Source: Setoptus koraiensis | Taxonomy: Eukaryota > Animalia > Arthropoda | Length of the DNA: 64,000 nucleotides | Direction of reading: 5' to 3' | Assembly: GCA_048013815.1 (NCBI GenBank) | Contig: CM106585.1 | Location: forward strand, 16,492,001 to 16,556,000 | In this document: one piece after another, positions 1 through 64,000 of the stretch | How the letters are laid out: each line of letters begins with the position of its first letter | How positions within the stretch are numbered: position 1 is the stretch's first letter | Position numbers and translations under genes: made by a program | The notes under the pieces: generated by a model | Databases searched by the model: none | Told to the model about the DNA's origin: nothing | What the model saw: the letters and a program-made list of their open reading frames with translations, nothing else

Positions 1-1514
1 GGTGTGACGAGTGGCGGCGCTCTATATTGAGCTGCGCCAAAAATCACTTGCGATTTGCATAATCTATCGCATGCGCTCGATTGTCGTCGGCCGTGTCGCC
101 GGCGTGTCGTTGCCCGTGTCGCCGGCGTGTCGTTGCGCTGCGATCGGGGCGCAGAGCGATGGGCCGAGCCGGGATAATTGCGCGCACGGGTAGTTGCGTC
201 GACGGCCGACAGGGCTGGCCAGCGACGCAACCTTGGTGCCGCCGCCGGGGGGGGGCGGGGGGCGTTCGCCGGGCTTGCAGTTGCGGCTCGCGGGCGACAT
301 TTGCATAAAAGGCCAACAACGAGCGACTATAGGAGCGCCACTGCGAAGGTTCCCACCGCGGCCGACAGCCAGCAGCAAGCGGCTGAAATGTGCCTCTGAC
401 ATGTGTCTTGCATGTGTGTCAAAAACTGATGCCAAATGAGCCTGTCACCCGGGTGACAAATAGCGACAACAAGTGCGCCCTGCCGGCCCGACAAGCGACT
501 TGTCGAGAAAACTTGTTTGTTTGTTTGTGCGCCCGGCTTGCGTTGCGGGCCAGCCAACTACTGACAACTATTGCACAAGTGCGCAATTGCGTCAACAGTG
601 ACATTTGTCTTGTCGTTGTTGCTGCTGTCGCTGTCGCTGCTGTCGTTGTCGTCGTCGTCGTCGTCGTTGTTGCCGTCGGTGTTGCTGCTGTCGTTGTCGT
701 TGCTGTCGTTGTCGCTGCTGTGGCGTCATTGTTGCGGTGGCGCTGTCAAGCGTCTGGCACAAGCTCACACGAAACGCTTGCTGAAATTTGCCTTATGTAA
801 GACTGCCAAAGGTTGAGACCTCTGCCGTTGCGGCTTGTGGCTGCTCGGCAGAGCCCGGCGCTTGTTTGCGGCCCAGTCGGCCGACTCGAATAACCTGTCA
901 CTGGCTGCTGCTCACAATGGCGGCTCCGATGGTGAGCTCAGCCAGCGCGCCGGCGGCCCGTACCGAGATAATCATGATTGGCAGTTGAATGCAAGTTGTG
1001 CGCTGTGGTGCAAAAAGTTGTTGGCTTGTCGTCGCAACAACCGTGGCTATAGGCTGACTGTATCGCGTATTATGCGCACAGACCGACAGGCCAACTCGAC
1101 TTGGCGCTGTTCTCGTTCTTGTTCTTGTCGCTCTCGCAGCCCGACAGTCGACACAACCGACACACACACACACACAATTACAAACACACAGATATAAATA
1201 TCGCCATGTCGGAAAAAATAAATGATGTTAATGTCTGGCGACGGGCAAGGTTGGCAGCGAGTTGCCACTGGCAATTGCCGACCCGATCGCCGTCTAGCCG
1301 GCAAGCGGCCACACAAACCACAGCCCGTCGCCGCGAATTCCTGCCGAGACGCAGTCGTTCGTTGGCTCGCCGACAGGCAGCCGGCCGACAGGCGAAATCG
1401 CAACAAATGGGCAAGTTGTTCGGCGCCGCCGAGCAAGCACGGCCTATACGCACGGCGAGCTTGCCAAGCGGCCTATATCGGCTGTATCGTTGGCGATAGC
1501 TGGCAGTCGGCAAG

Positions 1515-1566
1515 CGTCCAAGTCGGCGATCGTCCAAGTCGGCGATCGTCCAAGTCGGCGATCGTC
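1515..1566 (+). repeat. 16-bp tandem repeat x3 (cgtccaagtcggcgat)
   Basis: Read directly from the sequence. Confidence 0.9.
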
Positions 1567-1949
1567 GCAGTATCCATGCGTGGATACCGCGATGCAAATT
1601 CATGTTTGCCGGCCCTGCTCACAGAATCTGTGACACAGATCGATGGGCACAATTTGACGAGTCGACAGACGCAACGGCGACGCCGAATAGCCGACAAATG
1701 CGACAGAGGCCAGATTCTCGATTTGGGGGCGCGTCTCGGCGCGACTGACCGGCGAGCGACATTGTCGACGGCGGCGCTCGCCCGATCGGGCCAACTCTGG
1801 GCCCAGGCGGCCGCCGAGAGGCAAGAGTCCCGCGTCAAGGCGAAAGAAGCGCTCCAAGAGGGGAAATTTCGGCCCGTCGGGGCATGCAAATGCGTGTGAG
1901 CTTGTGTCAAAAGTGTCTCATTGCGGCTCGATGGGCATCTCGCCGGTCT

Positions 1950-1981
1950 CTCAATGGATTACCGCGCGGTAATCCATTGAG
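1950..1981. promoter_or_regulatory. Perfect 32-bp palindrome containing two inverted K50-homeodomain sites (GGATTA/TAATCC)
   Basis: The sequence is ctcaatggattaccgc|gcggtaatccattgag. The palindrome is seen directly; a regulatory role is inferred. Confidence 0.45.
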
Positions 1982-2701
1982 CCCGGCTGAATGTGCCCTG
2001 TGTGATAGCGTAAAAACGGCGATCAATGAGCGAAATCTGGTCGCATTAATAAGCTAATATTGGATAATACGATAATAAGACGACAGCGAGCACGGGGTTA
2101 AGTTGATTTCAATGAGCTGCCGAGCTGGCAGTTGAATGGCTTCAAAAGTCAACTTGTGTGAATGAACAGATAAATGGCCGCTGTGTCAGTTCGGTTCAGT
2201 TTGGTCAGTTAGTCTGATTAGCGCGATGATTTGAATTATTTCATTTGTAAGTGGCCACACACACCGATACAAACAAATACTTGCTAAGTAGCTGCTCTAA
2301 TTTTAATTCTGTTTCGCCCGACTGGCTAACTAAATATAAATATGCCCGCTTGTCAGCCAAAGTCGGCCAATGCAGCCACTGCGGCCGGTTAAATATAGCC
2401 TGTGTGCGCGACAAGAAAAGAAACAAACAAATAGATTATAGATTGTGTGTAGATTATGATGGCTTACGAGTTGCGACTTGAGAATTAAAACTTATTGCGG
2501 ATTGTGTGTGTGTGTGTGTGTCTGCAAACTTGTCATTATCGCCACCAGTGGTTTTGTGCGCAAAATGCTTAATTGAATCACCGTGTTGCCAGCGCAAACA
2601 CTGTGCGAGGGCAAAACAAAATCAGATCAGATCAGACCAGCTCAGACCAGATAAAACCAGATGAGCCGGATTTGGAGCGAGTGGATTCGCTCGCCCGCTC
2701 G

Positions 2702-2751
2702 CATTGATTTCGCCGGCTCCCATTGATTTCGCTCACTCGCATTGATTTCGC
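2702..2751 (+). repeat. cattgatttcgc core x3 at 19-bp period
   Basis: Cores lie at 2702, 2721 and 2740. Confidence 0.85.
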
Positions 2752-5700
2752 TCGCATTCGGCTTCATTTGCGCCATTTGAGCGACGCGCTGCGCGCACGA
2801 TTCGCCCGATATTGGGCACTTTTCAATGTTTTAGCCGTTCAACTTTTTCGCTTTTTCCCCTTTTCACTTTGCCACCGGCCACCGGCAACACGCCCGAACA
2901 GCGCCCAAAGCGCGGCCCGGGCGCGATTCGCCGGCGCGCGGAGCCAAATAATGCCCAACATTGCCAAGAGGGTGTCCCGCAACGCCCGAAAACGCCCACC
3001 AATGCCCGGCGCGGTGCGGGACATCGTTTGGCAATATTGGCACGGTTATCGCCAGCAGTGCGTTCTCGGCGGCCCTGTTATCGCGAGAACGCACACACTG
3101 GCGACTCAATGACAACAAGCGGCAAATCCGGCGATTATCTCTATTATCCAGTTTTACATGATTATAGCGCGATTATCCCTCTTTATCCGGCTAAACCGTT
3201 TAGCACTGGCCGCGGTGCGCGACCGGTGCCCGCTAAGCTCGCTTGGGCGCCGCCCGGCGAGCATCGGTTACAATTGTTGCTCGCTGGCGCTTGCTGTTGT
3301 GCTGCGGGATTGTCACAGGGCGCGCCATTGCCGCACCACGAGGCGCTCAAACTGTTCGAGTCGACAGGCGGGCAAGGGTTGTTCGCGGGCAAGCCGCACA
3401 GCGCGCACGCTGGTGGCATCGGGCCAATCGGGCCGATTTGGCCAATTTGGCCAGTTTGGCCAATTTGGCACCTTCGAGGCACCGACTGACCACCGAGCGA
3501 TAATCTGTCTGTTTGTTTAAATCGCGGCTTGCGAGCAGAGGTCAAATTGGACACGACCGCGAGTTGTTAACATTGAGACGATTGTCTTCGCCGGGCCAAC
3601 AACAAGTTGTTACAACTGCCGGCCCGCAAACAAGCGGCACCGGCAGCGAGCTGCGGCCCCACAAACGGGCACACAAGCAAACAGTGGCGTGTCCAATCAT
3701 TGAGTAAATGTTTATTGATCGCCGTGCGCGCCGACAACAAATGCCGGCCCGCCGGCCACAAACAAACAACAAACGAGGTACAAATAAATATAGACATAAA
3801 CAAATGGTTGCGACACACAAACGAGGCGGCCCGGTTCGCGGCGCAACCCGGCGACAACTATATCATCGGCGTGCCATCGGGCGCAAACAACCGCTACGTG
3901 TTGCTTCCACACTCTGCAGTCGCGAGGCCGCGCCGGGCCGGTCGGCTGATACCGGCCGACTGAAACCGGTCCACTGAAACCGGTCAGTCCCGATGCGGCA
4001 CCCGCGCGGAATCGCGAATTCCTCTCGAATGCGCCTCGCAAGACTGTGGCCGCGTTGTTTGTTTGTGGCGCTGAGCTCGCACAAATTGGGCCAATGGTGC
4101 CGATTGTGAAGATTGTGAAAATTGTTGGAATTGCGAAAATTGTGAAAATCGCAAGCATTGCGACTGTTGTGAAAATCGCCAGAATAGTGCATTCTAACGA
4201 TTTTCGCGTGGCGTACCTGGCCACTGGCGGCGCTGCTGCGCCGAGAAGAGCAACAGTGGCCGAGTAAACATTGTGCCCGACTGACAAACAATCAACTTGC
4301 CCGGTGGCTCAACTCACCTGGCGGCCCACATCAAAGCGAGCGGCCGCTGACGGCCACTGATTAAGTTGTCGCCCCGATCGCAAATAGCTCGCGATCGGGC
4401 CTATATTTTGTGCGCCGCCGGTCGCCGGCCGCTGACCAGTGCGCGTTTGTGTGTCCGCTGACCATTGTTCGGCCGGTGCCGCGAATTCCTTCTGACCAGC
4501 GCCGGCTCACGACCGGCCAACCGCAGTCGGTTTGTGCGGTTTCGCACGGCCAAAGCGGCCCGCCGCCGCCATACGCCACGAGAAGCAGCGCGAGGCCGCG
4601 AGAAATGTGAGCAAAAATGTCACTTGGATATTTGCTCCAGTTTGTCGGCTCGGCGCGGCCGGCCGACAAGACGAGCGCACCTCGTGGCCAATTTAATCAA
4701 CATTCTTCGCGTGCCCTCTTGAGCGTTGTGCGCCCATGTCTCAATACCGCAAAATACCTCTCGTTTGTTGCTGGTCGCCCGCGCGGTGGCGCCAACTCAA
4801 CTTGCCGGTGGCACCTATACGTGGCTATCCACGGATGAATAGCGCCAAACTGACAGTGGTGCACACTAGCATCACAGAGCGCCCCAAAATGTGCCAACGT
4901 GTCACAACGGGCCGCTTTTTGCCCGGCCGGGCTTTTGACCCGAAATGCCCCGGGAGACGGGCCCAAACGGGGATGTTGATTCAGTTGGCAATGTCACTAG
5001 CTTGTGGCCACTTGCCATGCAGCCGATTATTCGCGGGCCCCATTTTTCAGTCAATTGCCTGCCATATTTGCGGTCCGCATCGGCATATTAGTGGTGCCGA
5101 TAATGACGCCAGTTGTTACGTAACAGATTACACACAGATATGTAGTGCACACATTTATCGCGGCTGGCAAGCAGCGCCGCTTTGGGGGCACCAGCAGCGA
5201 CAGCAGCGCGACTTGTTTTGATAGCTATCGCCAGTGTTGTGTTTATACAAGTGGTTGTTACGTAACCTTGGGCTGTTTGGCCCGTGGTTCTCTCATTATC
5301 CCGTTTCTGGTGGCAGTTTGTTGGTTTGAGCGGCGCAGTTTGAGTCTTGTCGACTAGAGTGCGTGCTTGCAAACTAGTGGCGCCGCTTACGTAACGCGTG
5401 CCCCGTTCCGTGCCGCCATCGCGGAGTAACTGCAACCGGGCCGCCCAATTCCAGCAATTCAACTACACGCCGGCCAACTCTAAATGGCCAATCCGAACAG
5501 CTAATAGGCTCCAATCTAGGCCACGGCTCTGGCGAGCTCTTTGGCGAGCGAAGTGCATTTGGTCAATTAGGTGCGCCCAGCTACAAAGGCATCGAGCACC
5601 AATAAGCCGCTGCGAGCGGCGACCGGCGACCGTCGAGACACATCAGTTCGGGCTTATCTCACATCTAATCTCATTACATCGTCGTCGTGGCTGGCCATTC

Positions 5701-6719
5701 TATTTTGGCGAGACCCGCATTCTATTATGTGCTATTATTGGGCGCCACGCGGATGCCGGCCACTGGCCGCCAGCGACCCGCCACTTGGGCGACCCGCAAC
5801 GAGCGACCCGCTAAGAGAGATCCGCTAAGAGAGACCCGTCACTGGGGCGACCCGCTACGAGAGACCCGCTACGGGCGACCCGCTACGAGAGACCCGCTAC
5901 GGGCGACCCGCGCCCGAAATAGCGACACAACGGAGTAGCGGCTGTTGCGCGCAATATTTGCTGATCATTATTGACAGGCGGTAATTGGATGTTAAGCTCG
6001 CAGCGGCGTTCCGTTTATATCTCGCTCTCTTTATATCGCCCACTAATGTTATCTCTCGTGGCCCTGGCCGGTCGGCTTTGCGCTGGCATTGGCCGCTTGA
6101 GTTGTTGTCGCTGTCGTTGTTGTTGCTGTTGCGAGTTTTGCCGGCCGATTAGTTACATTTAACACACAGTGCGCGACACAGTTACAGTTACGTAACTGCA
6201 ACTGTAACGTTGGGTGTGTTTGAGAATAGATAGCGCCGCTTGTTACGCGCAATGGACGCGCGGCCCGCCAACAGACACAGACAGCGGCCAATAATTGAAA
6301 GTTCACGCTGCCCGTCGTCCGACGCTGGCCTCCGCTGCGCCCGCTGCGGGCCCCCGTTTTCCTTGTTACGCGCAAAGGTGCACCAGAATCGGATTAGTCC
6401 CGAGCTCGTGTGCGTGCCTGTGCGTGTGTGTGTGTGTGTGTGTGTTTGTGTGCCAATTAGGATTTAGAGTAGCGGCGATAAGATGCGAACTGGATGCTAA
6501 GTGACAGTTACACGTGCTCGCCTGTGAACCGTGCTGCGCTCAATATGAGCAGCGAAACACGTGCACGCTTATCAGACACGTGGTAGTGGAGGGATTGTTG
6601 CTCTCTTAAATAGTTTGTGTGTGCGCTTGTTATTGGCGCCGTATACTGTCGCCCGGCCGCTTATTACGCAATAGCAACTTCTATCTTTACATCGGCTAGC
6701 ACGAGTTGTTACTTAACGA

Positions 6720-6746
6720 TACTACTACTACTACTACTACTACTAC

Positions 6747-6781
<35 letters not shown>
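6720..6781 (+). repeat. Compound microsatellite (CTA)n(ATA)n
   Basis: Read directly from the sequence. Confidence 0.95.
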
Positions 6782-7140
6782 GTACCACTATCAATGAGCG
6801 GGCAGCCGCATTAATAGCAGCAGCAGCAGCAACAACAACAACAACAACCACCGACCGACAAACACAAGTGGGCGCGCCGGAAGTCGCCTCTGCGCAAGGC
6901 GCTTATGCAAAAAGTTGTTGCTGTCACCACTAACCCGCCGGCAGCCCGGCTGCTGCTGTCGGCCCGACTCGGCCTATAACGGTCGCGAGGTTGCATTACA
7001 TAACCTCTGCCGAGTTGAGTTGCATGTAACGGTTTATTGAGTGTTGCTGTCGAGTGTATTATTGGTTGGGCACTGGCTGATATATTGGCATGCAATAATG
7101 ATTTCGACTGCATTGATGATGCACACCGAGGGACACCCAC

Positions 7141-7146
7141 GCACAC

Positions 7147-7212
<66 letters not shown>
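7141..7212 (+). repeat. (CA)n microsatellite
   Basis: Read directly from the sequence. Confidence 0.97.
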
Positions 7213-7213
<1 letters not shown>

Positions 7214-7664
7214 AACATGCATAAACACAGCGGATGAAAAGATAAACAACGAGCTGCCCGTAGAGCAGCAAACAATAATAACAACACACAATATGGTGGT
7301 GCGGTCATTACGGGCATCGCCAATGACAGTTGCGAGTTGCATAACAACAAGCACGTCGGGCCTAAGTCACTCCTAATTGACCTGGCTGGTTTTGGGCTTG
7401 GCGGGGGCGTGACCGCCGCGACCCGTCGCCCGATACAATGGGCACATATTCATACCCAGCCATTGTATGACGACGGGTATAAGCGTGACGGCGAGTGCGA
7501 ATGCCGGTTGCCTATTGCTTAAAGCCGCCACACCTGACGGTGGCCGCATTAAGTCGAGCACGACACACACACACACACACTATTATATATCCATTATCCA
7601 GTGGCTTGTAATGATGCAAGATATAGGGCCATCTATCTCTCGCATTATATCCACTGTATATCGC

Positions 7665-7750
7665 ATCCACTGCATATTATATCCGCTGCATATTGTATCC
7701 GCTGCATATTGTATCCGCTGCATATTGTATCCGCTGCATATTGTATCCGC
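7665..7750 (+). repeat. 16-bp minisatellite x5 (atccgctgcatattgt)
   Basis: Units start at 7665 (variant), 7681, 7697, 7713 and 7729. Confidence 0.95.
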
Positions 7751-7982
7751 TAGGGGTCGGCGCGAAGATGAGCGCGAGAGACGGTCCGATGATCCGGCCG
7801 ACAGCCTTATATTTGTGGCGATATTTGTGTGTAAGCCAATGGCGAGCGACCAACAAACAACACCCAATAAACACAGATAAAAAAGCCATTAACTCATGAG
7901 TCACCCGGTTCGCGGCTAGTCGCTGTTGCCGGCGAGCACGCCGGCCACCAACAATAATCGAATCGCGTCCTTGGTTGCGTCA

Positions 7983-8068
7983 GCTTGCGAGCTTTGTCGG
8001 CTCGCGATTTTCGCCGGCTTGCGAGTTTCGCCGGCTTGCGAGTTTCGTCGGCTTGCGAGTTTCGTCGG
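7983..8068 (+). repeat. 17-bp repeat (gcttgcgagtttcgccg) x3 plus degenerate units
   Basis: Units start at 8017, 8034 and 8051. Confidence 0.85.
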
Positions 8069-11000
8069 CGCAGCCAGCATGAGATGAGCATGAGGTGAAC
8101 ACAAGATGGCAGTGGCACAAGTTGTTGTTGTCGCCGTTGTTGTCGCTGTTGTTGCCGCTGTTGTTGCCGCTGTTGTTGTCGCTGTTGTTGCGGCATGCTT
8201 GCGAAATCTCTGGCGCGCTCATCGTCAGTATGCGATTAACTATTGCGAGCTAATGCCTGTGTGTCGTCGAGTTTGCAATGTTGCCACTGCCAATGACAGT
8301 TGTTAGTTGCGCAACCGCCAACAACCAATCGCGAACGCGATAACGCGAAAATAACGCGAGAACGGGAATGCGAACGCGAATCAAAATGACAAACACAATC
8401 AGCGGGCGCAGATAATGAATGGAACGACGGCGCCCGAGGCTAATAATCATAATGATGATACTTAACTCGCTTATGGCTCGCCGTCTGACTCGCTTCTTCT
8501 CTAATGAAGCAAGCTAATTACGCAATCATTCGTTTCATTGATTTAACTCTTGCCTCAGTCGCGGCGGCGGCGGGCCGGCCGGCCGACCGACCGTGTCGCA
8601 GCCATGGAGCTCGCACTCTATTAATCATCACTTTATAGGCCTCTCTTGTGCCTCGTGTGTCGCTTGTGGCGCCGGGCTCGCTCGAACCGCCGCCGCCGCC
8701 CTCGTCGGTACCAACGCGGCCGATGCGGCCGATATAGGTCGCGCCCACTTGACCTCGTTAATGAGCCGTCGATTTTCGGTCGCGCGTTCATGTGGCGCCC
8801 CAATGAGCGCCGCTGCCGCGCACTGAAATAAAACGCTCGGGGTATTAGACTGCGACGGGCGGCACTCGATGACCGATGGTGTCGCGGGGTATTGGAGGCA
8901 TGCGGCGGTTGCGCGCACTGGGTGCGGCAGAATGTGGCAGAATGGTGGCAGCAGGCAGCTAATTTGAATAATAAAACACAGCCATTATGGCTGTGAGTGT
9001 AAATATTGCCGCTTCGGTGTCGTAATTGGCGTGGCTGCAAAACAACTATTGGCATCATATCGCACACAGTGAGAGATTGAGAGTGGCAAACGCTCGTTTC
9101 CTTGGCAGACTGGCAGCCGAAAAAACTTGTCTCGTCGTCGCTGCTGTGTTGGTCGTCGTGGCCGTTGTCGTCGGTGTCGTCGTCGTCGTCGTCGCAGTTG
9201 TCGGTGTCGTCGTCGTCGCAGTTGTTGTTGTTGTCGGTGTCGTTGCTGTTGTTGTTGTCGCTGGCGCACAGGCGAGATCGCGGCCGAGGAGCGGAGTCGA
9301 GTTTCATGTTTCCTCTCGGCGCGCTCTCGACTCGCTCACCCTCTCACCTTGTCGCCCGGCGCCCTCTCACCTTCCCACAGAGCGCGGCGCGGTTTGCACA
9401 CAAGTGGGCACGGGCAGCGCGGTCGGCGCAGTTGGCCGCCATTAAATCGAGACGGCACTAGAAGAGAACTTGTGACGGCCACCGGTCCGCTGGCCGCCCG
9501 ACTGTCGGCCGCCCCATTGTCGGCCGCCCGACTGTCGGCCGGGCCGGAGCGGCAACGAGCGGCGGACGACAACAATTGCGAGCGGCGCGCATCGTCGCCG
9601 GAGACTTGACTATTTTGAATTAGTCAAGTCGCGCTGTGTGTCGCAACGAAAGTCGAGTGAGTGTGGTGACAAGATGCGACAACGCGACAACAATTGAACA
9701 ATCACTCAAAAGTGAATGGGTGCTGCTCATTAAATATTCAACGGCCGCTCGCCGGCGCATTGTCTCACGAGCGCACTTCACAATGGGCTCGTCGTGCATG
9801 TTCTCAATATCGTTATCATTATTGCGTGCGTTGTTGTGTGCGTCCAGCAGCACATGCGACAATGGGATAACGCGAGCATGCGACGACGCGAACATGCGAC
9901 GACGCCACCATTGGGCACAGCGGCGCGGCATCATCGCAACGTCGCGCAACGACGGAATCAATCAAACAGGCCTGTTTGGCCCGTTTGGCAGGCCACTTTA
10001 TGCGATATGGCCCGCAGATCGCATATCATCGCTCACTTGGCGCTATTCGGCCGCGATATGGCCGCGCGCGTATCGCATTAATGCGCGCTGTCAACCGCCG
10101 CCACATCGCCACGCACAGTTTTACTCGTCGTGCAGCGCTCACTCCCATCGCCGCTGACACTGATACAGCGGCAACAACAACGACAGCAACGACAAAAACA
10201 ACAACAACTGCAACGACAACAACAACGACAACAACAACATCGACAGACAGCAGCGACAACAACAACGACGACGGCAGCGACAACGACGACGACGACGACA
10301 AAGCAAACATGCCCAATATCAATTATTCAATGCTCGGCCCCGTTGAATAACAATGGCCGAGGCCCAAATCACGACGCCGCGACACTTGCCGGCCCGTTGT
10401 TGGCGCTGCCGTTGGTGTCGCTGGCGCACTTTATTTGTTGTTTGGCGTCCATTGTTGTTGTTGCTCATTGTTGCTGCTCACTTTTGGCACCACTTTTGGC
10501 TGCTCGCTACGCTGCCCACTGCAAGCGTTGCGGGCCCACTACCGACGTCGCTCTCACTTTGGCCGCCGTTTGCGAAAATCAAAACTGTGTCGCCCCGGCG
10601 TGCTGATTGGATATTTTTACTTTTATTTATTGTTACATCGATCCGGGGCCACTTGGCGCGCGGCACTGGGCGTGCCACAAGGCGGCTCACAGCAACATTG
10701 GCCGCGGTCGTTGCAGCGCCCGCAACAACGGCCAACGGGGCCACCCCAACAGCCCACTGGTAACTCCGGCCCGCGAGAGGCCCACTCGAAGCAACTGTGT
10801 GCGGGCTCATGTGTCGTGTAAGTGGCTCGGTCACAAGTGGCCACAAATCCGGAGATTGGCCATTGCAACATTGTCGACTGGAGCGACACTCTCGAATTCG
10901 GTCACCTGTGCGGCCAACGCGAACCGGCGGACGCCGAAATGGCATGTTTGCCAGGGAGAGAGAGAGAGCGAGAGTGGGAGAGACTTGAGGCCCGGCCACT

Positions 11001-12186
11001 TGAGAGTGTCGGCTCGACGGGCTGGCAGCTCGAGTCAAGTGCGTGCGTCCGGCGTGCGGCTATCAGAGCGTCGGTCCAGCGAGCCGTGCCCGTGCCAGAC
11101 AAACAGACGCCTACGCACCTGAAGCGGCGCCATGATTTCATTCGGCCCGATATAGGTCGCCATTGGGCCGAGCGAAAGGCTCGCAATGAAAGGCGCGCGT
11201 CACCGATTGACCGTAACGAGTTGCTCGCCGGACACTTGCCAGCGCAAAAGAAGTCGCCTTAGGTTTGTGAAGCCTTTGTGTTGTTCTCGCTGTCGCTGGC
11301 CTACCTGAGCAGCAGCGGCCTATAAGTGGCCACGATAGCAGCAACAACAACAGCAACGACAGCAACAACATCAGCAACAGCAACGACAGCAACGACAACA
11401 ATGCAGCAGCACAATCACACGGTGCACTTCACCGTGCCGAGTGCAGCCAGATTCAATCTATTGGATTGCAGACTCGCCTGAATAGACCACTGGCGTTGCT
11501 ATTCTTCGCTGCGAACTCTCGGAATGAGCGCTCCATTTGGCCTCCTTTCTGTCGGCTGTAGGCTGTCGGCGAGCGGCGCTCGATTCGTTTCGCTTGGCGA
11601 GCCACCAATCAATTGGCGGCATGATAGTGGCAAATTTCGCCAATTCGTCAATTCGCCAATGAATAGGCCGATGAATGGGCCGAGCGCCTGACCGACCACG
11701 CTGAATAGGACGGCTCCGTCGGCAGTTGATTAGAATTGATCGATCCGGCCGCGTCGCGTCGCGCTATCTGGCCCTCGCATCTCGAATCGGTGGCGGGCAG
11801 ATGCACAGATTTGGCGGCGCGCAATTCCGAGCAACTTTACGCAATTCCGAGCAACTCTACGCCATTCCGAGCGATTCTCTGCGATAGATGGTCGTGTCGC
11901 GAATCTCGCCAAGAAATCTCGGCTCGGCTCGACGCTAGTGTATACCCGCATATATATGACAGTGAGCCGGTTGAGCGCGTTGGTGCGTGAGGCCGAGCGC
12001 CCAAGCGGCCGTTGCAGCAACCAGCCAGAGCCGCTGCCACATTGGCCGTCGTGTATTCGCCTGTATGTGCCGTCGGCTGTGTTGCGTCATATCTGCTTCA
12101 TAAATCCGTCAGCCAGTGAACTCGACGACGGCTCGACGACGGCTCGATGAAGATAAAGATAAGACACACGCACCGTTGATTGCCTG

Positions 12187-12338
<152 letters not shown>

Positions 12339-13458
12339 GCTGTCCGATTGGCCAACTGGCTGCCTGTCAGCCAGTCACCTGGCCGAGTGGCCAGTTGTTT
12401 ATCGGCGCGAATGCAGCCACTGCCGGTCTGAGCCAGTGTCAGTCCGATCGAATTGAGTGATTCAACCGATCAGCTGACGCACTTCGGACATACTCTGGCA
12501 GCCCGTTTGGCGAGCCAACGGCCGCAAACAATGACAGCGCAACAATGGCCGGCCAGCCATTGGAAAATCGGGCCGGCAAACAATTGCAGCAGCAGCAGCA
12601 CGGCAACACTTGTCGTTCGACCCTCTCCTCTCTGCGTGCCCCGGCATCCATCAATCTGGACACAAATCCGCGTTCAGCGACAATGCGCGCTCGATAGCTG
12701 CGCCGGCCAGATTACAAATCACAACAACAAATTAGCCGATTGGCGCCAGTTGGCGCAGCCCAATTGCAATTAGCTGCGCCGCACCGCGCCGCACGGGACA
12801 TGGCGGCAAGTCCCAAACTGGCGAGCCCAGTTGCCACAACTGCCGGCCAGCCAGCGATCGTGGCGCGGCGTGGGCGGCTCCGGCCTAGAGGGCCTTATAT
12901 AGCGTCGTAATATGCCGTGTATTATGCAACACACTGTGTTTTGTTACGTGAGCATTTCATGGTGATAAGCACACCGACAGCAACACGACCTATGCAATCT
13001 ATACAACCAATTCGGTCAATCTATAGACAGCAGCAATCTACGGACAACAGTTGCGTAACAGAGCGATGCCATGACGCAATCATCTCATGATGGATAGACG
13101 GCCACGCACGCCACACGCTGACGTGAACAGGAGAGGGCTGCATGACAGGCCGATAATAGATATATAACACAACAATATACACATATACGCCATTATTATA
13201 GAGATATCCAATGTTGGATTGCATTGGGCAGTGATGGCCGAGGTGCGAACGCGCGCCCCGAAAAAGAAAAGAAAAGAACGAGAAGAATTTTAATTGTTTG
13301 GCTTGCATGAGTGTGGCGAGCGGCGGCCGGCTAAACAATCAAGCGGCCAATCAAGACATCAGATTGGCGGCCAGACGCATGGGCGCATGATGGAAACTCG
13401 CACAGTGCGATGAGTTGAGTAGTGATGGGACACACAAGCACGAGAGCGGATGAAATAC

Positions 13459-13560
13459 AAAATGAGCCAAAATAACACAAAACAGCGCAAAACAGCACAA
13501 AATAACACGAAATAATACGAAATAACGCAAAATAAAGCGAAATAATGCAAAATAATACCA
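13459..13560 (+). repeat. Degenerate 10-bp repeat (aataacRcRa-like) producing phased A-tracts
   Basis: Ten A3-4 tracts fall at about 10-bp spacing. Confidence 0.85.
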
Positions 13561-14085
13561 AGTGAGCAAAAATAGGGCAAAATGTTCTCGCGCGGCCTAA
13601 TTAACTGAGCCGGCCGGCCGGCCGATCGGTTGTGCGGCTCGGCGCGCCAGACTGGCCGTCGCTAGCATGATTGATCCGTTGTTTGCATGATAGCCATGCC
13701 CACGGCCCATGCCAGTGGCACCTATGGCCCGCAGACACCTGTTAGGGGCTATTCAAGAGCTGGCGAGAGTCCATTACGCGTCTATGTTTTGTTGCAGCCC
13801 ATAACATGAGACAACAACCACAACGTGAACGTGCCAGAGGTGGCGCGGGCAGCTCAATTATCGGCCAATCGATGGCCTAATTAGGCCAATTTGGGCGCTT
13901 GTCGAGTTGATCGAGCTGGCGATTGGCGAAAGGGCACAGCGACGAAAACAACAATGAAATCGTCATCACATAAACTGCACAAACTCGTGACAGGCGTTCG
14001 GCGGGCGCCAAGAGTGGCCAATCGCGTGCAACGGCCACTTGTTGTCCGGCACCGCGGTCCGTCTAAACTGTCCGGTGTCCCGCTC

Positions 14086-14190
14086 GGGCCGTTTGACTGG
14101 TCACTTGGGCAGTTTGACTGGTCGCTTGGGCCGTTTGACTGGTCGCTTGGGCCGTTTGACTGGTCGCTTGGGCCGTTTGACTGGTCGCTT
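14086..14190 (+). repeat. 21-bp minisatellite x5 (gggccgtttgactggtcgctt)
   Basis: Read directly from the sequence. Confidence 0.95.
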
Positions 14191-15549
14191 GGGCTGACCG
14201 AACCAGCCGAAACGGCGACCATTGCGCGACTGCCGCTGCCAGCGCTGGCCGGCTGGCTCGAGCCGGTGGCCGGCCACAAGCATTTAGCTGGGCACGACTT
14301 GCTGGCGGTGCGCGAACTTGTAAACTGTTTCGCCAGACCGAACTAGCTCGCTCGGCCAAACCAACGCGCTCGAATCAGCGCTCGAATCAGCGCTCGAATC
14401 AGCGCTCGAATCAACGAGAATCGACGAGAATCGACGCGAGAATTTCGGCCGCGGGCCCATCGATCATGCACTTTCTAATTGGACGCGAGCGAGCCACAAC
14501 GACAACAACGCCGTGCGCTTGCGGCGCGCAACACTGGCCAATCTGCATAAGTCAAACAAAATAATCACCAAAAACAGTGGCTTGTGCGCGTTGTTTGGCA
14601 TGTCATGTTTGTTGATTGTTTAATCGTTGTTCGCGCGGCGTTCGGCACACTTGCTGGCCCTTTTTTATTTTTTATTTGTTTATGACAACGCGCGATTGTT
14701 TCGCTCGCTCGACTCGCCCGTGTGTCGCGTTGCTCGCACCTTCGAGAATTCGAACGGCAATCGGCCCTTCGAATTTTCTGTGCGAACTGGCCCGGTTCGA
14801 ATTCCCTGTTTGAATTCCCTGTTCGAATTGCGCGTCGAGCAGTCCGCTCGAACTGTGCGCTCGCAGTCCCGGCCAGCACTGCCTGTGTCGGCTTCATTCA
14901 ATTCGATTCGAACGGTAGAAATGGTCGAAATGGTCGAAATGGTCGGAATCGCTCGAACGGTCGACATGGCCAGAATCGCTGGAATCGCCGAAATTGTTCG
15001 AATCATCGGATTGGTCGCAATGGTCAGAAGCGCTCGCACTGCTCGACTCTGATCGATCGCATTGAATAGCTCGTTCGGCCGACACAAAGACGCGCGGTCG
15101 AACAGGTTGCCCGATGGCCGGCGTTACCTGTGCGAACACGACAACAGCAAACATTAGCGCATTGAGTCAACACTGACACACAACAAGTGTTGTTTATTTA
15201 ACACTGCTACAACTTTGTTACAGCTCTCAGCAAACAATCGCGCTCTGTTCTTTGGTCGATGCTCGCGGGTTCTCGGCGCTTCGCCAATGCGGCTTCGATT
15301 CGCAGTGCAACGATTCGAAGCCGAGAGTTCGCTGCTGTCGCTTGTTAGAAATATTCGACGCCGAACCAAAGAACAAGCGACATCGAGACGACTACGAACA
15401 AACAGACGAACGGACAAGAATTGCGGCCAACTCTGACGCAATCGGCGCCGGCACCGGCGATACACTAATGGAGCTAGGCAAACACACACACACAAAGGTT
15501 AATCCTTGTGCCGGCCAGCGATTGGCATTGGCCATTGGCATTCCTCTCT

Positions 15550-15654
15550 ATTCAACCGACCGCTGGCCGAATTCAACTGACCGCCGGCCGAATTCAACTG
15601 ATCGCCGGCCGCATTCAACTGACCGCCGGCCGCATTCAATTGACCACCGGCCAA
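15550..15654 (+). repeat. 21-bp minisatellite x5 (attcaactgaccgccggccg[a/c])
   Basis: Read directly from the sequence. Confidence 0.92.
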
Positions 15655-18600
15655 AGGATCGCATGTCGGCCGCCGAGACGCGATGATGCAATGCACACAT
15701 TCCACTTGTGCATTGCAGTTGCAGAGACAGAGGCAGCGACAGCGGCGCAAATGGCGGACAAATAGGCAAATAGGAGCGCTTGCTCACCTGGCCGCTGGTG
15801 CCGCTGCTGTTGTTGTTGTTTATTTATTTTGGCTTACAGTTTTGTTAATAATAATACCCAGTTGGCACATTACATTGTCTTGTCCGCCGAATGTATCACA
15901 CGGTGTATCAACTGCGAACGGATGATGGATCGGCGCAGCGCACAGGCTCGCCGGCACAGCGATGTCGCCGCTGGACGAGCTTGCCGCTACGGACAGCCGC
16001 CTCTGTGCCGGGGCCTCTGCGGCGGCGGGCTCGCCTCACCCCACCAAACTGGCTCAGGTGAGCGCGACTTGCGCGAATAGTGACACACACATGAGCTGCA
16101 CAGCTACTTTATTGCATCATGCGAGCATCATGTGAGCATTACCATGTGACCATTGCGTCGGCTTGTATAGTGAGCAGCACGAGGCACAGCGGATTAATTG
16201 AGCGGCGCGCAATGATGCAATCATCAATTTTCCCACTGGCCGCGGCGACCAACCGCGCTCGCACCGAGCACCGGTCAGTCCTTGGCCGAGGTCACTGTCT
16301 CAGTGGCCGTGGCGGCGGCCGCGACGCGGCCGGGAGCCCCCACTGGGCGGCCAGAGCATGGTCTCGAGTGAGCAGTGTGTGCGGATGGAGGTGGCCGCCG
16401 CGCCGACCAACGACGCCACCGACGCCATCGACGGCAACGACGGCAACAACAGCGACAACAGCGACAACAGCGACAACAGCCGCAACGACAGCCACAGCGA
16501 CAACTTGTTGTTGTTGTTGTTGCTGTTGTTGTCGTTGTTGGTGCGAGCGAGACGGCGCGCCGGAGAAATGTTGTCTCTGTGGTTGATGGTGTCGTCGGCG
16601 TTGTCGGTGCGCTTGTTGGCGCTTTGTCGCCGTGCTCGGCGCACAAGACCGCGCGCGCCGCGGGGCGCCCGCCGCCCGCTTGCGGCCGGTCGGGCGAGCT
16701 CGGGCCGCGCACCGGCCTGGCGCAGGCAACGTGGCAGCCAGATAACAGGTGATAGCAGGAATGCTGTTGTGCGCAGCAGTTGTGGGTAGCCGTCGCTCGG
16801 GCCGTCGCATGGACGGTTGCGCCGACTAGCGGCCGGCGGTTCGCGCCTTCGATCGCATGATGAATGTGGCTCGGCGGTTGCCGCCGAGAACATAATTATA
16901 ATCAGCTTAATCATGCGCCCTAAATCATCTATAAACGGCCGCCGGGCTGCCGTGCATCGCTGGACGGGTACGCCGGACGGGCGCATTGGCGAGCATGTTG
17001 GACGAGGGTATCGGCAAGCAGATTGGACGAGGGTATTGGCGATTAGACGGGTGTATCGGGCCGGCGACGCGAGCGACAGACAGCGACACCGGGGCGCAAA
17101 AACAGACAGACACAAACAACCGAAATGAGTAATGAACGCAATTATGATCCCCATAGGCGGCGCTCATGCGCCAGTGGCGCGTAAATCACCAAAACACAAC
17201 AATGCCTGGCCAGCTAACAAGTGTCGCTGTCGATGGCGCAACACGACGCACGCGACGGCGCCCATTAATAATGCTGGTCGCCAGCGATCGCACCGCAGCG
17301 CCCACCGCGGCACCCGTACCGTATCAGGGCCGGTACATGGCCGGTGCGTCGATATGCGCCGATCGCGGTAACTGAATCGGGCCGCCAGCGAGCCGCAAGC
17401 GGCTGCCGCCGGACGGCGCCCACTTGTGGCCGGTCGGCGAGCGTGTTTCGCAGCCCGACAAAACATGAGCTGTTTTGTCGTTGCCGGCATGAGATAACGC
17501 GGCCGGCTAATGACCGGCCGCCGTCGGTGTTGCGCCCGGCCGGCGGACGCCCCAATGTGTGGCCACCACTGGCGCTCTCACAAGCGGCGAGCATCAATTA
17601 TCGACGCCTCGAGCACGATTGACAAAGTGTGCCTGACAAATGTCAATGAGTGCACCGAGCGGCCGGCGCCCGCTGCTGGCCATCATTAGCCGCCGGAATC
17701 CGCGTGCGCATACCCGACCCGCTGCAGGCCGCTCACCCGACCCGCTGCTGGCCGCTCACCTGAGCCCACCGGCTCAGGTGAGCTCAGCGCGCACGCCACA
17801 AGCCACTTCCTGCCGCAGCGCGGTCGTCGTTTCGTCGTTGTCGTAGGTTGTCGTTGGTTGCTTTGGTTGTTTTGGTTGTTTTTGGTTGTTGTCGTTTTTG
17901 GTCGTCGCTGGCTGTTGCTGGCTGTCGTTTTTGGTTGTTGGTCGTTGGTTGGTTGTCGGTTGTTTGTGGTTGTTGTTGTTGTTGCTGTCGCATGTTTTCG
18001 GTGCCCGGCGTGGCGTGCGCGTGCAAACAAACACGCTGGCACGTAGCGCGCCGGCTAGCCTCGAGATCGATGCCATCGATAACGGACGGTGCAAGTTGAA
18101 TAACCTTTAAACCTTTGCCAACTTGCAGCATTGTCCGTGCGCACACGCGCTGCGGATATTTAAACATGCTCGAGCATATTTGAGCATATTTAACAGCGCC
18201 TGTGGACAAGACAATGCCGGACAATCGATACTCGGCCGCGAATTAGGCCCGGTCGCAGTCGCCGTTGGCCGGCGTTGGCGTTGTTGTGCGCCCGCAAGCG
18301 ATCAGCCATCATGTGATCGGGCTGATTGGAGCGTCTCATTAATTGGATTGTTGTCGTTTGTTTGCACTTCGCTTTGTCAGCTCTGTCTCTCGCCCTGTCT
18401 CTCGCTCTGTCTCTGTCTCTGTATGACAGAGCGAGCTGCTGGCTCGGCCTGCCAACAAGTTGTCAGTCTCGCGCACTGGCACGGCCATTGTCAGCCAGTT
18501 AATTCCGAGTGCACCTTGGCACCAGCAAGTATTTATATTTATTTATTGTTGTTGCTCGCAAGTTATTATTGTCCATCATCCACTCATATAGGCTTCACGG

Positions 18601-19324
18601 GTCAGCTGACGAGCGCCCTTATAGGCGGCCGGCCCGGCCCGGCCCGGTCTGGTCGTGGTCCGCCGCTGGCCGCCTATGCGCCGCTGGCTGCCCGCCCGTC
18701 CGCCGCCCGCTTGGCCGTCTCGCTGTCTCTGTCCCGAGCGGCGCAACGCTGGCCCGACGCGCTGCCGAGCTGCCGGCCGCCGACAACGCGAGCCGCTCTC
18801 GTTGTTGATAAGAGCAAAAGTCACGCTCGCATTGGCGATTACGCCGGCCCGTCCCGGCCGGCGGCTCGCAACGCTGCCCAAATTACGCTGGCCCGAATGT
18901 GGGTGCCAGTTGGCCGCTGCCCGGCGCACCGCCGGCAGGAAGGGAGCGTTTCGAGGCGAGTGATAACAATAATGATGATCGTAGATTAGCGCAACTATTA
19001 AACGTTTTTTAGGGGATTAATCACGGCATAATCTCCGGCGAGAATTTCGCCCATTGTCGCCATTCGCTGGCAGCGCCAGCAACGCCGACACCGGCGGCAC
19101 CAGCGGCACCAGCGGCACCAGCGACACCAGCGCCAACGCCAGCGACAGCCGTGCAAGGGCGACAGTCGGCCGACGATAGCGGATTATGTCATGCGCGCAG
19201 ACACGCCATCAGACACCAACACCAGCGCGTCTATAGCGTCTATAGTGCCGTGCGCGCCCGTTCGTGCACGGGCCCGGCCGAGCCGCGAGCCGCGAACTGC
19301 CGACTGCGGCTGGCCGACTGCGAG

Positions 19325-19570
19325 CGTCGAACTGCGAATATCGAACATCGAACTGCGAGCGGCGAGCGGCGAACTGCGAATATCGAACTGCGGGCATCGA
19401 ATCGCGAACGGCGAACTGCGCCTAGAAGAACTGCGAAAATCGAGCTGCGAGCGAGCGAACGAAAGAACGAGCGAACTGCCAGCGAGAGAGCGAGAGAACG
19501 AAGAACGAGAGAACTGCCGGCGAGAGAACGCGAGAACGAAGAACGCCGAATTGCGAATGTTGAACTTCGA
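19325..19570 (+). repeat. Degenerate gaactgcga / cgagaacg repeat tract
   Basis: Recurrent gaactgcga, aatatcgaac and gagaacg words. Confidence 0.7.
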
Positions 19571-20242
19571 ACCTATCTTGTTCGAACGCTGCCGCTGTGC
19601 GTTAGGCGAGGTTGCGCGCGCGCACTTAATCCACGAACAACAAGCACACATCAACTTGTGCTGGGAGGGGGCAGCACCACCAACAAACAACGCACTCAAC
19701 GAGCGTTGCGCTCATCGGCCGCAACACGGCGCTGGCGTGCACGCAAAAGCCCGCACTGAGAGCATTCTATAACAGGCACATGACGCTGCGGCCTGTCGCC
19801 CAAGCCCAAACAGTGCCCTATGTGCAATAAGCGCGCTGCCGCCTGGCGCACAAAACCAGCGTGAAATGTGTCGAGCCGGGTGCGAGCGAGGTCACAACAA
19901 TGCGCCCACCCAGCGCACACCTAGCACTAGTCGCGAGTCGCGAGTGCATACCAAGTCCTCGATAGGTATTCGATCATTTGAACTTTGGACGTCGATCGCA
20001 ACAGACACCAATTAAACAACCAATCAAATCAACAACAACAACAACAACAAACAAACATCCAATCGACGACAAACAAACATCCTATCAACAACAACAAGCA
20101 GCCAACCCTGTGAGAGCCAGTCGCCGTTCACTACATATGTATGTGTGCATACATCGCCACCATAATAATACAACAATCACTATTATAATTAAATTCATAT
20201 CGGCATACATTATAATTTAATAATAACTTGATCACCCCTTAA

Positions 20243-21478
<1,236 letters not shown>

Positions 21479-21528
21479 TAATTGGTAATAATAATAATAA
21501 TAATAATATACTTAAACATATATTTATA

Positions 21529-24123
21529 TCAAATGTCACGGAAATAATTGAATGGTTTCCTTGGTATCTTTGGTATAGCATTAGGTAGTATATTAGGTGT
21601 AACTTCCTGAGTTTGGAAAGCAAAAAATTTAGTTACTAGATCTTCTTCATCATCTTGCTGTTGATTATAATGTCGCAAATTCATATGATTAGTCGATTGA
21701 TGATTGTTTCTCAAAAATGGTGCATTGGATGTCGCATTGAACGAGGCCACATGTACGTCAATGAAAGTTTCCCATCTTTTATACAATTCGGGTCTATTAG
21801 CTTTCATATGGCTAAGATGATCCTTAATTGGATCCAGGTCATCATTTATAGAAAGATAATTTGCTATTTGAACTATGTGTCCAAAATTTGCTTTGTCTGA
21901 GCTCATCTCTTGTGTGAGTTCTGTATCACTAGGTAGAATTCGCTGTATCAAGTCAAACTCGTCAACGAGTTGAGTGAGTAATAATTGCGATGCCATTTCT
22001 TGTTCAGGTACTTTAATTGTTTCGTTTTCACTTTCTTTTTCTTGCTCCTTCTCTTTCTCCTTCTCTTGCACCTTCTCTAGCTCCTTCTCTTGCTCCTTCT
22101 CTTGCACCTTCTCTAGCTCCTTCTCTAGCTCCTTCTCTTGCTCCTTCTCTTGCTCCTTCTCTTGCTCCTTCTCTTGCACCTTCTCTTGCTCCTTCTCTTG
22201 CTCCTTCTCTTGCTCCTTCTCTTGCTCCTTCTCTTGCTCCTTCTCTTGCTCCTTCTCTTGCTCCTTCTCTTGCTCCTTCTCTTGCTCCTTCTCTTGCTCC
22301 TTCTCTTGCACCTTCTCTTGTTCCTTCTCTTGTTCCTTCTCTTGTTCCTTCTCTTGTTCCTTATCATGTTTCTTCTCATCCTCATTTTCCTTCTTCTCTT
22401 TCGTTTCCTCATGATCCGAATTTTCCTCTGCATGCAAACTATCTTCAGTTTTTGCAACTTTCTTATCAACTGCAACATTAGATGCAACTGATGGCGCTTG
22501 TGAGGCAGCTAATGTTACGGCAGCGGCGGCAGCCGCAGCCACGGTTGTTGTTGCTGTTGCCACGAATTGCTTGTCTGCGTCTCTACGATAGTTGTTAACT
22601 ACAAGACACAGAGACTGCTCGACTTGTGTATGTAATAAGTTATTCCATGTGTAATTGACGAATAGATCCAAAATATATTTAATAGTCTTCAATTCCACAA
22701 GCTTCCTGATGATATTTGGACTATTTGTACTGATCAAGGCACGTAAGAGGTGTATTACTTCCAATCTAGTATATCCAAGAGGTTTGGCAATGAGACCACC
22801 GTATGATGTTTTTATCGGCTCTTGCATTGGCGGATCTATAAGTAATTGGTGAAAATAATGTAATTTACCCTCAATTGCAGCTTGGGCCTGACTGATGGCC
22901 TTCGCTAACATGCTAGCGTCCACGCTGTCTGAATAACCAGAATCCTTATCATTATTATCTGACATATCATTATTGCTTTCATGATTGCTGCTCAAATCAA
23001 ACATCCCACCAGGCCATTTTTCAGAGCTTTGATGATTTATATCTAGACAGTTTGTATTGGGTTGGTCCAAATTTTTCCCGTGAAGTATACTGAAAAACAT
23101 TGAAGAAGTAGTTTGATAAACGAATCATAAATGGTTTGGTAAGTTAGTTGTTCGGCTTATGACAGTCTTAGTGTGCGCAAAAACAATCGGTTATACTTAC
23201 TTGTGTCTTTTGTATTCTAATATAGATTGTAAAACATTCATTCCACAAACTAAAGTTGTCGGAGAGGCCTTCTTCAAATCTTCTAATTCTTTAACATCTA
23301 AAAACATTTTGTCTAATAGTAAAGACACAGTCTCTGTCGATTCTAATGACTTGAGTAGAGGATCATGAAAGAACTCAGAGGAATTGTTCTCTGTTGCGTC
23401 AGCAGATGAAGCTTGACGTCCTATTCTTATAATATCACATAAAATCTGACCAGCATTTCTCTGTTTGTCTTCATAATTTCTATCGGACAAGATATCTATC
23501 AATCTATTTATAATATTCTCTTTCTCTAGCAAAGCACAATAACTAAGCCTCATCTCTCTTGGGTTTGTATCTTCTATAAGAGCCCCCAAAATCTCGAGGG
23601 ATCCGGATAAATCGATTGTGTTGAGCAAAAAATCTATTAATTTCTTGAATGTCTTTGTTTCATCTCTAATGATATGACAAAAGAAGTCCTCGCTTCTTTG
23701 AGAATGCATAAACTTAATCAGTTTGCCGATGAAAGTAGTTTTGAGTGGAATAATATTGTAGGTGTTTTCTGTGCCATTAACCAAACATGACAAGATTTTT
23801 TCGATTAAGTTTTTGTCGCAAAATAAGGCATGGGTTATTTCACTAACTCCGCTAGTTAATATCTCACAAGAGATGTAGGCTGCATGAACATGTGAACGGA
23901 GAGATCTATCATTGCATTGAGCCTCTGTCAATGATGTGATATTATCAACTAGATCGACTATGTTCCCCTTTTTGGTTAGGAATTCGATTAGCTTCGGATT
24001 AGAAGTTTTGCATTCTTGTAATATGTCTTCTTCAAATACAATATCTTGCACGGTAACTTCGGGCATTTGAAGGACGATATCGATGGCCGCAATAGTTTCT
24101 GGGAATTGTTCGTTCCAAAACAT
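21529..24123 (-). CDS. PPP6R3: Ser/Thr protein phosphatase 6 regulatory subunit (SAPS/SIT4-associated domain); exons complement(23201..24123) and complement(21529..23089), 827 aa
   Basis: The N-terminus MFW...EEDILQECKTSNPKLIEFL and the segments GYTRLEVIHLLRAL and LDLFVNYTWNNLLHTQVE are SAPS-family motifs. The 111-bp phase-2 intron has a GTAAGT donor at 23200 and a cttcaatgtttttcag acceptor ending at 23090. It joins the two ORFs in frame (923+1561=2484 nt). The symbol is family-level only. Confidence 0.9.
22032..22363 (-). repeat. 12-bp coding tandem repeat, about 28 copies, encoding (EQEK)n inside the SAPS gene
   Basis: The plus strand reads (ttctcttgctcc)n with VQEK, ELEK and EKEK variants. 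Confidence 0.95.
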
Positions 24124-27100
24124 GCTGATTGGAGTAATAGAAATAATATTGAACGATTAATAAAAACAAATTCGAGTAAGTTGTTTGTGTGATAAACAAA
24201 AGGATATTTTGTGTGCCTGTTGGCCGTACCTTGTTATCAGTAAGTAATTTTAGGTATATAAATCAATGAGTGGCGGCTGCAACAGTCTAGACTGAGGTTG
24301 TGGTTGTTGTAATAATAATAATAATAATAATAGTAATGGTAACAACAGTGGTATCAGCAATAATAGTAATAATAATATCAAGAATAATAATATTATTTAT
24401 AGTATCTAATAGTGGTGGTTATAGTATATGATAATAATAATAATTTATAATGTATAATAATGTAGGATAATAAAATTAAGGCTCGGTCTTAAAATCTTTC
24501 GATATTTACGTATCATGATCGGAGCCGATAGTACCGTATACGGGGACGCCAACGTCATTAACAAGAGTTCCTATAAAATCCGAGAGGGGCGCTCGGGTTG
24601 GTTCACAGTGTGTTGAGAAGCAAAAAAGTGTCTCAATAAATGTTTCAACTCTTTCATTCTATCATAATGAACCCACTTTTGCGCTCAATAGAACAGGTGG
24701 CTTGAATAGCAGGTTTCGACGACAGGTGCGCTTAGTCTAGATTGCTCAGTCAGTCATATTGCATGCGATGGGTGCATAGAATTAGCACGGACTGTCTCGA
24801 ACTCAGGTAACGGTTTAGACAGCGATAGGCGCGCTCTCGTGGAGTTTGTTTGAACTAACAGGTTCACAATGCACAGCGTATGTTTTAATTTATTTTCTTC
24901 TTATTGTTGTTTATTGGACACTGACAGACTGTAAATGGTGGTGGCAATTCTGCTGTGAGTGAAGTATCTATGTGCGCATATACTCCAGCCAGATACAAGT
25001 CAAAACTTGTGTTTGCGCATGCTCGCCTCTTTGCAGAGCGAATTTCAAACCGTTTTCAACATCAAAAAGTCGGGTGTTCAGCGGAGAACAGTATAGATGG
25101 GATTCTAATTCTCTTTGATGAACCTAGTTCCGGTTCTTGTTTTTTCACTGGAAAAAGTATATCTACAATCGTCGGTGGAGTTTATTAAGAAGAAGCATCG
25201 GGAAGGAAACATCGAGGAAATAAGGACGCCAAATATTTTCAAGTCTAATTTCTGAGATCGCTGGACATTTATACCATTAAGCAAACAACATGTACTCTAT
25301 AGACATAGAAGAAGAAATGTTTTGCTCGAAACAAATGAACTGTCCAACCCATTGTCTGGTATAGAGCTAAATTAGATCATGGACAAACCTACTCTTAAGA
25401 TGGGCGGACTTTTCATGTACCCAATCGGTACATATTGGGTATATTGGGTAAGCCAAGATGGAAGCCAACGGACGGCCATGGTTCATCTTGCGGTCCTTAG
25501 CACTAAATTTATTTCCTGTCCCGATTTTACGCAAATAATCATGAGTTCAGACTCAACCTCATGACAAAGAGTCGTCCAATAATCCGCGCAAATGGCATAA
25601 ACAGTGCACCTGGAACTAGAGCCACTATTGGTTAAGAACAAATTCAACGGATTGCGTAATAGTTGGAAATTTAACCACGGAACATGGTTCGTGCACCTGC
25701 CGACCATGTATCATCAATAATATCCATGTATCATCAATAATATCCAGGAATACCAGGTAAAAATTCAGTGCAACATGAAGGATTCTGTAGAAATTGCTTT
25801 ATTATCATTTCTAATTGCTCCTGCCGCGATGTGTGGATTATCGGAGCGAAGCAAGGTTCTGTTGCAAGTTCTATATGGCGATAGACACTAGGAGGTGTCT
25901 AAGGTACATGGAATGATTTGCGTAACGTTGTGGCTAATGCACGGGTACACAAATATTTGAATTAATTTGATTTGATTTGCTCAAACACGTCACACAGAGG
26001 CATAGTTGGTTGTTGTTTTGCAATAACAGGTTTTCAATTACAATCTTCCATCAGCAATAACGAATATTCTGGTAAGTCAAAGTCAAACCAGTAATGAGTG
26101 ACGCCAGTGTGCATTAGACATCATCAATTAATATCAAGCATCAATGTTATGGGAATCGTCGTAGAAAATCGCGAAGAAAGAACAAGCGAGAGAGAAACAA
26201 GAAACTTCAATTGATTATAGATATCTAATTGACTTGAACTTTAACTAATAAGAGGCATTTACGCACGCTCCGGCACATGACTACAACACAATACTTACTG
26301 TATGATAATAGACAGCGCACTGGATGATTGGATAAAGAAAAACTTGTTATTTTATGGGCTCAAATAGTGTAATGCTTGCGTCTTTATGGCCCAAACTAAT
26401 GATAATAGCAGTACCCGAACAAAGGTCATTCACACATTACATCCTTGGTTTATTCTAATTAGTTTTGAAAGCGGCACTAATTCAGGTATCTCAGGTGTAT
26501 TATCTTACATGAATATATGTCGGCAAGAACTAGGTTTGCGGTGAGGCTTAAAGGTAAAATTCTTGGTCATGACGCTCGTTAACAAATGCTAAAGACTCGT
26601 TTTTGTTTCTCGCTGGTGTTGTTGTTGTTGTTGTTCAAGACATATGCAGAGCAGATTGATTGTGAGCAGCGAACTGACATGTGAGATTGTGTGGCCTTCG
26701 CCGTGTGTCTCACCTCACCTGTTGTCATATCATGGCAACATGACAACAGGTAAACAGGCGAACATGTAACATGGAGGAATCTTGATGAAAGGCAAGCGGA
26801 TTGATGTTTGTCACACTGGCTAACCTACGCGAACCAGAACGCTGGCCGGTTCTGTTAGTTAACGGAACTGGCATATTGATGTGGACCTACTCTTGACACA
26901 CACACTCACCATGCTGCATACAGTAAAAGGTTTATATCAAAAAATATCTTGCAATTAATACTGGTGGAGCAATGATTCATCATATGTATTCACTCGAACA
27001 TCATGTCAGATTGGGCTGGATTTGGCCGAATGCGGCTAGATTGGGAGAAAGAGCGCAGCGAGATTGGGAGAAGGAGCAGAGCGAGCTTGGAGGGAGGTCT

Positions 27101-27197
27101 CGCAGCAATAATTCAATCTGGCAATTGGTCGAGGATAAGTTGGCGAACGATGGCAACATTTTATACCGCCTGTTGTTCGCTTCTTTTTTGGCTCTCG

Positions 27198-27229
<32 letters not shown>

Positions 27230-30200
27230 GCTGCTGCTGCCGTTGTTGCTGCATTTACGACTCAACTCTAAGAGGCTTAGCCCGAGCAAGCGTTGGCATA
27301 TTGATAATAGTAAGCCCGGTGGAAAACAATCATCGCCGCTGAGTTGTGGCCGTCCCACATGGAGCGTGGAATAATGAACGACAATAGCGACCAATAGCGA
27401 TTGGTCTGTTGGCCTCATTTCATCGGAGATCCTCTTGCTGTTGCAACCGCGAACCTCTAACTGAAAATCTGATAATCTGTTCAATTCCTACTAAGCCAAC
27501 AACATGATAATAACAACAATATTTATGATGATCTCCAGAAATTATATTACTCATCAGAGTGGCGCACTCAGAAGACAGCTCTAGGCCCTTTGGCCGATAG
27601 CAGGCAGGGGCGTGCCTGATCGCTCACCTTTGCGTCGGCGAAAGGGCCGGAGTTTCGATCGCAGCTCTGTGTATAGTATGTATCGGATTTATCGAGCGCG
27701 GCCGGTCGGGCGCGAGAGGAGCATGCAAGCAGCCGAAAAGTATCTTGTACAGTTGTATGTGTATATTGGCAATATAAATGAGAATCCCAATAAATGAGAA
27801 ATGTATACGTCTGAGCGGCGCAACGGAAACCGGCCAAATGATTGAGCGACTCGGCGAATCAATTTTTGCATTTTTGTTCAATCTCGACATAATGACATAA
27901 TAAACAAGCAAAGATGCAGTATAAGATATGATGTGCAGAAAAGAAGGAAGGTGATGGCCGCAAGTGGGATAGTTATCGTGGTCGTAACGTTACGTCAAAT
28001 TTTGAATGTAGCTGTGTGTTTGTGTGTGCTCATCAAGCTTGCCATCACGCTCACTGCATGCTAGTAAAAGTATAGTGATGCTGGCTGTCGTTGCAAAATA
28101 ATCTATTGCAATTTACAGTAAAATAATGATGATTACAGTAAGTCAGCTATGATAACAGTCGTCTTAGCTCGTTAGTTATTGTCAACATTACGACGCCCGC
28201 TACGCTACACGCTAAACAAAATAACAGCCCGACTAACCTCCAAATGCAGCGCCGCTGCCACATGTAGATGATGTGATTCGCAAGCACCGAACAAGCGCAA
28301 TTTATCAATTTACCTGTTGAAAATATCAGTGTGGCAGTAAAAGTACAAGTGTATTTATCGTCATCGTGCAGCAGCTTATAACAGCGACAGCAGCATCAGC
28401 GGCGTCTTGCCAGCCAGGCGAATGGCAGCAGGCTCGGCATCAGATAGACTTATATTAATAATACTGTACAAATACTATATAAATACTAGATATATAAATA
28501 CAAGATAGAAACGTCGCTCGTAAGCCCGCAAACTGGCAAACTGGCGAGCTGGCAAGCTGGTAAGCTAGCAAGCTGGCAAGCGAGCTGTGCCAGTGGGCAG
28601 AAATAGTTGCAGCAATAAAAGAAAAGAAGAGTCGCTGCAAAAAGAGGAAGATGATGAGCACTTATCTTGCATCTTCCAATCCAATATTCAATCGGCGAGT
28701 TAAGTGAACAAAGCAGCCACAGTTAGCGAGAATCTTTTCGCAATCACCTGTTGTTGTTGAGCTGCTGCTGCTGCACTCGACGCTGCTTACAAATGGCTGT
28801 GCATGCCAAGTGCTAGTGAATAATGATGGAAAGAAGGCAGGAATAATAGTGATAATAATAATAATAATTCAATTGAAGAGAAGAGAACAACAAAAAAGAG
28901 ACAAGTATCGCATCAACACAAACACTCACGTTGGTGGCCCGAGAAACGGCAACGACAACAGCAACAACAACGACGACGGATAAAAACTGCACACCGATCT
29001 ATCAAGCGTTACAGTTTGTTTCGGCGGGGCTGTATTCGGCAAATTGTATCAAGCATTATAAACAAGCAAATAGACACATTTCAACAGCAACTTGTGATTG
29101 TGTATCACCTTTTGTTGCCAACAAACAGCAACACGCCTGGCGCCTGCAAACTCATTAACCGGTGCCTAATTGGATGGATATATACATATAGATATACACA
29201 TATAGATATATACATACAGATATATATGCGCACAGCGTATGTGAGCTGGACTAGGACGACTAATTGCAAAACTGTTTTATAATAGCAGCACTTTTGACAA
29301 TTAGAAGATTTGCGCTCAAACACTGCAGACAGTGCGACCAGGCAAGCACCACCGACAAACAAGCAACGGCAGTTGACAATGCAAATAACAACAAATCTGC
29401 CAAGTCTCTTATCTGCCTCTCACCTGGTCACCCTGTTGCGCAACGGCATCAACAAATAGTAGCAATTGCACCTATTTGGCCGTTATTATTATTACTATTA
29501 TCACTATTATCGCCGTACACAGACAAAGGTTAACTAACGACCAAAAATTCCAGTTGACAGTTTATTTTGACACCATCATCAACAACTCGACAGCCCGAAT
29601 AGGAAGTCTCACACGGCCGGCCGAGTGACAGACCGAAGAGACCAGTGCACACACGACAGTACCGCTGTGGCCGGCCAGCAGCCAACAATCGGCTCACGAA
29701 GAAAGTTGTCACAGTTAAAGTTGCCACAGTTAGCTCGACACACTGATATTTTCTCAAAGATGCAGCTCGAGACAGCTCAACGACAACTGCGCATTTGGTC
29801 GCATCTCGACTAGACTGCGCAACGCCATTATCAACGCAAAAAGTTTGCTAATTCTCGTTGTTATTGGTCAGCAAATTAGTCGCATCAAGCGCACCAGCGG
29901 CCAACGCAATCAAACTGCCGCGCCATCTGCGTATCGCACCGAAGAACAAAAGAAGAGCCACAGTTCGTCCAGTGGTCGATATCGTCCAATAGTTGACATC
30001 GTCTAACACAGTCCAGAATCGTTCAATACAGTCCAGAGAAAAATCCGATACAGCAGCAAAATACAGCATGGCCACTTTAATGAGTGCATGCCGCAACTAT
30101 GTAACTACAACGTCGTCGCTGATAATTGGATACGTAGTCAAATTGTTGCAATCAGCAATTGGTGTAATATTTCAGCCACTAGTCACAAGAAGAAAATTGA

Positions 30201-31383
30201 TCGCTCAACAGACAGACCACAATAACAACGGCGGTGTCAGGCTAAAAACGAAAGCGTGAGTACCATTGCAGCGCCAAAATGCCAATTCACATGGGCATTT
30301 GAGTTGATATTTTGCGTTGCATCTCTCAAATAGGCGTGTGCGTCGCTGTTTTGCATCGCCGTTTTGCATCGCTGTTGCTGAATGCGTGCGTGCTCGCATC
30401 AAAATGAAATAAATTTGCATGCTTGCATGCAGCCGGCCGGCCAGCAGTCATCGAGTGCGTTTGGCATCAATGCGTTGATGCGCACAAACAGTCGTGAACG
30501 GTTGCGAACGGATTGGTGAAATGCGTCCACATTTCGGCCATGTTGCCGCTATGTAGATCGCTCAACAACAAATGTGTATCACTCACACAGCGTAACAATC
30601 ATGCAAATGAGCTCATCGAGGCTCGCTCTTGATGACCGCTCTTGACGGGCGATTATCGACATGCCGAGCGTGTGATACGACAAGCCGGCCATGCCAAGCT
30701 CCATCGCCGGTCGGTCGGCCGGCCGGCCAGCAACGGCCAAGGAGAGCGAGCGAGATTAATTATTATGCAAATGCGCTCACATATACAGATACAATTGAGC
30801 GGCGACGAAGGGAGCGATGAGAGTCTCTCTCGCTAATGGTATTATTATTGGATTGCTATATGCCATTCGCATGCGGCATGTACAGTATACATGCAGCAGT
30901 GTATGTGCACATTGTTCACTCTCCTACCTCTGCCATTAACTAACCAAAATTTATACTTTTTATATTTATATTATGTATGTTGCTGTTATTTTGCACCGAT
31001 CGGCTCACATCCGATTTGGCCGAAAAATGTGTGGCCAATTTGCGCGCACTGTGCAATGCTGCATTTGCATACATGCACCATGTTTATACCTGTTGTTGCT
31101 GTTGTCGATAATGTTAATGTTGTTTTAATAACAATGCACCGATGCCAACAACGTGCCGATACTGCGATTAAACTTTGAATTATCTGGCTTTTCATATTTT
31201 ATTTAATTAACTGGCCACAACAATGGTATCACTACTGTTATCACTGCGTTATAACTGGCCCGAGTGGCAACAATCGCACGCCCACCGCTAATTGGCCCAT
31301 CGACCCAACAACAACAACAATCCACCGACGCCAACACCGACCTGCCCATTTGGGTGAAAATGGCGCCATTACCACGCCATTAG

Positions 31384-32795
31384 TCATTCGAGCCGCTCGA
31401 GTCCTCCGAGTCATTCGAGCCGCTCGAATCCTCCGAGTCATTCGAGCCATTCGAGCCACTCGAGCCACTCGAGCCACTCGAGCAACAACAGTAACTGTAA
31501 TAATAGCAACAATCGCAGTGCCACCAATGACTCGCAACAATCTGTCCAGCGTGAGCGCAACGGCAGTGACCAGTCATCTGGCAAGCTCGCTTGCGCTAAC
31601 TGCAACGGTAATGAGGGCGCTGCAACAATAACTAATAAACAACAAAGGCTATCAACAACGGCAGCAGCAGCAGCCGTGTTGTTGGATGCGCCGAGCGTCG
31701 ACAATGAGCAAGACATAAAGTCGTCAGAACAGTCAGCCATTCATGAAGTGGAACAGCAACAACAACAGCAACAACAGCAGCAGCAACAGCAGCAGCGAGC
31801 CTGTAGGGCGACCATCAAGAACAAAGTAGGAGAAGAACAACGCCGAGAGAATAGCTGCGAATCGGAGGGCGGGCTCGTTAATAAGCTCGCTACCTGTAAC
31901 AATCAACGAGGGGCTAACAGTGTCGGCCGACAGCAGCACCGGCCAGCCGAGCATCAGATAAGACGACAAACGAATAGAGATTATCATACTTTACGCGATG
32001 GCAGCGCAAGATTAAACACAAGCCAACCAGCGGCAACAACAGCAACATTAGTTAGTCATGGAACGCAACGGCAGCGCCAGCAACAAGTTGTAGAAGATCC
32101 CAGTTGTGATGCAACAGCCACCGAAAGGCAACAGCAAATTGATAGCTCTAATAAAGTTGATTGTGGTCAAGTTGAACAGCAGCAGCAGCACACGGCGCTA
32201 GCAAGACAAGACAATTCCAGCCGAAAAGACTTGTGCTTCTCAGGCGCAGTCTCGCCAGTAGCGGCCGATATAGCGGCGCCTGATGCAGCGGCCAGCGCAA
32301 ACGGTATCAGTGTTATGGAGGCCGACAGGCAAAATGAGGAGGCTGTTGCTGTCATGGCCGGCACAACTAACTCACCTGTGAGTGTCAGTGAGCATGATGC
32401 AGCAATTATTTCTGTTGTAAATCAAGAACAACAACAAAGCAACGGCAAACAATTTGAAGAGTTGCCAGTTGCGCAATCGCATGGCGAGACAGTGACGCAA
32501 CACATAGAGCGAGCCTCTTCATTTGGCTTCATTAGCAACATGCACTCATCGGCCGCAACAACGGCAGCGACAGCAACAACGACAGCGACAACAACAACAA
32601 CGACACCAACAGCGGCCAGTGTTGTCGGCGATGCTCACGACGAGAGCGAAACGAGCCACGCACCGTCAACAACGACAGTCAATGTCCACACTCAAGCCAA
32701 TAAATTAGCGCATGTGTATAGAATAGAAGATGACCAAGCCACCAACGACCACGACAAACACCAACAACAAACAACAGCCAGCGGAACAGCAACAG
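31384..32795 (+). CDS. Putative upstream low-complexity coding exon of the LIM-domain gene
   Basis: The frame is open from 31358 to 32803 and is Q/S/T/A-rich. It ends at a strong acag|gtgagt donor (intron from 32796, phase 1), compatible with the phase-1 acceptor at 35629. The 5' boundary is uncertain. Confidence 0.4.
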
Positions 32796-35629
32796 GTGAG
32801 TGAATAAGTGTGTGTCCGCGCGTCATTATCGTGCGCGCACGTCAATGCACAGTTGTGCAATATGCAATTGGTTGCGACTGTGTGCCTGGTGTCAGTGCCG
32901 CACTGTCGACGCCAGCTTGTGTCATAACTGTCATAACTGTCATGCCATATGATATATGACTCATATGTCTCATATCGCTCGACCGTCATATTATGAGTCG
33001 ATATGATTGTGAGTCAAGTTGCGAGCCCAGTTACAATTAGCCAGCTGTAACATTGATATTTTATTATTATTTGAATCGCTGTGGCAAACAATTAACAAGA
33101 CAGCGAGCCAACAAGAGCGAGTGAGCGACACAATGGACAGTCTCGGCGTTCACGCTGACCCCATGCCGATGGTGTGTCAATAGTGTGGTGATTGCGCGTT
33201 TATTGTGTGCCCTTTTATTTTACCTTACTCTATCGTGTGCCGGATAATTGCTGATTGTTGACTGTGTTAATAGTGATTGACGCAATCGTTAATAGTGATT
33301 GTGAGTGGTCAACAATGAATTGCAAACGAGTGCCCTCGTTTTAGATTCTTGGCGACAGTCGACAGGATGTGGGGGCCAGTGTCACAGCGTGTTGAAGCGA
33401 ATCGATTTGATCGCGGTCGGTCGGTGATCGTCGGTGATATAAATTATAAAATTTATTTTTATTAAAAGTTTGGCCAGGCGATCGGCAGGCACAGTCGATT
33501 GGCGCTTGTCAGATCAGATGCGTCTCACAATGATATCATATGATGCAATATATAATAATATCATGGCAGCACACAATTGTTAATTATGCAATCATGAGAT
33601 TGTGAGCAGCGGCCACAACTGGCCGCTGATAATCAGTGACTGATTTGTATTGTGTTATTCTGTTATTCTGTTGTGATGCAATATGGTTAGTCATTTGAAT
33701 TGTCATAAATTACAAATTGCAATTGGCAACTCGCCACTTGCCACTTGCCTCTGACAATGGCCACTTGCCAGTTGTGCCAGGCAACTGTTTGTGTGCAACG
33801 AAATGAAATATCTGCTGTTTATATGCAATTGAGCCGTCGCCATTCGCGAGCTACCAATTGCTGGCATTTGTGTGTGTCTCGGCAAGTCGAAGGTCGTCGA
33901 AGGGCTGGCACGCCGAGCAAACCTGTACTGACAACAGTGACGAGCAACAAGTGACGGCTCGTCATGTTGAGAATATGTTAATAATAAATTATTATTATCA
34001 TTATTGCAACGCGTTAACAATAATCGCCTTGCAGCTGTTGATGGCGAGCTGCCCGTTGGCGTACATAAATATAAATAAATATGTATGCTGCCTGGCTGCT
34101 AATCATTCAGTCAGAGTCAGCTGTCCGGCGGGCTAATGGGACACGAGCGCTGGCACGGGCTCGCGTTTCAACAAACCGACAGACCGAGACAGACGATCCC
34201 GCCTGAGCAGCCCGAGCGGCCCAAGCGGTCCGATCAAGCGGAGCGGTCCGATCAGCCCGAGCGGCCCGCGATTTGTGGCCGGCGATTTGTGAGGCTGGCG
34301 CGGCGAGCGGCCGTTTAGCGGCCAGTTGGCCGGCTCGGCCGACCGGCCGACCGGCTCGGCGAGTGTGCGTGCGGCGGGCGTGTTAGCAAGCCAGGAGTTG
34401 CCGTCGGACGTGTGAACAAATATCGCTGAATAAAGTTGCGTCTGTCGTTACATATTGACGGTTGGCACATGCAGCGAGTCGCTGCTGGCGGGCATAACAA
34501 GCGAATGGACAACGAGCGAATGGACAACGAGCGATGGGCAGGCGCGAAGCTCGCCAAGTGTGAATTGCAAAGTGCAACGAGGCCGCTCGACGCGAGATTG
34601 AGCCATTGAGTGTGAGTGCCATTGTGTGGCGACGCCAACAAAACAATCGTCAATCGGCGGTTATATCGGCCGGTATCAGGCTGGCTCTTGGCTGGCCCTC
34701 GGCTCAGGCGAGCTCGCGTGAAAGCGACAAGACGGCGCTGGCGAGACGCTGGCCAAATATTGATGCGCAGGTAAACGGGCGGCAGTGTTTGCATTTGCGC
34801 AAATCACAGCCGCTCCACTGTTGGCTGTTGTGCATTGTTGTTGTTGTTGTTGTTGTTGTAATTGTATCATCAGCGCCACCATATGCAAAGCGAGCCTGCC
34901 CAACAAACACACGAGCCGCAGCCGAGCGGCGGACAGGTGAGGCTGGCAGGCGATACTGGTTTGTCGAGGCGCGAGTGGCCGCCCAGCCGACACGCCGTTT
35001 TGTGTGAGGGCGTCTGGCCAGACGAGAGCTCGAGCGCCAGCAACAACAGCAACAACAACAGCGACAGCGACACCAGCAACAACAACAGCGACGAGCGTTT
35101 CATTGAGCGAAATCATTGGAAATCGCGCAATATTGTCAGCAAACAAGCATACCAAGGACCAGCCAGTCAGACACAATTGATGCCAACTACGAATGCGCTC
35201 GCCAGTGCGGCCAACAACTCAAAAAAGCAAGAGTGCTCTTGTTACACGTTATTGTTGTATCATGTAACCGGTCGAGTCGGGCGTCTTGCCCCTGAACGCA
35301 AACAACGAGACCAGCATGTCGCTTGGCCATCACTATTGCAACACAAAGTAACCAACCATCTTCTCTGTCTCGTATTATCGTATTCTCGTATTCTCGTATT
35401 ATCGTATTTTCGTATTTTCGTATATCATCATATCACCACACTGCCACTATTGTGTATCAATACATGCAACACATTGATATATTAATAATCACAATAATCG
35501 CAACCATCCCCCTCGAACCGCCATCCATATATATGTGCGCGCGTATTTGCATACGCCACTCATTTGCATAATTCAATGTGCGACAACCACTCAACAACCA
35601 ACAAACTGCCTATTCGAACAATTTCCCAG

Positions 35630-35953
35630 CAGAATCTTCGTCGTCTGTCCCTGTCTCGTCGTCATCAGCAGCAACAGCAGCAGCAACGAGCCACTTGCAA
35701 CAATTGGTAGTGAACAAGAGCGAACAGTTGGCAGACGCGATACTCGAGCAAGTGAGACACCAAATGACAGCAGCGGCAGCGGCGAGTTGCGGCCAAAAAC
35801 AATCTCAAGCCGCATCTGACACAGCGACCACCATGACTGACGCAAGCGCCGACGCCAAGCCACACAACGACGACGACACATCCACTCAGCAACAGCAGCA
35901 ACAACAGCAACAGCAACAACAACAACAGCAGCAACAGCAGCAACAGCAGCAGC

Positions 35954-35993
<40 letters not shown>

Positions 35994-36426
35994 GCAGCAG
36001 CAACAACATACCGCAGAATCGCGGCCACACGAACATCCGGCCAATCCGACAGGTGACGCCAGTTCGGAGAAACTGCCAAGCGAGTCGGGCGAGCCGAGCG
36101 AATCGGGCGAGCCGAGCGAATCGGGCGAGCCGGGCGAGCCAGATGGGCCCGGTCCGGGCCGCAAACTGGCCCAATCGGTGGCAGCGCAAACAGTCGGACC
36201 AGAGGGCGCTGTTGGTGGCGGCGGCCAGTCGTGCGACGTCGTCGGCGACCAGCGACAACAACACGACACCCAAGCAGCGACAACCGAGAAACAAGATGAA
36301 ACGACCAGTGAACACAATCTCGGCGATGGCGCAACGGATATTGAACTCGATCGTGACGCGCTCGTTCGCAAGCACCACGGCCAAGCTGATGAACTATCAG
36401 CGATTGATGTGACGCTGAATTCGCAA

Positions 36427-36462
<36 letters not shown>

Positions 36463-37337
36463 ATAAATGATGATAATTGTCAGCAACAAGATACCGCTTC
36501 AACTTTCAGCCAAGCCAGCGGTTGCGCAACGAGTGCCCACTGCGGCGAGCCAGTGGCCAGTGCGACGAGCGACAGTGGCGCCGGCAGCAGCTTTTGTGCA
36601 GCGTCACAGCGGCAACAATTATCCCCGACCGGGTCAGTGCCGAGTGAGACGGCCGGCAAGTCGGACGCGGGCACTAATGATAATTGTGCCGCCGCCGATA
36701 ATGAGCGAAACGAATCGTCGCGGCAATCGCCAGAGGAATCGTCGCGGCAATCGCGCAGCGAAGCAACCAGCGACCCGCAGCGACGAGAGCCTCCGGTCGG
36801 GCTTGCGCTCGGGCGAGAGCTGGCCTCGTTTCGCCGACCAAGTGACACAGATAAACAGGCCGCTAATGGCGCCGTTGCGTCCACGGCGAGCGCCAGCGGT
36901 GATAGCAACAGCGACTCGGCAACAACAATCCGGCCCGACCACCATCTAGCCTCGGGTGAGGCGCCCCGAGACATTGAGCCGACGCCGAGCGATGCGCCCG
37001 GCGCGCAACGGCGGCCCGAAACGCAACGGCGGCCCGATGCGCAACGCGACGACGACGACAATAATGAGCTCGCCGATGATGAATGTGTGGTCGGGCCGGC
37101 CGCCGCGCCGGACAACGATGCGGCCGTTGTTGCGTCAGCTCATTGCGGCGACTCCAACGAGCCGGAGTATTTCTTGGAGAAGGACGCGGCGTCCGGAGCG
37201 GTGCTGCAACGATTGAAAGCGGAAGCCATAGAGGATCTGAGCGTTTGCCAGGAGCAAAAGATGGCGCTGAAGGCCGCCCGAGAGCTGTTTGCGCAATTCG
37301 ACGCCAGGGGTCAGGCGCCCGTTCTCGTGAGCGCCAA

Positions 37338-37380
<43 letters not shown>

Positions 37381-38428
37381 AACGGCAACTGTCACTTGTC
37401 AGCTGACCGTTTGGGGTCAAACGTCAAACGGTCGTCGTCGGAGTGCTCGTCGCATTCCGACAGTGTCAAATCTGACAGTTGCAACGACGAGGCCAGACAC
37501 CGGCAGCCGAGATCGCCCACTTCTGTGTCGCGATCCACGTTAGTCTATTCGAACGTGCACTCGGTGTCGCCCGACGGCTCGTGCTCGGGCAAGGGTAGGT
37601 GAAATATGCAATATATGCATGGCATAAAACATGATTGATACACGATATAATGTGACACTATGCGTCAACCAATAAATGAACAAATAATAATAATTATAAT
37701 ATTTTCAAATTGTCCCCAAACAAACGCGCTGCTTGCAAAATCGGCAGCGGACACGGAGCGCACCACACCACTATATCCTATTGAAAGTGATGAGATCAAG
37801 TCGTGCCAAGACGCATTCAGGAATTTCAAGAAAATCTTCCAACACAACGGATCGAGTGAACACATTGGCGATAGCAACGCAGACGGCATCACCACCACCA
37901 CCAACAACAACAACAACAACATTGTTGCTTGCTCAGCCAAGGCAAAACTATTCCAATCAGATAAGGTGAGAGACAATCACAGTCACAGATAAAGATATTC
38001 TGCACCGTGTCAGATGTGACGAGGAAAGTTTCACTTGTGTGCCAGTGAAAGCGCAAACAAATACCAATTCTCTCACTCTCTATTCTTTTTGTCATTATAA
38101 CCTGCTGATACCATCATTGTGTCGTCATTGTGTCGTTATATAGGGCCAAATAAACTGCCATAAGTGTCAACAAAAGGTGTATCCCATGGACAAGCTGGAG
38201 TTGGATTTCACCAAGAACACCATACATGTTCATAAGAATTGTTTTAGGTGTCATATTTGCTCGAGTTTGTTGCGACTGGAAACCTATTCGAGCATCGACT
38301 CTAAATTATATTGTCCGTCTCATGTTAAGAATCACATATCATCGCAACAGCAATCAAACAACAACAACAACAACAACAATATTGTGGCTCATAGTCAGCA
38401 ACCTAGCCAACAATCCATCAGAAACTAA
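35630..38428 (+). CDS. Low-complexity protein with a single C-terminal LIM domain (LIMD2/EPLIN/Xirp/MICAL-type); exons 35630..37594, 37748..37965 and 38144..38428; 5' end not resolved
   Basis: The last exon reads GQINCHKCQQKVYPMDKLELDFTKNTIHVHKNCFRCHICSSLLRLETYSSIDSKLYCPSH, i.e. CX2C-X21-HX2CX2CX2C-X17-CX2H. Introns 37595-37747 (phase 1, first AG after the donor) and 37966-38143 (phase 0) are GT-AG and frame-compatible. Confidence 0.75.
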
Positions 38429-38744
38429 TCACTTGCAAACAATAATAAAAAGGCGCTCTTTCATCACATCCCTCTATCTGTCTTTGCACACCACTCACGT
38501 TAAATATTGAAATGTTACTCATACCTTGTCAAATTTGTCTCTAGATACCTATGCAATACACATATTTAAAGGATGATCATCACGATTCTCGGCAACCAAT
38601 AGGCCACTATTTGGATCACATCGCATCGTTGCTTCGTGCGCTGTCCGCTGTCACATCGCGGCAGCCAAACTCTCGTCTGTTTGACCAATAATAACGACCA
38701 ATGTGTATTAATACAAATAGTAGATAAACAATATGCCGAGAAGC

Positions 38745-38834
38745 ATCTCATTTCCACTCGTTATCTCATTTTCACTCGTTATCTCATTTCCACTCGTTAT
38801 CTCATTTCCACTCGTTATCTCATTTTCACTCGTT
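38745..38834 (+). repeat. 18-bp minisatellite x5 (atctcattt[c/t]cactcgtt)
   Basis: Read directly from the sequence. Confidence 0.95.
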
Positions 38835-39723
38835 ATCCCATTTTTTGTCCATTTTCTAGACGATTTGCATCATTGCGAACAATTACCCACCATGCAAAGT
38901 GCGTTTGTTTCGAATTGAAACTTTCAGTTGATTCACATCGCGCCGTGACCGGCACCCAAGTGACGGACACGGGCGTCTTTTTTTTCGACCCAGCGGACCC
39001 GTTTTCTCAAACCCATTTATCACGCGACGAGCTGGTATGAAATTCTGGAAATTTGCGATCCGATTGAATCACGTCCACACCATGTCCGTCGTATTTGAGT
39101 CATCTTGGTTCAAGATGAACGATTAAAAAGGATCGCATTTATTTGTGCACTTCGAATTGAAATGCACACATCTTTCACGTGAAAACCGGTTCGAATCGTG
39201 GCGGTCATCGGCAGTAATGATGCTTGCGACTGCAAGTGCGTCGACGGAATGGATTTTTCCTCGATAAATCAGACTGACTGCATCAAATGGCGCGGAATAA
39301 TTCCATGCAGCATCATCTTCTGACAACAATCTGACCCGACAAGCGATAAGCGACGTCATCAATATCAACTTTATCGACCGGGCAAGGGTGGCTCACCTGG
39401 GTTTTCCGGCATTTTCTGTGCCCGTATGCTACATGGCCAATGTGGCGACTTTGGCACAGTGTGGCTGAAAACGAGCCCAACTTCAATTGTTTGGCGTCGA
39501 TTGGCAAGTTCAGTCACTGTCACTTGTCAAGACGATATCGCGCAAATATCGACATGCATAGTCAGCACAAAAAGTGTATGTATCCGTGGTCTACTTAAGG
39601 CGGACTCACTTGACACTTTGAGTCTAAATACGTGTCATTTGTCGTCGGTGTTGTCAGTTCAACGCGTCAATAAATCACACCAACAAACTGTAAACACTCA
39701 TCAAAATAACAGCGCCAGACACA

Positions 39724-39821
39724 GACGAAAATTACTTGACGAAAATTATTTGACGTAAATTATTTGACGAAAATTATCTGACGTAAATTATTTGACGAAA
39801 ATTATCTGACGAAAATTATTT
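39724..39821 (+). repeat. 14-bp minisatellite x7 (gacg[a/t]aaatta[t/c][t/c]t) ending 30 bp upstream of the nrf-6 ATG
   Basis: Units start every 14 bp from 39724. Confidence 0.95.
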
Positions 39822-39851
39822 GACAGTCGGACAGCAAATTAACAAACACAC

Positions 39852-42491
39852 ATGTCGCGAGCCCGTGATTACGTAATCGGCGCGTTGGCCGCAGTTGTTT
39901 GTTTGTGGCCCGCAAGCTCGGAGGCCAATCCGTTGCACTTGTATCCCGCCGAATTGGACAAATTGGACAGGGCGAAGCTGCTGCAAGACATCGACTTCAT
40001 CACTGATTCGAGCAATTTTAACGAGACAAGTCTCATTAGTTTGAGCGCAAACGACATGATCAGAAAACTGATGATAGGCGCCTGGCGAATGCCCGTCAAC
40101 GACATAACAGCCATTCATCAATACGACTCGCTTGAGGACAAGCTCACTTCCGGCGGACCAAAGGTCGACCGCGCAGCCTGTAACAGGCAGCTCGATTATC
40201 TGGTGGAGAGCACTGTGCGCACGGGCGGGCTACACTCGGCCACATTCACCATTTACAACCTGTTGGATTCGTACGGCCGGCCCGAGGCGGGTCTGGCGCG
40301 CGGTGCCTGGTACTGGCTGGGCGACTACAAGCAGTGCCTACAGACCAAATTTGCGTACGACCAGCCGCCGGCCCGCGGCGGGACCACCCAGTTTGTGGGT
40401 ACGCGATATTGTTTGGCCTCGATAAGGTGGCCGCACTGGCTGAACACGACCAATTTCGACAACGACCGCTACGCATCGGTCAAGAGCGCCATCTGTATAC
40501 CGGAAGCGTGTGACAGTTTGGGCGCAGAAACGGCCGACAATTTGGACAAGATCGGCAAGTTGATGAGATTGAATTTCGGTGGGGCACACGAAAATTTCGC
40601 CATCAGCTCCATCTATTGCCTGCCCGACGAACAGTCGGCCCTGACCGATTGGACCCGCAACAGCCAGGCCGTCGCCTTTGCCCTATTTATGGCCGGCTGG
40701 ATGTTTCTCATTTTAGTGGCCACCCTGTTCGACCTGACGGTCGGCTTCGACAACTATCAGCGCCGCCGGCGCCACAATTGCTCGCGTCGGGCGGGCAACC
40801 GCGACGCGCCGGCCAACCGCGACGCGCCGGCGGTCAGCATTGAGCTGGACGACAGGCTCACGAGGGCCGGCGCCGCTCTGGACGCGTCGCACCCGAACAA
40901 CGACCGACAAGACAACACCCACCGACGAGACAACAGCGCCCCGCCGCCGGACACGGCGCTCCAGGCCAGGCTGTGGCGGGCCGGCTCGAAATTGTCGGAC
41001 ATGCTGAGCACGATGCTGAGCTCGTTTTCGTTGGCGCGAAACGTCGGGATTTTGTTCAACGTGAAGCCGCGCCGACCAAGGCACGTGTCGTTTGTGTCCG
41101 AGGCGCGAGGCGACGCGGCGCAACCCGTTGAGTCGGTGCTGAACGCCATCGAAACGAGCGGCCGCGCCGGCGGAGCGGCCACCCTCGACCCACCGACAGC
41201 GATAGTGGATCTGGAATATCTCAACGGCTTCAAGTCTGTCAACATGCTCGCCATTGCCCTGACTCACCTGTTTCTGTTGATAACTCTCGTTATTCACTTT
41301 GCGGACACGGGCGACATGTACGGGCGCCACTATTTTTATTATCTGACCATGGCGGGTTTTTGCGTCAACAACTTCATACACGTGACAGGCATGCTGACCA
41401 CCTACATTTTGCTGAGGCGCTTCTACAGGAAACTAAATCGCTTCTGGCTGCAGCCGTCCGTTTGGCTTGGCTTCGCCATTCACCGTTATCTGCGATTGGT
41501 GCCCCTGTGGGCCATTCTCGTCTGGTACACAAAGTCCATGTCGAAATACACGGGCTCCGGCCCACTGTGGGAGTATGGCACCTCCAACACTAGCCGTCAG
41601 TATTATTGCCAACAGGAGCCGTGGGAGCATATGTTTTTGGGCACGGCAAATTTCGTTGTGCCGTACGAGAGTTGCATTTGTTCAGGATGGTACGTGGCCA
41701 CAGATTTGCAATACGCCATTTTGTTGACGCCAATATTTGTCATGCTGCTGATGAGATCGAGATTTTGGTCGCTCGTAACCAGCAACCTGTTGACGGTGGC
41801 GCTGCTCATCAAGGGACTGGTGGCCATTTATGCCACCGATTACAACAAGTCCTATCTAAATAAGCAAACCAACATTGTTACGTCGGTGTTTGTGCGCGAA
41901 CTCGGTTTTGTGTACACCGAGCCACTCAACAGAGTGGGCTTCTATTTCTTGGGCCTCACCACAGGCTACGTGCTGTACATGTACGAACATGGCCAGGATA
42001 GATGGGCCGTGTCGCTTGTCAGACGACTGAGAGGCTCGTTTTTGTCGCACGGTCTAACGCTCCTGTTGGGCACCGGCATATTCTCGCTACTGCCCGTCAC
42101 CAGGCTACCCATTGACGCCTTTGTGTTTGGCACCATCAATTTGCGCATGTTTCTGTTTGCCCTGTCCGTCCTAATGCAAATTTACCTGTTGAGCGTATTC
42201 TCAATAGTCATGGCAACGTGCCCGGATAAAATGGTGACACTGAGAAAATTTCTATCGTTTAGCCCGTGGAAGATAACGTCACGTATGTGCCTGTCCATAC
42301 TGCTGGTCAATCCGATCGTCATTCAGCACTTTTACCAACTGCTCACGCAAACGTACCAGCTTACCTACACGCTCCAGTCGACGCTGATTGTGACCCTGGT
42401 CTTCTGGGTCTACTCCGTCAGCGCCATCGTCTATTTGACCGTCGAGTTGCCACTGTGCTCACTGGCCGATTTGCTGCACAAGATGATGTAA
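39852..42491 (+). CDS. nrf-6: Nose-resistant-to-fluoxetine 6-like membrane O-acyltransferase (signal peptide, NRF domain, Acyl_transf_3), intronless, 879 aa
   Basis: Hydrophobic leader followed by the NRF motif LDSYGRPEAGLARGAWYWLGDYKQC. Acyltransferase-3 motifs LNGFKSVNMLAIALTH, HRYLRLVP, GWYVATDLQ and YTEPLNRVGFYFLG are present, along with multiple transmembrane segments. Confidence 0.9.
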   Translation: MSRARDYVIGALAAVVCLWPASSEANPLHLYPAELDKLDRAKLLQDIDFITDSSNFNETSLISLSANDMIRKLMIGAWRMPVNDITAIHQYDSLEDKLTSGGPKVDRAACNRQLDYLVESTVRTGGLHSATFTIYNLLDSYGRPEAGLARGAWYWLGDYKQCLQTKFAYDQPPARGGTTQFVGTRYCLASIRWPHWLNTTNFDNDRYASVKSAICIPEACDSLGAETADNLDKIGKLMRLNFGGAHENFAISSIYCLPDEQSALTDWTRNSQAVAFALFMAGWMFLILVATLFDLTVGFDNYQRRRRHNCSRRAGNRDAPANRDAPAVSIELDDRLTRAGAALDASHPNNDRQDNTHRRDNSAPPPDTALQARLWRAGSKLSDMLSTMLSSFSLARNVGILFNVKPRRPRHVSFVSEARGDAAQPVESVLNAIETSGRAGGAATLDPPTAIVDLEYLNGFKSVNMLAIALTHLFLLITLVIHFADTGDMYGRHYFYYLTMAGFCVNNFIHVTGMLTTYILLRRFYRKLNRFWLQPSVWLGFAIHRYLRLVPLWAILVWYTKSMSKYTGSGPLWEYGTSNTSRQYYCQQEPWEHMFLGTANFVVPYESCICSGWYVATDLQYAILLTPIFVMLLMRSRFWSLVTSNLLTVALLIKGLVAIYATDYNKSYLNKQTNIVTSVFVRELGFVYTEPLNRVGFYFLGLTTGYVLYMYEHGQDRWAVSLVRRLRGSFLSHGLTLLLGTGIFSLLPVTRLPIDAFVFGTINLRMFLFALSVLMQIYLLSVFSIVMATCPDKMVTLRKFLSFSPWKITSRMCLSILLVNPIVIQHFYQLLTQTYQLTYTLQSTLIVTLVFWVYSVSAIVYLTVELPLCSLADLLHKMM

Positions 42492-42700
42492 ATCATTGTT
42501 CACATATTATTATACAATTTTCTCTCTTTCTCTCATATTAAAAGCGCCATATATCGACACTTATTCATTTGTACATCTCATACCAGAGTGCGCTGTTATT
42601 GAACGTTGTTGGCTGGTTGGTGAGGGTTGCTTCTCTCTCTCTTTCTCTCACGGCAACGACACACAACTGCCAATCGACTCTCGCTCATTACCTGTTGGAC

Positions 42701-42760
42701 CAAACCGGGCCAGACCGGACCAGACCGGGCCAGACCGGGCCAGACCGGGCCAGACCGAAC
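42701..42760 (+). repeat. 10-bp repeat x6 (cagaccgggc)
   Basis: Read directly from the sequence. Confidence 0.9.
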
Positions 42761-43346
42761 GAGATCAGTCGGACCAGATATCGCATGGCACGAATGCGAC
42801 GCATTATGCATTCATCTGTCCATCGATGGCCGCCATGAGCCAGCTTTTACTCGCCCCTTCAGCTGCCAGCAAGGCCCAAGTTTCGTTCGCGTGCCCGATG
42901 GGCACTGAAGGCACCGATCGAGGGCAACAATGTTACACGCCAATGTAACACGGGAGGCAACAAACGTATTATTGATTCATCATTATTATTCATACTTGGA
43001 CGAAAATTTCACTTTCAGATCTCACACCAGACAACCTGGCTCGCTGCTGAGGTTAGACAAAATAAACAACACTCATATGTAACATTGTTCGTGTCTCTCA
43101 CTTGTTGTACTGTCAATAATTGTTGCTGTTGTCGATGGTCGATACTTTTGCTTTGCGAGCGTTTGTCGAGCTAACGCAGCCACTTTAGAATGCACAATCG
43201 TCGGCCTTATCCGACAAGGCTTATTCATATCATTCATATCATCGGATTGGCAAATTGCAAATTGGTGTGTATTGCACATTGTGTTGCGTGTGCTGCTTTG
43301 TTTCAAGCGCCGTGTGACGGATTGTCGAGAAACGGAGCTCGCGACA

Positions 43347-43445
43347 AATTAAAAGCGCCATATCGATACTTATTCATCCGTACCCGTATCTCATACCAGA
43401 GTGCGCTGTTATTAAACGTTGTTGGCTGGTTGGTGAGGGTCGCCT
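43347..43445 (+). repeat. About 95-bp direct duplicate of 42536-42630 (nrf-6 3' flank)
   Basis: Both copies share attaaaagcgccatat...cttattcat...atctcataccagagtgcgctgttattNaacgttgttggctggttggtgagggt. Confidence 0.93.
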
Positions 43446-44707
43446 TTCAGGACACATTTACCTGTTGCGGCGGCAGCGACGACAACAACAGCGACGAGCA
43501 ACAACAGCGACGAGCAACAGCAACAACTACAAAAGGTGGCTCTAGACGTGCGCCGCTCCACGGTGGCAGCGAGACGCGAGTGCCTTACCGGTTCGATACG
43601 CAGACAGGTGGAAAGGTCACAGCCGTGCTTCCGTGCGTTCGATTTCAATTCTATCTTGGGTTTCATCCATGCTCGTTGGCGCTGTCTGTGCGCTGCAAGT
43701 GCGCTCAACACCAACCGCCGACTGACAATCTGGCTACATTTGCATGCAAACGAACAAACAAACAAGCACCGCGACGACAACAACAGCGACAGCAACAACG
43801 GCGACAGCAACAACGGCGACAGGTATCTTGCCATCCCTGGCATGTGCGTCGCAAACAGAGTGCCTGTGTGAACTATGTGTGCTGGCGGGGGCGGTGGTGT
43901 GGCCAATGTTGCCATTCATGACATGCGCGTATCGCAGAGGCAGACAACATGGCGCGAGGCGAAGAATATTCCGACGAGTGGTTGTTTGATGTGTCGCATT
44001 ATTCAGACCGTCCAATGGCGTGGTTGTTGCTGCTGCTGCTGTTGTCGTTTCTGGCGCAGTTTCTGTGGACAATTGCGCCCCTGCGTGGAGTTTTGTTGCA
44101 GCCAGTGGCTCGCTAATGGCCCAAATAAAAAATTAGCCCAAATGAGGGCTAATTTTGGCGCCTCGTTGTTGTTGGAACTTCCAACTTGAAAGCGGTTGCC
44201 CGGCGGATTTGATCGATTTGACGACACACAGAAAAAAAAGTTGTGCGCAAATACGCTGAACATAGTTGCCGGGAATGTCCGCTAGCGGGCCCATTGGTGC
44301 TTGCTAATTGTTGTCGATTTGTTGTTTGTTAATGGTAACAATGTTGGCAGTGACGGCCACTTTACACTGCAATGCACACTTTACAATGTACACTGTTGCG
44401 AAGCCACTGGCCCGGCCCGACACAATCGACAAGTGCGACCGTTCATGCGCACAAGTGCCAATGTGCGTGCGTGTGTGTCACACACTGTGTGTGTGTGTGT
44501 GTGGAACGTTTGGAGAGACAGGCGGGCGCTGAGGGTTGCGCAAGCTGGCTGACGAGCGAACGCCAACGCGATTAGTTCGACGGCGCGAGCTCGCACAGTG
44601 TGTGCGCGATTCGCAACAAGCAGCCAACTTTTGGCCCAGCGCGTCGTGCCTTCGAATCGAAGGCTTCGATCGGCAACAATGGCTGGCTGCGGGCATAAAA
44701 CCTTTAC

Positions 44708-44751
44708 GATAAAAGTTGGTCATGACTCATGAGTCATGACAAACTTTTATC
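44708..44751. promoter_or_regulatory. Near-perfect 44-bp palindrome with back-to-back AP-1-like heptamers
   Basis: gataaaagttggtcaTGACTCATGAGTCAtgacaaacttttatc has one mismatched pair out of 22. Function is inferred. Confidence 0.45.
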
Positions 44752-45052
44752 CAAACCAAGCAATTGAGCTGGCGCACGCTGAATTGTGGCACATTTGTCG
44801 CGCACAGATTCGGCAGCGCTGTGCGCGCAGCAGCCAGCGCCACTCTGACACACAGCGCTGACACAGTCTGTGTGTGTGCCAGACGGAGTGTCTCTCAGAG
44901 ACAGTCTCTGTTGCAGTGTGCGCGACTTGCACAGACGGCCAGGCAGCGTCGCAATTATGCACTCTTGCCGCATACCCGCCGCCGTGTCTGACACAGTGTG
45001 ACAGCAACACTGTGGGCCGCGGCGGCGCCACTGTGCACCTACATGGTGCATA

Positions 45053-45112
45053 CAGTCGCTGTATTGCAGTCGCTGTATTGCAGTCGCTGTATCACAGTCG
45101 CTGTATCACAGT
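45053..45112 (+). repeat. 14-bp repeat x4 (cagtcgctgtat[tg/ca])
   Basis: Read directly from the sequence. Confidence 0.9.
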
Positions 45113-45377
45113 GTGGTGTGCACTTGCAGTTCAGCTGAGTACAGGTCGGATAAATTGTATTGTATCACACGATTTGTGCGGTGCTGTGCGAGCGAGTGCG
45201 CACAGCACCGCAGCTCGAGCTCAAGTGTGCGCGCCACCCCCGCGCCAGCCGCGGCACACGCACGCATGGCGGGGGGGGGGCGCGCGCACTCGGCAGCGGG
45301 GGACGCGCGGGGAAGGGCACAAGGAGAGTGGTCCTCGCCCTTGTCTTGTTTTTCGTTCTCGTTCGTTCCATCGCCCA

Positions 45378-45379
<2 letters not shown>

Positions 45380-45425
<46 letters not shown>
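45380..45425 (+). repeat. (GT)n microsatellite
   Basis: Read directly from the sequence. Confidence 0.97.
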
Positions 45426-45426
<1 letters not shown>

Positions 45427-46097
45427 ATGGCTTTTTACGTGCATTAACCATTAATTTTATTCGATGGTTGCCTCGCTGCCAGCGATTGTGATGATGAGAC
45501 GCACGCACACACGCACACACTCGCCGCTGACTGGCTGAAACAACGACACACGCACAGACAAACGAACGGGCGAGCAACCAGAGACGAAACACGAACACAA
45601 GCTGCATCAGCGCATTAAATGGTAAACACACACAACAGGGCACAATTGAACACACTCAATAAACGGGATACCTCATTGAAATGCGATCGTCTCTCCACAT
45701 TTTTATCTCATCTTAATCACTATTATTTCATCGGCGCGGCTCACATTTCATCCCTGTTTTTACTATTACAACCAATATCATCATAATAATTATCGCCATT
45801 TTAATTATTACCATTGCACATTTGATAATAACGCGTCATTAGCATCGTCGCGCAGCAGCCACTTACAAAAACGCCACCACACGTCTCAATAGACTCGTCG
45901 ACAGGGGGACAGCCCGCTAGCGACACAACCGCAATGATCCGCTAAACCACAATTCGCTATTATTTCGTCTTGCAAACCAAACATTCCACACACATTTAAA
46001 TACACGCAACCACCACAACCAACGAAACATTCACAACACACTCACACATTCAATAGATTATCAAATTCCAAATACACGCTGAGCATTCGCAGAAAAC

Positions 46098-46982
46098 ATG
46101 GAAGTTATCAAAAAGAAACTGCAAGCCTACAAGAGCGACCGAGAGAACGCCATAGATAGGGCCGAACAGGCGGAACGCGAATTGCGCGAACACAAGGCCA
46201 GAGCCGACAAGGTGAGTACCAAATCTCAACCAGCTAACCACTTTAGTGTTAGTGGTTTGTTTAGTGTTTATTGTTCCAAAAACTGTAAATCATAAATCAC
46301 TGTTCATCATAAATCCTCACTAACTCCTCTCTATCCCTCGATCCCTGCACCCCAATACCACCAATAGGCCGAAGGCGAAGTGTCTGCTCTCAATAGGAGA
46401 ATTCAACTACTTGAACAAGATTTAGAGAGGTCTGAGGAGCGCCTGAAAATCGCCACACAAAAACTAGAAGAGTCCTCACATGCTGCCGACGAAAGTGAAA
46501 GAATGCGCAAGATGCTCGAGCATAGAAGCATCACCGACGAAGAGCGCATGGACGCCTTAGAAAGTTCACTCAAAGAGGCCAGAATGATGGCCGAGGACGC
46601 AGACAGAAAATATGATGAGGTTGCCAGAAAACTAGCCATGGTCGAGGCAGACTTAGAACGAGCCGAAGAACGTGCCGAAAATGCTGAAAGCAAAATCGTT
46701 AATTTAGAGGAGGAACTCAAAGTTGTTGGAAATAATCTTAAATCTCTAGAAGTGAGTGAAGAGAAGGCTGCACACAAAGAGGAACAATTTGAATTAGCTC
46801 TGAGATCCGCCACTCAACGACTTCAGGAGGCAGAAGCAAGAGCGGAATTTGCCGAGAGGTCTGTGCAAAAACTTCAAAAGGAAGTTGATCGCTTAGAGGA
46901 TGAACTAGTGAACGAACGAGAAAAATATAAGCACATATCAGATGAACTGGATCAGACATTCTCTGAGCTCACTGCCCATTGA
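46098..46982 (+). CDS. Tm: Tropomyosin (mite group-10 allergen-like), exons 46098..46211 and 46368..46982, 242 aa
   Basis: Exon 1 is [38 protein letters not shown] followed by a gtgagt donor. The acceptor is ccaatag|GCC GAA GGC GAA GTG. Exon 2 reads [26 protein letters not shown]...[13 protein letters not shown]. Confidence 0.97.
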
Positions 46983-47581
46983 ACCTTGCTTATTATTACT
47001 AGGTCATCCCTACTATTGTTTATATTACTCTATCACAGACAAAAAAAAACTTGAAAATTTTCAAAGGGCCATCATCATTTACCACCCTATAACCTCATTC
47101 TTGTACAGTCAATCGTAGATAATTCCAAAGCGCTTAATTATATTGGCGAGAATCAACTTATAAACACAATATGGGAAATTTTAGCGCAATGTAGTACATG
47201 TAGCGATGAACCTTGCTGCTATGAGCAATGAACAGATAAATCATGAGGGATACGTGACGATCTTCGATCAACAATTGTGAACGCAAACGACCAACTTCAA
47301 ACGTTCGCATTTTGTGAATGTCGGGTCACGCTTCAGTGAATAATCTCGTTCATTTAGTTAGAGATATTCACTTGGATACTCCAAGTCGTATTAAACTACC
47401 ACCCTTTGCAAAATATGTAACTTACATTTATAGTCAGTATTTTCTTTTGATAATTCTTCAACAGACTGCAAATGCCGGCGACTTAGCTCAATCAGTTGCG
47501 CCTTCCTGAGTAACGTGAAGTACCATATTGCATCTTCAATGGTTTCCTTTCCGTTTTTGTTTCGCCATTTGAACGAGCGAT

Positions 47582-47985
47582 GAAATGAGAGAGGTGGCTA
47601 TAATAGAGCAAAGCCAAGTCCTCGTTGTTTCGGGTCCAATAGATCAGGCCGACTGTTCGTCTGGCAGGCAATAGATGGAACTGATGGTGAAATTTCCGTG
47701 TGCCGCACCGAAATTCAATCTCATCAACTTGCTGATCTTATCCAGGTTGTCGGCGGACTCCACGCCCAATCTGTCACACGACTAGGGTATACAAATGGCC
47801 AAGGTGTAGCGTACATTGTCGAAATTGGTCCTGTTCAGCAAGTTCGGCCACCTTACCGAGGCCAAACAATATCGCGAGCTTACAAACTGGCCAACGGCTC
47901 GAAAGCAAATTTGCGCTGTCGGTACTGCTTGTAGTCGCCCAGCCGGTACCAGGCGCGGTTCGCCCCATCCGCTCCGGGCCGGTGC
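47582..47985 (-). pseudogene. Inverted, frameshifted fragment of an nrf-6-like gene (NRF domain part)
   Basis: The reverse complement closely matches about 40280-40715. Shared stretches include gcctggtacNggctgggcgactacaagcagt, cgcgatattgtttggcctcg, gcaagttgatgagattgaatttcggtg and tccatctattgcctgccNgacgaacagtcggcc. Several frame-breaking indels are present. Confidence 0.9.
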
Positions 47986-48175
47986 ATGTGGTGCATTGGT
48001 GGGTGTTTTCGCGGTTCGGGCGCACGTGGTTAGAGGGCAAGAGGTGGCAAAACGTGTGACCAGAGCGGTTTGGCCGCGTCTCCACCGACAATGAAATGGC
48101 CAGTGAAATACGTTTTATCGCGCACATTGAGGCCTGTTACACAATTATTATCTAATTTTTGTTTATGTGTACACC

Positions 48176-50332
48176 ATGGATATTAACCGGTTCGACTCGG
48201 ACGAAACAGACGGCGATGGACAGATATTTTGCCTGCTGGAGACGGTGCCGCCAGAGCTGCTGCTCATGATCATCGGTCATCTGGACGATTTACGCGACAG
48301 ACACAATTTGGCCCAAATGTCGCCGAGATTCAGCGAGCTCGTTTACGACGCCAACAGATTTGTGGAGGAGGCCACTCTCAGTAGCGGGCTTGCCAATTGG
48401 CCAGATTGTCGGGAGCTGGAGTCAATTCTTTGCACGGTGCCCAAAATAGAGCGCCTGAACCTGGTGTCGGAATACGATCAGACGATCAGACGGTTCGGGC
48501 CGGATTCTCATTTCAGTTTGACGGACAATTGCAACCTGCTAACAACGCTCACATTGCACAAAATATCCTTTGCGCCCACGGAACTGGCCTTGCTGGTGTT
48601 GCGGTTGCCACTGTTGACGGCGCTCACACTGGAGCATGTCGAGCTAGACGATGCGGACGAGTTGAACGCCCTGTTGCCCCGACTTTGCCTCACGCTTTTG
48701 CACCTTCGCATAATAGGAATTAAACGGAGACCCTTTTGCGACCACGAGCACGATTATTTCGCACTGCGTTCGCTAGATATTAGGAGAAATCGCATCATGG
48801 ACGATATTAATATCGACGAGCAGCCATCGGCCTACTACGATGCGGCAAATTTTCTCTTGGCGTGCCAACGATTGGACAGTCTCGCCTTAACGTTGACAGA
48901 CGACAAATGGGTGCACCAGTTGACCGGCATTCTGTCCAATACCCATTTGCGTACCCTTGTTCTTGATCAATATTACGGCTGCTGGCCGGCTTCGGATATT
49001 ATTGACGTGCCAACGGTTATTAGCGGCGAGCGAGCTGAACTGCATTACGAACAAAGCGTCACTCCTACCAAACAACTGTCAGAAAATCTCACCTGCCCGA
49101 AGGCGATACGTGATCTGGAGGACAGTGTGTCGTCACTATACAATGATCATTGGCTGCCCGAGTGTCAACAACAAATATCCTCGGTACGCTGGAAACGAGA
49201 ATCTTGCCAAGGAAAACATTTTCTCACAGCGAGACTGGATCGCCACACGCTAGACAGGACATTCACAAGGAAAATCCATCACTCCAACAGGATGCAAATG
49301 ATTGAATACGACAGCAGCGGTAAAAAGTTGTGGTCGGCCGAGGGAGTGCCCATGTTGCGAATCATCAACAGCAAGCGATTTTTGTATTTGAAATTCGAGA
49401 TGGATAACGAGCAAGAATTGAAACGAGGCCGCCCAAAGTCGGGCAATTATTCTGTCATCAACAAGAGTCTACAGCTATTTTATCAGCAGTCGATGGAGAG
49501 GCTGAAAGGAAACATCAGGCGCATCGCAGGCGATACACTATTGCGCGAAATTATCCAAACAAGTTGTGGAGAGGGAAAAAATGTGTGCCACTTGGATTTT
49601 AACACGCTGAGATCGGACGACACAGGCATATGGGTCATAGAGGAGGCCTTGAAATCGGCAATATGTAATAGAGTCGCCATGTTGGTGAGTGAGCTGGACC
49701 AAGAGGCCATCGGCATACTTGACATCGTGTCATTGGCTCACTTGCACAAGACAATATCAGAAAGTGATCGGACACCTTCTACCGGTAATTCAAAAGTGTT
49801 GATATGTGCCGGCAGTGCTGGCTCGCTCGAGGCCATAGCAGAGAAACTACATGAATTAGCTGATTTGAAGGTGAAGATCTTCAGCTCGGCTGACTGTCAG
49901 TCGCACCAATCATCTTTTTCTTATTTTGACGATCTCAATGATGAAGATATTGTCGATGATGAAGATGATGATTACTACGAGAACGTCAATGTCGACAATT
50001 CAAGAATTGATACCAGAGATCTAAAAGTGGAATCGGATATGGGCATGCCTGCTGCACGAAGCATTTTCTTCGAAAACTCCATAGATGATGTTGATTGTAA
50101 CGTTATTTTATGCACTTTTCACGATGCACTCAAACTGTCGTCGTGGACCGAGTTTTTAGTTCATTCTTTCATACTGTACAGATGTAACGAGTTCAGTATG
50201 TCCGATGTGCATCTATTATTCCATTTTCTACCCAAACGTACCACAATTATGTCAGACGGTAGCGAGGTGGACGTTGTGTTCAATAGTTTCAAAAGTATGG
50301 GCTTCAAGCCGAAAAGAATAAAGGATAAATAA
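48176..50332 (+). CDS. F-box/LRR protein fused to a degenerate Upf1-like (SF1B) stalk-1B-RecA1 region, copy 1, 718 aa
   Basis: F-box LETVPPELLLMIIGHLDDLRDRHNLAQMSPRFSELV, followed by LRR-like LxxLxL repeats. Upf1-like segments are ISSVRWKR, LWSAEG, KVLICAGS (49796-49816), AEKLHELADLKV, CNVILCT and VFNSFKSMGFKPKRI. The ATG sits in a caccATGg context. Confidence 0.85.
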   Translation: MDINRFDSDETDGDGQIFCLLETVPPELLLMIIGHLDDLRDRHNLAQMSPRFSELVYDANRFVEEATLSSGLANWPDCRELESILCTVPKIERLNLVSEYDQTIRRFGPDSHFSLTDNCNLLTTLTLHKISFAPTELALLVLRLPLLTALTLEHVELDDADELNALLPRLCLTLLHLRIIGIKRRPFCDHEHDYFALRSLDIRRNRIMDDINIDEQPSAYYDAANFLLACQRLDSLALTLTDDKWVHQLTGILSNTHLRTLVLDQYYGCWPASDIIDVPTVISGERAELHYEQSVTPTKQLSENLTCPKAIRDLEDSVSSLYNDHWLPECQQQISSVRWKRESCQGKHFLTARLDRHTLDRTFTRKIHHSNRMQMIEYDSSGKKLWSAEGVPMLRIINSKRFLYLKFEMDNEQELKRGRPKSGNYSVINKSLQLFYQQSMERLKGNIRRIAGDTLLREIIQTSCGEGKNVCHLDFNTLRSDDTGIWVIEEALKSAICNRVAMLVSELDQEAIGILDIVSLAHLHKTISESDRTPSTGNSKVLICAGSAGSLEAIAEKLHELADLKVKIFSSADCQSHQSSFSYFDDLNDEDIVDDEDDDYYENVNVDNSRIDTRDLKVESDMGMPAARSIFFENSIDDVDCNVILCTFHDALKLSSWTEFLVHSFILYRCNEFSMSDVHLLFHFLPKRTTIMSDGSEVDVVFNSFKSMGFKPKRIKDK

Positions 50333-50774
50333 ATGATCGTACACCCAGCAACTGACCTGTTGACTGCTAGCGTTAGCGTTGCGGCTCGAAGTCGAACCTC
50401 GTCTCAATTTCAATCTATCTTGCCTTTCTTTTCTTTGCACGCTCATTAACGGGACTGTCAACTGGAGAAGTGCTGTAGCGAAAGTGTTGTGAGTTGGTCA
50501 GCATTGTCTGTTTGCACGGACAATGGCGCTTGTTTGTCGGGAATATCTGCTCTCCACTAGTCTGCATCACACTGTCCATTTCAATAATGACCAGCTATGA
50601 TAAAATCCCTCGATTCACCGTCTCTATCATCATCAACATACATCAAGTGAACATCAGCGATCTCGGCCAGATTTTTCTGCAAATTCGTGCAAACTCTTGT
50701 ATCAATTTCATCATTTCCATACTAGCTATTTTACGGCAGTTCCAATAGTGCCTATTACTATATATTCGCAAGCA

Positions 50775-52802
50775 ATGTCAACCAACACTTCGGTCGACCA
50801 GCACAATGAAGGATTTCTCTGGCGCCTGGAAATGCTGCCGCCAGAGCTGTTGCTCATTATCATCGATCATTTGGACGATTTACTCGATCGAACTCGCCTG
50901 GCCAAAGAGTCAGCGAAATTCAGCGAGCTCATAAACCATGCCAACAGATCTTTAGGCAAAGGGGGCATATTCAGTTGCGATATTTCGGATTCGCCATATT
51001 GTCAAGTGTTGGAGCCAATTGTTCGCAAGCTGCCCAAACTAAAACGACTCACCCTCCATTCAGAATGCTATGCCATCAGAAGATTCATGCCAGACTCATA
51101 TTTCAGTTCGTCTGACAACTGCAGCCTACTAACAGCACTCAATTTTCATGGAATATCCTTTGCAACCGATGAACTGACAATGATTGTGACCAATTGTCGC
51201 CAATTGACGACGCTCAAACTGGAAGATGTATTGCTTAGTGACCCTCGCGAACTGAGAAGCGTGTGGAAACTGGTTCAAGACAGGTTGTTGCATCTCAGCG
51301 TGATTGGGGTCATAACCGGGGGGCCCATTGCTGCCTATGGGTGCGTGTTGAGTTCGCTCGATATCAGAAGGAACCGCTATGATGAATGGAGTTATCCATT
51401 CATGGGGGGTCGTCTGTGCGGCCATGGATTTGACTTTCTCCGAAAATGTCCGCAATTGGAGAGCCTATCTGTGACAGTTAGAAAGCCGGAGGAGGTGGAG
51501 CTACTGGCTGAGACCATTACCAACAGCCTATCGCGATTGCGCACCCTCGTTCTCGATCACTACTACGGCCCGTTGCCGAATATTGACGTGCCAACAATTA
51601 TTAGCGGCGAACAAGCTGAATTGCATTATGAGAAAAGCACCGCTCATGCCAAGATATCTGAAAATGTTGCCCGTTTAAAAGCGATACGAAATTTGGAGAA
51701 TAGTGTGCCGGCAATTTACAGTACCCTTTGGTCGCAAGAATATCAACTTAATGTATCGACCGTACAATGGAAACGGAAAAGTTTCTATCATAAGGATAAG
51801 CATTGGCTCTTGGCCAGGGTAGATAACCGCACACTGGACAGCTCATACATGGGAAAAATCGACCCTCATATGCGACTGATCAAATACGGCGACGCGGAAG
51901 CTTCTGAACAGTTGTGGTCAGACGATGTAGTTGTTTCAGTGGAAAGTTTAAAAAGCGAGAGATTTTTATATTTGTACTTAGGGATGGATGAAGAGCAAAT
52001 TGGATTGAAACGCGGCCGATTGGAGAGGGTCAATTTCCGGTTGATCAACGAGCGGAAATTGCATGATCATCACACGGAGATTGACTGTCTAAAACGAAAG
52101 ATGAGACGAATTTCGGGCGATGGGTTGTTGCGCGAAATTATCGAGAAAAGTTGTGGAGACGGGCAAGTGGTGTGTAACTTGGCTTCGAAAAACACACTGA
52201 GACGACGTGAGTTCGCCAATATACACACAGTTGATGAAGCCATCAAATCGGCACTATGCAATCGAGTCACTCTCATGGTGGGTGCGCCGGGACAAGAAGC
52301 GAACAGGATAAAATCTATTGTGTCATTGGCCACTCATTTATACAACACGATACCAGAGCGTCATCGGATTCCTATTAGTTCACGAGTATTAATATGTGCA
52401 GGTAGTGCTCGTTCGCTTGAGGCCATAGCAGAGAAAATCCACGAATTGAGTGAGTTGAAGGTAGAGATATTCAGCTTTCGCACTCATAGGTGGTGTTACT
52501 TCCTTCCCAAAAGATATTTCTCCGAGGGTTTTGGTGATTGCAACGTGATTTTAGGGAATTTGGAGGAGGCACTCAAATTTTCGTCCAAGTTCGAGCTGCT
52601 GATTGATTCATTAATACTATACGAATGTAACGAGTTCAGCATGTCTGATGTTCATCTGCTGTTCCATTTATTGCCCAGGCGAACAGTACTGGTGTCTGAC
52701 AGCAGTGAGGGAGGCACTGTATTCACCAGTTTCAAGAAAATGGGCTTCGACCCAATAATGATGAATGATAAATGTTATAGCAGCGAAGAAAATAAAGAAT
52801 AA
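50775..52802 (+). CDS. F-box/LRR plus degenerate Upf1-like region, copy 2, 675 aa
   Basis: F-box LEMLPPELLLIIIDHLDD, followed by LRRs. Helicase-like segments are ALCNRVTLMVGAPG, RVLICAGS (52386-52406), AEKIHELSELKV and LILYE. Colinear with copies 1 and 3. Confidence 0.85.
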   Translation: MSTNTSVDQHNEGFLWRLEMLPPELLLIIIDHLDDLLDRTRLAKESAKFSELINHANRSLGKGGIFSCDISDSPYCQVLEPIVRKLPKLKRLTLHSECYAIRRFMPDSYFSSSDNCSLLTALNFHGISFATDELTMIVTNCRQLTTLKLEDVLLSDPRELRSVWKLVQDRLLHLSVIGVITGGPIAAYGCVLSSLDIRRNRYDEWSYPFMGGRLCGHGFDFLRKCPQLESLSVTVRKPEEVELLAETITNSLSRLRTLVLDHYYGPLPNIDVPTIISGEQAELHYEKSTAHAKISENVARLKAIRNLENSVPAIYSTLWSQEYQLNVSTVQWKRKSFYHKDKHWLLARVDNRTLDSSYMGKIDPHMRLIKYGDAEASEQLWSDDVVVSVESLKSERFLYLYLGMDEEQIGLKRGRLERVNFRLINERKLHDHHTEIDCLKRKMRRISGDGLLREIIEKSCGDGQVVCNLASKNTLRRREFANIHTVDEAIKSALCNRVTLMVGAPGQEANRIKSIVSLATHLYNTIPERHRIPISSRVLICAGSARSLEAIAEKIHELSELKVEIFSFRTHRWCYFLPKRYFSEGFGDCNVILGNLEEALKFSSKFELLIDSLILYECNEFSMSDVHLLFHLLPRRTVLVSDSSEGGTVFTSFKKMGFDPIMMNDKCYSSEENKE

Positions 52803-53180
52803 TAAAAAACCATCTAGTTGGAAAGCTGTTCGTGCGAATTAGGTAACACCCAACGACTAATTGACCGAAAATGTGGTTAAAGTTTTGATTTTATCAGAAT
52901 TGATGAAGATTTTTACATTATTGTGACAGACAGAGATGGCAGTTAATGTAAATTGTTGATCACATGCACATTCTCAAAATTACCATTAGAAATATACTGA
53001 TTAGTGGAGTAAATTTTGTTGATGCTTCTCATGTCGTTCGACGATACTTGTTATAGCAACGACAGCTTGCAATAAAAAATAAATAACCATCCAGATGGAA
53101 AGCACTATTCGCACCGATCGGGTGACATGCTCTTGCATCGGCTACCTGTCGCGGCGAACGGTCATTGGAGTCGGCTGTTG

Positions 53181-53700
53181 ACCAGCTACTGACCTGTCGA
53201 CTGCTCTCGTCAGCATGCGCCTCAACGCGGCTCGAAGTTGAACTTAGTCTCTCAATTTCGTCCGATCTCACCTTTCTTCTCTATGCACACTCACCCGCTC
53301 TGAGCACGGGTCACGGCGCATTCTCGAGTGTCGATCGGAAATGTGTGCTGGCGAAAGTGTTGTGATTTGGTCAGTTTGTGTCTGTTTGCACGGACAATGG
53401 CGCTGGTCCATTCGAAGTAGCTGCTGACCACTTGTTCGCGCCACAATGTCCAACTGAACGATGGCCAACAATGGTCAAATATTCATTCAAAGATTCATTA
53501 TCTCTATCATCATTTGCGATGACTCAGCGGTGATGATGGTCGCCAGCATACGTCAACTGAACCATGAGCATCGTTTGTCTCGTCAATGTTGTTGTGCCTG
53601 CTCTTGCAAACTGTCGCATCAATTTCATCAATTACTACCTTCATTTGTAGACTGTGTCCGGTTTAATTCAACAGCAATTCCCGTTCTCAATCGACTTCAT
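53181..53700 (+). repeat. Diverged duplicate of the intergenic/upstream segment 50344-50710 that precedes F-box copy 2
   Basis: Shared blocks in the same order include ctgacctgtNgactgct, gcggctcgaagt, gcgaaagtgttgtgaNttggtcag, tgtctgtttgcacggacaatggcgct and atcaatttcatca. Confidence 0.85.
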
Positions 53701-53949
53701 CGACCGTGTATCACTGGATATTTGTAAGCAGCCATTTTGTCAGTGAAAAACTGAGCGAAAAAAGGGGCCATGTGGACCTACGAGGAACCTTTCGACCTGC
53801 TTGTCCTGGTCGCCATCGCTGGTGTTGCTATTGTGGCTTATTTCAGCAATTTAGAGTTGGAGCAGAGAGCCGTGGCGGTGGCAGTGGCAAGCGTTCACAT
53901 TGGCGAGATGGTCAAGCGTTGGAGCCACTTGTTTGCGAGCTGTTCACAG

Positions 53950-54050
53950 TGACTCCACTCTGCAACCGGAACACAATCAAGTCCAGAGGCTCCGTTTATT
54001 GCTGACCAGTGTCGCTCGCTATCGACACTCAATTTGCACAGAATATCCCC
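53950..54050 (+). pseudogene. Remnant of a fourth F-box/LRR copy
   Basis: One frame reads LHS...DQCRSLSTLNLHRIS (54004-54048), matching DNFCKLSTLNLHRIS in copy 3. The DNA tcgacactcaatttgcacagaatatcc is near-identical to copy 3. An in-frame stop lies at 53950-53952 and there is no intact ORF. Confidence 0.7.
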
Positions 54051-54421
54051 GCAAAACACGGAATGTCCCCGGAAAATTCGCACGAACTGAGCATTGGTGT
54101 CGGTTTCGGCCAACAGGATGGATGACGGCGCTCGTTGCTGCTTGTGCGCAGCACGCACTCCGCTCACCTGAACGATGACCAGCCACGGTCCAAAGCGATG
54201 AGTCATTGTGTCCGTTATCATCGCTCATTCATCATCTGAGTCAGAGCATCGGAGTTTCGGTGCTAGTTCCGGCAAACTCTGCAAAACTAATGTGACTATT
54301 GTATCGACGGCCACATCATTTATATGCCACATCAAATCAACAAGTTGTTGTTTTACACGCGCAGGTCCGAAAATTATTCCGAAAATTAACTGACCGGTGT
54401 GCCGTCACATGCTCACGAGCA

Positions 54422-56569
54422 ATGTCGACCAACTATCGCGCCGACCGGCCCGCGGATGCCACTGGAACGAGGAGCCACGGAGGATCTTTCTGTCGCCTGC
54501 ATAGGCTGCCGCCCGAGCTGTTGCTCGTCATCATCGGTCATTTGGACGATTTGCTCGATCGGCACAATTTTGGCCAAGTTTCGGCGACTCTCAGCGAGCT
54601 CGTCCACTATGCCAACAAATTTATAGAGGGCGCCACTCTCAGTGGAGGGCTCGTGATGAGGCCAAATTGTCAAGCCAGATTGGGCCCGATTGTTGGCCGC
54701 ATGCCCAGAACAATGAGCAGCCCAATGAGGAGATTCGCGCCGGACTCACATTTGTTGTTGACGGCGGACAACTTTTGCAAATTGTCAACGCTCAATTTGC
54801 ACAGAATATCCTTTGCGCCCACGGAACTGACCAGAATTGTGACCAAGTGTCGCTTGTTGACAACGCTCAAACTCGATAATGTCGTGCTGGATGATGCTTT
54901 CGAATTGAGAAAATTGTTGCCCCTGGTCAAGGACAGCTTGTTGCATCTCACCGTGTGGGGCCTCAAAAGTCCGACGTTTCAGTATTGCCTCGCTGAGTGC
55001 GTGTTGCGTTCGCTAGATATCCGAAGGAATATCTTCGAAGCGATGTCACGGGACGAAGAATTCGACATTAATTATTCTCAAGCGCATTGCTTTCTCAGGG
55101 CATGTCCGCTATTGGAGAGCCTATCGGTGACATTGAGACATCAGATACATGTTCGGTGGCTGGCAAATGCCATTTTCAAGCGCCCGCTGCGCACCCTGGT
55201 GCTCGATCAATATTACGGCCCGATGCCCGATTTCGAGGTGCCAACAGTTGTTAGCGGAAAACAAGCCGATGTACATTTTCAACAACAAAGCGATGCCCAT
55301 GCGGCGACATCCCCGGAAATTTCGTGCTGCCCGAAAGCGATACGCGATCTAGAGAATCGCGTATTGTCAATCTACAACGAATATTGGCTGCCAGACTGTC
55401 GACAAAAAATATCGACCGTACGATGGAAGCGAATATCTCGCCCCGGCTCGTTCGAGACTGAACATTTTCTCGTGGCGCTGATAGATCGCCGGATGCTGGA
55501 CAGGTCGTTCACAAAAAAAGTGTATCCCAGCAACAAGATGCAAATGATAGAGTATGACAGCGCGGGCGGTGAGCGGTTGTGGTCAGCCATAGGAGTACCT
55601 GTGCTGGGTCTCATGGATAACAAGCGATTTTTTTATCTAGAATTCAGGATGCGAGACGAGCGAAAATTGCAAGGCTGCAACCGCCCAGAATCGGGCAATT
55701 ATTTGCTGATCAACAAGAGCTATTTGCGAATATTCCAGAGCTCCATCGACAAACTAAAACAAAACATAAAACGGACCGCCAGCGATGCGTTGCTGCGTGA
55801 AATTATCGAGAAAAGTTGCGACGGCCAAGACGCCCAAGTTGTGTGTAGCTTGCCTGCCAAAAATGCGCTGCGATCAGATGAGCAAGCCGAGCGAATACCC
55901 ATGAATGAGGCCATGAGGTCGGCGGTTTCCAATAGAGTCACTCTCATGCTGAGCGAACCGGCACCATGGTCCGTCAAGATAAACTCTATCGTGTCGTTGG
56001 CGACTTATTTATTCAAGACAATACCCGTATGCGTCCCTACTAAGCGTCCTAGTTCGAAGGTGCTGATATGTGCGGGCAGTGGTGTTCCGCTCGCGACCAT
56101 TGCCGGCAAAATTCACGGATTGAGGGAGTCGGAGGTGAGGATATTCAGCACCACACACTGTCAGCTGCAGCAATCATCTTTCTCATCTTATTGTGAGGGC
56201 CCCCTCGATGAAGATATTGCTGACAATGGGAACGGCGACGAATTTCTTCCCGATCCTGAAAATTTGGTAGTTGATGCCAGAATTTGGACAGTAAACTCAC
56301 AGGATAGTTCAGTGACAAGCGCTATTCTCTCTAGTTGTAACGTGATTTTGTGCACTTGCCGTGATGCATTCAAATTGCCATCGCTGACCGACCTGATAAT
56401 TGATTCTTTAATACTTTACAAATGTGACGAGCTCAGCCCATCTGATGTGGGTCTGCTGTTGCATTGGTCACCCAGGCGGACACTGTTGGTGTCCGAGAGT
56501 GGCGAAGAGGGCGCTGCATTCGCCAGTTTCAAGAGGATGGGCTTCGAGCCGGTCAAGCTGACACTTTGA
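54422..56569 (+). CDS. F-box/LRR plus degenerate Upf1-like region, copy 3, 715 aa
   Basis: F-box LHRLPPELLLVIIGHLDD, followed by LRRs. Helicase-like segments are ISTVRWKR, KVLICAGS (56060-56080), CNVILCT and AFASFKRMGFEPVKL. The start context gagcaATGtcgacc matches copy 2 (aagcaATGtcaacc). Confidence 0.85.
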   Translation: MSTNYRADRPADATGTRSHGGSFCRLHRLPPELLLVIIGHLDDLLDRHNFGQVSATLSELVHYANKFIEGATLSGGLVMRPNCQARLGPIVGRMPRTMSSPMRRFAPDSHLLLTADNFCKLSTLNLHRISFAPTELTRIVTKCRLLTTLKLDNVVLDDAFELRKLLPLVKDSLLHLTVWGLKSPTFQYCLAECVLRSLDIRRNIFEAMSRDEEFDINYSQAHCFLRACPLLESLSVTLRHQIHVRWLANAIFKRPLRTLVLDQYYGPMPDFEVPTVVSGKQADVHFQQQSDAHAATSPEISCCPKAIRDLENRVLSIYNEYWLPDCRQKISTVRWKRISRPGSFETEHFLVALIDRRMLDRSFTKKVYPSNKMQMIEYDSAGGERLWSAIGVPVLGLMDNKRFFYLEFRMRDERKLQGCNRPESGNYLLINKSYLRIFQSSIDKLKQNIKRTASDALLREIIEKSCDGQDAQVVCSLPAKNALRSDEQAERIPMNEAMRSAVSNRVTLMLSEPAPWSVKINSIVSLATYLFKTIPVCVPTKRPSSKVLICAGSGVPLATIAGKIHGLRESEVRIFSTTHCQLQQSSFSSYCEGPLDEDIADNGNGDEFLPDPENLVVDARIWTVNSQDSSVTSAILSSCNVILCTCRDAFKLPSLTDLIIDSLILYKCDELSPSDVGLLLHWSPRRTLLVSESGEEGAAFASFKRMGFEPVKLTL

Positions 56570-56589
56570 GCCCTTTTACGGCTGGCTGC

Positions 56590-56722
56590 AAGACCCCCAA
56601 AAGCCCCAAACCTCAAACCTCAAGACTCCCAAAACCCGAAAGCCCCAAAACTCAAGACTCCCGAAACCCAAAACCCAAAATTCCCAAAACTCAAGAGTCA
56701 AGACTCCCAATACCCAAAACTC
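56590..56722 (+). repeat. Degenerate C/A-rich repeat (cccaaaac / ctcaagact)
   Basis: Read directly; it lies between the stop codons of F-box copy 3 and the GPCR. Confidence 0.8.
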
Positions 56723-56981
56723 GGACGACTGCTCGGGCGCGGATTGATATTGAATTGATTCAATTTATTGATGCACGTAGTATGTTTGTACAGTATGATA
56801 CAATAACAAATAAATAGTCATCGAGTTGGAGTGCTGCTCGCGTCGATTAGGTAACAATTACTTGAGGTTTGATTAATTATTGTTCAATTATTCAAAACTA
56901 GGATGCCTGTTGTTGTTTGTTGCGGGTGTGGTTGTTGTCGCCGGTGCTTGTGTTGCGGTTTGTGTTGGTGCGGTCGGTCGG

Positions 56982-59900
56982 TCAAGTGATGCACCGGAAC
57001 AGAATTTTGCGGAAGGCGCGTCTAAAATCTCTATTGAAAATGGTGTAAATGATTGGATTGATGGCAGAATTGCAATAGCCCAGCCAGAATATAAATGACT
57101 CCAATCTGGGTGGTATATATTTTCTACATGAAGCACATAATGCACGTGTGACATATAATGTGAAAAATGGCAACCAGGCACAAATGAAAGCGGCCATTAT
57201 CAGACCTAATATGAGGGTGGCCCGACGTTCGCGGGCCTTGGCCAATTTCCGCTTGTGGCGTTCATTGTCCGACGCTAGATATTCCGTGTGGTGATAGGAT
57301 TGATTGTTGTTTTGATTATTGTTGTGGTGGTGGTGGTGCTGTTGTTGTTGTTGTTGTTGCTGCTGTTGCTGTTGCTGCTGTGATTGTTGCGCGTGCTGAT
57401 TGGCCTGGCCGATGGCCAGCGCGCTGTGGTGACTGGGCGACGCGGGCACCGTGCCGCTCATGTTGCTCGGGCTGCCTATCAGCAACTGGTGCTGCTGCTG
57501 CCCACATCCGGCCGCCGCTATGGTGGCCACTGCGGCTGCGGGCTGAGCCGGCTGCGGGCCGGCGTCGCTCGCCCTCGGCGGGCCATTTCCAACCGGCGTC
57601 GGGCCGCCCAAACACGCGCTCTTGTGCGGCCCGGCCACCACAATGTCGGGCAGCGGCTCCGCCGCAGCCACCTTGTTATGCTGCTGATCAGCCGCTTGCT
57701 CGTGCAGCGGGCCGCACGCGGCCGCTGACTGCTGCGCCGCTGGCTGAAAGTTGAACCTGGTCACGGGCATCGTGTTGGAGGCGTGCAACACGGTGGTTAT
57801 CGTCTCGGGTATCTTGGTCACAAGCATTTCGGTGTGCACGCTCAACGGGCTCTCCTGGTCGGGATCTAGCTGGGCGCGCAAAATGGCCGCCGCCTCGTCC
57901 AGGCGCCGTCCGCCAGGGGCGGGCCTGCCGGCGGCGGGCCCCTCGCCCAACTGACCGCCGCCGGGCGGACAGCCACCAATTTGCGCCTGCGCCTGCTGGT
58001 CCACCGAGAACGTCGATGAATTGTTGGAATTGGCCAGCGACGAGCTCGACCCGCGACACGATATGCTGCTGTCCATGGTGGCGCTCGTCTGGCTGCTCAG
58101 ATGGTGATTTGTGGTTTGCTGTCGCGCCAGCGCCCCCTGCAGCTTGTTTTGGGCGGCGGCGGTGGCGTGCTGATGCACCTGTTGAGCTGCTGCGGCGGCC
58201 GCCGCTGGTATTGCGTCACTCATGGTGAGCACAGTGGCCGCCAGGCAATCGTTTGTGTCGTTATCACCTGTCAGACGGGCCGGCGTCATGTCGCCGTGTC
58301 CGGTTGACATGCTGGCATACTGACCAATGGAGTTCCGTCTACTTTGGGCGCCCTCTTCCGCCTGGCACGAGTAACTGGTCATGTGACAGGGCAGCGTGGA
58401 CGCTGGCGCCACCCGAGCGCCCAGCACCACCGGCCCGGCATGCTGCGCCTGCACGTGCAGCGGTCCACTTCCGGTTTGCGCGGGCAAGCCTACTGAGGGC
58501 GTGATTTGTTGCATGTTGTTGCTGTTGTTGTTGTTGTTGTTGTTTTGGCTAATACTGTTGCTGCGGCTAAGATTGTTGTTGTTGTTAGTGGTGGTGACGC
58601 TAACATTTTGCATATTGTTTGTGCATATCGACGATAAACTTATGTTTCGTTGCAACTGGCCCGAGCCGCCCATCAGCTGCTTGCAGCCGCCCAGCTGGCT
58701 GCCGCCCAAGCGACCGCCGGCGCCCAGACTGCCCGAGCCCGCGTGATTGCCCGTGCCCGAGTTGCCGTCTTGCATCAGTTTGCTGTTGTTGGCCATGAGC
58801 AGCTTTTTGGCCTTGCGTGCCTGCTGCTGTTGCTGGCGTTGCTCGCGGGTGCGCGGTTGCTGCTTGTTGAGGGCCCGGCGTGCCCGTGACCGGGCGGCCA
58901 AAAATATCTTTATGTACACGAACACCATCACCATGCAGGGAATGTAAAAGGAGCCCGAGGCCGAGTACAGCACGTAGCCGACGTCGTCGCTCAGGGCGCA
59001 AGCCGGGTACTCGACGATGCCTGCGGGCGCGCCGCTGCCCGATGCCGCAGACCCGGCCAACAGGGGCTGGGCCAACGCAGCCGCTTGCGAGTACGGGTCG
59101 CCCGCGGGTGTATCACTGGTGCTGGCGGTGGGGTAGGTGTATTTGTTGTTGCGGGCACTTGTTGATGAATACGATTGCTGACCGTTCAGTACAAGCATGA
59201 AGTTCAGGTCCTCCTCGGACAGGGCGCGCCGTTGGTGCGGCCGCCCGTACCCGCCCGTGTCGTCCCGTCTGTGCCGCGTGCCCGTTTGCTGTTGGGGCCG
59301 CGACGGCAACCGGATGCGGTTGCGCGCGTTGGCGTTGTCGTCGTAGAAGGCCACATTGCTCGACTGGTAGTCGTGCCGTTGTTGTTGCTGTTGCTGCTGG
59401 ATGGCTTCGTCGGCTTGACGATTGCGCAGCGGCCCCTGCCGGCCGGGCTGCGAAACATCTTTGGTGGTGGCTGAAGTGAGTTGTGATGGCGAGTTGTGCC
59501 GCTGCTGGTCGCAGGCTGCGCCGACGGGCGGTCTCATTGGTCCGTTGCGGGCCCCGGAGGCGTGGCGCGTCCTCCTTTCGTTGGGTAGTGATAATTGTTG
59601 TTGCACGTCGGTTGTTTCGTGTGGTTGGTCCGATGTGTCCATGGATAAATCGGTCAATTGATACTGATTGGCAGAAATTGATTTAACGGCAGCTTGAGTG
59701 GCGGCTGCGGCGGCGGCGGCGGGTGTGTCATGTGGCGGCGGGTAGGCGTTTGCGGCGGTCAGCGGCTGCGGTTGCGGCAGGGGCGTCGGCGGACGCTGCC
59801 TGTGCGGCCTGCTCTGCTTGAGCAGCCGGTCGCGGGCCGCCTGACGTTGGGCCTCCTCGGCGAGCAGCTCGTCGACGCTGGGCTCTCGGTAGCCCGTTGC

Positions 59901-60716
59901 CGGCAACGGGCCCGTCGGATTTTCGGAAGATTCTTGCTGGCCGTTGGCTGGCCCGTCAAGGGACGACATGGAGTGTGTTGGTTGGTTGCTGTTTGTGGTT
60001 GTTGTGGTTGCTGTTGGTTGCTGTTGGGGTTGTGGTTGGCCGCCGCTAGAGTCAACAGTTGCTGCAAATTGTTGCAAATTGGAAGTTGTGGTGCTGGCAC
60101 TGATAGTGGCGCTGGAGGTTGTTGTTGAAGTGGCGGTGGTTGTTGTGGTTGTGGTTGCTGTTGCAGTTGCTGTTGCAGTGGAGGCCTCTAAACTGGCGGA
60201 CGTGTTCTGTTTTTTCCAACCAAACAATGGCGGCAACGACACTGCCGCCGAAAATATCCATACGCCCGCTATCATGAGGGCGCCCCGTTTTGGTGTTCGT
60301 TTCTTCAAGTAAGCCACCGCTTGCGTAATGGACCAATACCTGTCTAAACTAATTAGGCATAATGTGTTTATTGAAGCGGTGCACAACAATACGTCTAATG
60401 CTGCGTGTATATCGCACCATAATTGTCCGAACATCCAGAAGCCCATTAATTCTCGAGCTAGCGAGAATGGCATCACCACTAAACCTAATAACATATCACT
60501 AACGGCTAATGATGCTATAAACCAATTTTGCGTTGGCTTTAACGATTTCTCTGTAAAAATAGCTATACAAACCAAACAATTGCCCACAACAATTAAAAAC
60601 ATAATCACTGTTAATAGACACGCCAACAATGTTATAGATGATTGCGTATAACCGGACGGAAATGGTTCCCTTGACCAATAGGAGTGCCACCAATCGGTGA
60701 AATTTGACACTAACAT
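56982..60716 (-). CDS. Octalpha2R: alpha2-adrenergic-like octopamine receptor (class A aminergic GPCR), intronless, 1244 aa from the ATG at 60716
   Basis: PSGYT precedes TM1. Other motifs are [68 protein letters not shown], WLPFF and [24 protein letters not shown]. There is an N-glycosylation site NFT. The ORF-track start at 60749 is GTG. Confidence 0.92.
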   Translation of the reverse strand: [1244 protein letters not shown]

Positions 60717-61583
60717 TTGTAGGCTGCCAGCGCACAGGGGCGACCACACGCTGCACCACTGTTATAATGTCGATGTTGCGCCGCTTGGGGCGCTGGCGCG
60801 GTTGTTGTTGTTGCGGGCCACAGATTTGGCGTCGACAGGCGTTGACAGGTTGTGCTGTGGTTGCGGTTGTTGTTGTTGCGGTTGCGGTTGTTGCTGTTGT
60901 TGTGGCGGTTGTTGCTGTTGTCGCGGTCGTTTTCGCGGTTGTTGCTGCGGTTGCGGTTGCTGCTGCAACGACTGCTGGCGTGGTTGTTGTGGTTGTTGTC
61001 GCGACAGGTGCTGGCGTGGTTGTTGCTGTGGTTGTTGCGACGGCTGCTGGCGTGGTTGTTGCTGTGGTTGTTGCTGCTATTGTTGCGACTGGTGCGGCCG
61101 TTGTTGCCGGCGGTTGGTGGGCGCCTGCGATTGTGGCTTGTTGCTCGGTGTGACGCGCGCTGCTCGCTGCGATCCGCTCGGTCCCGGCCCAAAGCGTCTG
61201 TCTGTTGGCGTTAATTAGTGCGTGGGCGAGCGTCTGTAATGGGGTTGAGAACGGGAAAGGTGAATGAGACAATTGGCTGGCAAATAAGATGTGTGATTTG
61301 TGTTTATCTGTGATGTAACTCGCTGCTGCTTGCGTTGATTGATCAATGTCGAGTCATGTGTCGACTTGTCTGTGTCTATATCTCTCTCTCTCTAGCTCGC
61401 TGTTGCTGCTGTTGTGTAAGCGTTCAAGTGTGGTGTGTCGTTGTTGTCGTTGTCGTTGTTGTTGTTGCTGTTGCATTAGCGGCTGACATGATAATGTGTG
61501 TGTGTGTGTGTGCATGCCACCAATAAGTAGCTATCACGGTCTAGATAAACTTGTTCTCTGTCGCTGCGAGTCGCTCGACGCTC

Positions 61584-61737
61584 CAACTGGCGCTATGTGC
61601 AACTGGCGCTGCGTCGAACTGGCGCTATGTGCAACTGGCGCTGCGTCGAACTGGCGCTAGGGCTCTTCGAATCGTCGCGGCTCTTCGAATCGTCGCGGCT
61701 CTTCGAATCGGCGTCGGCTCTTCGAATCGGCGTCGGC
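61584..61737 (+). repeat. Compound minisatellite: a 33-bp dimer of caactggcgct units x2, then 18/19-bp ggctcttcgaatcg units x4
   Basis: Read directly from the sequence. Confidence 0.88.
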
Positions 61738-64000
61738 GTGCGCTATGCGAGTCGTGGCTCGTTGGCGTGCATTCCGTGGGCTGCCTCCGCTGCAGCGACT
61801 CGGTGCTCGGTCGACGGCGGCGCTCGGCGTAACTATGTTTCGCATTAGAACCGCTCAGATTGGCGCTGCCATTAGGGCATGCTTGCGGTGAGCGGCGACG
61901 ACACGCTGCAGGGCGACAGTATCAGTAACAGTAACAAAAAGATAAAAAAAAGAACACCAAGAGATGATTGCGTCCATGCGGGGGCTCGCTGACGCAGCGA
62001 GACGCTCCCGTCGCACTCTGTTGGCCGTCGCCGCAGTTGGCGCTGCATCGGGAGCCGAGTGGCGATGCGAACGCTGCCGCGACGGCGCGCCGTCGCGCAT
62101 TCGCGGCGCCCCTATGTCCGACGGCGCGCACATGCGCATGTGCGCGCTGTCGGCGAGCTCCTGTTGCGCCGCACCGCGAGCGACATGGCTCTGTGACGGG
62201 AGTCCCGGCGCTAGAGTCTCCGAGCGGCGAGAGCCGCTTGGAACAGACACCGCCGCAACACTGTGTGCCGGGCAGAAACTGTGCAAATTGTGATCGCCCG
62301 CGCCCAATGGCAATCGCTCGCCAGCTCAGCCCCTAACGAATCCAGTGACAAGCGTGACATATGTAAATAAACACGCCCGCTCGACAATGTTACTTGTTGT
62401 CTCGACAACATCATCATATCTCGCTCCCCCAATTATTGCTCTATCGCTGTGCCGCCGCCGCCGATTCGACACACACTCGCTCGCTCGCCGGATCGGAGCG
62501 GCGAGCGAGCCGCACGAGGCCGCTCGCAGCGACCCGCTCGGGCCCGCTCGCAACAGTGGCGCCGATGACAGGAACGGCGCAGATGAATTTCGACCTCAAC
62601 CAGTTGAAATCACAGTTTGAAACGAGCCCGTCGGGCGAATGCAAATCGATGATTGATTTGCATTCGATCAACTTGTCGAAACGTCGCCCGACATCCGCTC
62701 TGGCCGACGCGAAGGCCCTCTGTCGGGCTGGTAGAGCGGCACTGCCCAGCCATTGGGTGCCAAGCCGCGCTTCTAGACTCTAGAATCTAGAGGCGAAATC
62801 TCTCCGCCGAGCAGCGCCGCCCTCGCGGACCTGCGACCAAGCTCGCGCTGTGCGTTTTGCGAAACTGCGCGATATCCACGGCGACCGATGTGCCACTCAC
62901 GATGTGCTGCACACGATGTGCACAGTGGCCAGCAGAGAGGCATACGGCGAGCGCTTGAAGGGTGCGCAAAAGTCCGCGCGCGAACAGCACCGGCTCGTCC
63001 CGACCGCTCCGCACCGCACGATGCGGCCCGTGAAACGGTCTCCCGTTCCAAGAATATCCGTCGGCGCTGTTGCGCTGAAAATGGATAAACGCTGTCGGCG
63101 CCGCTGTTGCGCTAAAAGGAGGTCACCACCAATTACCGACGAGACACTCGTCATCAATCAAGCAGCACGCCCACGCAATGGGACCCGCGCCAGGGTCAGC
63201 GACCAGGGCCGGCGCGACGAGTAGCGGACGGGCCGGGTCGGGCCGGGCCGAAATTGCGCGCTCCATCTATTTAAAGTGTGATATTGTGTTGCATTGTTGT
63301 TGCGTTTGCAGAAAACGCAACGAACAATTGTAAACGGGCTAGGTAAAGCGAAAATTGTTAATGCAGTTGGGGCGCCGACGGGCTCAATGGCGCCCCAAAT
63401 GACAAAGGCTCCACTGGCATGTGGCGGCGTCACATGTGTATAATTCAATCTTTTACCGCCAGCATCAGTTAACGGGTTGTGTGTGTGTGTGTGTGTGTGT
63501 GCGTGTGATGAGTCATGATCGATTAGGTACGGCGCGCGTTATTGTGAAAGTCGCAAAAGTCGCTAGATGCCCGCGCTCGCCGCATCCGCCGCTCGCGCCG
63601 CATTTGCCGTGCCCGCTATGGCGCGGCCCGGCAACGTCTCGCGACCGGCCGCCAAGTGGCTAGGTGATGCACTAGCGGTGCAACTGGGGCGCTAAGTAGC
63701 GCCAGCGCCGCCGCCGCCGCCACTTATCACGCTAAACGAAAGCGAGTGCTGACACGAGCTCGCAATATATAAATTATATAAATAGTCGCGCGCGCGCGAC
63801 AATGACACCACAGAGCGGCCCGCTCTAATCTAGCCCGCATGATCTGGGTCTCAGGCCGAGTTACGCAACAGCGCCGCCGACCCGAGGGGGGGCCCCGCTG
63901 GCGTCGCCGGCCCGGCGCAATGCTGAAAGGTGACGAGCGGCCGCGACGGGCGATGCGCTGACGCGCTGACGAGCCGACGAGCCGAAAGTGCCTTTTAAAA

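Follow-up and report, generated by a model that had tools for sequence, protein, structure and literature searches.

A tandem family of F-box/LRR proteins joined to a catalytically dead UPF1-like half-helicase

What kind of protein is encoded by three long open reading frames (ORFs) lying in a row in the 64-kb window (the whole stretch of DNA analyzed here), and what might it do? The initial annotation described three colinear ORFs of 675 to 718 amino acids, each with an N-terminal F-box and LRR-like repeats, and took the C-terminal half for a Upf1-derived half-helicase. The ORFs are indeed present on the plus strand, and the window ORF calls give a head-to-tail trio of predicted genes, c1, c2, and c3, each a single intronless ORF (Table 1). 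Pairwise amino acid identities of 44 to 50% in the window alignment mark them as paralogs. Read-archive contigs show no splice joints inside these ORFs, which is compatible with intronless genes without proving it. The combination of F-box, LRR, and dead UPF1-like half is a real, previously undescribed domain architecture. It is unannotated in every named source that we searched, no AlphaFold DB cluster matched both halves, and a literature search found no paper describing an F-box/LRR protein with a UPF1-like half-helicase; across these databases and this literature, the earlier claim that no such architecture had been described holds. So far, it has been found in only a few unannotated genomes.

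Table 1. Coordinates of the three predicted genes, their domains, and the decayed copy in the window
Feature	Position	Strand	Details
Gene c1	48176-50332	+	718 aa from first ATG; ORF, AlphaFold models, paralog alignment
c1 F-box	48239-48349	+	Residues 22-58, LPPELLLMII.HLDD...; Pfam F-box-like E 1.6e-4, below cut-off
c1 LRRs, ~9 beta-strand/helix units	48359-49030	+	Residues 62-285; model secondary structure, family profile, Foldseek
c1 stalk helices and 1B-like beta-barrel	49097-49564	+	Residues 308-463; model, VIA, MSA with UPF1 orthologs
c1 RecA1-like domain without catalytic motifs	49625-50329	+	Residues 484-718; family profile, motif table
c1 Walker A site	49682-49711	+	Reads LVSELDQEAI
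c1 acidic low-complexity stretch in place of 1C	49889-50095	+	
c1 motif II site	50165-50191	+	Reads SFILYRCNE
Gene c2	50775-52802	+	675 aa from first ATG; ORF, paralog alignment, motif table
c2 F-box	50829-50939	+	
c2 LRR	50949-51611	+	
c2 stalk/1B	51675-52151	+	
c2 RecA1-like	52215-52772	+	Walker A site reads MVGAPGQEAN; 1C region down to 20 residues
Decayed remnant, fourth copy	53182-54048	+	Between c2 and c3; covers upstream sequence plus the initial ~400 coding nt; no open frame
Gene c3	54422-56569	+	715 aa from first ATG; ORF, paralog alignment, motif table
c3 F-box	54500-54610	+	
c3 LRR	54620-55261	+	
c3 stalk/1B	55331-55816	+	
c3 RecA1-like	55886-56563	+	Walker A site reads MLSEPAPWSV

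The N-terminal half places the family among the F-box proteins. With the window copies alone, Pfam F-box-like reaches 21.8 bits against a gathering score of 24.3 (E 1.6e-4 to 0.07 across copies), and the homologous segment clears the cut-off in relatives P0001 to P0004, at 26 to 38 bits. The motif that defines F-box proteins is therefore recognizable by profile, and the N-terminal columns conserved best in the family alignment belong to it, a pattern suggestive of selection for Skp1 binding. An LRR solenoid, the hallmark of FBXL proteins, follows the F-box, with about nine strand-helix repeats in the model. A family profile matches TIR1 and COI1 in the PDB (E 7e-4), and Foldseek gave matches to FBXL2-SKP1, SKP2, TIR1, and D3; together with the relatives' Pfam scores, these matches bear out the F-box and LRR-like repeats proposed for each ORF. 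FBXL-type proteins (SKP2, FBXL2, TIR1, COI1, MAX2/D3) likewise have an F-box and then a curved LRR solenoid. However, they stop at the LRR, the part that receives the substrate or ligand, whereas the window family adds a pseudo-helicase module of ∼420 residues.

The C-terminal half consists of the stalk, the 1B beta-barrel, and RecA1 of a UPF1-like SF1B helicase, in that order; RecA1 is homologous to AAA_11, and the stalk and 1B barrel are inserted as in that class. For the window copies alone, Pfam AAA_11 scores 17.2 bits against a gathering score of 27 (c3, E 0.0045; c2, E 0.02; reporting thresholds were E 10 for window copies and 0.1 for relatives), and relative P0001 scores 41 bits. Because single window proteins fall below the Pfam gathering scores, family profiles are needed for significance. 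A profile of the three paralogs found UPF1 in the PDB at a nonsignificant E of 1.8, and, run against 1.84 billion proteins, it recovered P0006, a full-length helicase (E 1.4e-27). A seven-member profile, made of the three paralogs and four relatives from the exhaustive search with no true helicase included, matched UPF1 structures at E 9.4e-15 and Sen1 at E 9e-7. In tblastn, residues 23 to 434 of helicase P0026 align to c3 at 55388-56563 (E 1e-13). In an ESM Atlas feature search, AAA_11 clusters came up with a score of only 0.73, which serves as a lead only, and a word-indexed homolog search with c3 as the query gave no matches.

Structure prediction points the same way. The AlphaFold models are of moderate confidence overall (pLDDT 65 to 68), and in the c1 model a helix (308-330), a barrel (331-429), and further helices (430-463) reach pLDDT 72 to 88. 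Foldseek matched the C-half model to UPF1 at E 1e-14, and VIA aligned residues 10 to 423 of the C-half model to residues 297 to 701 of human UPF1 with a Z of 15.5; the rmsd of the superpositions is high (8 to 9 Å) because domain orientation differs. The profile and structural match to 1B and RecA1 on which the initial annotation had staked its reading was thus found, and the E-values from profiles, Foldseek, and tblastn rule out chance similarity. The UPF1 motif matches proposed in the initial annotation were reproduced in a MAFFT alignment with UPF1 orthologs from databases: ISSVRWKR maps to the V(R/K)W strand at the start of domain 1B, IEYDSS.GKKLWSAEG to the ..GxxWxxxG strand, NRVTLMVGAPG to the Walker A strand, VLICAGS to motif Ia, CNVILCT to the (V/I)ICCT strand, LPRRT..SD to the motif III position, and SFKxMGFxP to the L..GxxP segment immediately ahead of motif IV.

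Could this half still work as a helicase? The motif table shows no Walker A (GxxGxGKT), motif II (DE), or motif III (GDxxQL) in c1 to c3 or in P0001, P0002, P0003, and P0007. With the Walker A lysine, the DE of motif II, and motif III all missing, the half-helicase cannot be an ATPase. All members end 3 to 9 residues short of motif IV (the QYRMHP position), at the RecA1/RecA2 border. The 64-kb window holds no RecA2-like coding sequence (AAA_12, motifs IV to VI), which rules out a hidden RecA2 exon there. In c1 and c3, acidic low-complexity sequence takes the place of the 1C insert, which is deleted in c2. RNA clamping in the manner of UPF1 is hardly to be expected of such a half-helicase.

Where did this half come from? 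UPF1/Nam7 (SF1B, NMD; PDB 2xzo, 2gjk, 2wjv, 8rd3) is the best solved-structure match by both profile and fold, sharing the order of stalk, 1B barrel, and RecA1 as well as the motif I strand, Ia, the ICCT strand, and the motif III position. In contrast to UPF1, the window family has an F-box/LRR N terminus and an eroded 1C, and it is without the CH domain, RecA2, the Walker A GKT, DE, and the SQ tail. The CH zinc-knuckle (PF09416) has no match in window copies or relatives, its position being taken by the F-box/LRR, and neither by CH domain nor by orthology are these proteins UPF1 orthologs. The nearest full-length relatives are CH-less, fast-evolving UPF1-like helicases (P0006, P0011, P0026; unannotated Logan assembly SRR33593474) that are only 33 to 37% identical to true UPF1. 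They share the clade-specific motifs NRV(T/S)L, SKILICA, and LPRR with the window family but retain RecA2 (AAA_12) and have neither F-box nor LRR. Hence, the half is of the UPF1 subfamily, as first proposed, but its nearest kin are lineage-specific UPF1-like paralogs rather than canonical UPF1.

In the tree, the family stands apart as a clade on a long branch. A tree against UPF1 and related helicases had been proposed with the initial annotation, and ours does group the F-box clade (94/91) with the CH-less helicases, with P0006 as its sister (98/90), followed by P0011 plus P0026 (100/100). It contains only three groups, none of them SETX, IGHMBP2, MOV10, or ZNFX1, and has an archaeal root, so the other two are sisters by construction and the CH-less clade is not placed relative to UPF1 and other SF1B helicases; fragments P0004, P0005, and P0008 and the frameshifted L008 and L009 were excluded. 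Another organism supplies four more full-length F-box members, which agree with the window copies in domain order and C-terminal end point at only ∼22% identity. A single fusion event, drawing on a CH-less UPF1-like paralog, gave rise to the family. P0011 retains all ATPase motifs, and P0006, which has a hydrophobic N terminus, is already catalytically dead at full length, so noncatalytic roles are older than the fusion.

There is a precedent for a helicase as an SCF subunit: FBH1/FBXO18 is an F-box protein with an SF1 helicase sequence. However, FBH1 is a complete, active DNA helicase of the UvrD type (SF1A) and has no LRR, whereas the window family has an LRR and half of an SF1B-like helicase devoid of catalytic motifs. 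UvrD-helicase (PF00580) matched no family member at the reporting thresholds given above, setting the family apart from the FBH1 type.

F-box proteins fix the substrate specificity of SCF ligases. This is a tandem, lineage-restricted family of F-box/LRR/dead half-helicase proteins that arose by a single fusion, and we think it probable that they serve as SCF substrate receptors, with the pseudo-helicase as a passive binding surface. The F-box would dock on Skp1 of the Skp1-Cul1-F-box ligase, and the LRR and pseudo-helicase half would act jointly as a passive recognition surface. The partner recognized there, most likely one of the proteins or RNPs with which related helicases are normally in contact, would then be handed over for ubiquitination. 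The SCF-adaptor role, like any link to NMD, is one that we infer. Alternatively, the dead half might be a regulator or dominant-negative mimic that competes with P0011-type helicases or UPF1 for a cofactor or RNP site, leaving the F-box/LRR only localization or the protein's own turnover. The stalk, 1B, and RecA1 surfaces conserved with P0006, P0011, and P0026, including the LPRR motif and ILICA strand, fit such mimicry, as does an inactive full-length sister. Yet the F-box is the best-conserved N-terminal segment family-wide, and the eroded or deleted 1C makes mimicry of the RNA-bound state unlikely; we regard this alternative as unlikely overall.

Are the genes functional at all? dN/dS is 0.27 to 0.64 in every domain despite ∼50% divergence, and by this measure the family, at a dN/dS of 0.3 to 0.55, is under purifying selection; values up to 0.64 indicate relaxed constraint. 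Between c2 and c3, blastn aligns the decayed copy colinearly with the c2 region (53182-53513 with 50345-50633 at 67%, 53602-53633 with 50685-50716, and 53899-53942 with 50989-51032), and 54022-54048 matches 54785-54811; tblastn found no protein-level match in it. This remnant, the frameshift in the relative L008, and dN/dS values up to 0.64 are what one would expect if the genes were nonfunctional chimeric copies, either exon-shuffling debris or decaying duplicates whose frames are still open. However, the three ORFs, each longer than 2 kb, have stayed intact at a dS of ∼1, the distant relatives share architecture and end point, and dN/dS stays below 1 in every domain, so that we consider nonfunctionality very improbable. 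The rapid divergence of the copies, their tandem arrangement by duplication, and the decay of one of them suggest a family in evolutionary flux, which is typical of F-box expansions.

A further possibility is that a transposable element or an endogenous virus brought these genes in as cargo; F-box proteins and SF1 helicases are known from some viruses. Contigs at 90 to 99% likeness stack on c2 to differing depths. This suggests further close copies, which would suit a mobile origin. F-box families are also known for capturing foreign domains (PMC12062965), which we counted in its favor. Against this, blastn and the direct-repeat scan show upstream regions duplicated along with the head-to-tail copies, as in ordinary tandem duplication, and the scan gave paralog-to-paralog repeats only. 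The surrounding ORFs look like ordinary animal genes: an ORF for a rhodopsin-type GPCR comes next downstream, and ORFs with homeodomain, SAPS, and NRF domains lie farther off on the upstream side. The relatives in the other organism adjoin housekeeping genes such as Rer1, septin, and ThrRS (the last beside P0004). Mobile cargo is the least probable of the readings considered, and we give it very little weight.

What would an SCF receptor with a pseudo-helicase surface mean for biology? Since F-box proteins set SCF specificity, new C-terminal modules mean new target classes. Plant NLR immune receptors carry integrated decoy domains, and by analogy the dead half could be an integrated decoy that copies UPF1-like restriction helicases and baits viral or transposon factors, which the F-box would send to SCF for destruction. 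We hold this idea to be speculative and quite unlikely, but if true it would explain the tandem expansion, fast divergence, and copy turnover, and it would represent a hitherto unseen connection between RNA-surveillance mimicry and immunity based on ubiquitin. More broadly, the family shows that a stalk/1B/RecA1 unit is predicted to fold, and can persist, without RecA2. Together with its relatives, it forms a natural series from an active CH-less helicase through a dead full-length helicase to an F-box fusion that carries only a truncated half, useful for learning how motor proteins turn into pseudo-enzymes or binding scaffolds. Should its partner be one that it has in common with UPF1-like helicases, the family would connect ubiquitination with RNA surveillance or with antiviral helicase pathways.

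Three tandem genes (c1, c2, and c3) encode proteins that join an F-box and LRRs to half of a UPF1-like helicase; their amino acid identity is 44 to 50%, and they can be aligned over their full length. Pfam matches of the single proteins are sub-threshold (F-box-like, E 1.6e-4; AAA_11, E 0.0045 to 0.02), a profile of the three sequences reached UPF1 structures at only E 1.8, and a word-indexed protein search found no matches. An HMM search run exhaustively over 1.84 billion cluster representatives yielded 11 proteins: full-length relatives with an identical layout and ∼22% identity (P0001, P0002, P0003, and P0007), an F-box/LRR-only protein (P0004), fragments (P0005 and P0008), generic matches with LRR or F-box similarity only (P0009 and P0010), and the complete SF1B helicases P0006 (E 1.4e-27) and P0011 (E 1e-4), whose similarity to the profile is confined to its C-terminal half (positions ∼340 to 710). 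The relatives pass curated Pfam cutoffs (AAA_11, 41 bits in P0001; F-box-like, 26 to 38 bits). A PDB search with a profile of seven F-box family members, no true helicase included, matched human and yeast UPF1 (E 9.4e-15 to 7e-13) over positions 485 to 703, where the helicase half has its RecA1 part, and Sen1 in the same region (E 9e-7), while the N-terminal part matched the F-box/LRR receptors TIR1 and COI1 (E ∼7e-4). These E-values, together with a tblastn match of residues 23 to 434 of another full-length helicase, P0026, to c3 (E 1e-13), rule out chance similarity to helicases.

The initial annotation had proposed a series of UPF1 motif matches. Alignment with database UPF1 orthologs places each quoted motif on its named UPF1 element, namely the V(R/K)W strand at the 1B entry, the GxxWxxxG strand, the SFDRM helix, the strands of Walker A and ICCT, motifs Ia and III, and the L..G..P segment, and so confirms that observation in detail.

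Features of the gene cluster and its surroundings (window coordinates)
Feature	Position	Strand	Description
SAPS ORFs	21529-24123	-	two neighboring ORFs matching the SAPS (SIT4 phosphatase-associated) family
c1	48176-50332	+	718-aa ORF from first ATG
Upstream region	50345-50633		resembles 53182-53513
Contig pile-up	50650-53050		90-99% likeness, on c2; depth 4-10x that over c3
c2	50775-52802	+	675-aa ORF from first ATG
Decayed fourth-copy remnant (5' part)	53182-54048		between c2 and c3; duplicated upstream region plus ∼400 nt of former CDS, no open frame
Insertion in run contigs	after 53635		17 nt
Tandem duplication in run contigs	54037-54076		40 nt
c3	54422-56569	+	715-aa ORF from first ATG
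Example contig	54968-55769		crosses junction of the two halves
C/A-rich array	56596-56719		5 overlapping copies of a ∼23-nt unit (CCCAAAAC... type), just 3' of c3 stop codon, before convergent GPCR gene

Structure prediction gave a pLDDT of 65 and a pTM of 0.41 for full-length c1, and 68 and 0.67 for its C-terminal half (residues 296 to 718). The models begin with an F-box helical bundle and some nine LRR units; a disordered linker then leads to a long helix, a 6- to 7-stranded barrel, two long helices, and an alpha/beta RecA-like domain. The long helix, barrel, and two helices are, as modeled, the stalk and 1B arrangement, and a poorly modeled acidic insert breaks the RecA-like domain at the place of UPF1 domain 1C. 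UPF1 structures ranked first for the C-terminal half in Foldseek (E 1e-14), followed by IGHMBP2, Sen1/SETX, ZNFX1, DNA2, and Aquarius. VIA-align placed model residues 10 to 423 on human UPF1 297 to 701, a range that extends from where the helicase core begins through RecA1 (Z 15.5, 309 aligned residues); we ascribe the high rmsd, 8 to 9 Å, to how the domains are oriented and to the quality of the model. The N-terminal half matched FBXL2-SKP1, SKP2, TIR1, and D3/MAX2, and among AlphaFold DB cluster representatives, none matched the two halves together.

The helicase half has lost its catalytic residues. Walker A, GPPGTGKT in active relatives (UPF1 and P0011), reads SELDQEAI, GAPGQEAN, and SEPAPWSV in the window copies; motif II is LY(R/E/K)C(N/D)E instead of DExxQ, and motif III is SDGSE-like instead of GDxxQL. 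These motifs are as degenerate in all four distant F-box relatives. All members end 3 to 9 residues short of where motif IV (QYRMHP) would open RecA2. The whole 64-kb window holds no RecA2-like coding sequence, which excludes a hidden downstream RecA2 exon there. The 1C region is acidic and of low complexity in c1 and c3 and has shrunk to 20 residues in c2. With degenerate motifs, no RecA2, and an eroded 1C, the proteins are predicted to be incapable of ATP hydrolysis, and they are unlikely to clamp RNA as UPF1 does.

The proposed derivation from UPF1 holds in part. Among solved SF1B helicases, UPF1 is by far the best match for both P0006 (E 3e-53; Sen1, E 3e-29) and P0011 (E 1e-68; Sen1, E 7e-37). 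However, both lack the CH domain of UPF1, and the best matches of P0011 outside its own sample, true UPF1 orthologs, are only 33 to 37% identical. In a tree built with IQ-TREE from the shared region, the F-box proteins form one clade of single origin (94/91), P0006 is its sister (98/90), and P0011 and P0026 branch next (100/100), all on a long branch separate from UPF1 orthologs; this tree comprises three groups only, without fragments, frameshifted loci, or other SF1B subfamilies, and therefore cannot decide whether UPF1 itself gave rise to the CH-less clade. P0006 (L002:892-3366, SRR33593474) carries a Walker A K-to-V change and a DE-to-NE change, and is apparently a complete but dead helicase. 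Its N terminus is strongly hydrophobic, a possible membrane anchor. P0004 (L007:1354-2250, SRR33593474; 298 aa), related to the N-terminal half (E 2e-33), stops before a convergent ThrRS gene and may represent the type of gene that donated to the fusion, or else a copy that was shortened later. The simplest history runs from an active CH-less UPF1-like paralog through an inactivated full-length copy to truncation after RecA1 and fusion to a P0004-type F-box/LRR gene.

Duplication within the cluster took along the upstream region. A rhodopsin-type GPCR ORF lies directly downstream on the minus strand, with homeodomain, SAPS, and NRF-domain ORFs farther upstream; these are ordinary animal genes, and we give very little credence to the cluster being mobile-element cargo. 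The SAPS ORFs probably belong to a single PP6 regulatory-subunit gene, as two of its exons; their closest database relatives are unnamed, mostly with ∼22% query coverage at 59 to 69% identity, and a single long match has 86% coverage and 35% identity. Public runs of unspecified kind contain the window sequence, including the junction of the two halves, and no splice joints occur in their contigs over the genes. The contig differences in the table are intergenic length polymorphisms, and the pile-up on c2 suggests more close paralogs or copies elsewhere in the genome, or divergent alleles. Despite a paralog dS of ∼0.7 to 1.2, each of the three 2-kb frames is uninterrupted, and dN/dS is 0.27 to 0.64 in the F-box/LRR, stalk/1B, and RecA1 parts alike. 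This indicates purifying but relaxed selection, and chimeras without function appear improbable.

The most likely function, which we favor with some confidence by analogy, is that of a substrate receptor for SCF ligases in which a pseudo-helicase serves as the recognition module: as in established F-box proteins, the F-box would dock Skp1 and the rest of the protein would form the substrate-recognition surface. A non-degradative mimic or regulator of related helicases is a distinctly weaker candidate, though the likeliest of the alternatives. For a link to NMD in particular, homology is the one line of support.

One unannotated Logan assembly, SRR33593474, is the source of every full-length relative and of the three CH-less helicases. 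SRR18067581 contributes a further copy (L008:209-2167) that shares ∼43% identity with c1. A frameshift near 593 to 611 interrupts it, through either pseudogenization or faulty assembly of this third sample. The family is lineage-restricted. Its proteins are nameless in all sources searched, and our search for literature on an F-box combined with a UPF1-like or AAA_11 domain found nothing relevant, in agreement with the initial annotation; F-box, LRR, and half-helicase are a previously undescribed domain combination within a known kind, the F-box protein. The evolutionary series of helicase decay that it presents is of interest to helicase, pseudo-enzyme, and ubiquitin specialists.

Follow-up and report, generated by a model that had tools for sequence, protein, structure and literature searches.

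Three tandem F-box/LRR genes of the mite Setoptus koraiensis carry half of a UPF1-like helicase, predicted to be catalytically dead and probably retained as a binding module

Introduction

Why would a genome keep half a helicase whose catalytic residues are gone? The question is raised by a window of 64,000 nucleotides from the eriophyoid mite Setoptus koraiensis (assembly GCA_048013815.1, contig CM106585.1, positions 16,492,001 to 16,556,000 of the forward strand; features are numbered from the first letter of this stretch). The original prediction, made from the letters alone, held that three gene copies end in a helicase-like pseudo-ATPase, cut at the border of the first RecA domain and maintained by selection as a binding module rather than as an enzyme. 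We followed up this prediction by homology searches, structure modelling, phylogeny and analysis of selection.

Results

The window contains three tandem, intact, intronless genes on the plus strand, W1 (48176..50332; 718 aa from ATG to stop), W2 (50775..52802; 675 aa) and W3 (54422..56569; 715 aa), which are ~50% identical to one another. Alignments and Pfam divide W1 into an F-box (residues ~24-56), leucine-rich repeats (LRR; to ~277), a linker, a 1B barrel with stalk (~335-454) and a dead RecA1-like domain (455-718). W3 has the same architecture, as has W2 except for an acidic insert at the 1C position, which it lacks.

Each gene begins with a SKP2-like F-box and LRR head. Pfam searches with the single copies yielded only sub-threshold F-box and AAA_11 matches. 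The F-box scores of W1, W2 and W3 were 21.8, 13.4 and 14.0 bits, each below the gathering threshold of 24.3 (E 1.6e-4 for the F-box-like match in W1), and AAA_11 was matched weakly in W2 (E 0.02) and W3 (E 0.0045). The F-box threshold was passed by the paralogs L005, L016 and P0125, and a family profile matched both the F-box and the LRR of SKP2 (E 4.6e-7). Over positions 46-252, the LRR part, weak profile matches to SKP2, COI1, TIR1 and MAX2 were obtained. An AlphaFold model of W3 places an LRR solenoid of alternating strand/helix units behind the F-box (residues 123-278, pLDDT 76-92). Judged from these profiles, F-box homology is clear at the family level, although each copy alone stays below threshold. 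W1-W3 resemble the substrate receptors of SCF ubiquitin ligases and presumably assemble with Skp1 into such a complex.

The tail of each gene is homologous to the stalk, 1B barrel and RecA1 domain of UPF1. W1 alone compared with the PDB returned only noise, and family profiles were needed to see the relationship. A profile built exclusively from truncated members matched the RecA1 domain of Nam7/UPF1 at E 1.8e-16 and 1.3e-14, from which we conclude that the homology is not due to chance. The helicase-like half had been said to begin at 49600; its real start lies earlier, since the UPF1 stalk and 1B barrel belong to it as well.

AlphaFold modelled the UPF1-derived module of W3 (residues 285-715; 55274..56566, plus strand) with a pLDDT of 80.4 and a pTM of 0.80, as a stalk helix, 1B β-barrel, stalk, RecA1 (1A) and a disordered acidic insert at the 1C position. 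The best 12 Foldseek matches of this model were all UPF1/Nam7 (UPF1 E 1e-13), and VIA-align paired module residues 17-431 with residues 297-700 of human UPF1 at Z 19-19.7, a score that refers to a predicted model. With the full-length W3 model (pLDDT 71.6, pTM 0.69), UPF1 again gave the best matches and dominated the Foldseek result, in which the F-box/LRR part was not listed. An intact RecA fold, anticipated in the original prediction, is thus predicted for W3. The modelled module ends at UPF1 residue ~700, the RecA1 boundary, which agrees with the proposed cut at this site. At the 1C position, W1 also carries a disordered acidic insert, which is deleted in W2.

The RecA1-like domains occupy 49538..50329 (W1), 52125..52799 (W2) and 55790..56566 (W3), all on the plus strand. 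When the copies were aligned by MAFFT with UPF1 and the intact paralogs, the replacement strings reported for the ATPase motifs were all present and lay exactly beneath GPPGTGKT (Walker A) and I(I/L)(V/I)DE (Walker B): VSELDQEAIG (49685-49714) and FILYR (50168-50182) in W1, VGAPGQEANR (52278-52307) and LILYE (52611-52625) in W2, and LSEPAPWSVK (55949-55978) and LILYK (56408-56422) in W3. The Walker A consensus GxxGxGK(T/S) has been replaced by SELDQEAIG, GAPGQEANR and SEPAPWSVK, respectively, and GK[ST] occurs in 0/19 truncated family members. Beneath the IVDE of Walker B stand ILYR, ILYE and ILYK, and motif III (GDxxQL) reads SDGSEV in W1, SDSSEG in W2 and SESGEE in W3, with an additional deletion of ~17 residues. 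All three motifs are ruined differently in each copy. Walker A entropy is 1.2-2.2 bits in truncated members compared with 0.08 bits in intact relatives, while the strands of the β-sheet core are conserved as well as or better than in the latter. VLICAGS and NVIL are found in all three copies, and the entropy contrast agrees with the earlier observation that the core is kept while the catalytic residues drift.

The reading frames end at a segment (MGF.P...) that aligns with LG.RPIRL of UPF1, just ahead of QYRMHP. The stop was said to fall within a few residues of this segment, which is accurate for W1 (4 residues past MGFKPKRI) and W3 (2 residues past MGFEPVKL) and slightly generous for W2 (12 residues past MGFDPIMM). 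The reported absence of the CH domain and RecA2 was borne out. A tblastn search of the window with RecA2 of intact paralogs found nothing (best E 0.34), and none of the 19 genomic loci of PF13087 (AAA_12) lies in or near the gene cluster at 16.40-16.55 Mb. The CH-domain family PF09416 had no Pfam match in W1-W3 and a single genomic locus, the canonical UPF1 gene at C1:21.93 Mb. Nor did the region downstream or the rest of the window contain a hidden exon for RecA2 or CH.

All 19 truncated members examined have lost motifs I-III, and with RecA2 motifs IV-VI and the arginine finger are missing, which sustains the pseudo-ATPase claim. With no intact P-loop, Walker B acid pair or motif III and without RecA2, the module of W1-W3, going by its sequence, can neither bind and hydrolyse ATP nor translocate. 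Net charge was uninformative as a hint at RNA binding: although it is negative in 14/19 truncated modules, the values overlap those of the intact ones.

Selection on the dead domain was estimated by the Nei-Gojobori method. In every comparison involving W1-W3, dN/dS of the RecA1-like domain was 0.25-0.45 and did not exceed 0.76 at the bootstrap 95% upper bound, dS being ~1 and thus close to saturation in the deeper pairs. The W1 domain gave 0.25-0.37 against W2, W3 and L005. The W2 domain gave 0.33-0.39 against closer paralogs, compared with ~0.8 for its N-terminal 450 residues and ~0.8-1.0 for the head and 1B part of the W2 subclade. An orthologous pair of a sister subfamily (L020/L019) yielded 0.20. 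Values near 1 across the domain, the mark of neutral decay, were not obtained; we conclude that the dead domain is not decaying neutrally and that, as proposed, selection maintains it. The three ORFs have remained intact over 2.0-2.2 kb despite divergence to ~50% identity. Elsewhere in the cluster, the youngest duplicates (dS ~0.1) had dN/dS values of 0.75-1.5 with intervals including 1, indistinguishable from neutral, and stop codons interrupt the copies L003 (one TAA) and L012 (three TGA). With its catalytic residues lost and its predicted fold kept under purifying selection, the module is what we would class as a pseudohelicase.

The same genome encodes full-length paralogs that have GPPGTGKT as well as AAA_11 and AAA_12, some of them also an F-box, and one canonical, normal UPF1 elsewhere. 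The closest solved structure to the intact paralogs is UPF1 (E 2.4e-73); their best relatives are SF1B helicases (UPF1, SEN1, IGHMBP2), and UvrD-family matches were only marginal. In the tree, the family forms a clade (support 100/99) that is sister to UPF1 (94/75). For the truncated forms the tree leaves a trichotomy, and a single origin was not rejected (AU test, p 0.35). Dead motifs also occur in some full-length family members. The locus L021 has two ORFs, one of 620 aa and, after it, one of 280 aa that begins just before QYRMHP. Its GTGKT is preserved, and it has the appearance of a full-length gene that has been broken.

In a search of 1.84 billion representative proteins we found no more than four full-length relatives, all from one other sequencing run. 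The truncated architecture (670-723 aa) is also present in a second organism, where it is conserved with dN/dS of 0.16-0.20; the protein P0008 aligns end to end with W3 (E 3e-25). A word-index search of protein databases with full-length W3 gave no match because its family has diverged too far for 5-mers to be shared. Full-text literature searches for an architecture of F-box and helicase-derived domain found no paper, and there is no mention of F-box or helicase in the genome papers on Aculops and Setoptus. The combination of an F-box/LRR head with a dead half-helicase therefore appears to be undescribed.

Discussion

We consider it probable (roughly 0.7 for the reading as a whole) that W1-W3 belong to a lineage-specific family of F-box/LRR proteins with a dead UPF1-like module under selection as a non-catalytic docking surface. 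The C-terminal ~430 residues derive from a UPF1-like SF1B helicase of which only the stalk, 1B β-barrel and RecA1/1A were retained, the reading frame ending exactly at the RecA1/RecA2 border. Such genes probably arose by truncation and catalytic death of full-length F-box/LRR/helicase genes like those extant in the same genome, which are themselves sister to canonical UPF1. Because the module is under moderate purifying selection and its fold is predicted to be intact, its most likely role is that of a docking surface for a protein partner, possibly RNA, on an SCF adaptor. Assembly into SCF, the binding role, the type of ligand and the expression of the genes are what we infer.

A more specific version of this role is possible, if unlikely: the dead half-helicase may mimic the intact paralogs and, as a decoy or dominant-negative adaptor, capture their binders (an antagonist from a virus or selfish element, or a cofactor) for ubiquitination by SCF. 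Dead and intact forms with a common F-box/LRR head do coexist in one genome, the copies are tandemly amplified and turning over with pseudogenes among them, some full-length members have dead motifs too, and dN/dS in the W2 subclade is ~0.8-1.0 for the head and 1B part but 0.33-0.39 for the RecA1-like domain. However, any fast-evolving gene family would show such a pattern just as well, and a decoy is a special case of a binding module rather than an alternative to it. Somewhat more doubtful is the idea that the half-helicase serves as bait by which binders of the mite's expanded UPF1-like helicases, such as a viral or transposon antagonist or a specific RNP, are captured and ubiquitinated. 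By analogy with plant NLRs and their integrated decoys, the proteins may then play the same part in an animal, or else act as an RNP-directed SCF receptor.

The other explanations fared worse. W1-W3 could be young pseudogenes whose stop codons are yet to come, as the interrupted neighbours L003 and L012, the near-neutral youngest pairs and the absence of the proteins from the protein databases searched might suggest. This is very unlikely given three long ORFs intact at ~50% identity, dN/dS of 0.25-0.45 with upper bounds of ≤0.76, an architecture conserved at 0.16-0.20 in a second organism and the confidently predicted W3 fold. Eriophyoid mites manipulate their host plants, and the proteins might be secreted to hijack the host SCF, with the helicase relic as a domain that binds host targets. 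The SSGP-71 effectors of gall midges, including the Hessian fly, are F-box/LRR mimics (PMC4617103, review), and the weak N-terminal profile matches include plant COI1, TIR1 and MAX2 and a plant-type LRR Pfam family. Yet the N-termini of W1-W3 are hydrophilic, without a signal-peptide-like hydrophobic stretch by eye, and the best F-box/LRR match is animal SKP2, so that we regard plant-directed effectors as highly improbable. The least credible explanation is a split helicase in which a separately encoded RecA2 completes RecA1 in trans to an active ATPase. The two ORFs of L021 would fit such an arrangement, but that locus retains GTGKT and resembles a broken gene, and none of the AAA_12 loci is in or near the cluster. 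Moreover, a RecA2 supplied in trans could not restore catalysis to a domain that has lost motif III, the Walker B acids and the lysine and threonine of Walker A.

One genome here preserves a series from canonical UPF1 through full-length F-box/LRR helicases and full-length, partly dead members to half-length dead ones, a clear natural case of how a pseudoenzyme evolves. Half of an SF1B helicase, RecA1 with 1B, is able to persist on its own as a unit under selection. The helicase-derived module extends the range of domain architectures known for F-box proteins. The S. koraiensis assembly has only ~6,000 genes, and the retention of dozens of family genes therefore suggests a lineage-specific need, perhaps in RNA surveillance, defence or genetic conflict. 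The practical weight of these findings is limited at present, both expression and the binding role being presumptive.

UPF1/Nam7 (SF1B, AAA_11 and AAA_12) is the best match of the W1-W3 tails in both sequence and structure, with the same fold and order of stalk, 1B β-barrel and RecA1 (1A). The mite module differs from it by the absence of the CH zinc-knuckle domain and RecA2, by the destroyed motifs I-III, by the disordered or deleted 1C position and by the added N-terminal F-box and LRR. With SKP2 and other FBXL receptors the proteins share an LRR solenoid and, ahead of it, a putative F-box recognised by family-level homology; in FBXL proteins nothing comes after the LRR, whereas W1-W3 continue into the helicase-derived domain. 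An FBXL member with such a domain was not found in the full-text literature searches, nor were outside relatives among the representative proteins. F-box DNA helicase 1 (FBH1/FBXO18), which forms an SCF ligase, also combines an F-box and an SF1 helicase module in a single polypeptide (PMC12946210, PMC4148199). FBH1, however, is an active DNA helicase of the UvrD type (SF1A) that has both RecA domains but lacks an LRR, in contrast to the halved, dead, UPF1-type SF1B module of the mite, and the intact F-box/LRR/UPF1-like paralogs are its closer functional analogue. Degenerate ATP motifs in a helicase fold repurposed for binding or scaffolding are known from C. elegans MUT-15, yeast Utp25 and the helicase-like domain of XPF (bioRxiv 10.64898/2026.09.04.749402, PMC9539457, PMC7048804). 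These pseudohelicases are SF2/DEAD-box-like and keep both RecA domains, whereas the mite proteins carry an SF1B module cut to RecA1 and 1B and fused to a putative E3 adaptor.

The F-box/LRR genes and their surroundings

Three long ORFs, counted from their first ATG, lie in tandem on the forward strand: W1 (48176-50332; 718 aa), W2 (50775-52802; 675 aa) and W3 (54422-56569; 715 aa). The proteins are 49-50% identical and can be aligned end to end. A chromosome-level genome of Setoptus koraiensis has been published (PMC11920263); it comprises two chromosomes and 5,954 genes, and its scaffold N50 is 24.53 Mb. Eriophyoids are intron-poor according to the statement of PMC7738191 quoted in PMC11879100, which explains why the three ORFs are uninterrupted.

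Their neighbours in the window are animal genes. Two tropomyosin-coding ORFs (46098-46982, forward strand; first exon 65 aa, second 200 aa) are found immediately upstream of the array. A rhodopsin-family GPCR (7tm_1, E=1e-62) is encoded at 56982-60749 on the reverse strand by a single ORF of 1,254 aa, with very long Q/T/N/A-rich low-complexity loops separating its transmembrane segments. The other window genes encode an NRF-domain protein, a homeodomain protein (20273-21478) and a SAPS protein, represented by two reverse-strand ORFs (21529-24123) that resemble exons of a single gene. The homeodomain and SAPS ORFs are located in a region (20000-34000) of sharply changed composition, with a GC content of 0.38-0.48 and strong skews, compared with 0.52-0.62 in the flanks.

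Homology to UPF1

The helicase-like part of W1-W3 named in the original prediction is real and larger than proposed there, comprising a stalk helix, the 1B beta-barrel, a second stalk helix and RecA1. Single copies matched Pfam AAA_11 weakly (E=0.02 and 0.0045, first third of the model only). Three lines of evidence, namely intact parents, profiles and structure prediction, make the homology of the tail to UPF1 secure. A three-copy profile of W1-W3 yielded 66 matches genome-wide, among them full-length GPPGTGKT proteins carrying both AAA_11 and AAA_12 (E=1e-35 to 1e-54), some with an F-box. The best solved relative of these intact paralogs was UPF1 (E=2.4e-73, versus 4e-42 for Sen1). We also built a profile from 13 truncated members only, and over its positions 466-690 it matched yeast Nam7 (1.8e-16) and human UPF1 (1.3e-14). 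This match stopped at the RecA1 border, and the N-terminus of the profile matched SKP2 (4.6e-7). Searched against 1.84 billion protein representatives, the same profile found generic SF1 helicases (1e-16 to 1e-8) on precisely the segment that matches Nam7/UPF1.

We modelled W3 residues 285-715 with AlphaFold from an alignment of 27 sequences (pLDDT 80.4, pTM 0.80). All top twelve Foldseek matches were UPF1/Nam7 (~1e-13), and VIA-align placed model residues 17-431 on human UPF1 297-700 with Z=19-19.7. The expected intact RecA fold was recovered in this prediction, the strand-loop-helix at the former P-loop having a pLDDT >90. The sole long disordered stretch of the model (residues 296-342) is an acidic insert replacing UPF1 1C.

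Motif loss and truncation

We aligned the motifs of the 13 truncated members, seven intact paralogs and three UPF1 proteins, later enlarging the set to 37 sequences. Every string quoted in the original prediction was present in W1-W3. SELDQEAIG, GAPGQEANR and SEPAPWSVK aligned under GPPGTGKT, and FILYR, LILYE and LILYK under I(I/V)VDE, confirming the loss of Walker A and Walker B. Motif III (GDDNQLGPV) reads SDGSEV, SDSSEG and SESGEE and is accompanied by a ~17-residue deletion. W1, W2 and W3 end 4, 12 and 2 residues, respectively, past the MGF.P... segment, which aligns with UPF1 LG.RPIRL directly preceding QYRMHP. The claimed absence of RecA2 and the CH domain also held: tblastn with the RecA2 of intact paralogs gave a best E of only 0.34 in the window, all 19 AAA_12 loci of the genome fall outside the cluster of family loci at 16.40-16.55 Mb, and the one UPF1 CH domain of the genome is inside a normal 999-aa UPF1.

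Walker A columns show 98% conservation among intact relatives (entropy 0.08 bits), compared with an entropy of 1.23 bits in the window's clade and 2.22 bits in the other truncated clade. The beta1, motif Ia (SK[IV]LICA.S), V(I/L)CCT and LPRR.(I/V)LV strands are at least as conserved as in intact proteins; the core is thus kept while catalytic residues drift, as had been proposed.

The loss is graded. Truncated subfamilies L016 and L028 retain IIDDC.Q and D.QL remnants, while the catalytic Glu is missing from some full-length members and the P-loop Lys from a member in another species. The full-length proteins at L015:2553-4955, L015:5770-8214, L017:2751-5102 and L036:1134-3527 keep RecA2 with partly dead motifs (GPPGTSKT, DDC.Q replacing DEC.Q, degenerate motif III), and P0124, a full-length protein with RecA2 from a second organism, reads GPPGTGVT and IIVNES. 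The loss of catalysis thus extends beyond the truncated forms.

Selection on the dead domain

We estimated dN/dS of the RecA1-like domain pairwise (Nei-Gojobori and YN00; 95% intervals from codon bootstraps), bearing in mind that dS of the deeper pairs is near 1, close to saturation, which limits precision. The values were 0.25 (0.16-0.37) for W1-W2, 0.31 (0.17-0.44) for W1-W3 and 0.44 (0.30-0.63) for W2-W3. Near copies gave 0.31 (0.12-0.76; W1 versus L008) and 0.33-0.38 (upper bound 0.56; W2 versus L007 and L010), and L020 versus L019, an orthologous pair of a sister subfamily involving the second organism, gave 0.20 (0.13-0.31). Intact F-box helicases showed 0.13. All window intervals lie below 1, arguing for selection rather than neutral decay: the dead domain is under constraint, albeit weaker than that on the live enzyme.

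In the W2 subclade (50775-52124 versus L007/L009/L010), dN/dS was 0.7-1.0 in the F-box/LRR/1B part and 0.33-0.39 in the RecA1-like part; the fast head may reflect diversifying or relaxed selection. The youngest duplicates (L007, L009, L010; L018/L024; dS ~0.1) were indistinguishable from neutral evolution. Two pseudogene-like copies contain stop codons: L003 (G000:C1:16470690-16472879, reverse strand), a W1-like copy with an in-frame TAA, and L012 (G000:C1:16411490-16412395), a fragment with three TGA codons. The family is therefore turning over. Both copies are in the same ~150-kb cluster as the window genes.

History and other family members

A maximum-likelihood tree built on the shared module placed the mite family in one clade (100/99) adjoining canonical UPF1 (94/75). 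The window's clade, on a long stem (length 1.39), a second truncated clade and the intact helicases formed an unresolved three-way split. Forcing all truncated forms together cost 1.2 log-likelihood units (AU p=0.35), so that a single truncation event is compatible with the data; the identical stop position would favour it.

Among the 1.84 billion representatives, only four proteins from outside this genome showed the full architecture (P0008 and P0121-P0123; 670-723 aa), all from the single Logan run SRR33593474. The alignment of P0008 with W3 spans the F-box to the last residue (E=3e-25).

Full-length UPF1-like paralogs without F-box (L013:5464-7986 and L015:2553-4955; G000:C1 17.85-17.89 Mb) each start with a hydrophobic, membrane-anchor-like segment and, by this feature, may be membrane-tethered helicases. 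At least six short paralogs (213-375 aa) arranged in tandem at G000:C2:9183487-9201680 have the F-box/LRR head of the window family without the helicase-derived tail. In an F-box/LRR helicase with GTGKT (L021:2348-5115; G000:C1:1.236 Mb), the reading frame is interrupted after motif II and before the LGF.P segment, giving ORFs of 620 aa and 280 aa; an assembly error, a frameshift or an intron could be responsible.

Discussion

SF1 helicases obtain their arginine finger from the second motor domain. With the phosphate-binding loop, catalytic acids, motif III and all of the second motor domain gone, the module of W1-W3 can function neither as an ATPase nor as a helicase. The observation underlying the original prediction is thus confirmed, and its interpretation, a fold kept by selection as a non-enzyme, is supported, with the binding role itself putative. 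The F-box would recruit Skp1/Cul1 into an SCF ligase, whose substrate or partner would be bound jointly by the LRR and the dead module. UPF1 grips RNA across both RecA domains, and a protein partner is for this reason somewhat more likely than RNA as ligand of the dead module.

Other readings are less probable. W1-W3 could be pseudogenes, as L003 and L012 appear to be, a reading to be set against the constraint on their RecA1-like domain. They might be secreted effectors, by analogy with SSGP-71 of the Hessian fly (PMC4617103). The dead module might also act as a decoy, or W1-W3 as part of a split enzyme.

We consider the finding of moderate significance, the function of W1-W3 being putative. 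The combination of F-box/LRR with a dead half-helicase was not described in the literature searched. The domain architecture of W1-W3 appears to be new, while F-box receptors and pseudohelicases are already known kinds of protein.
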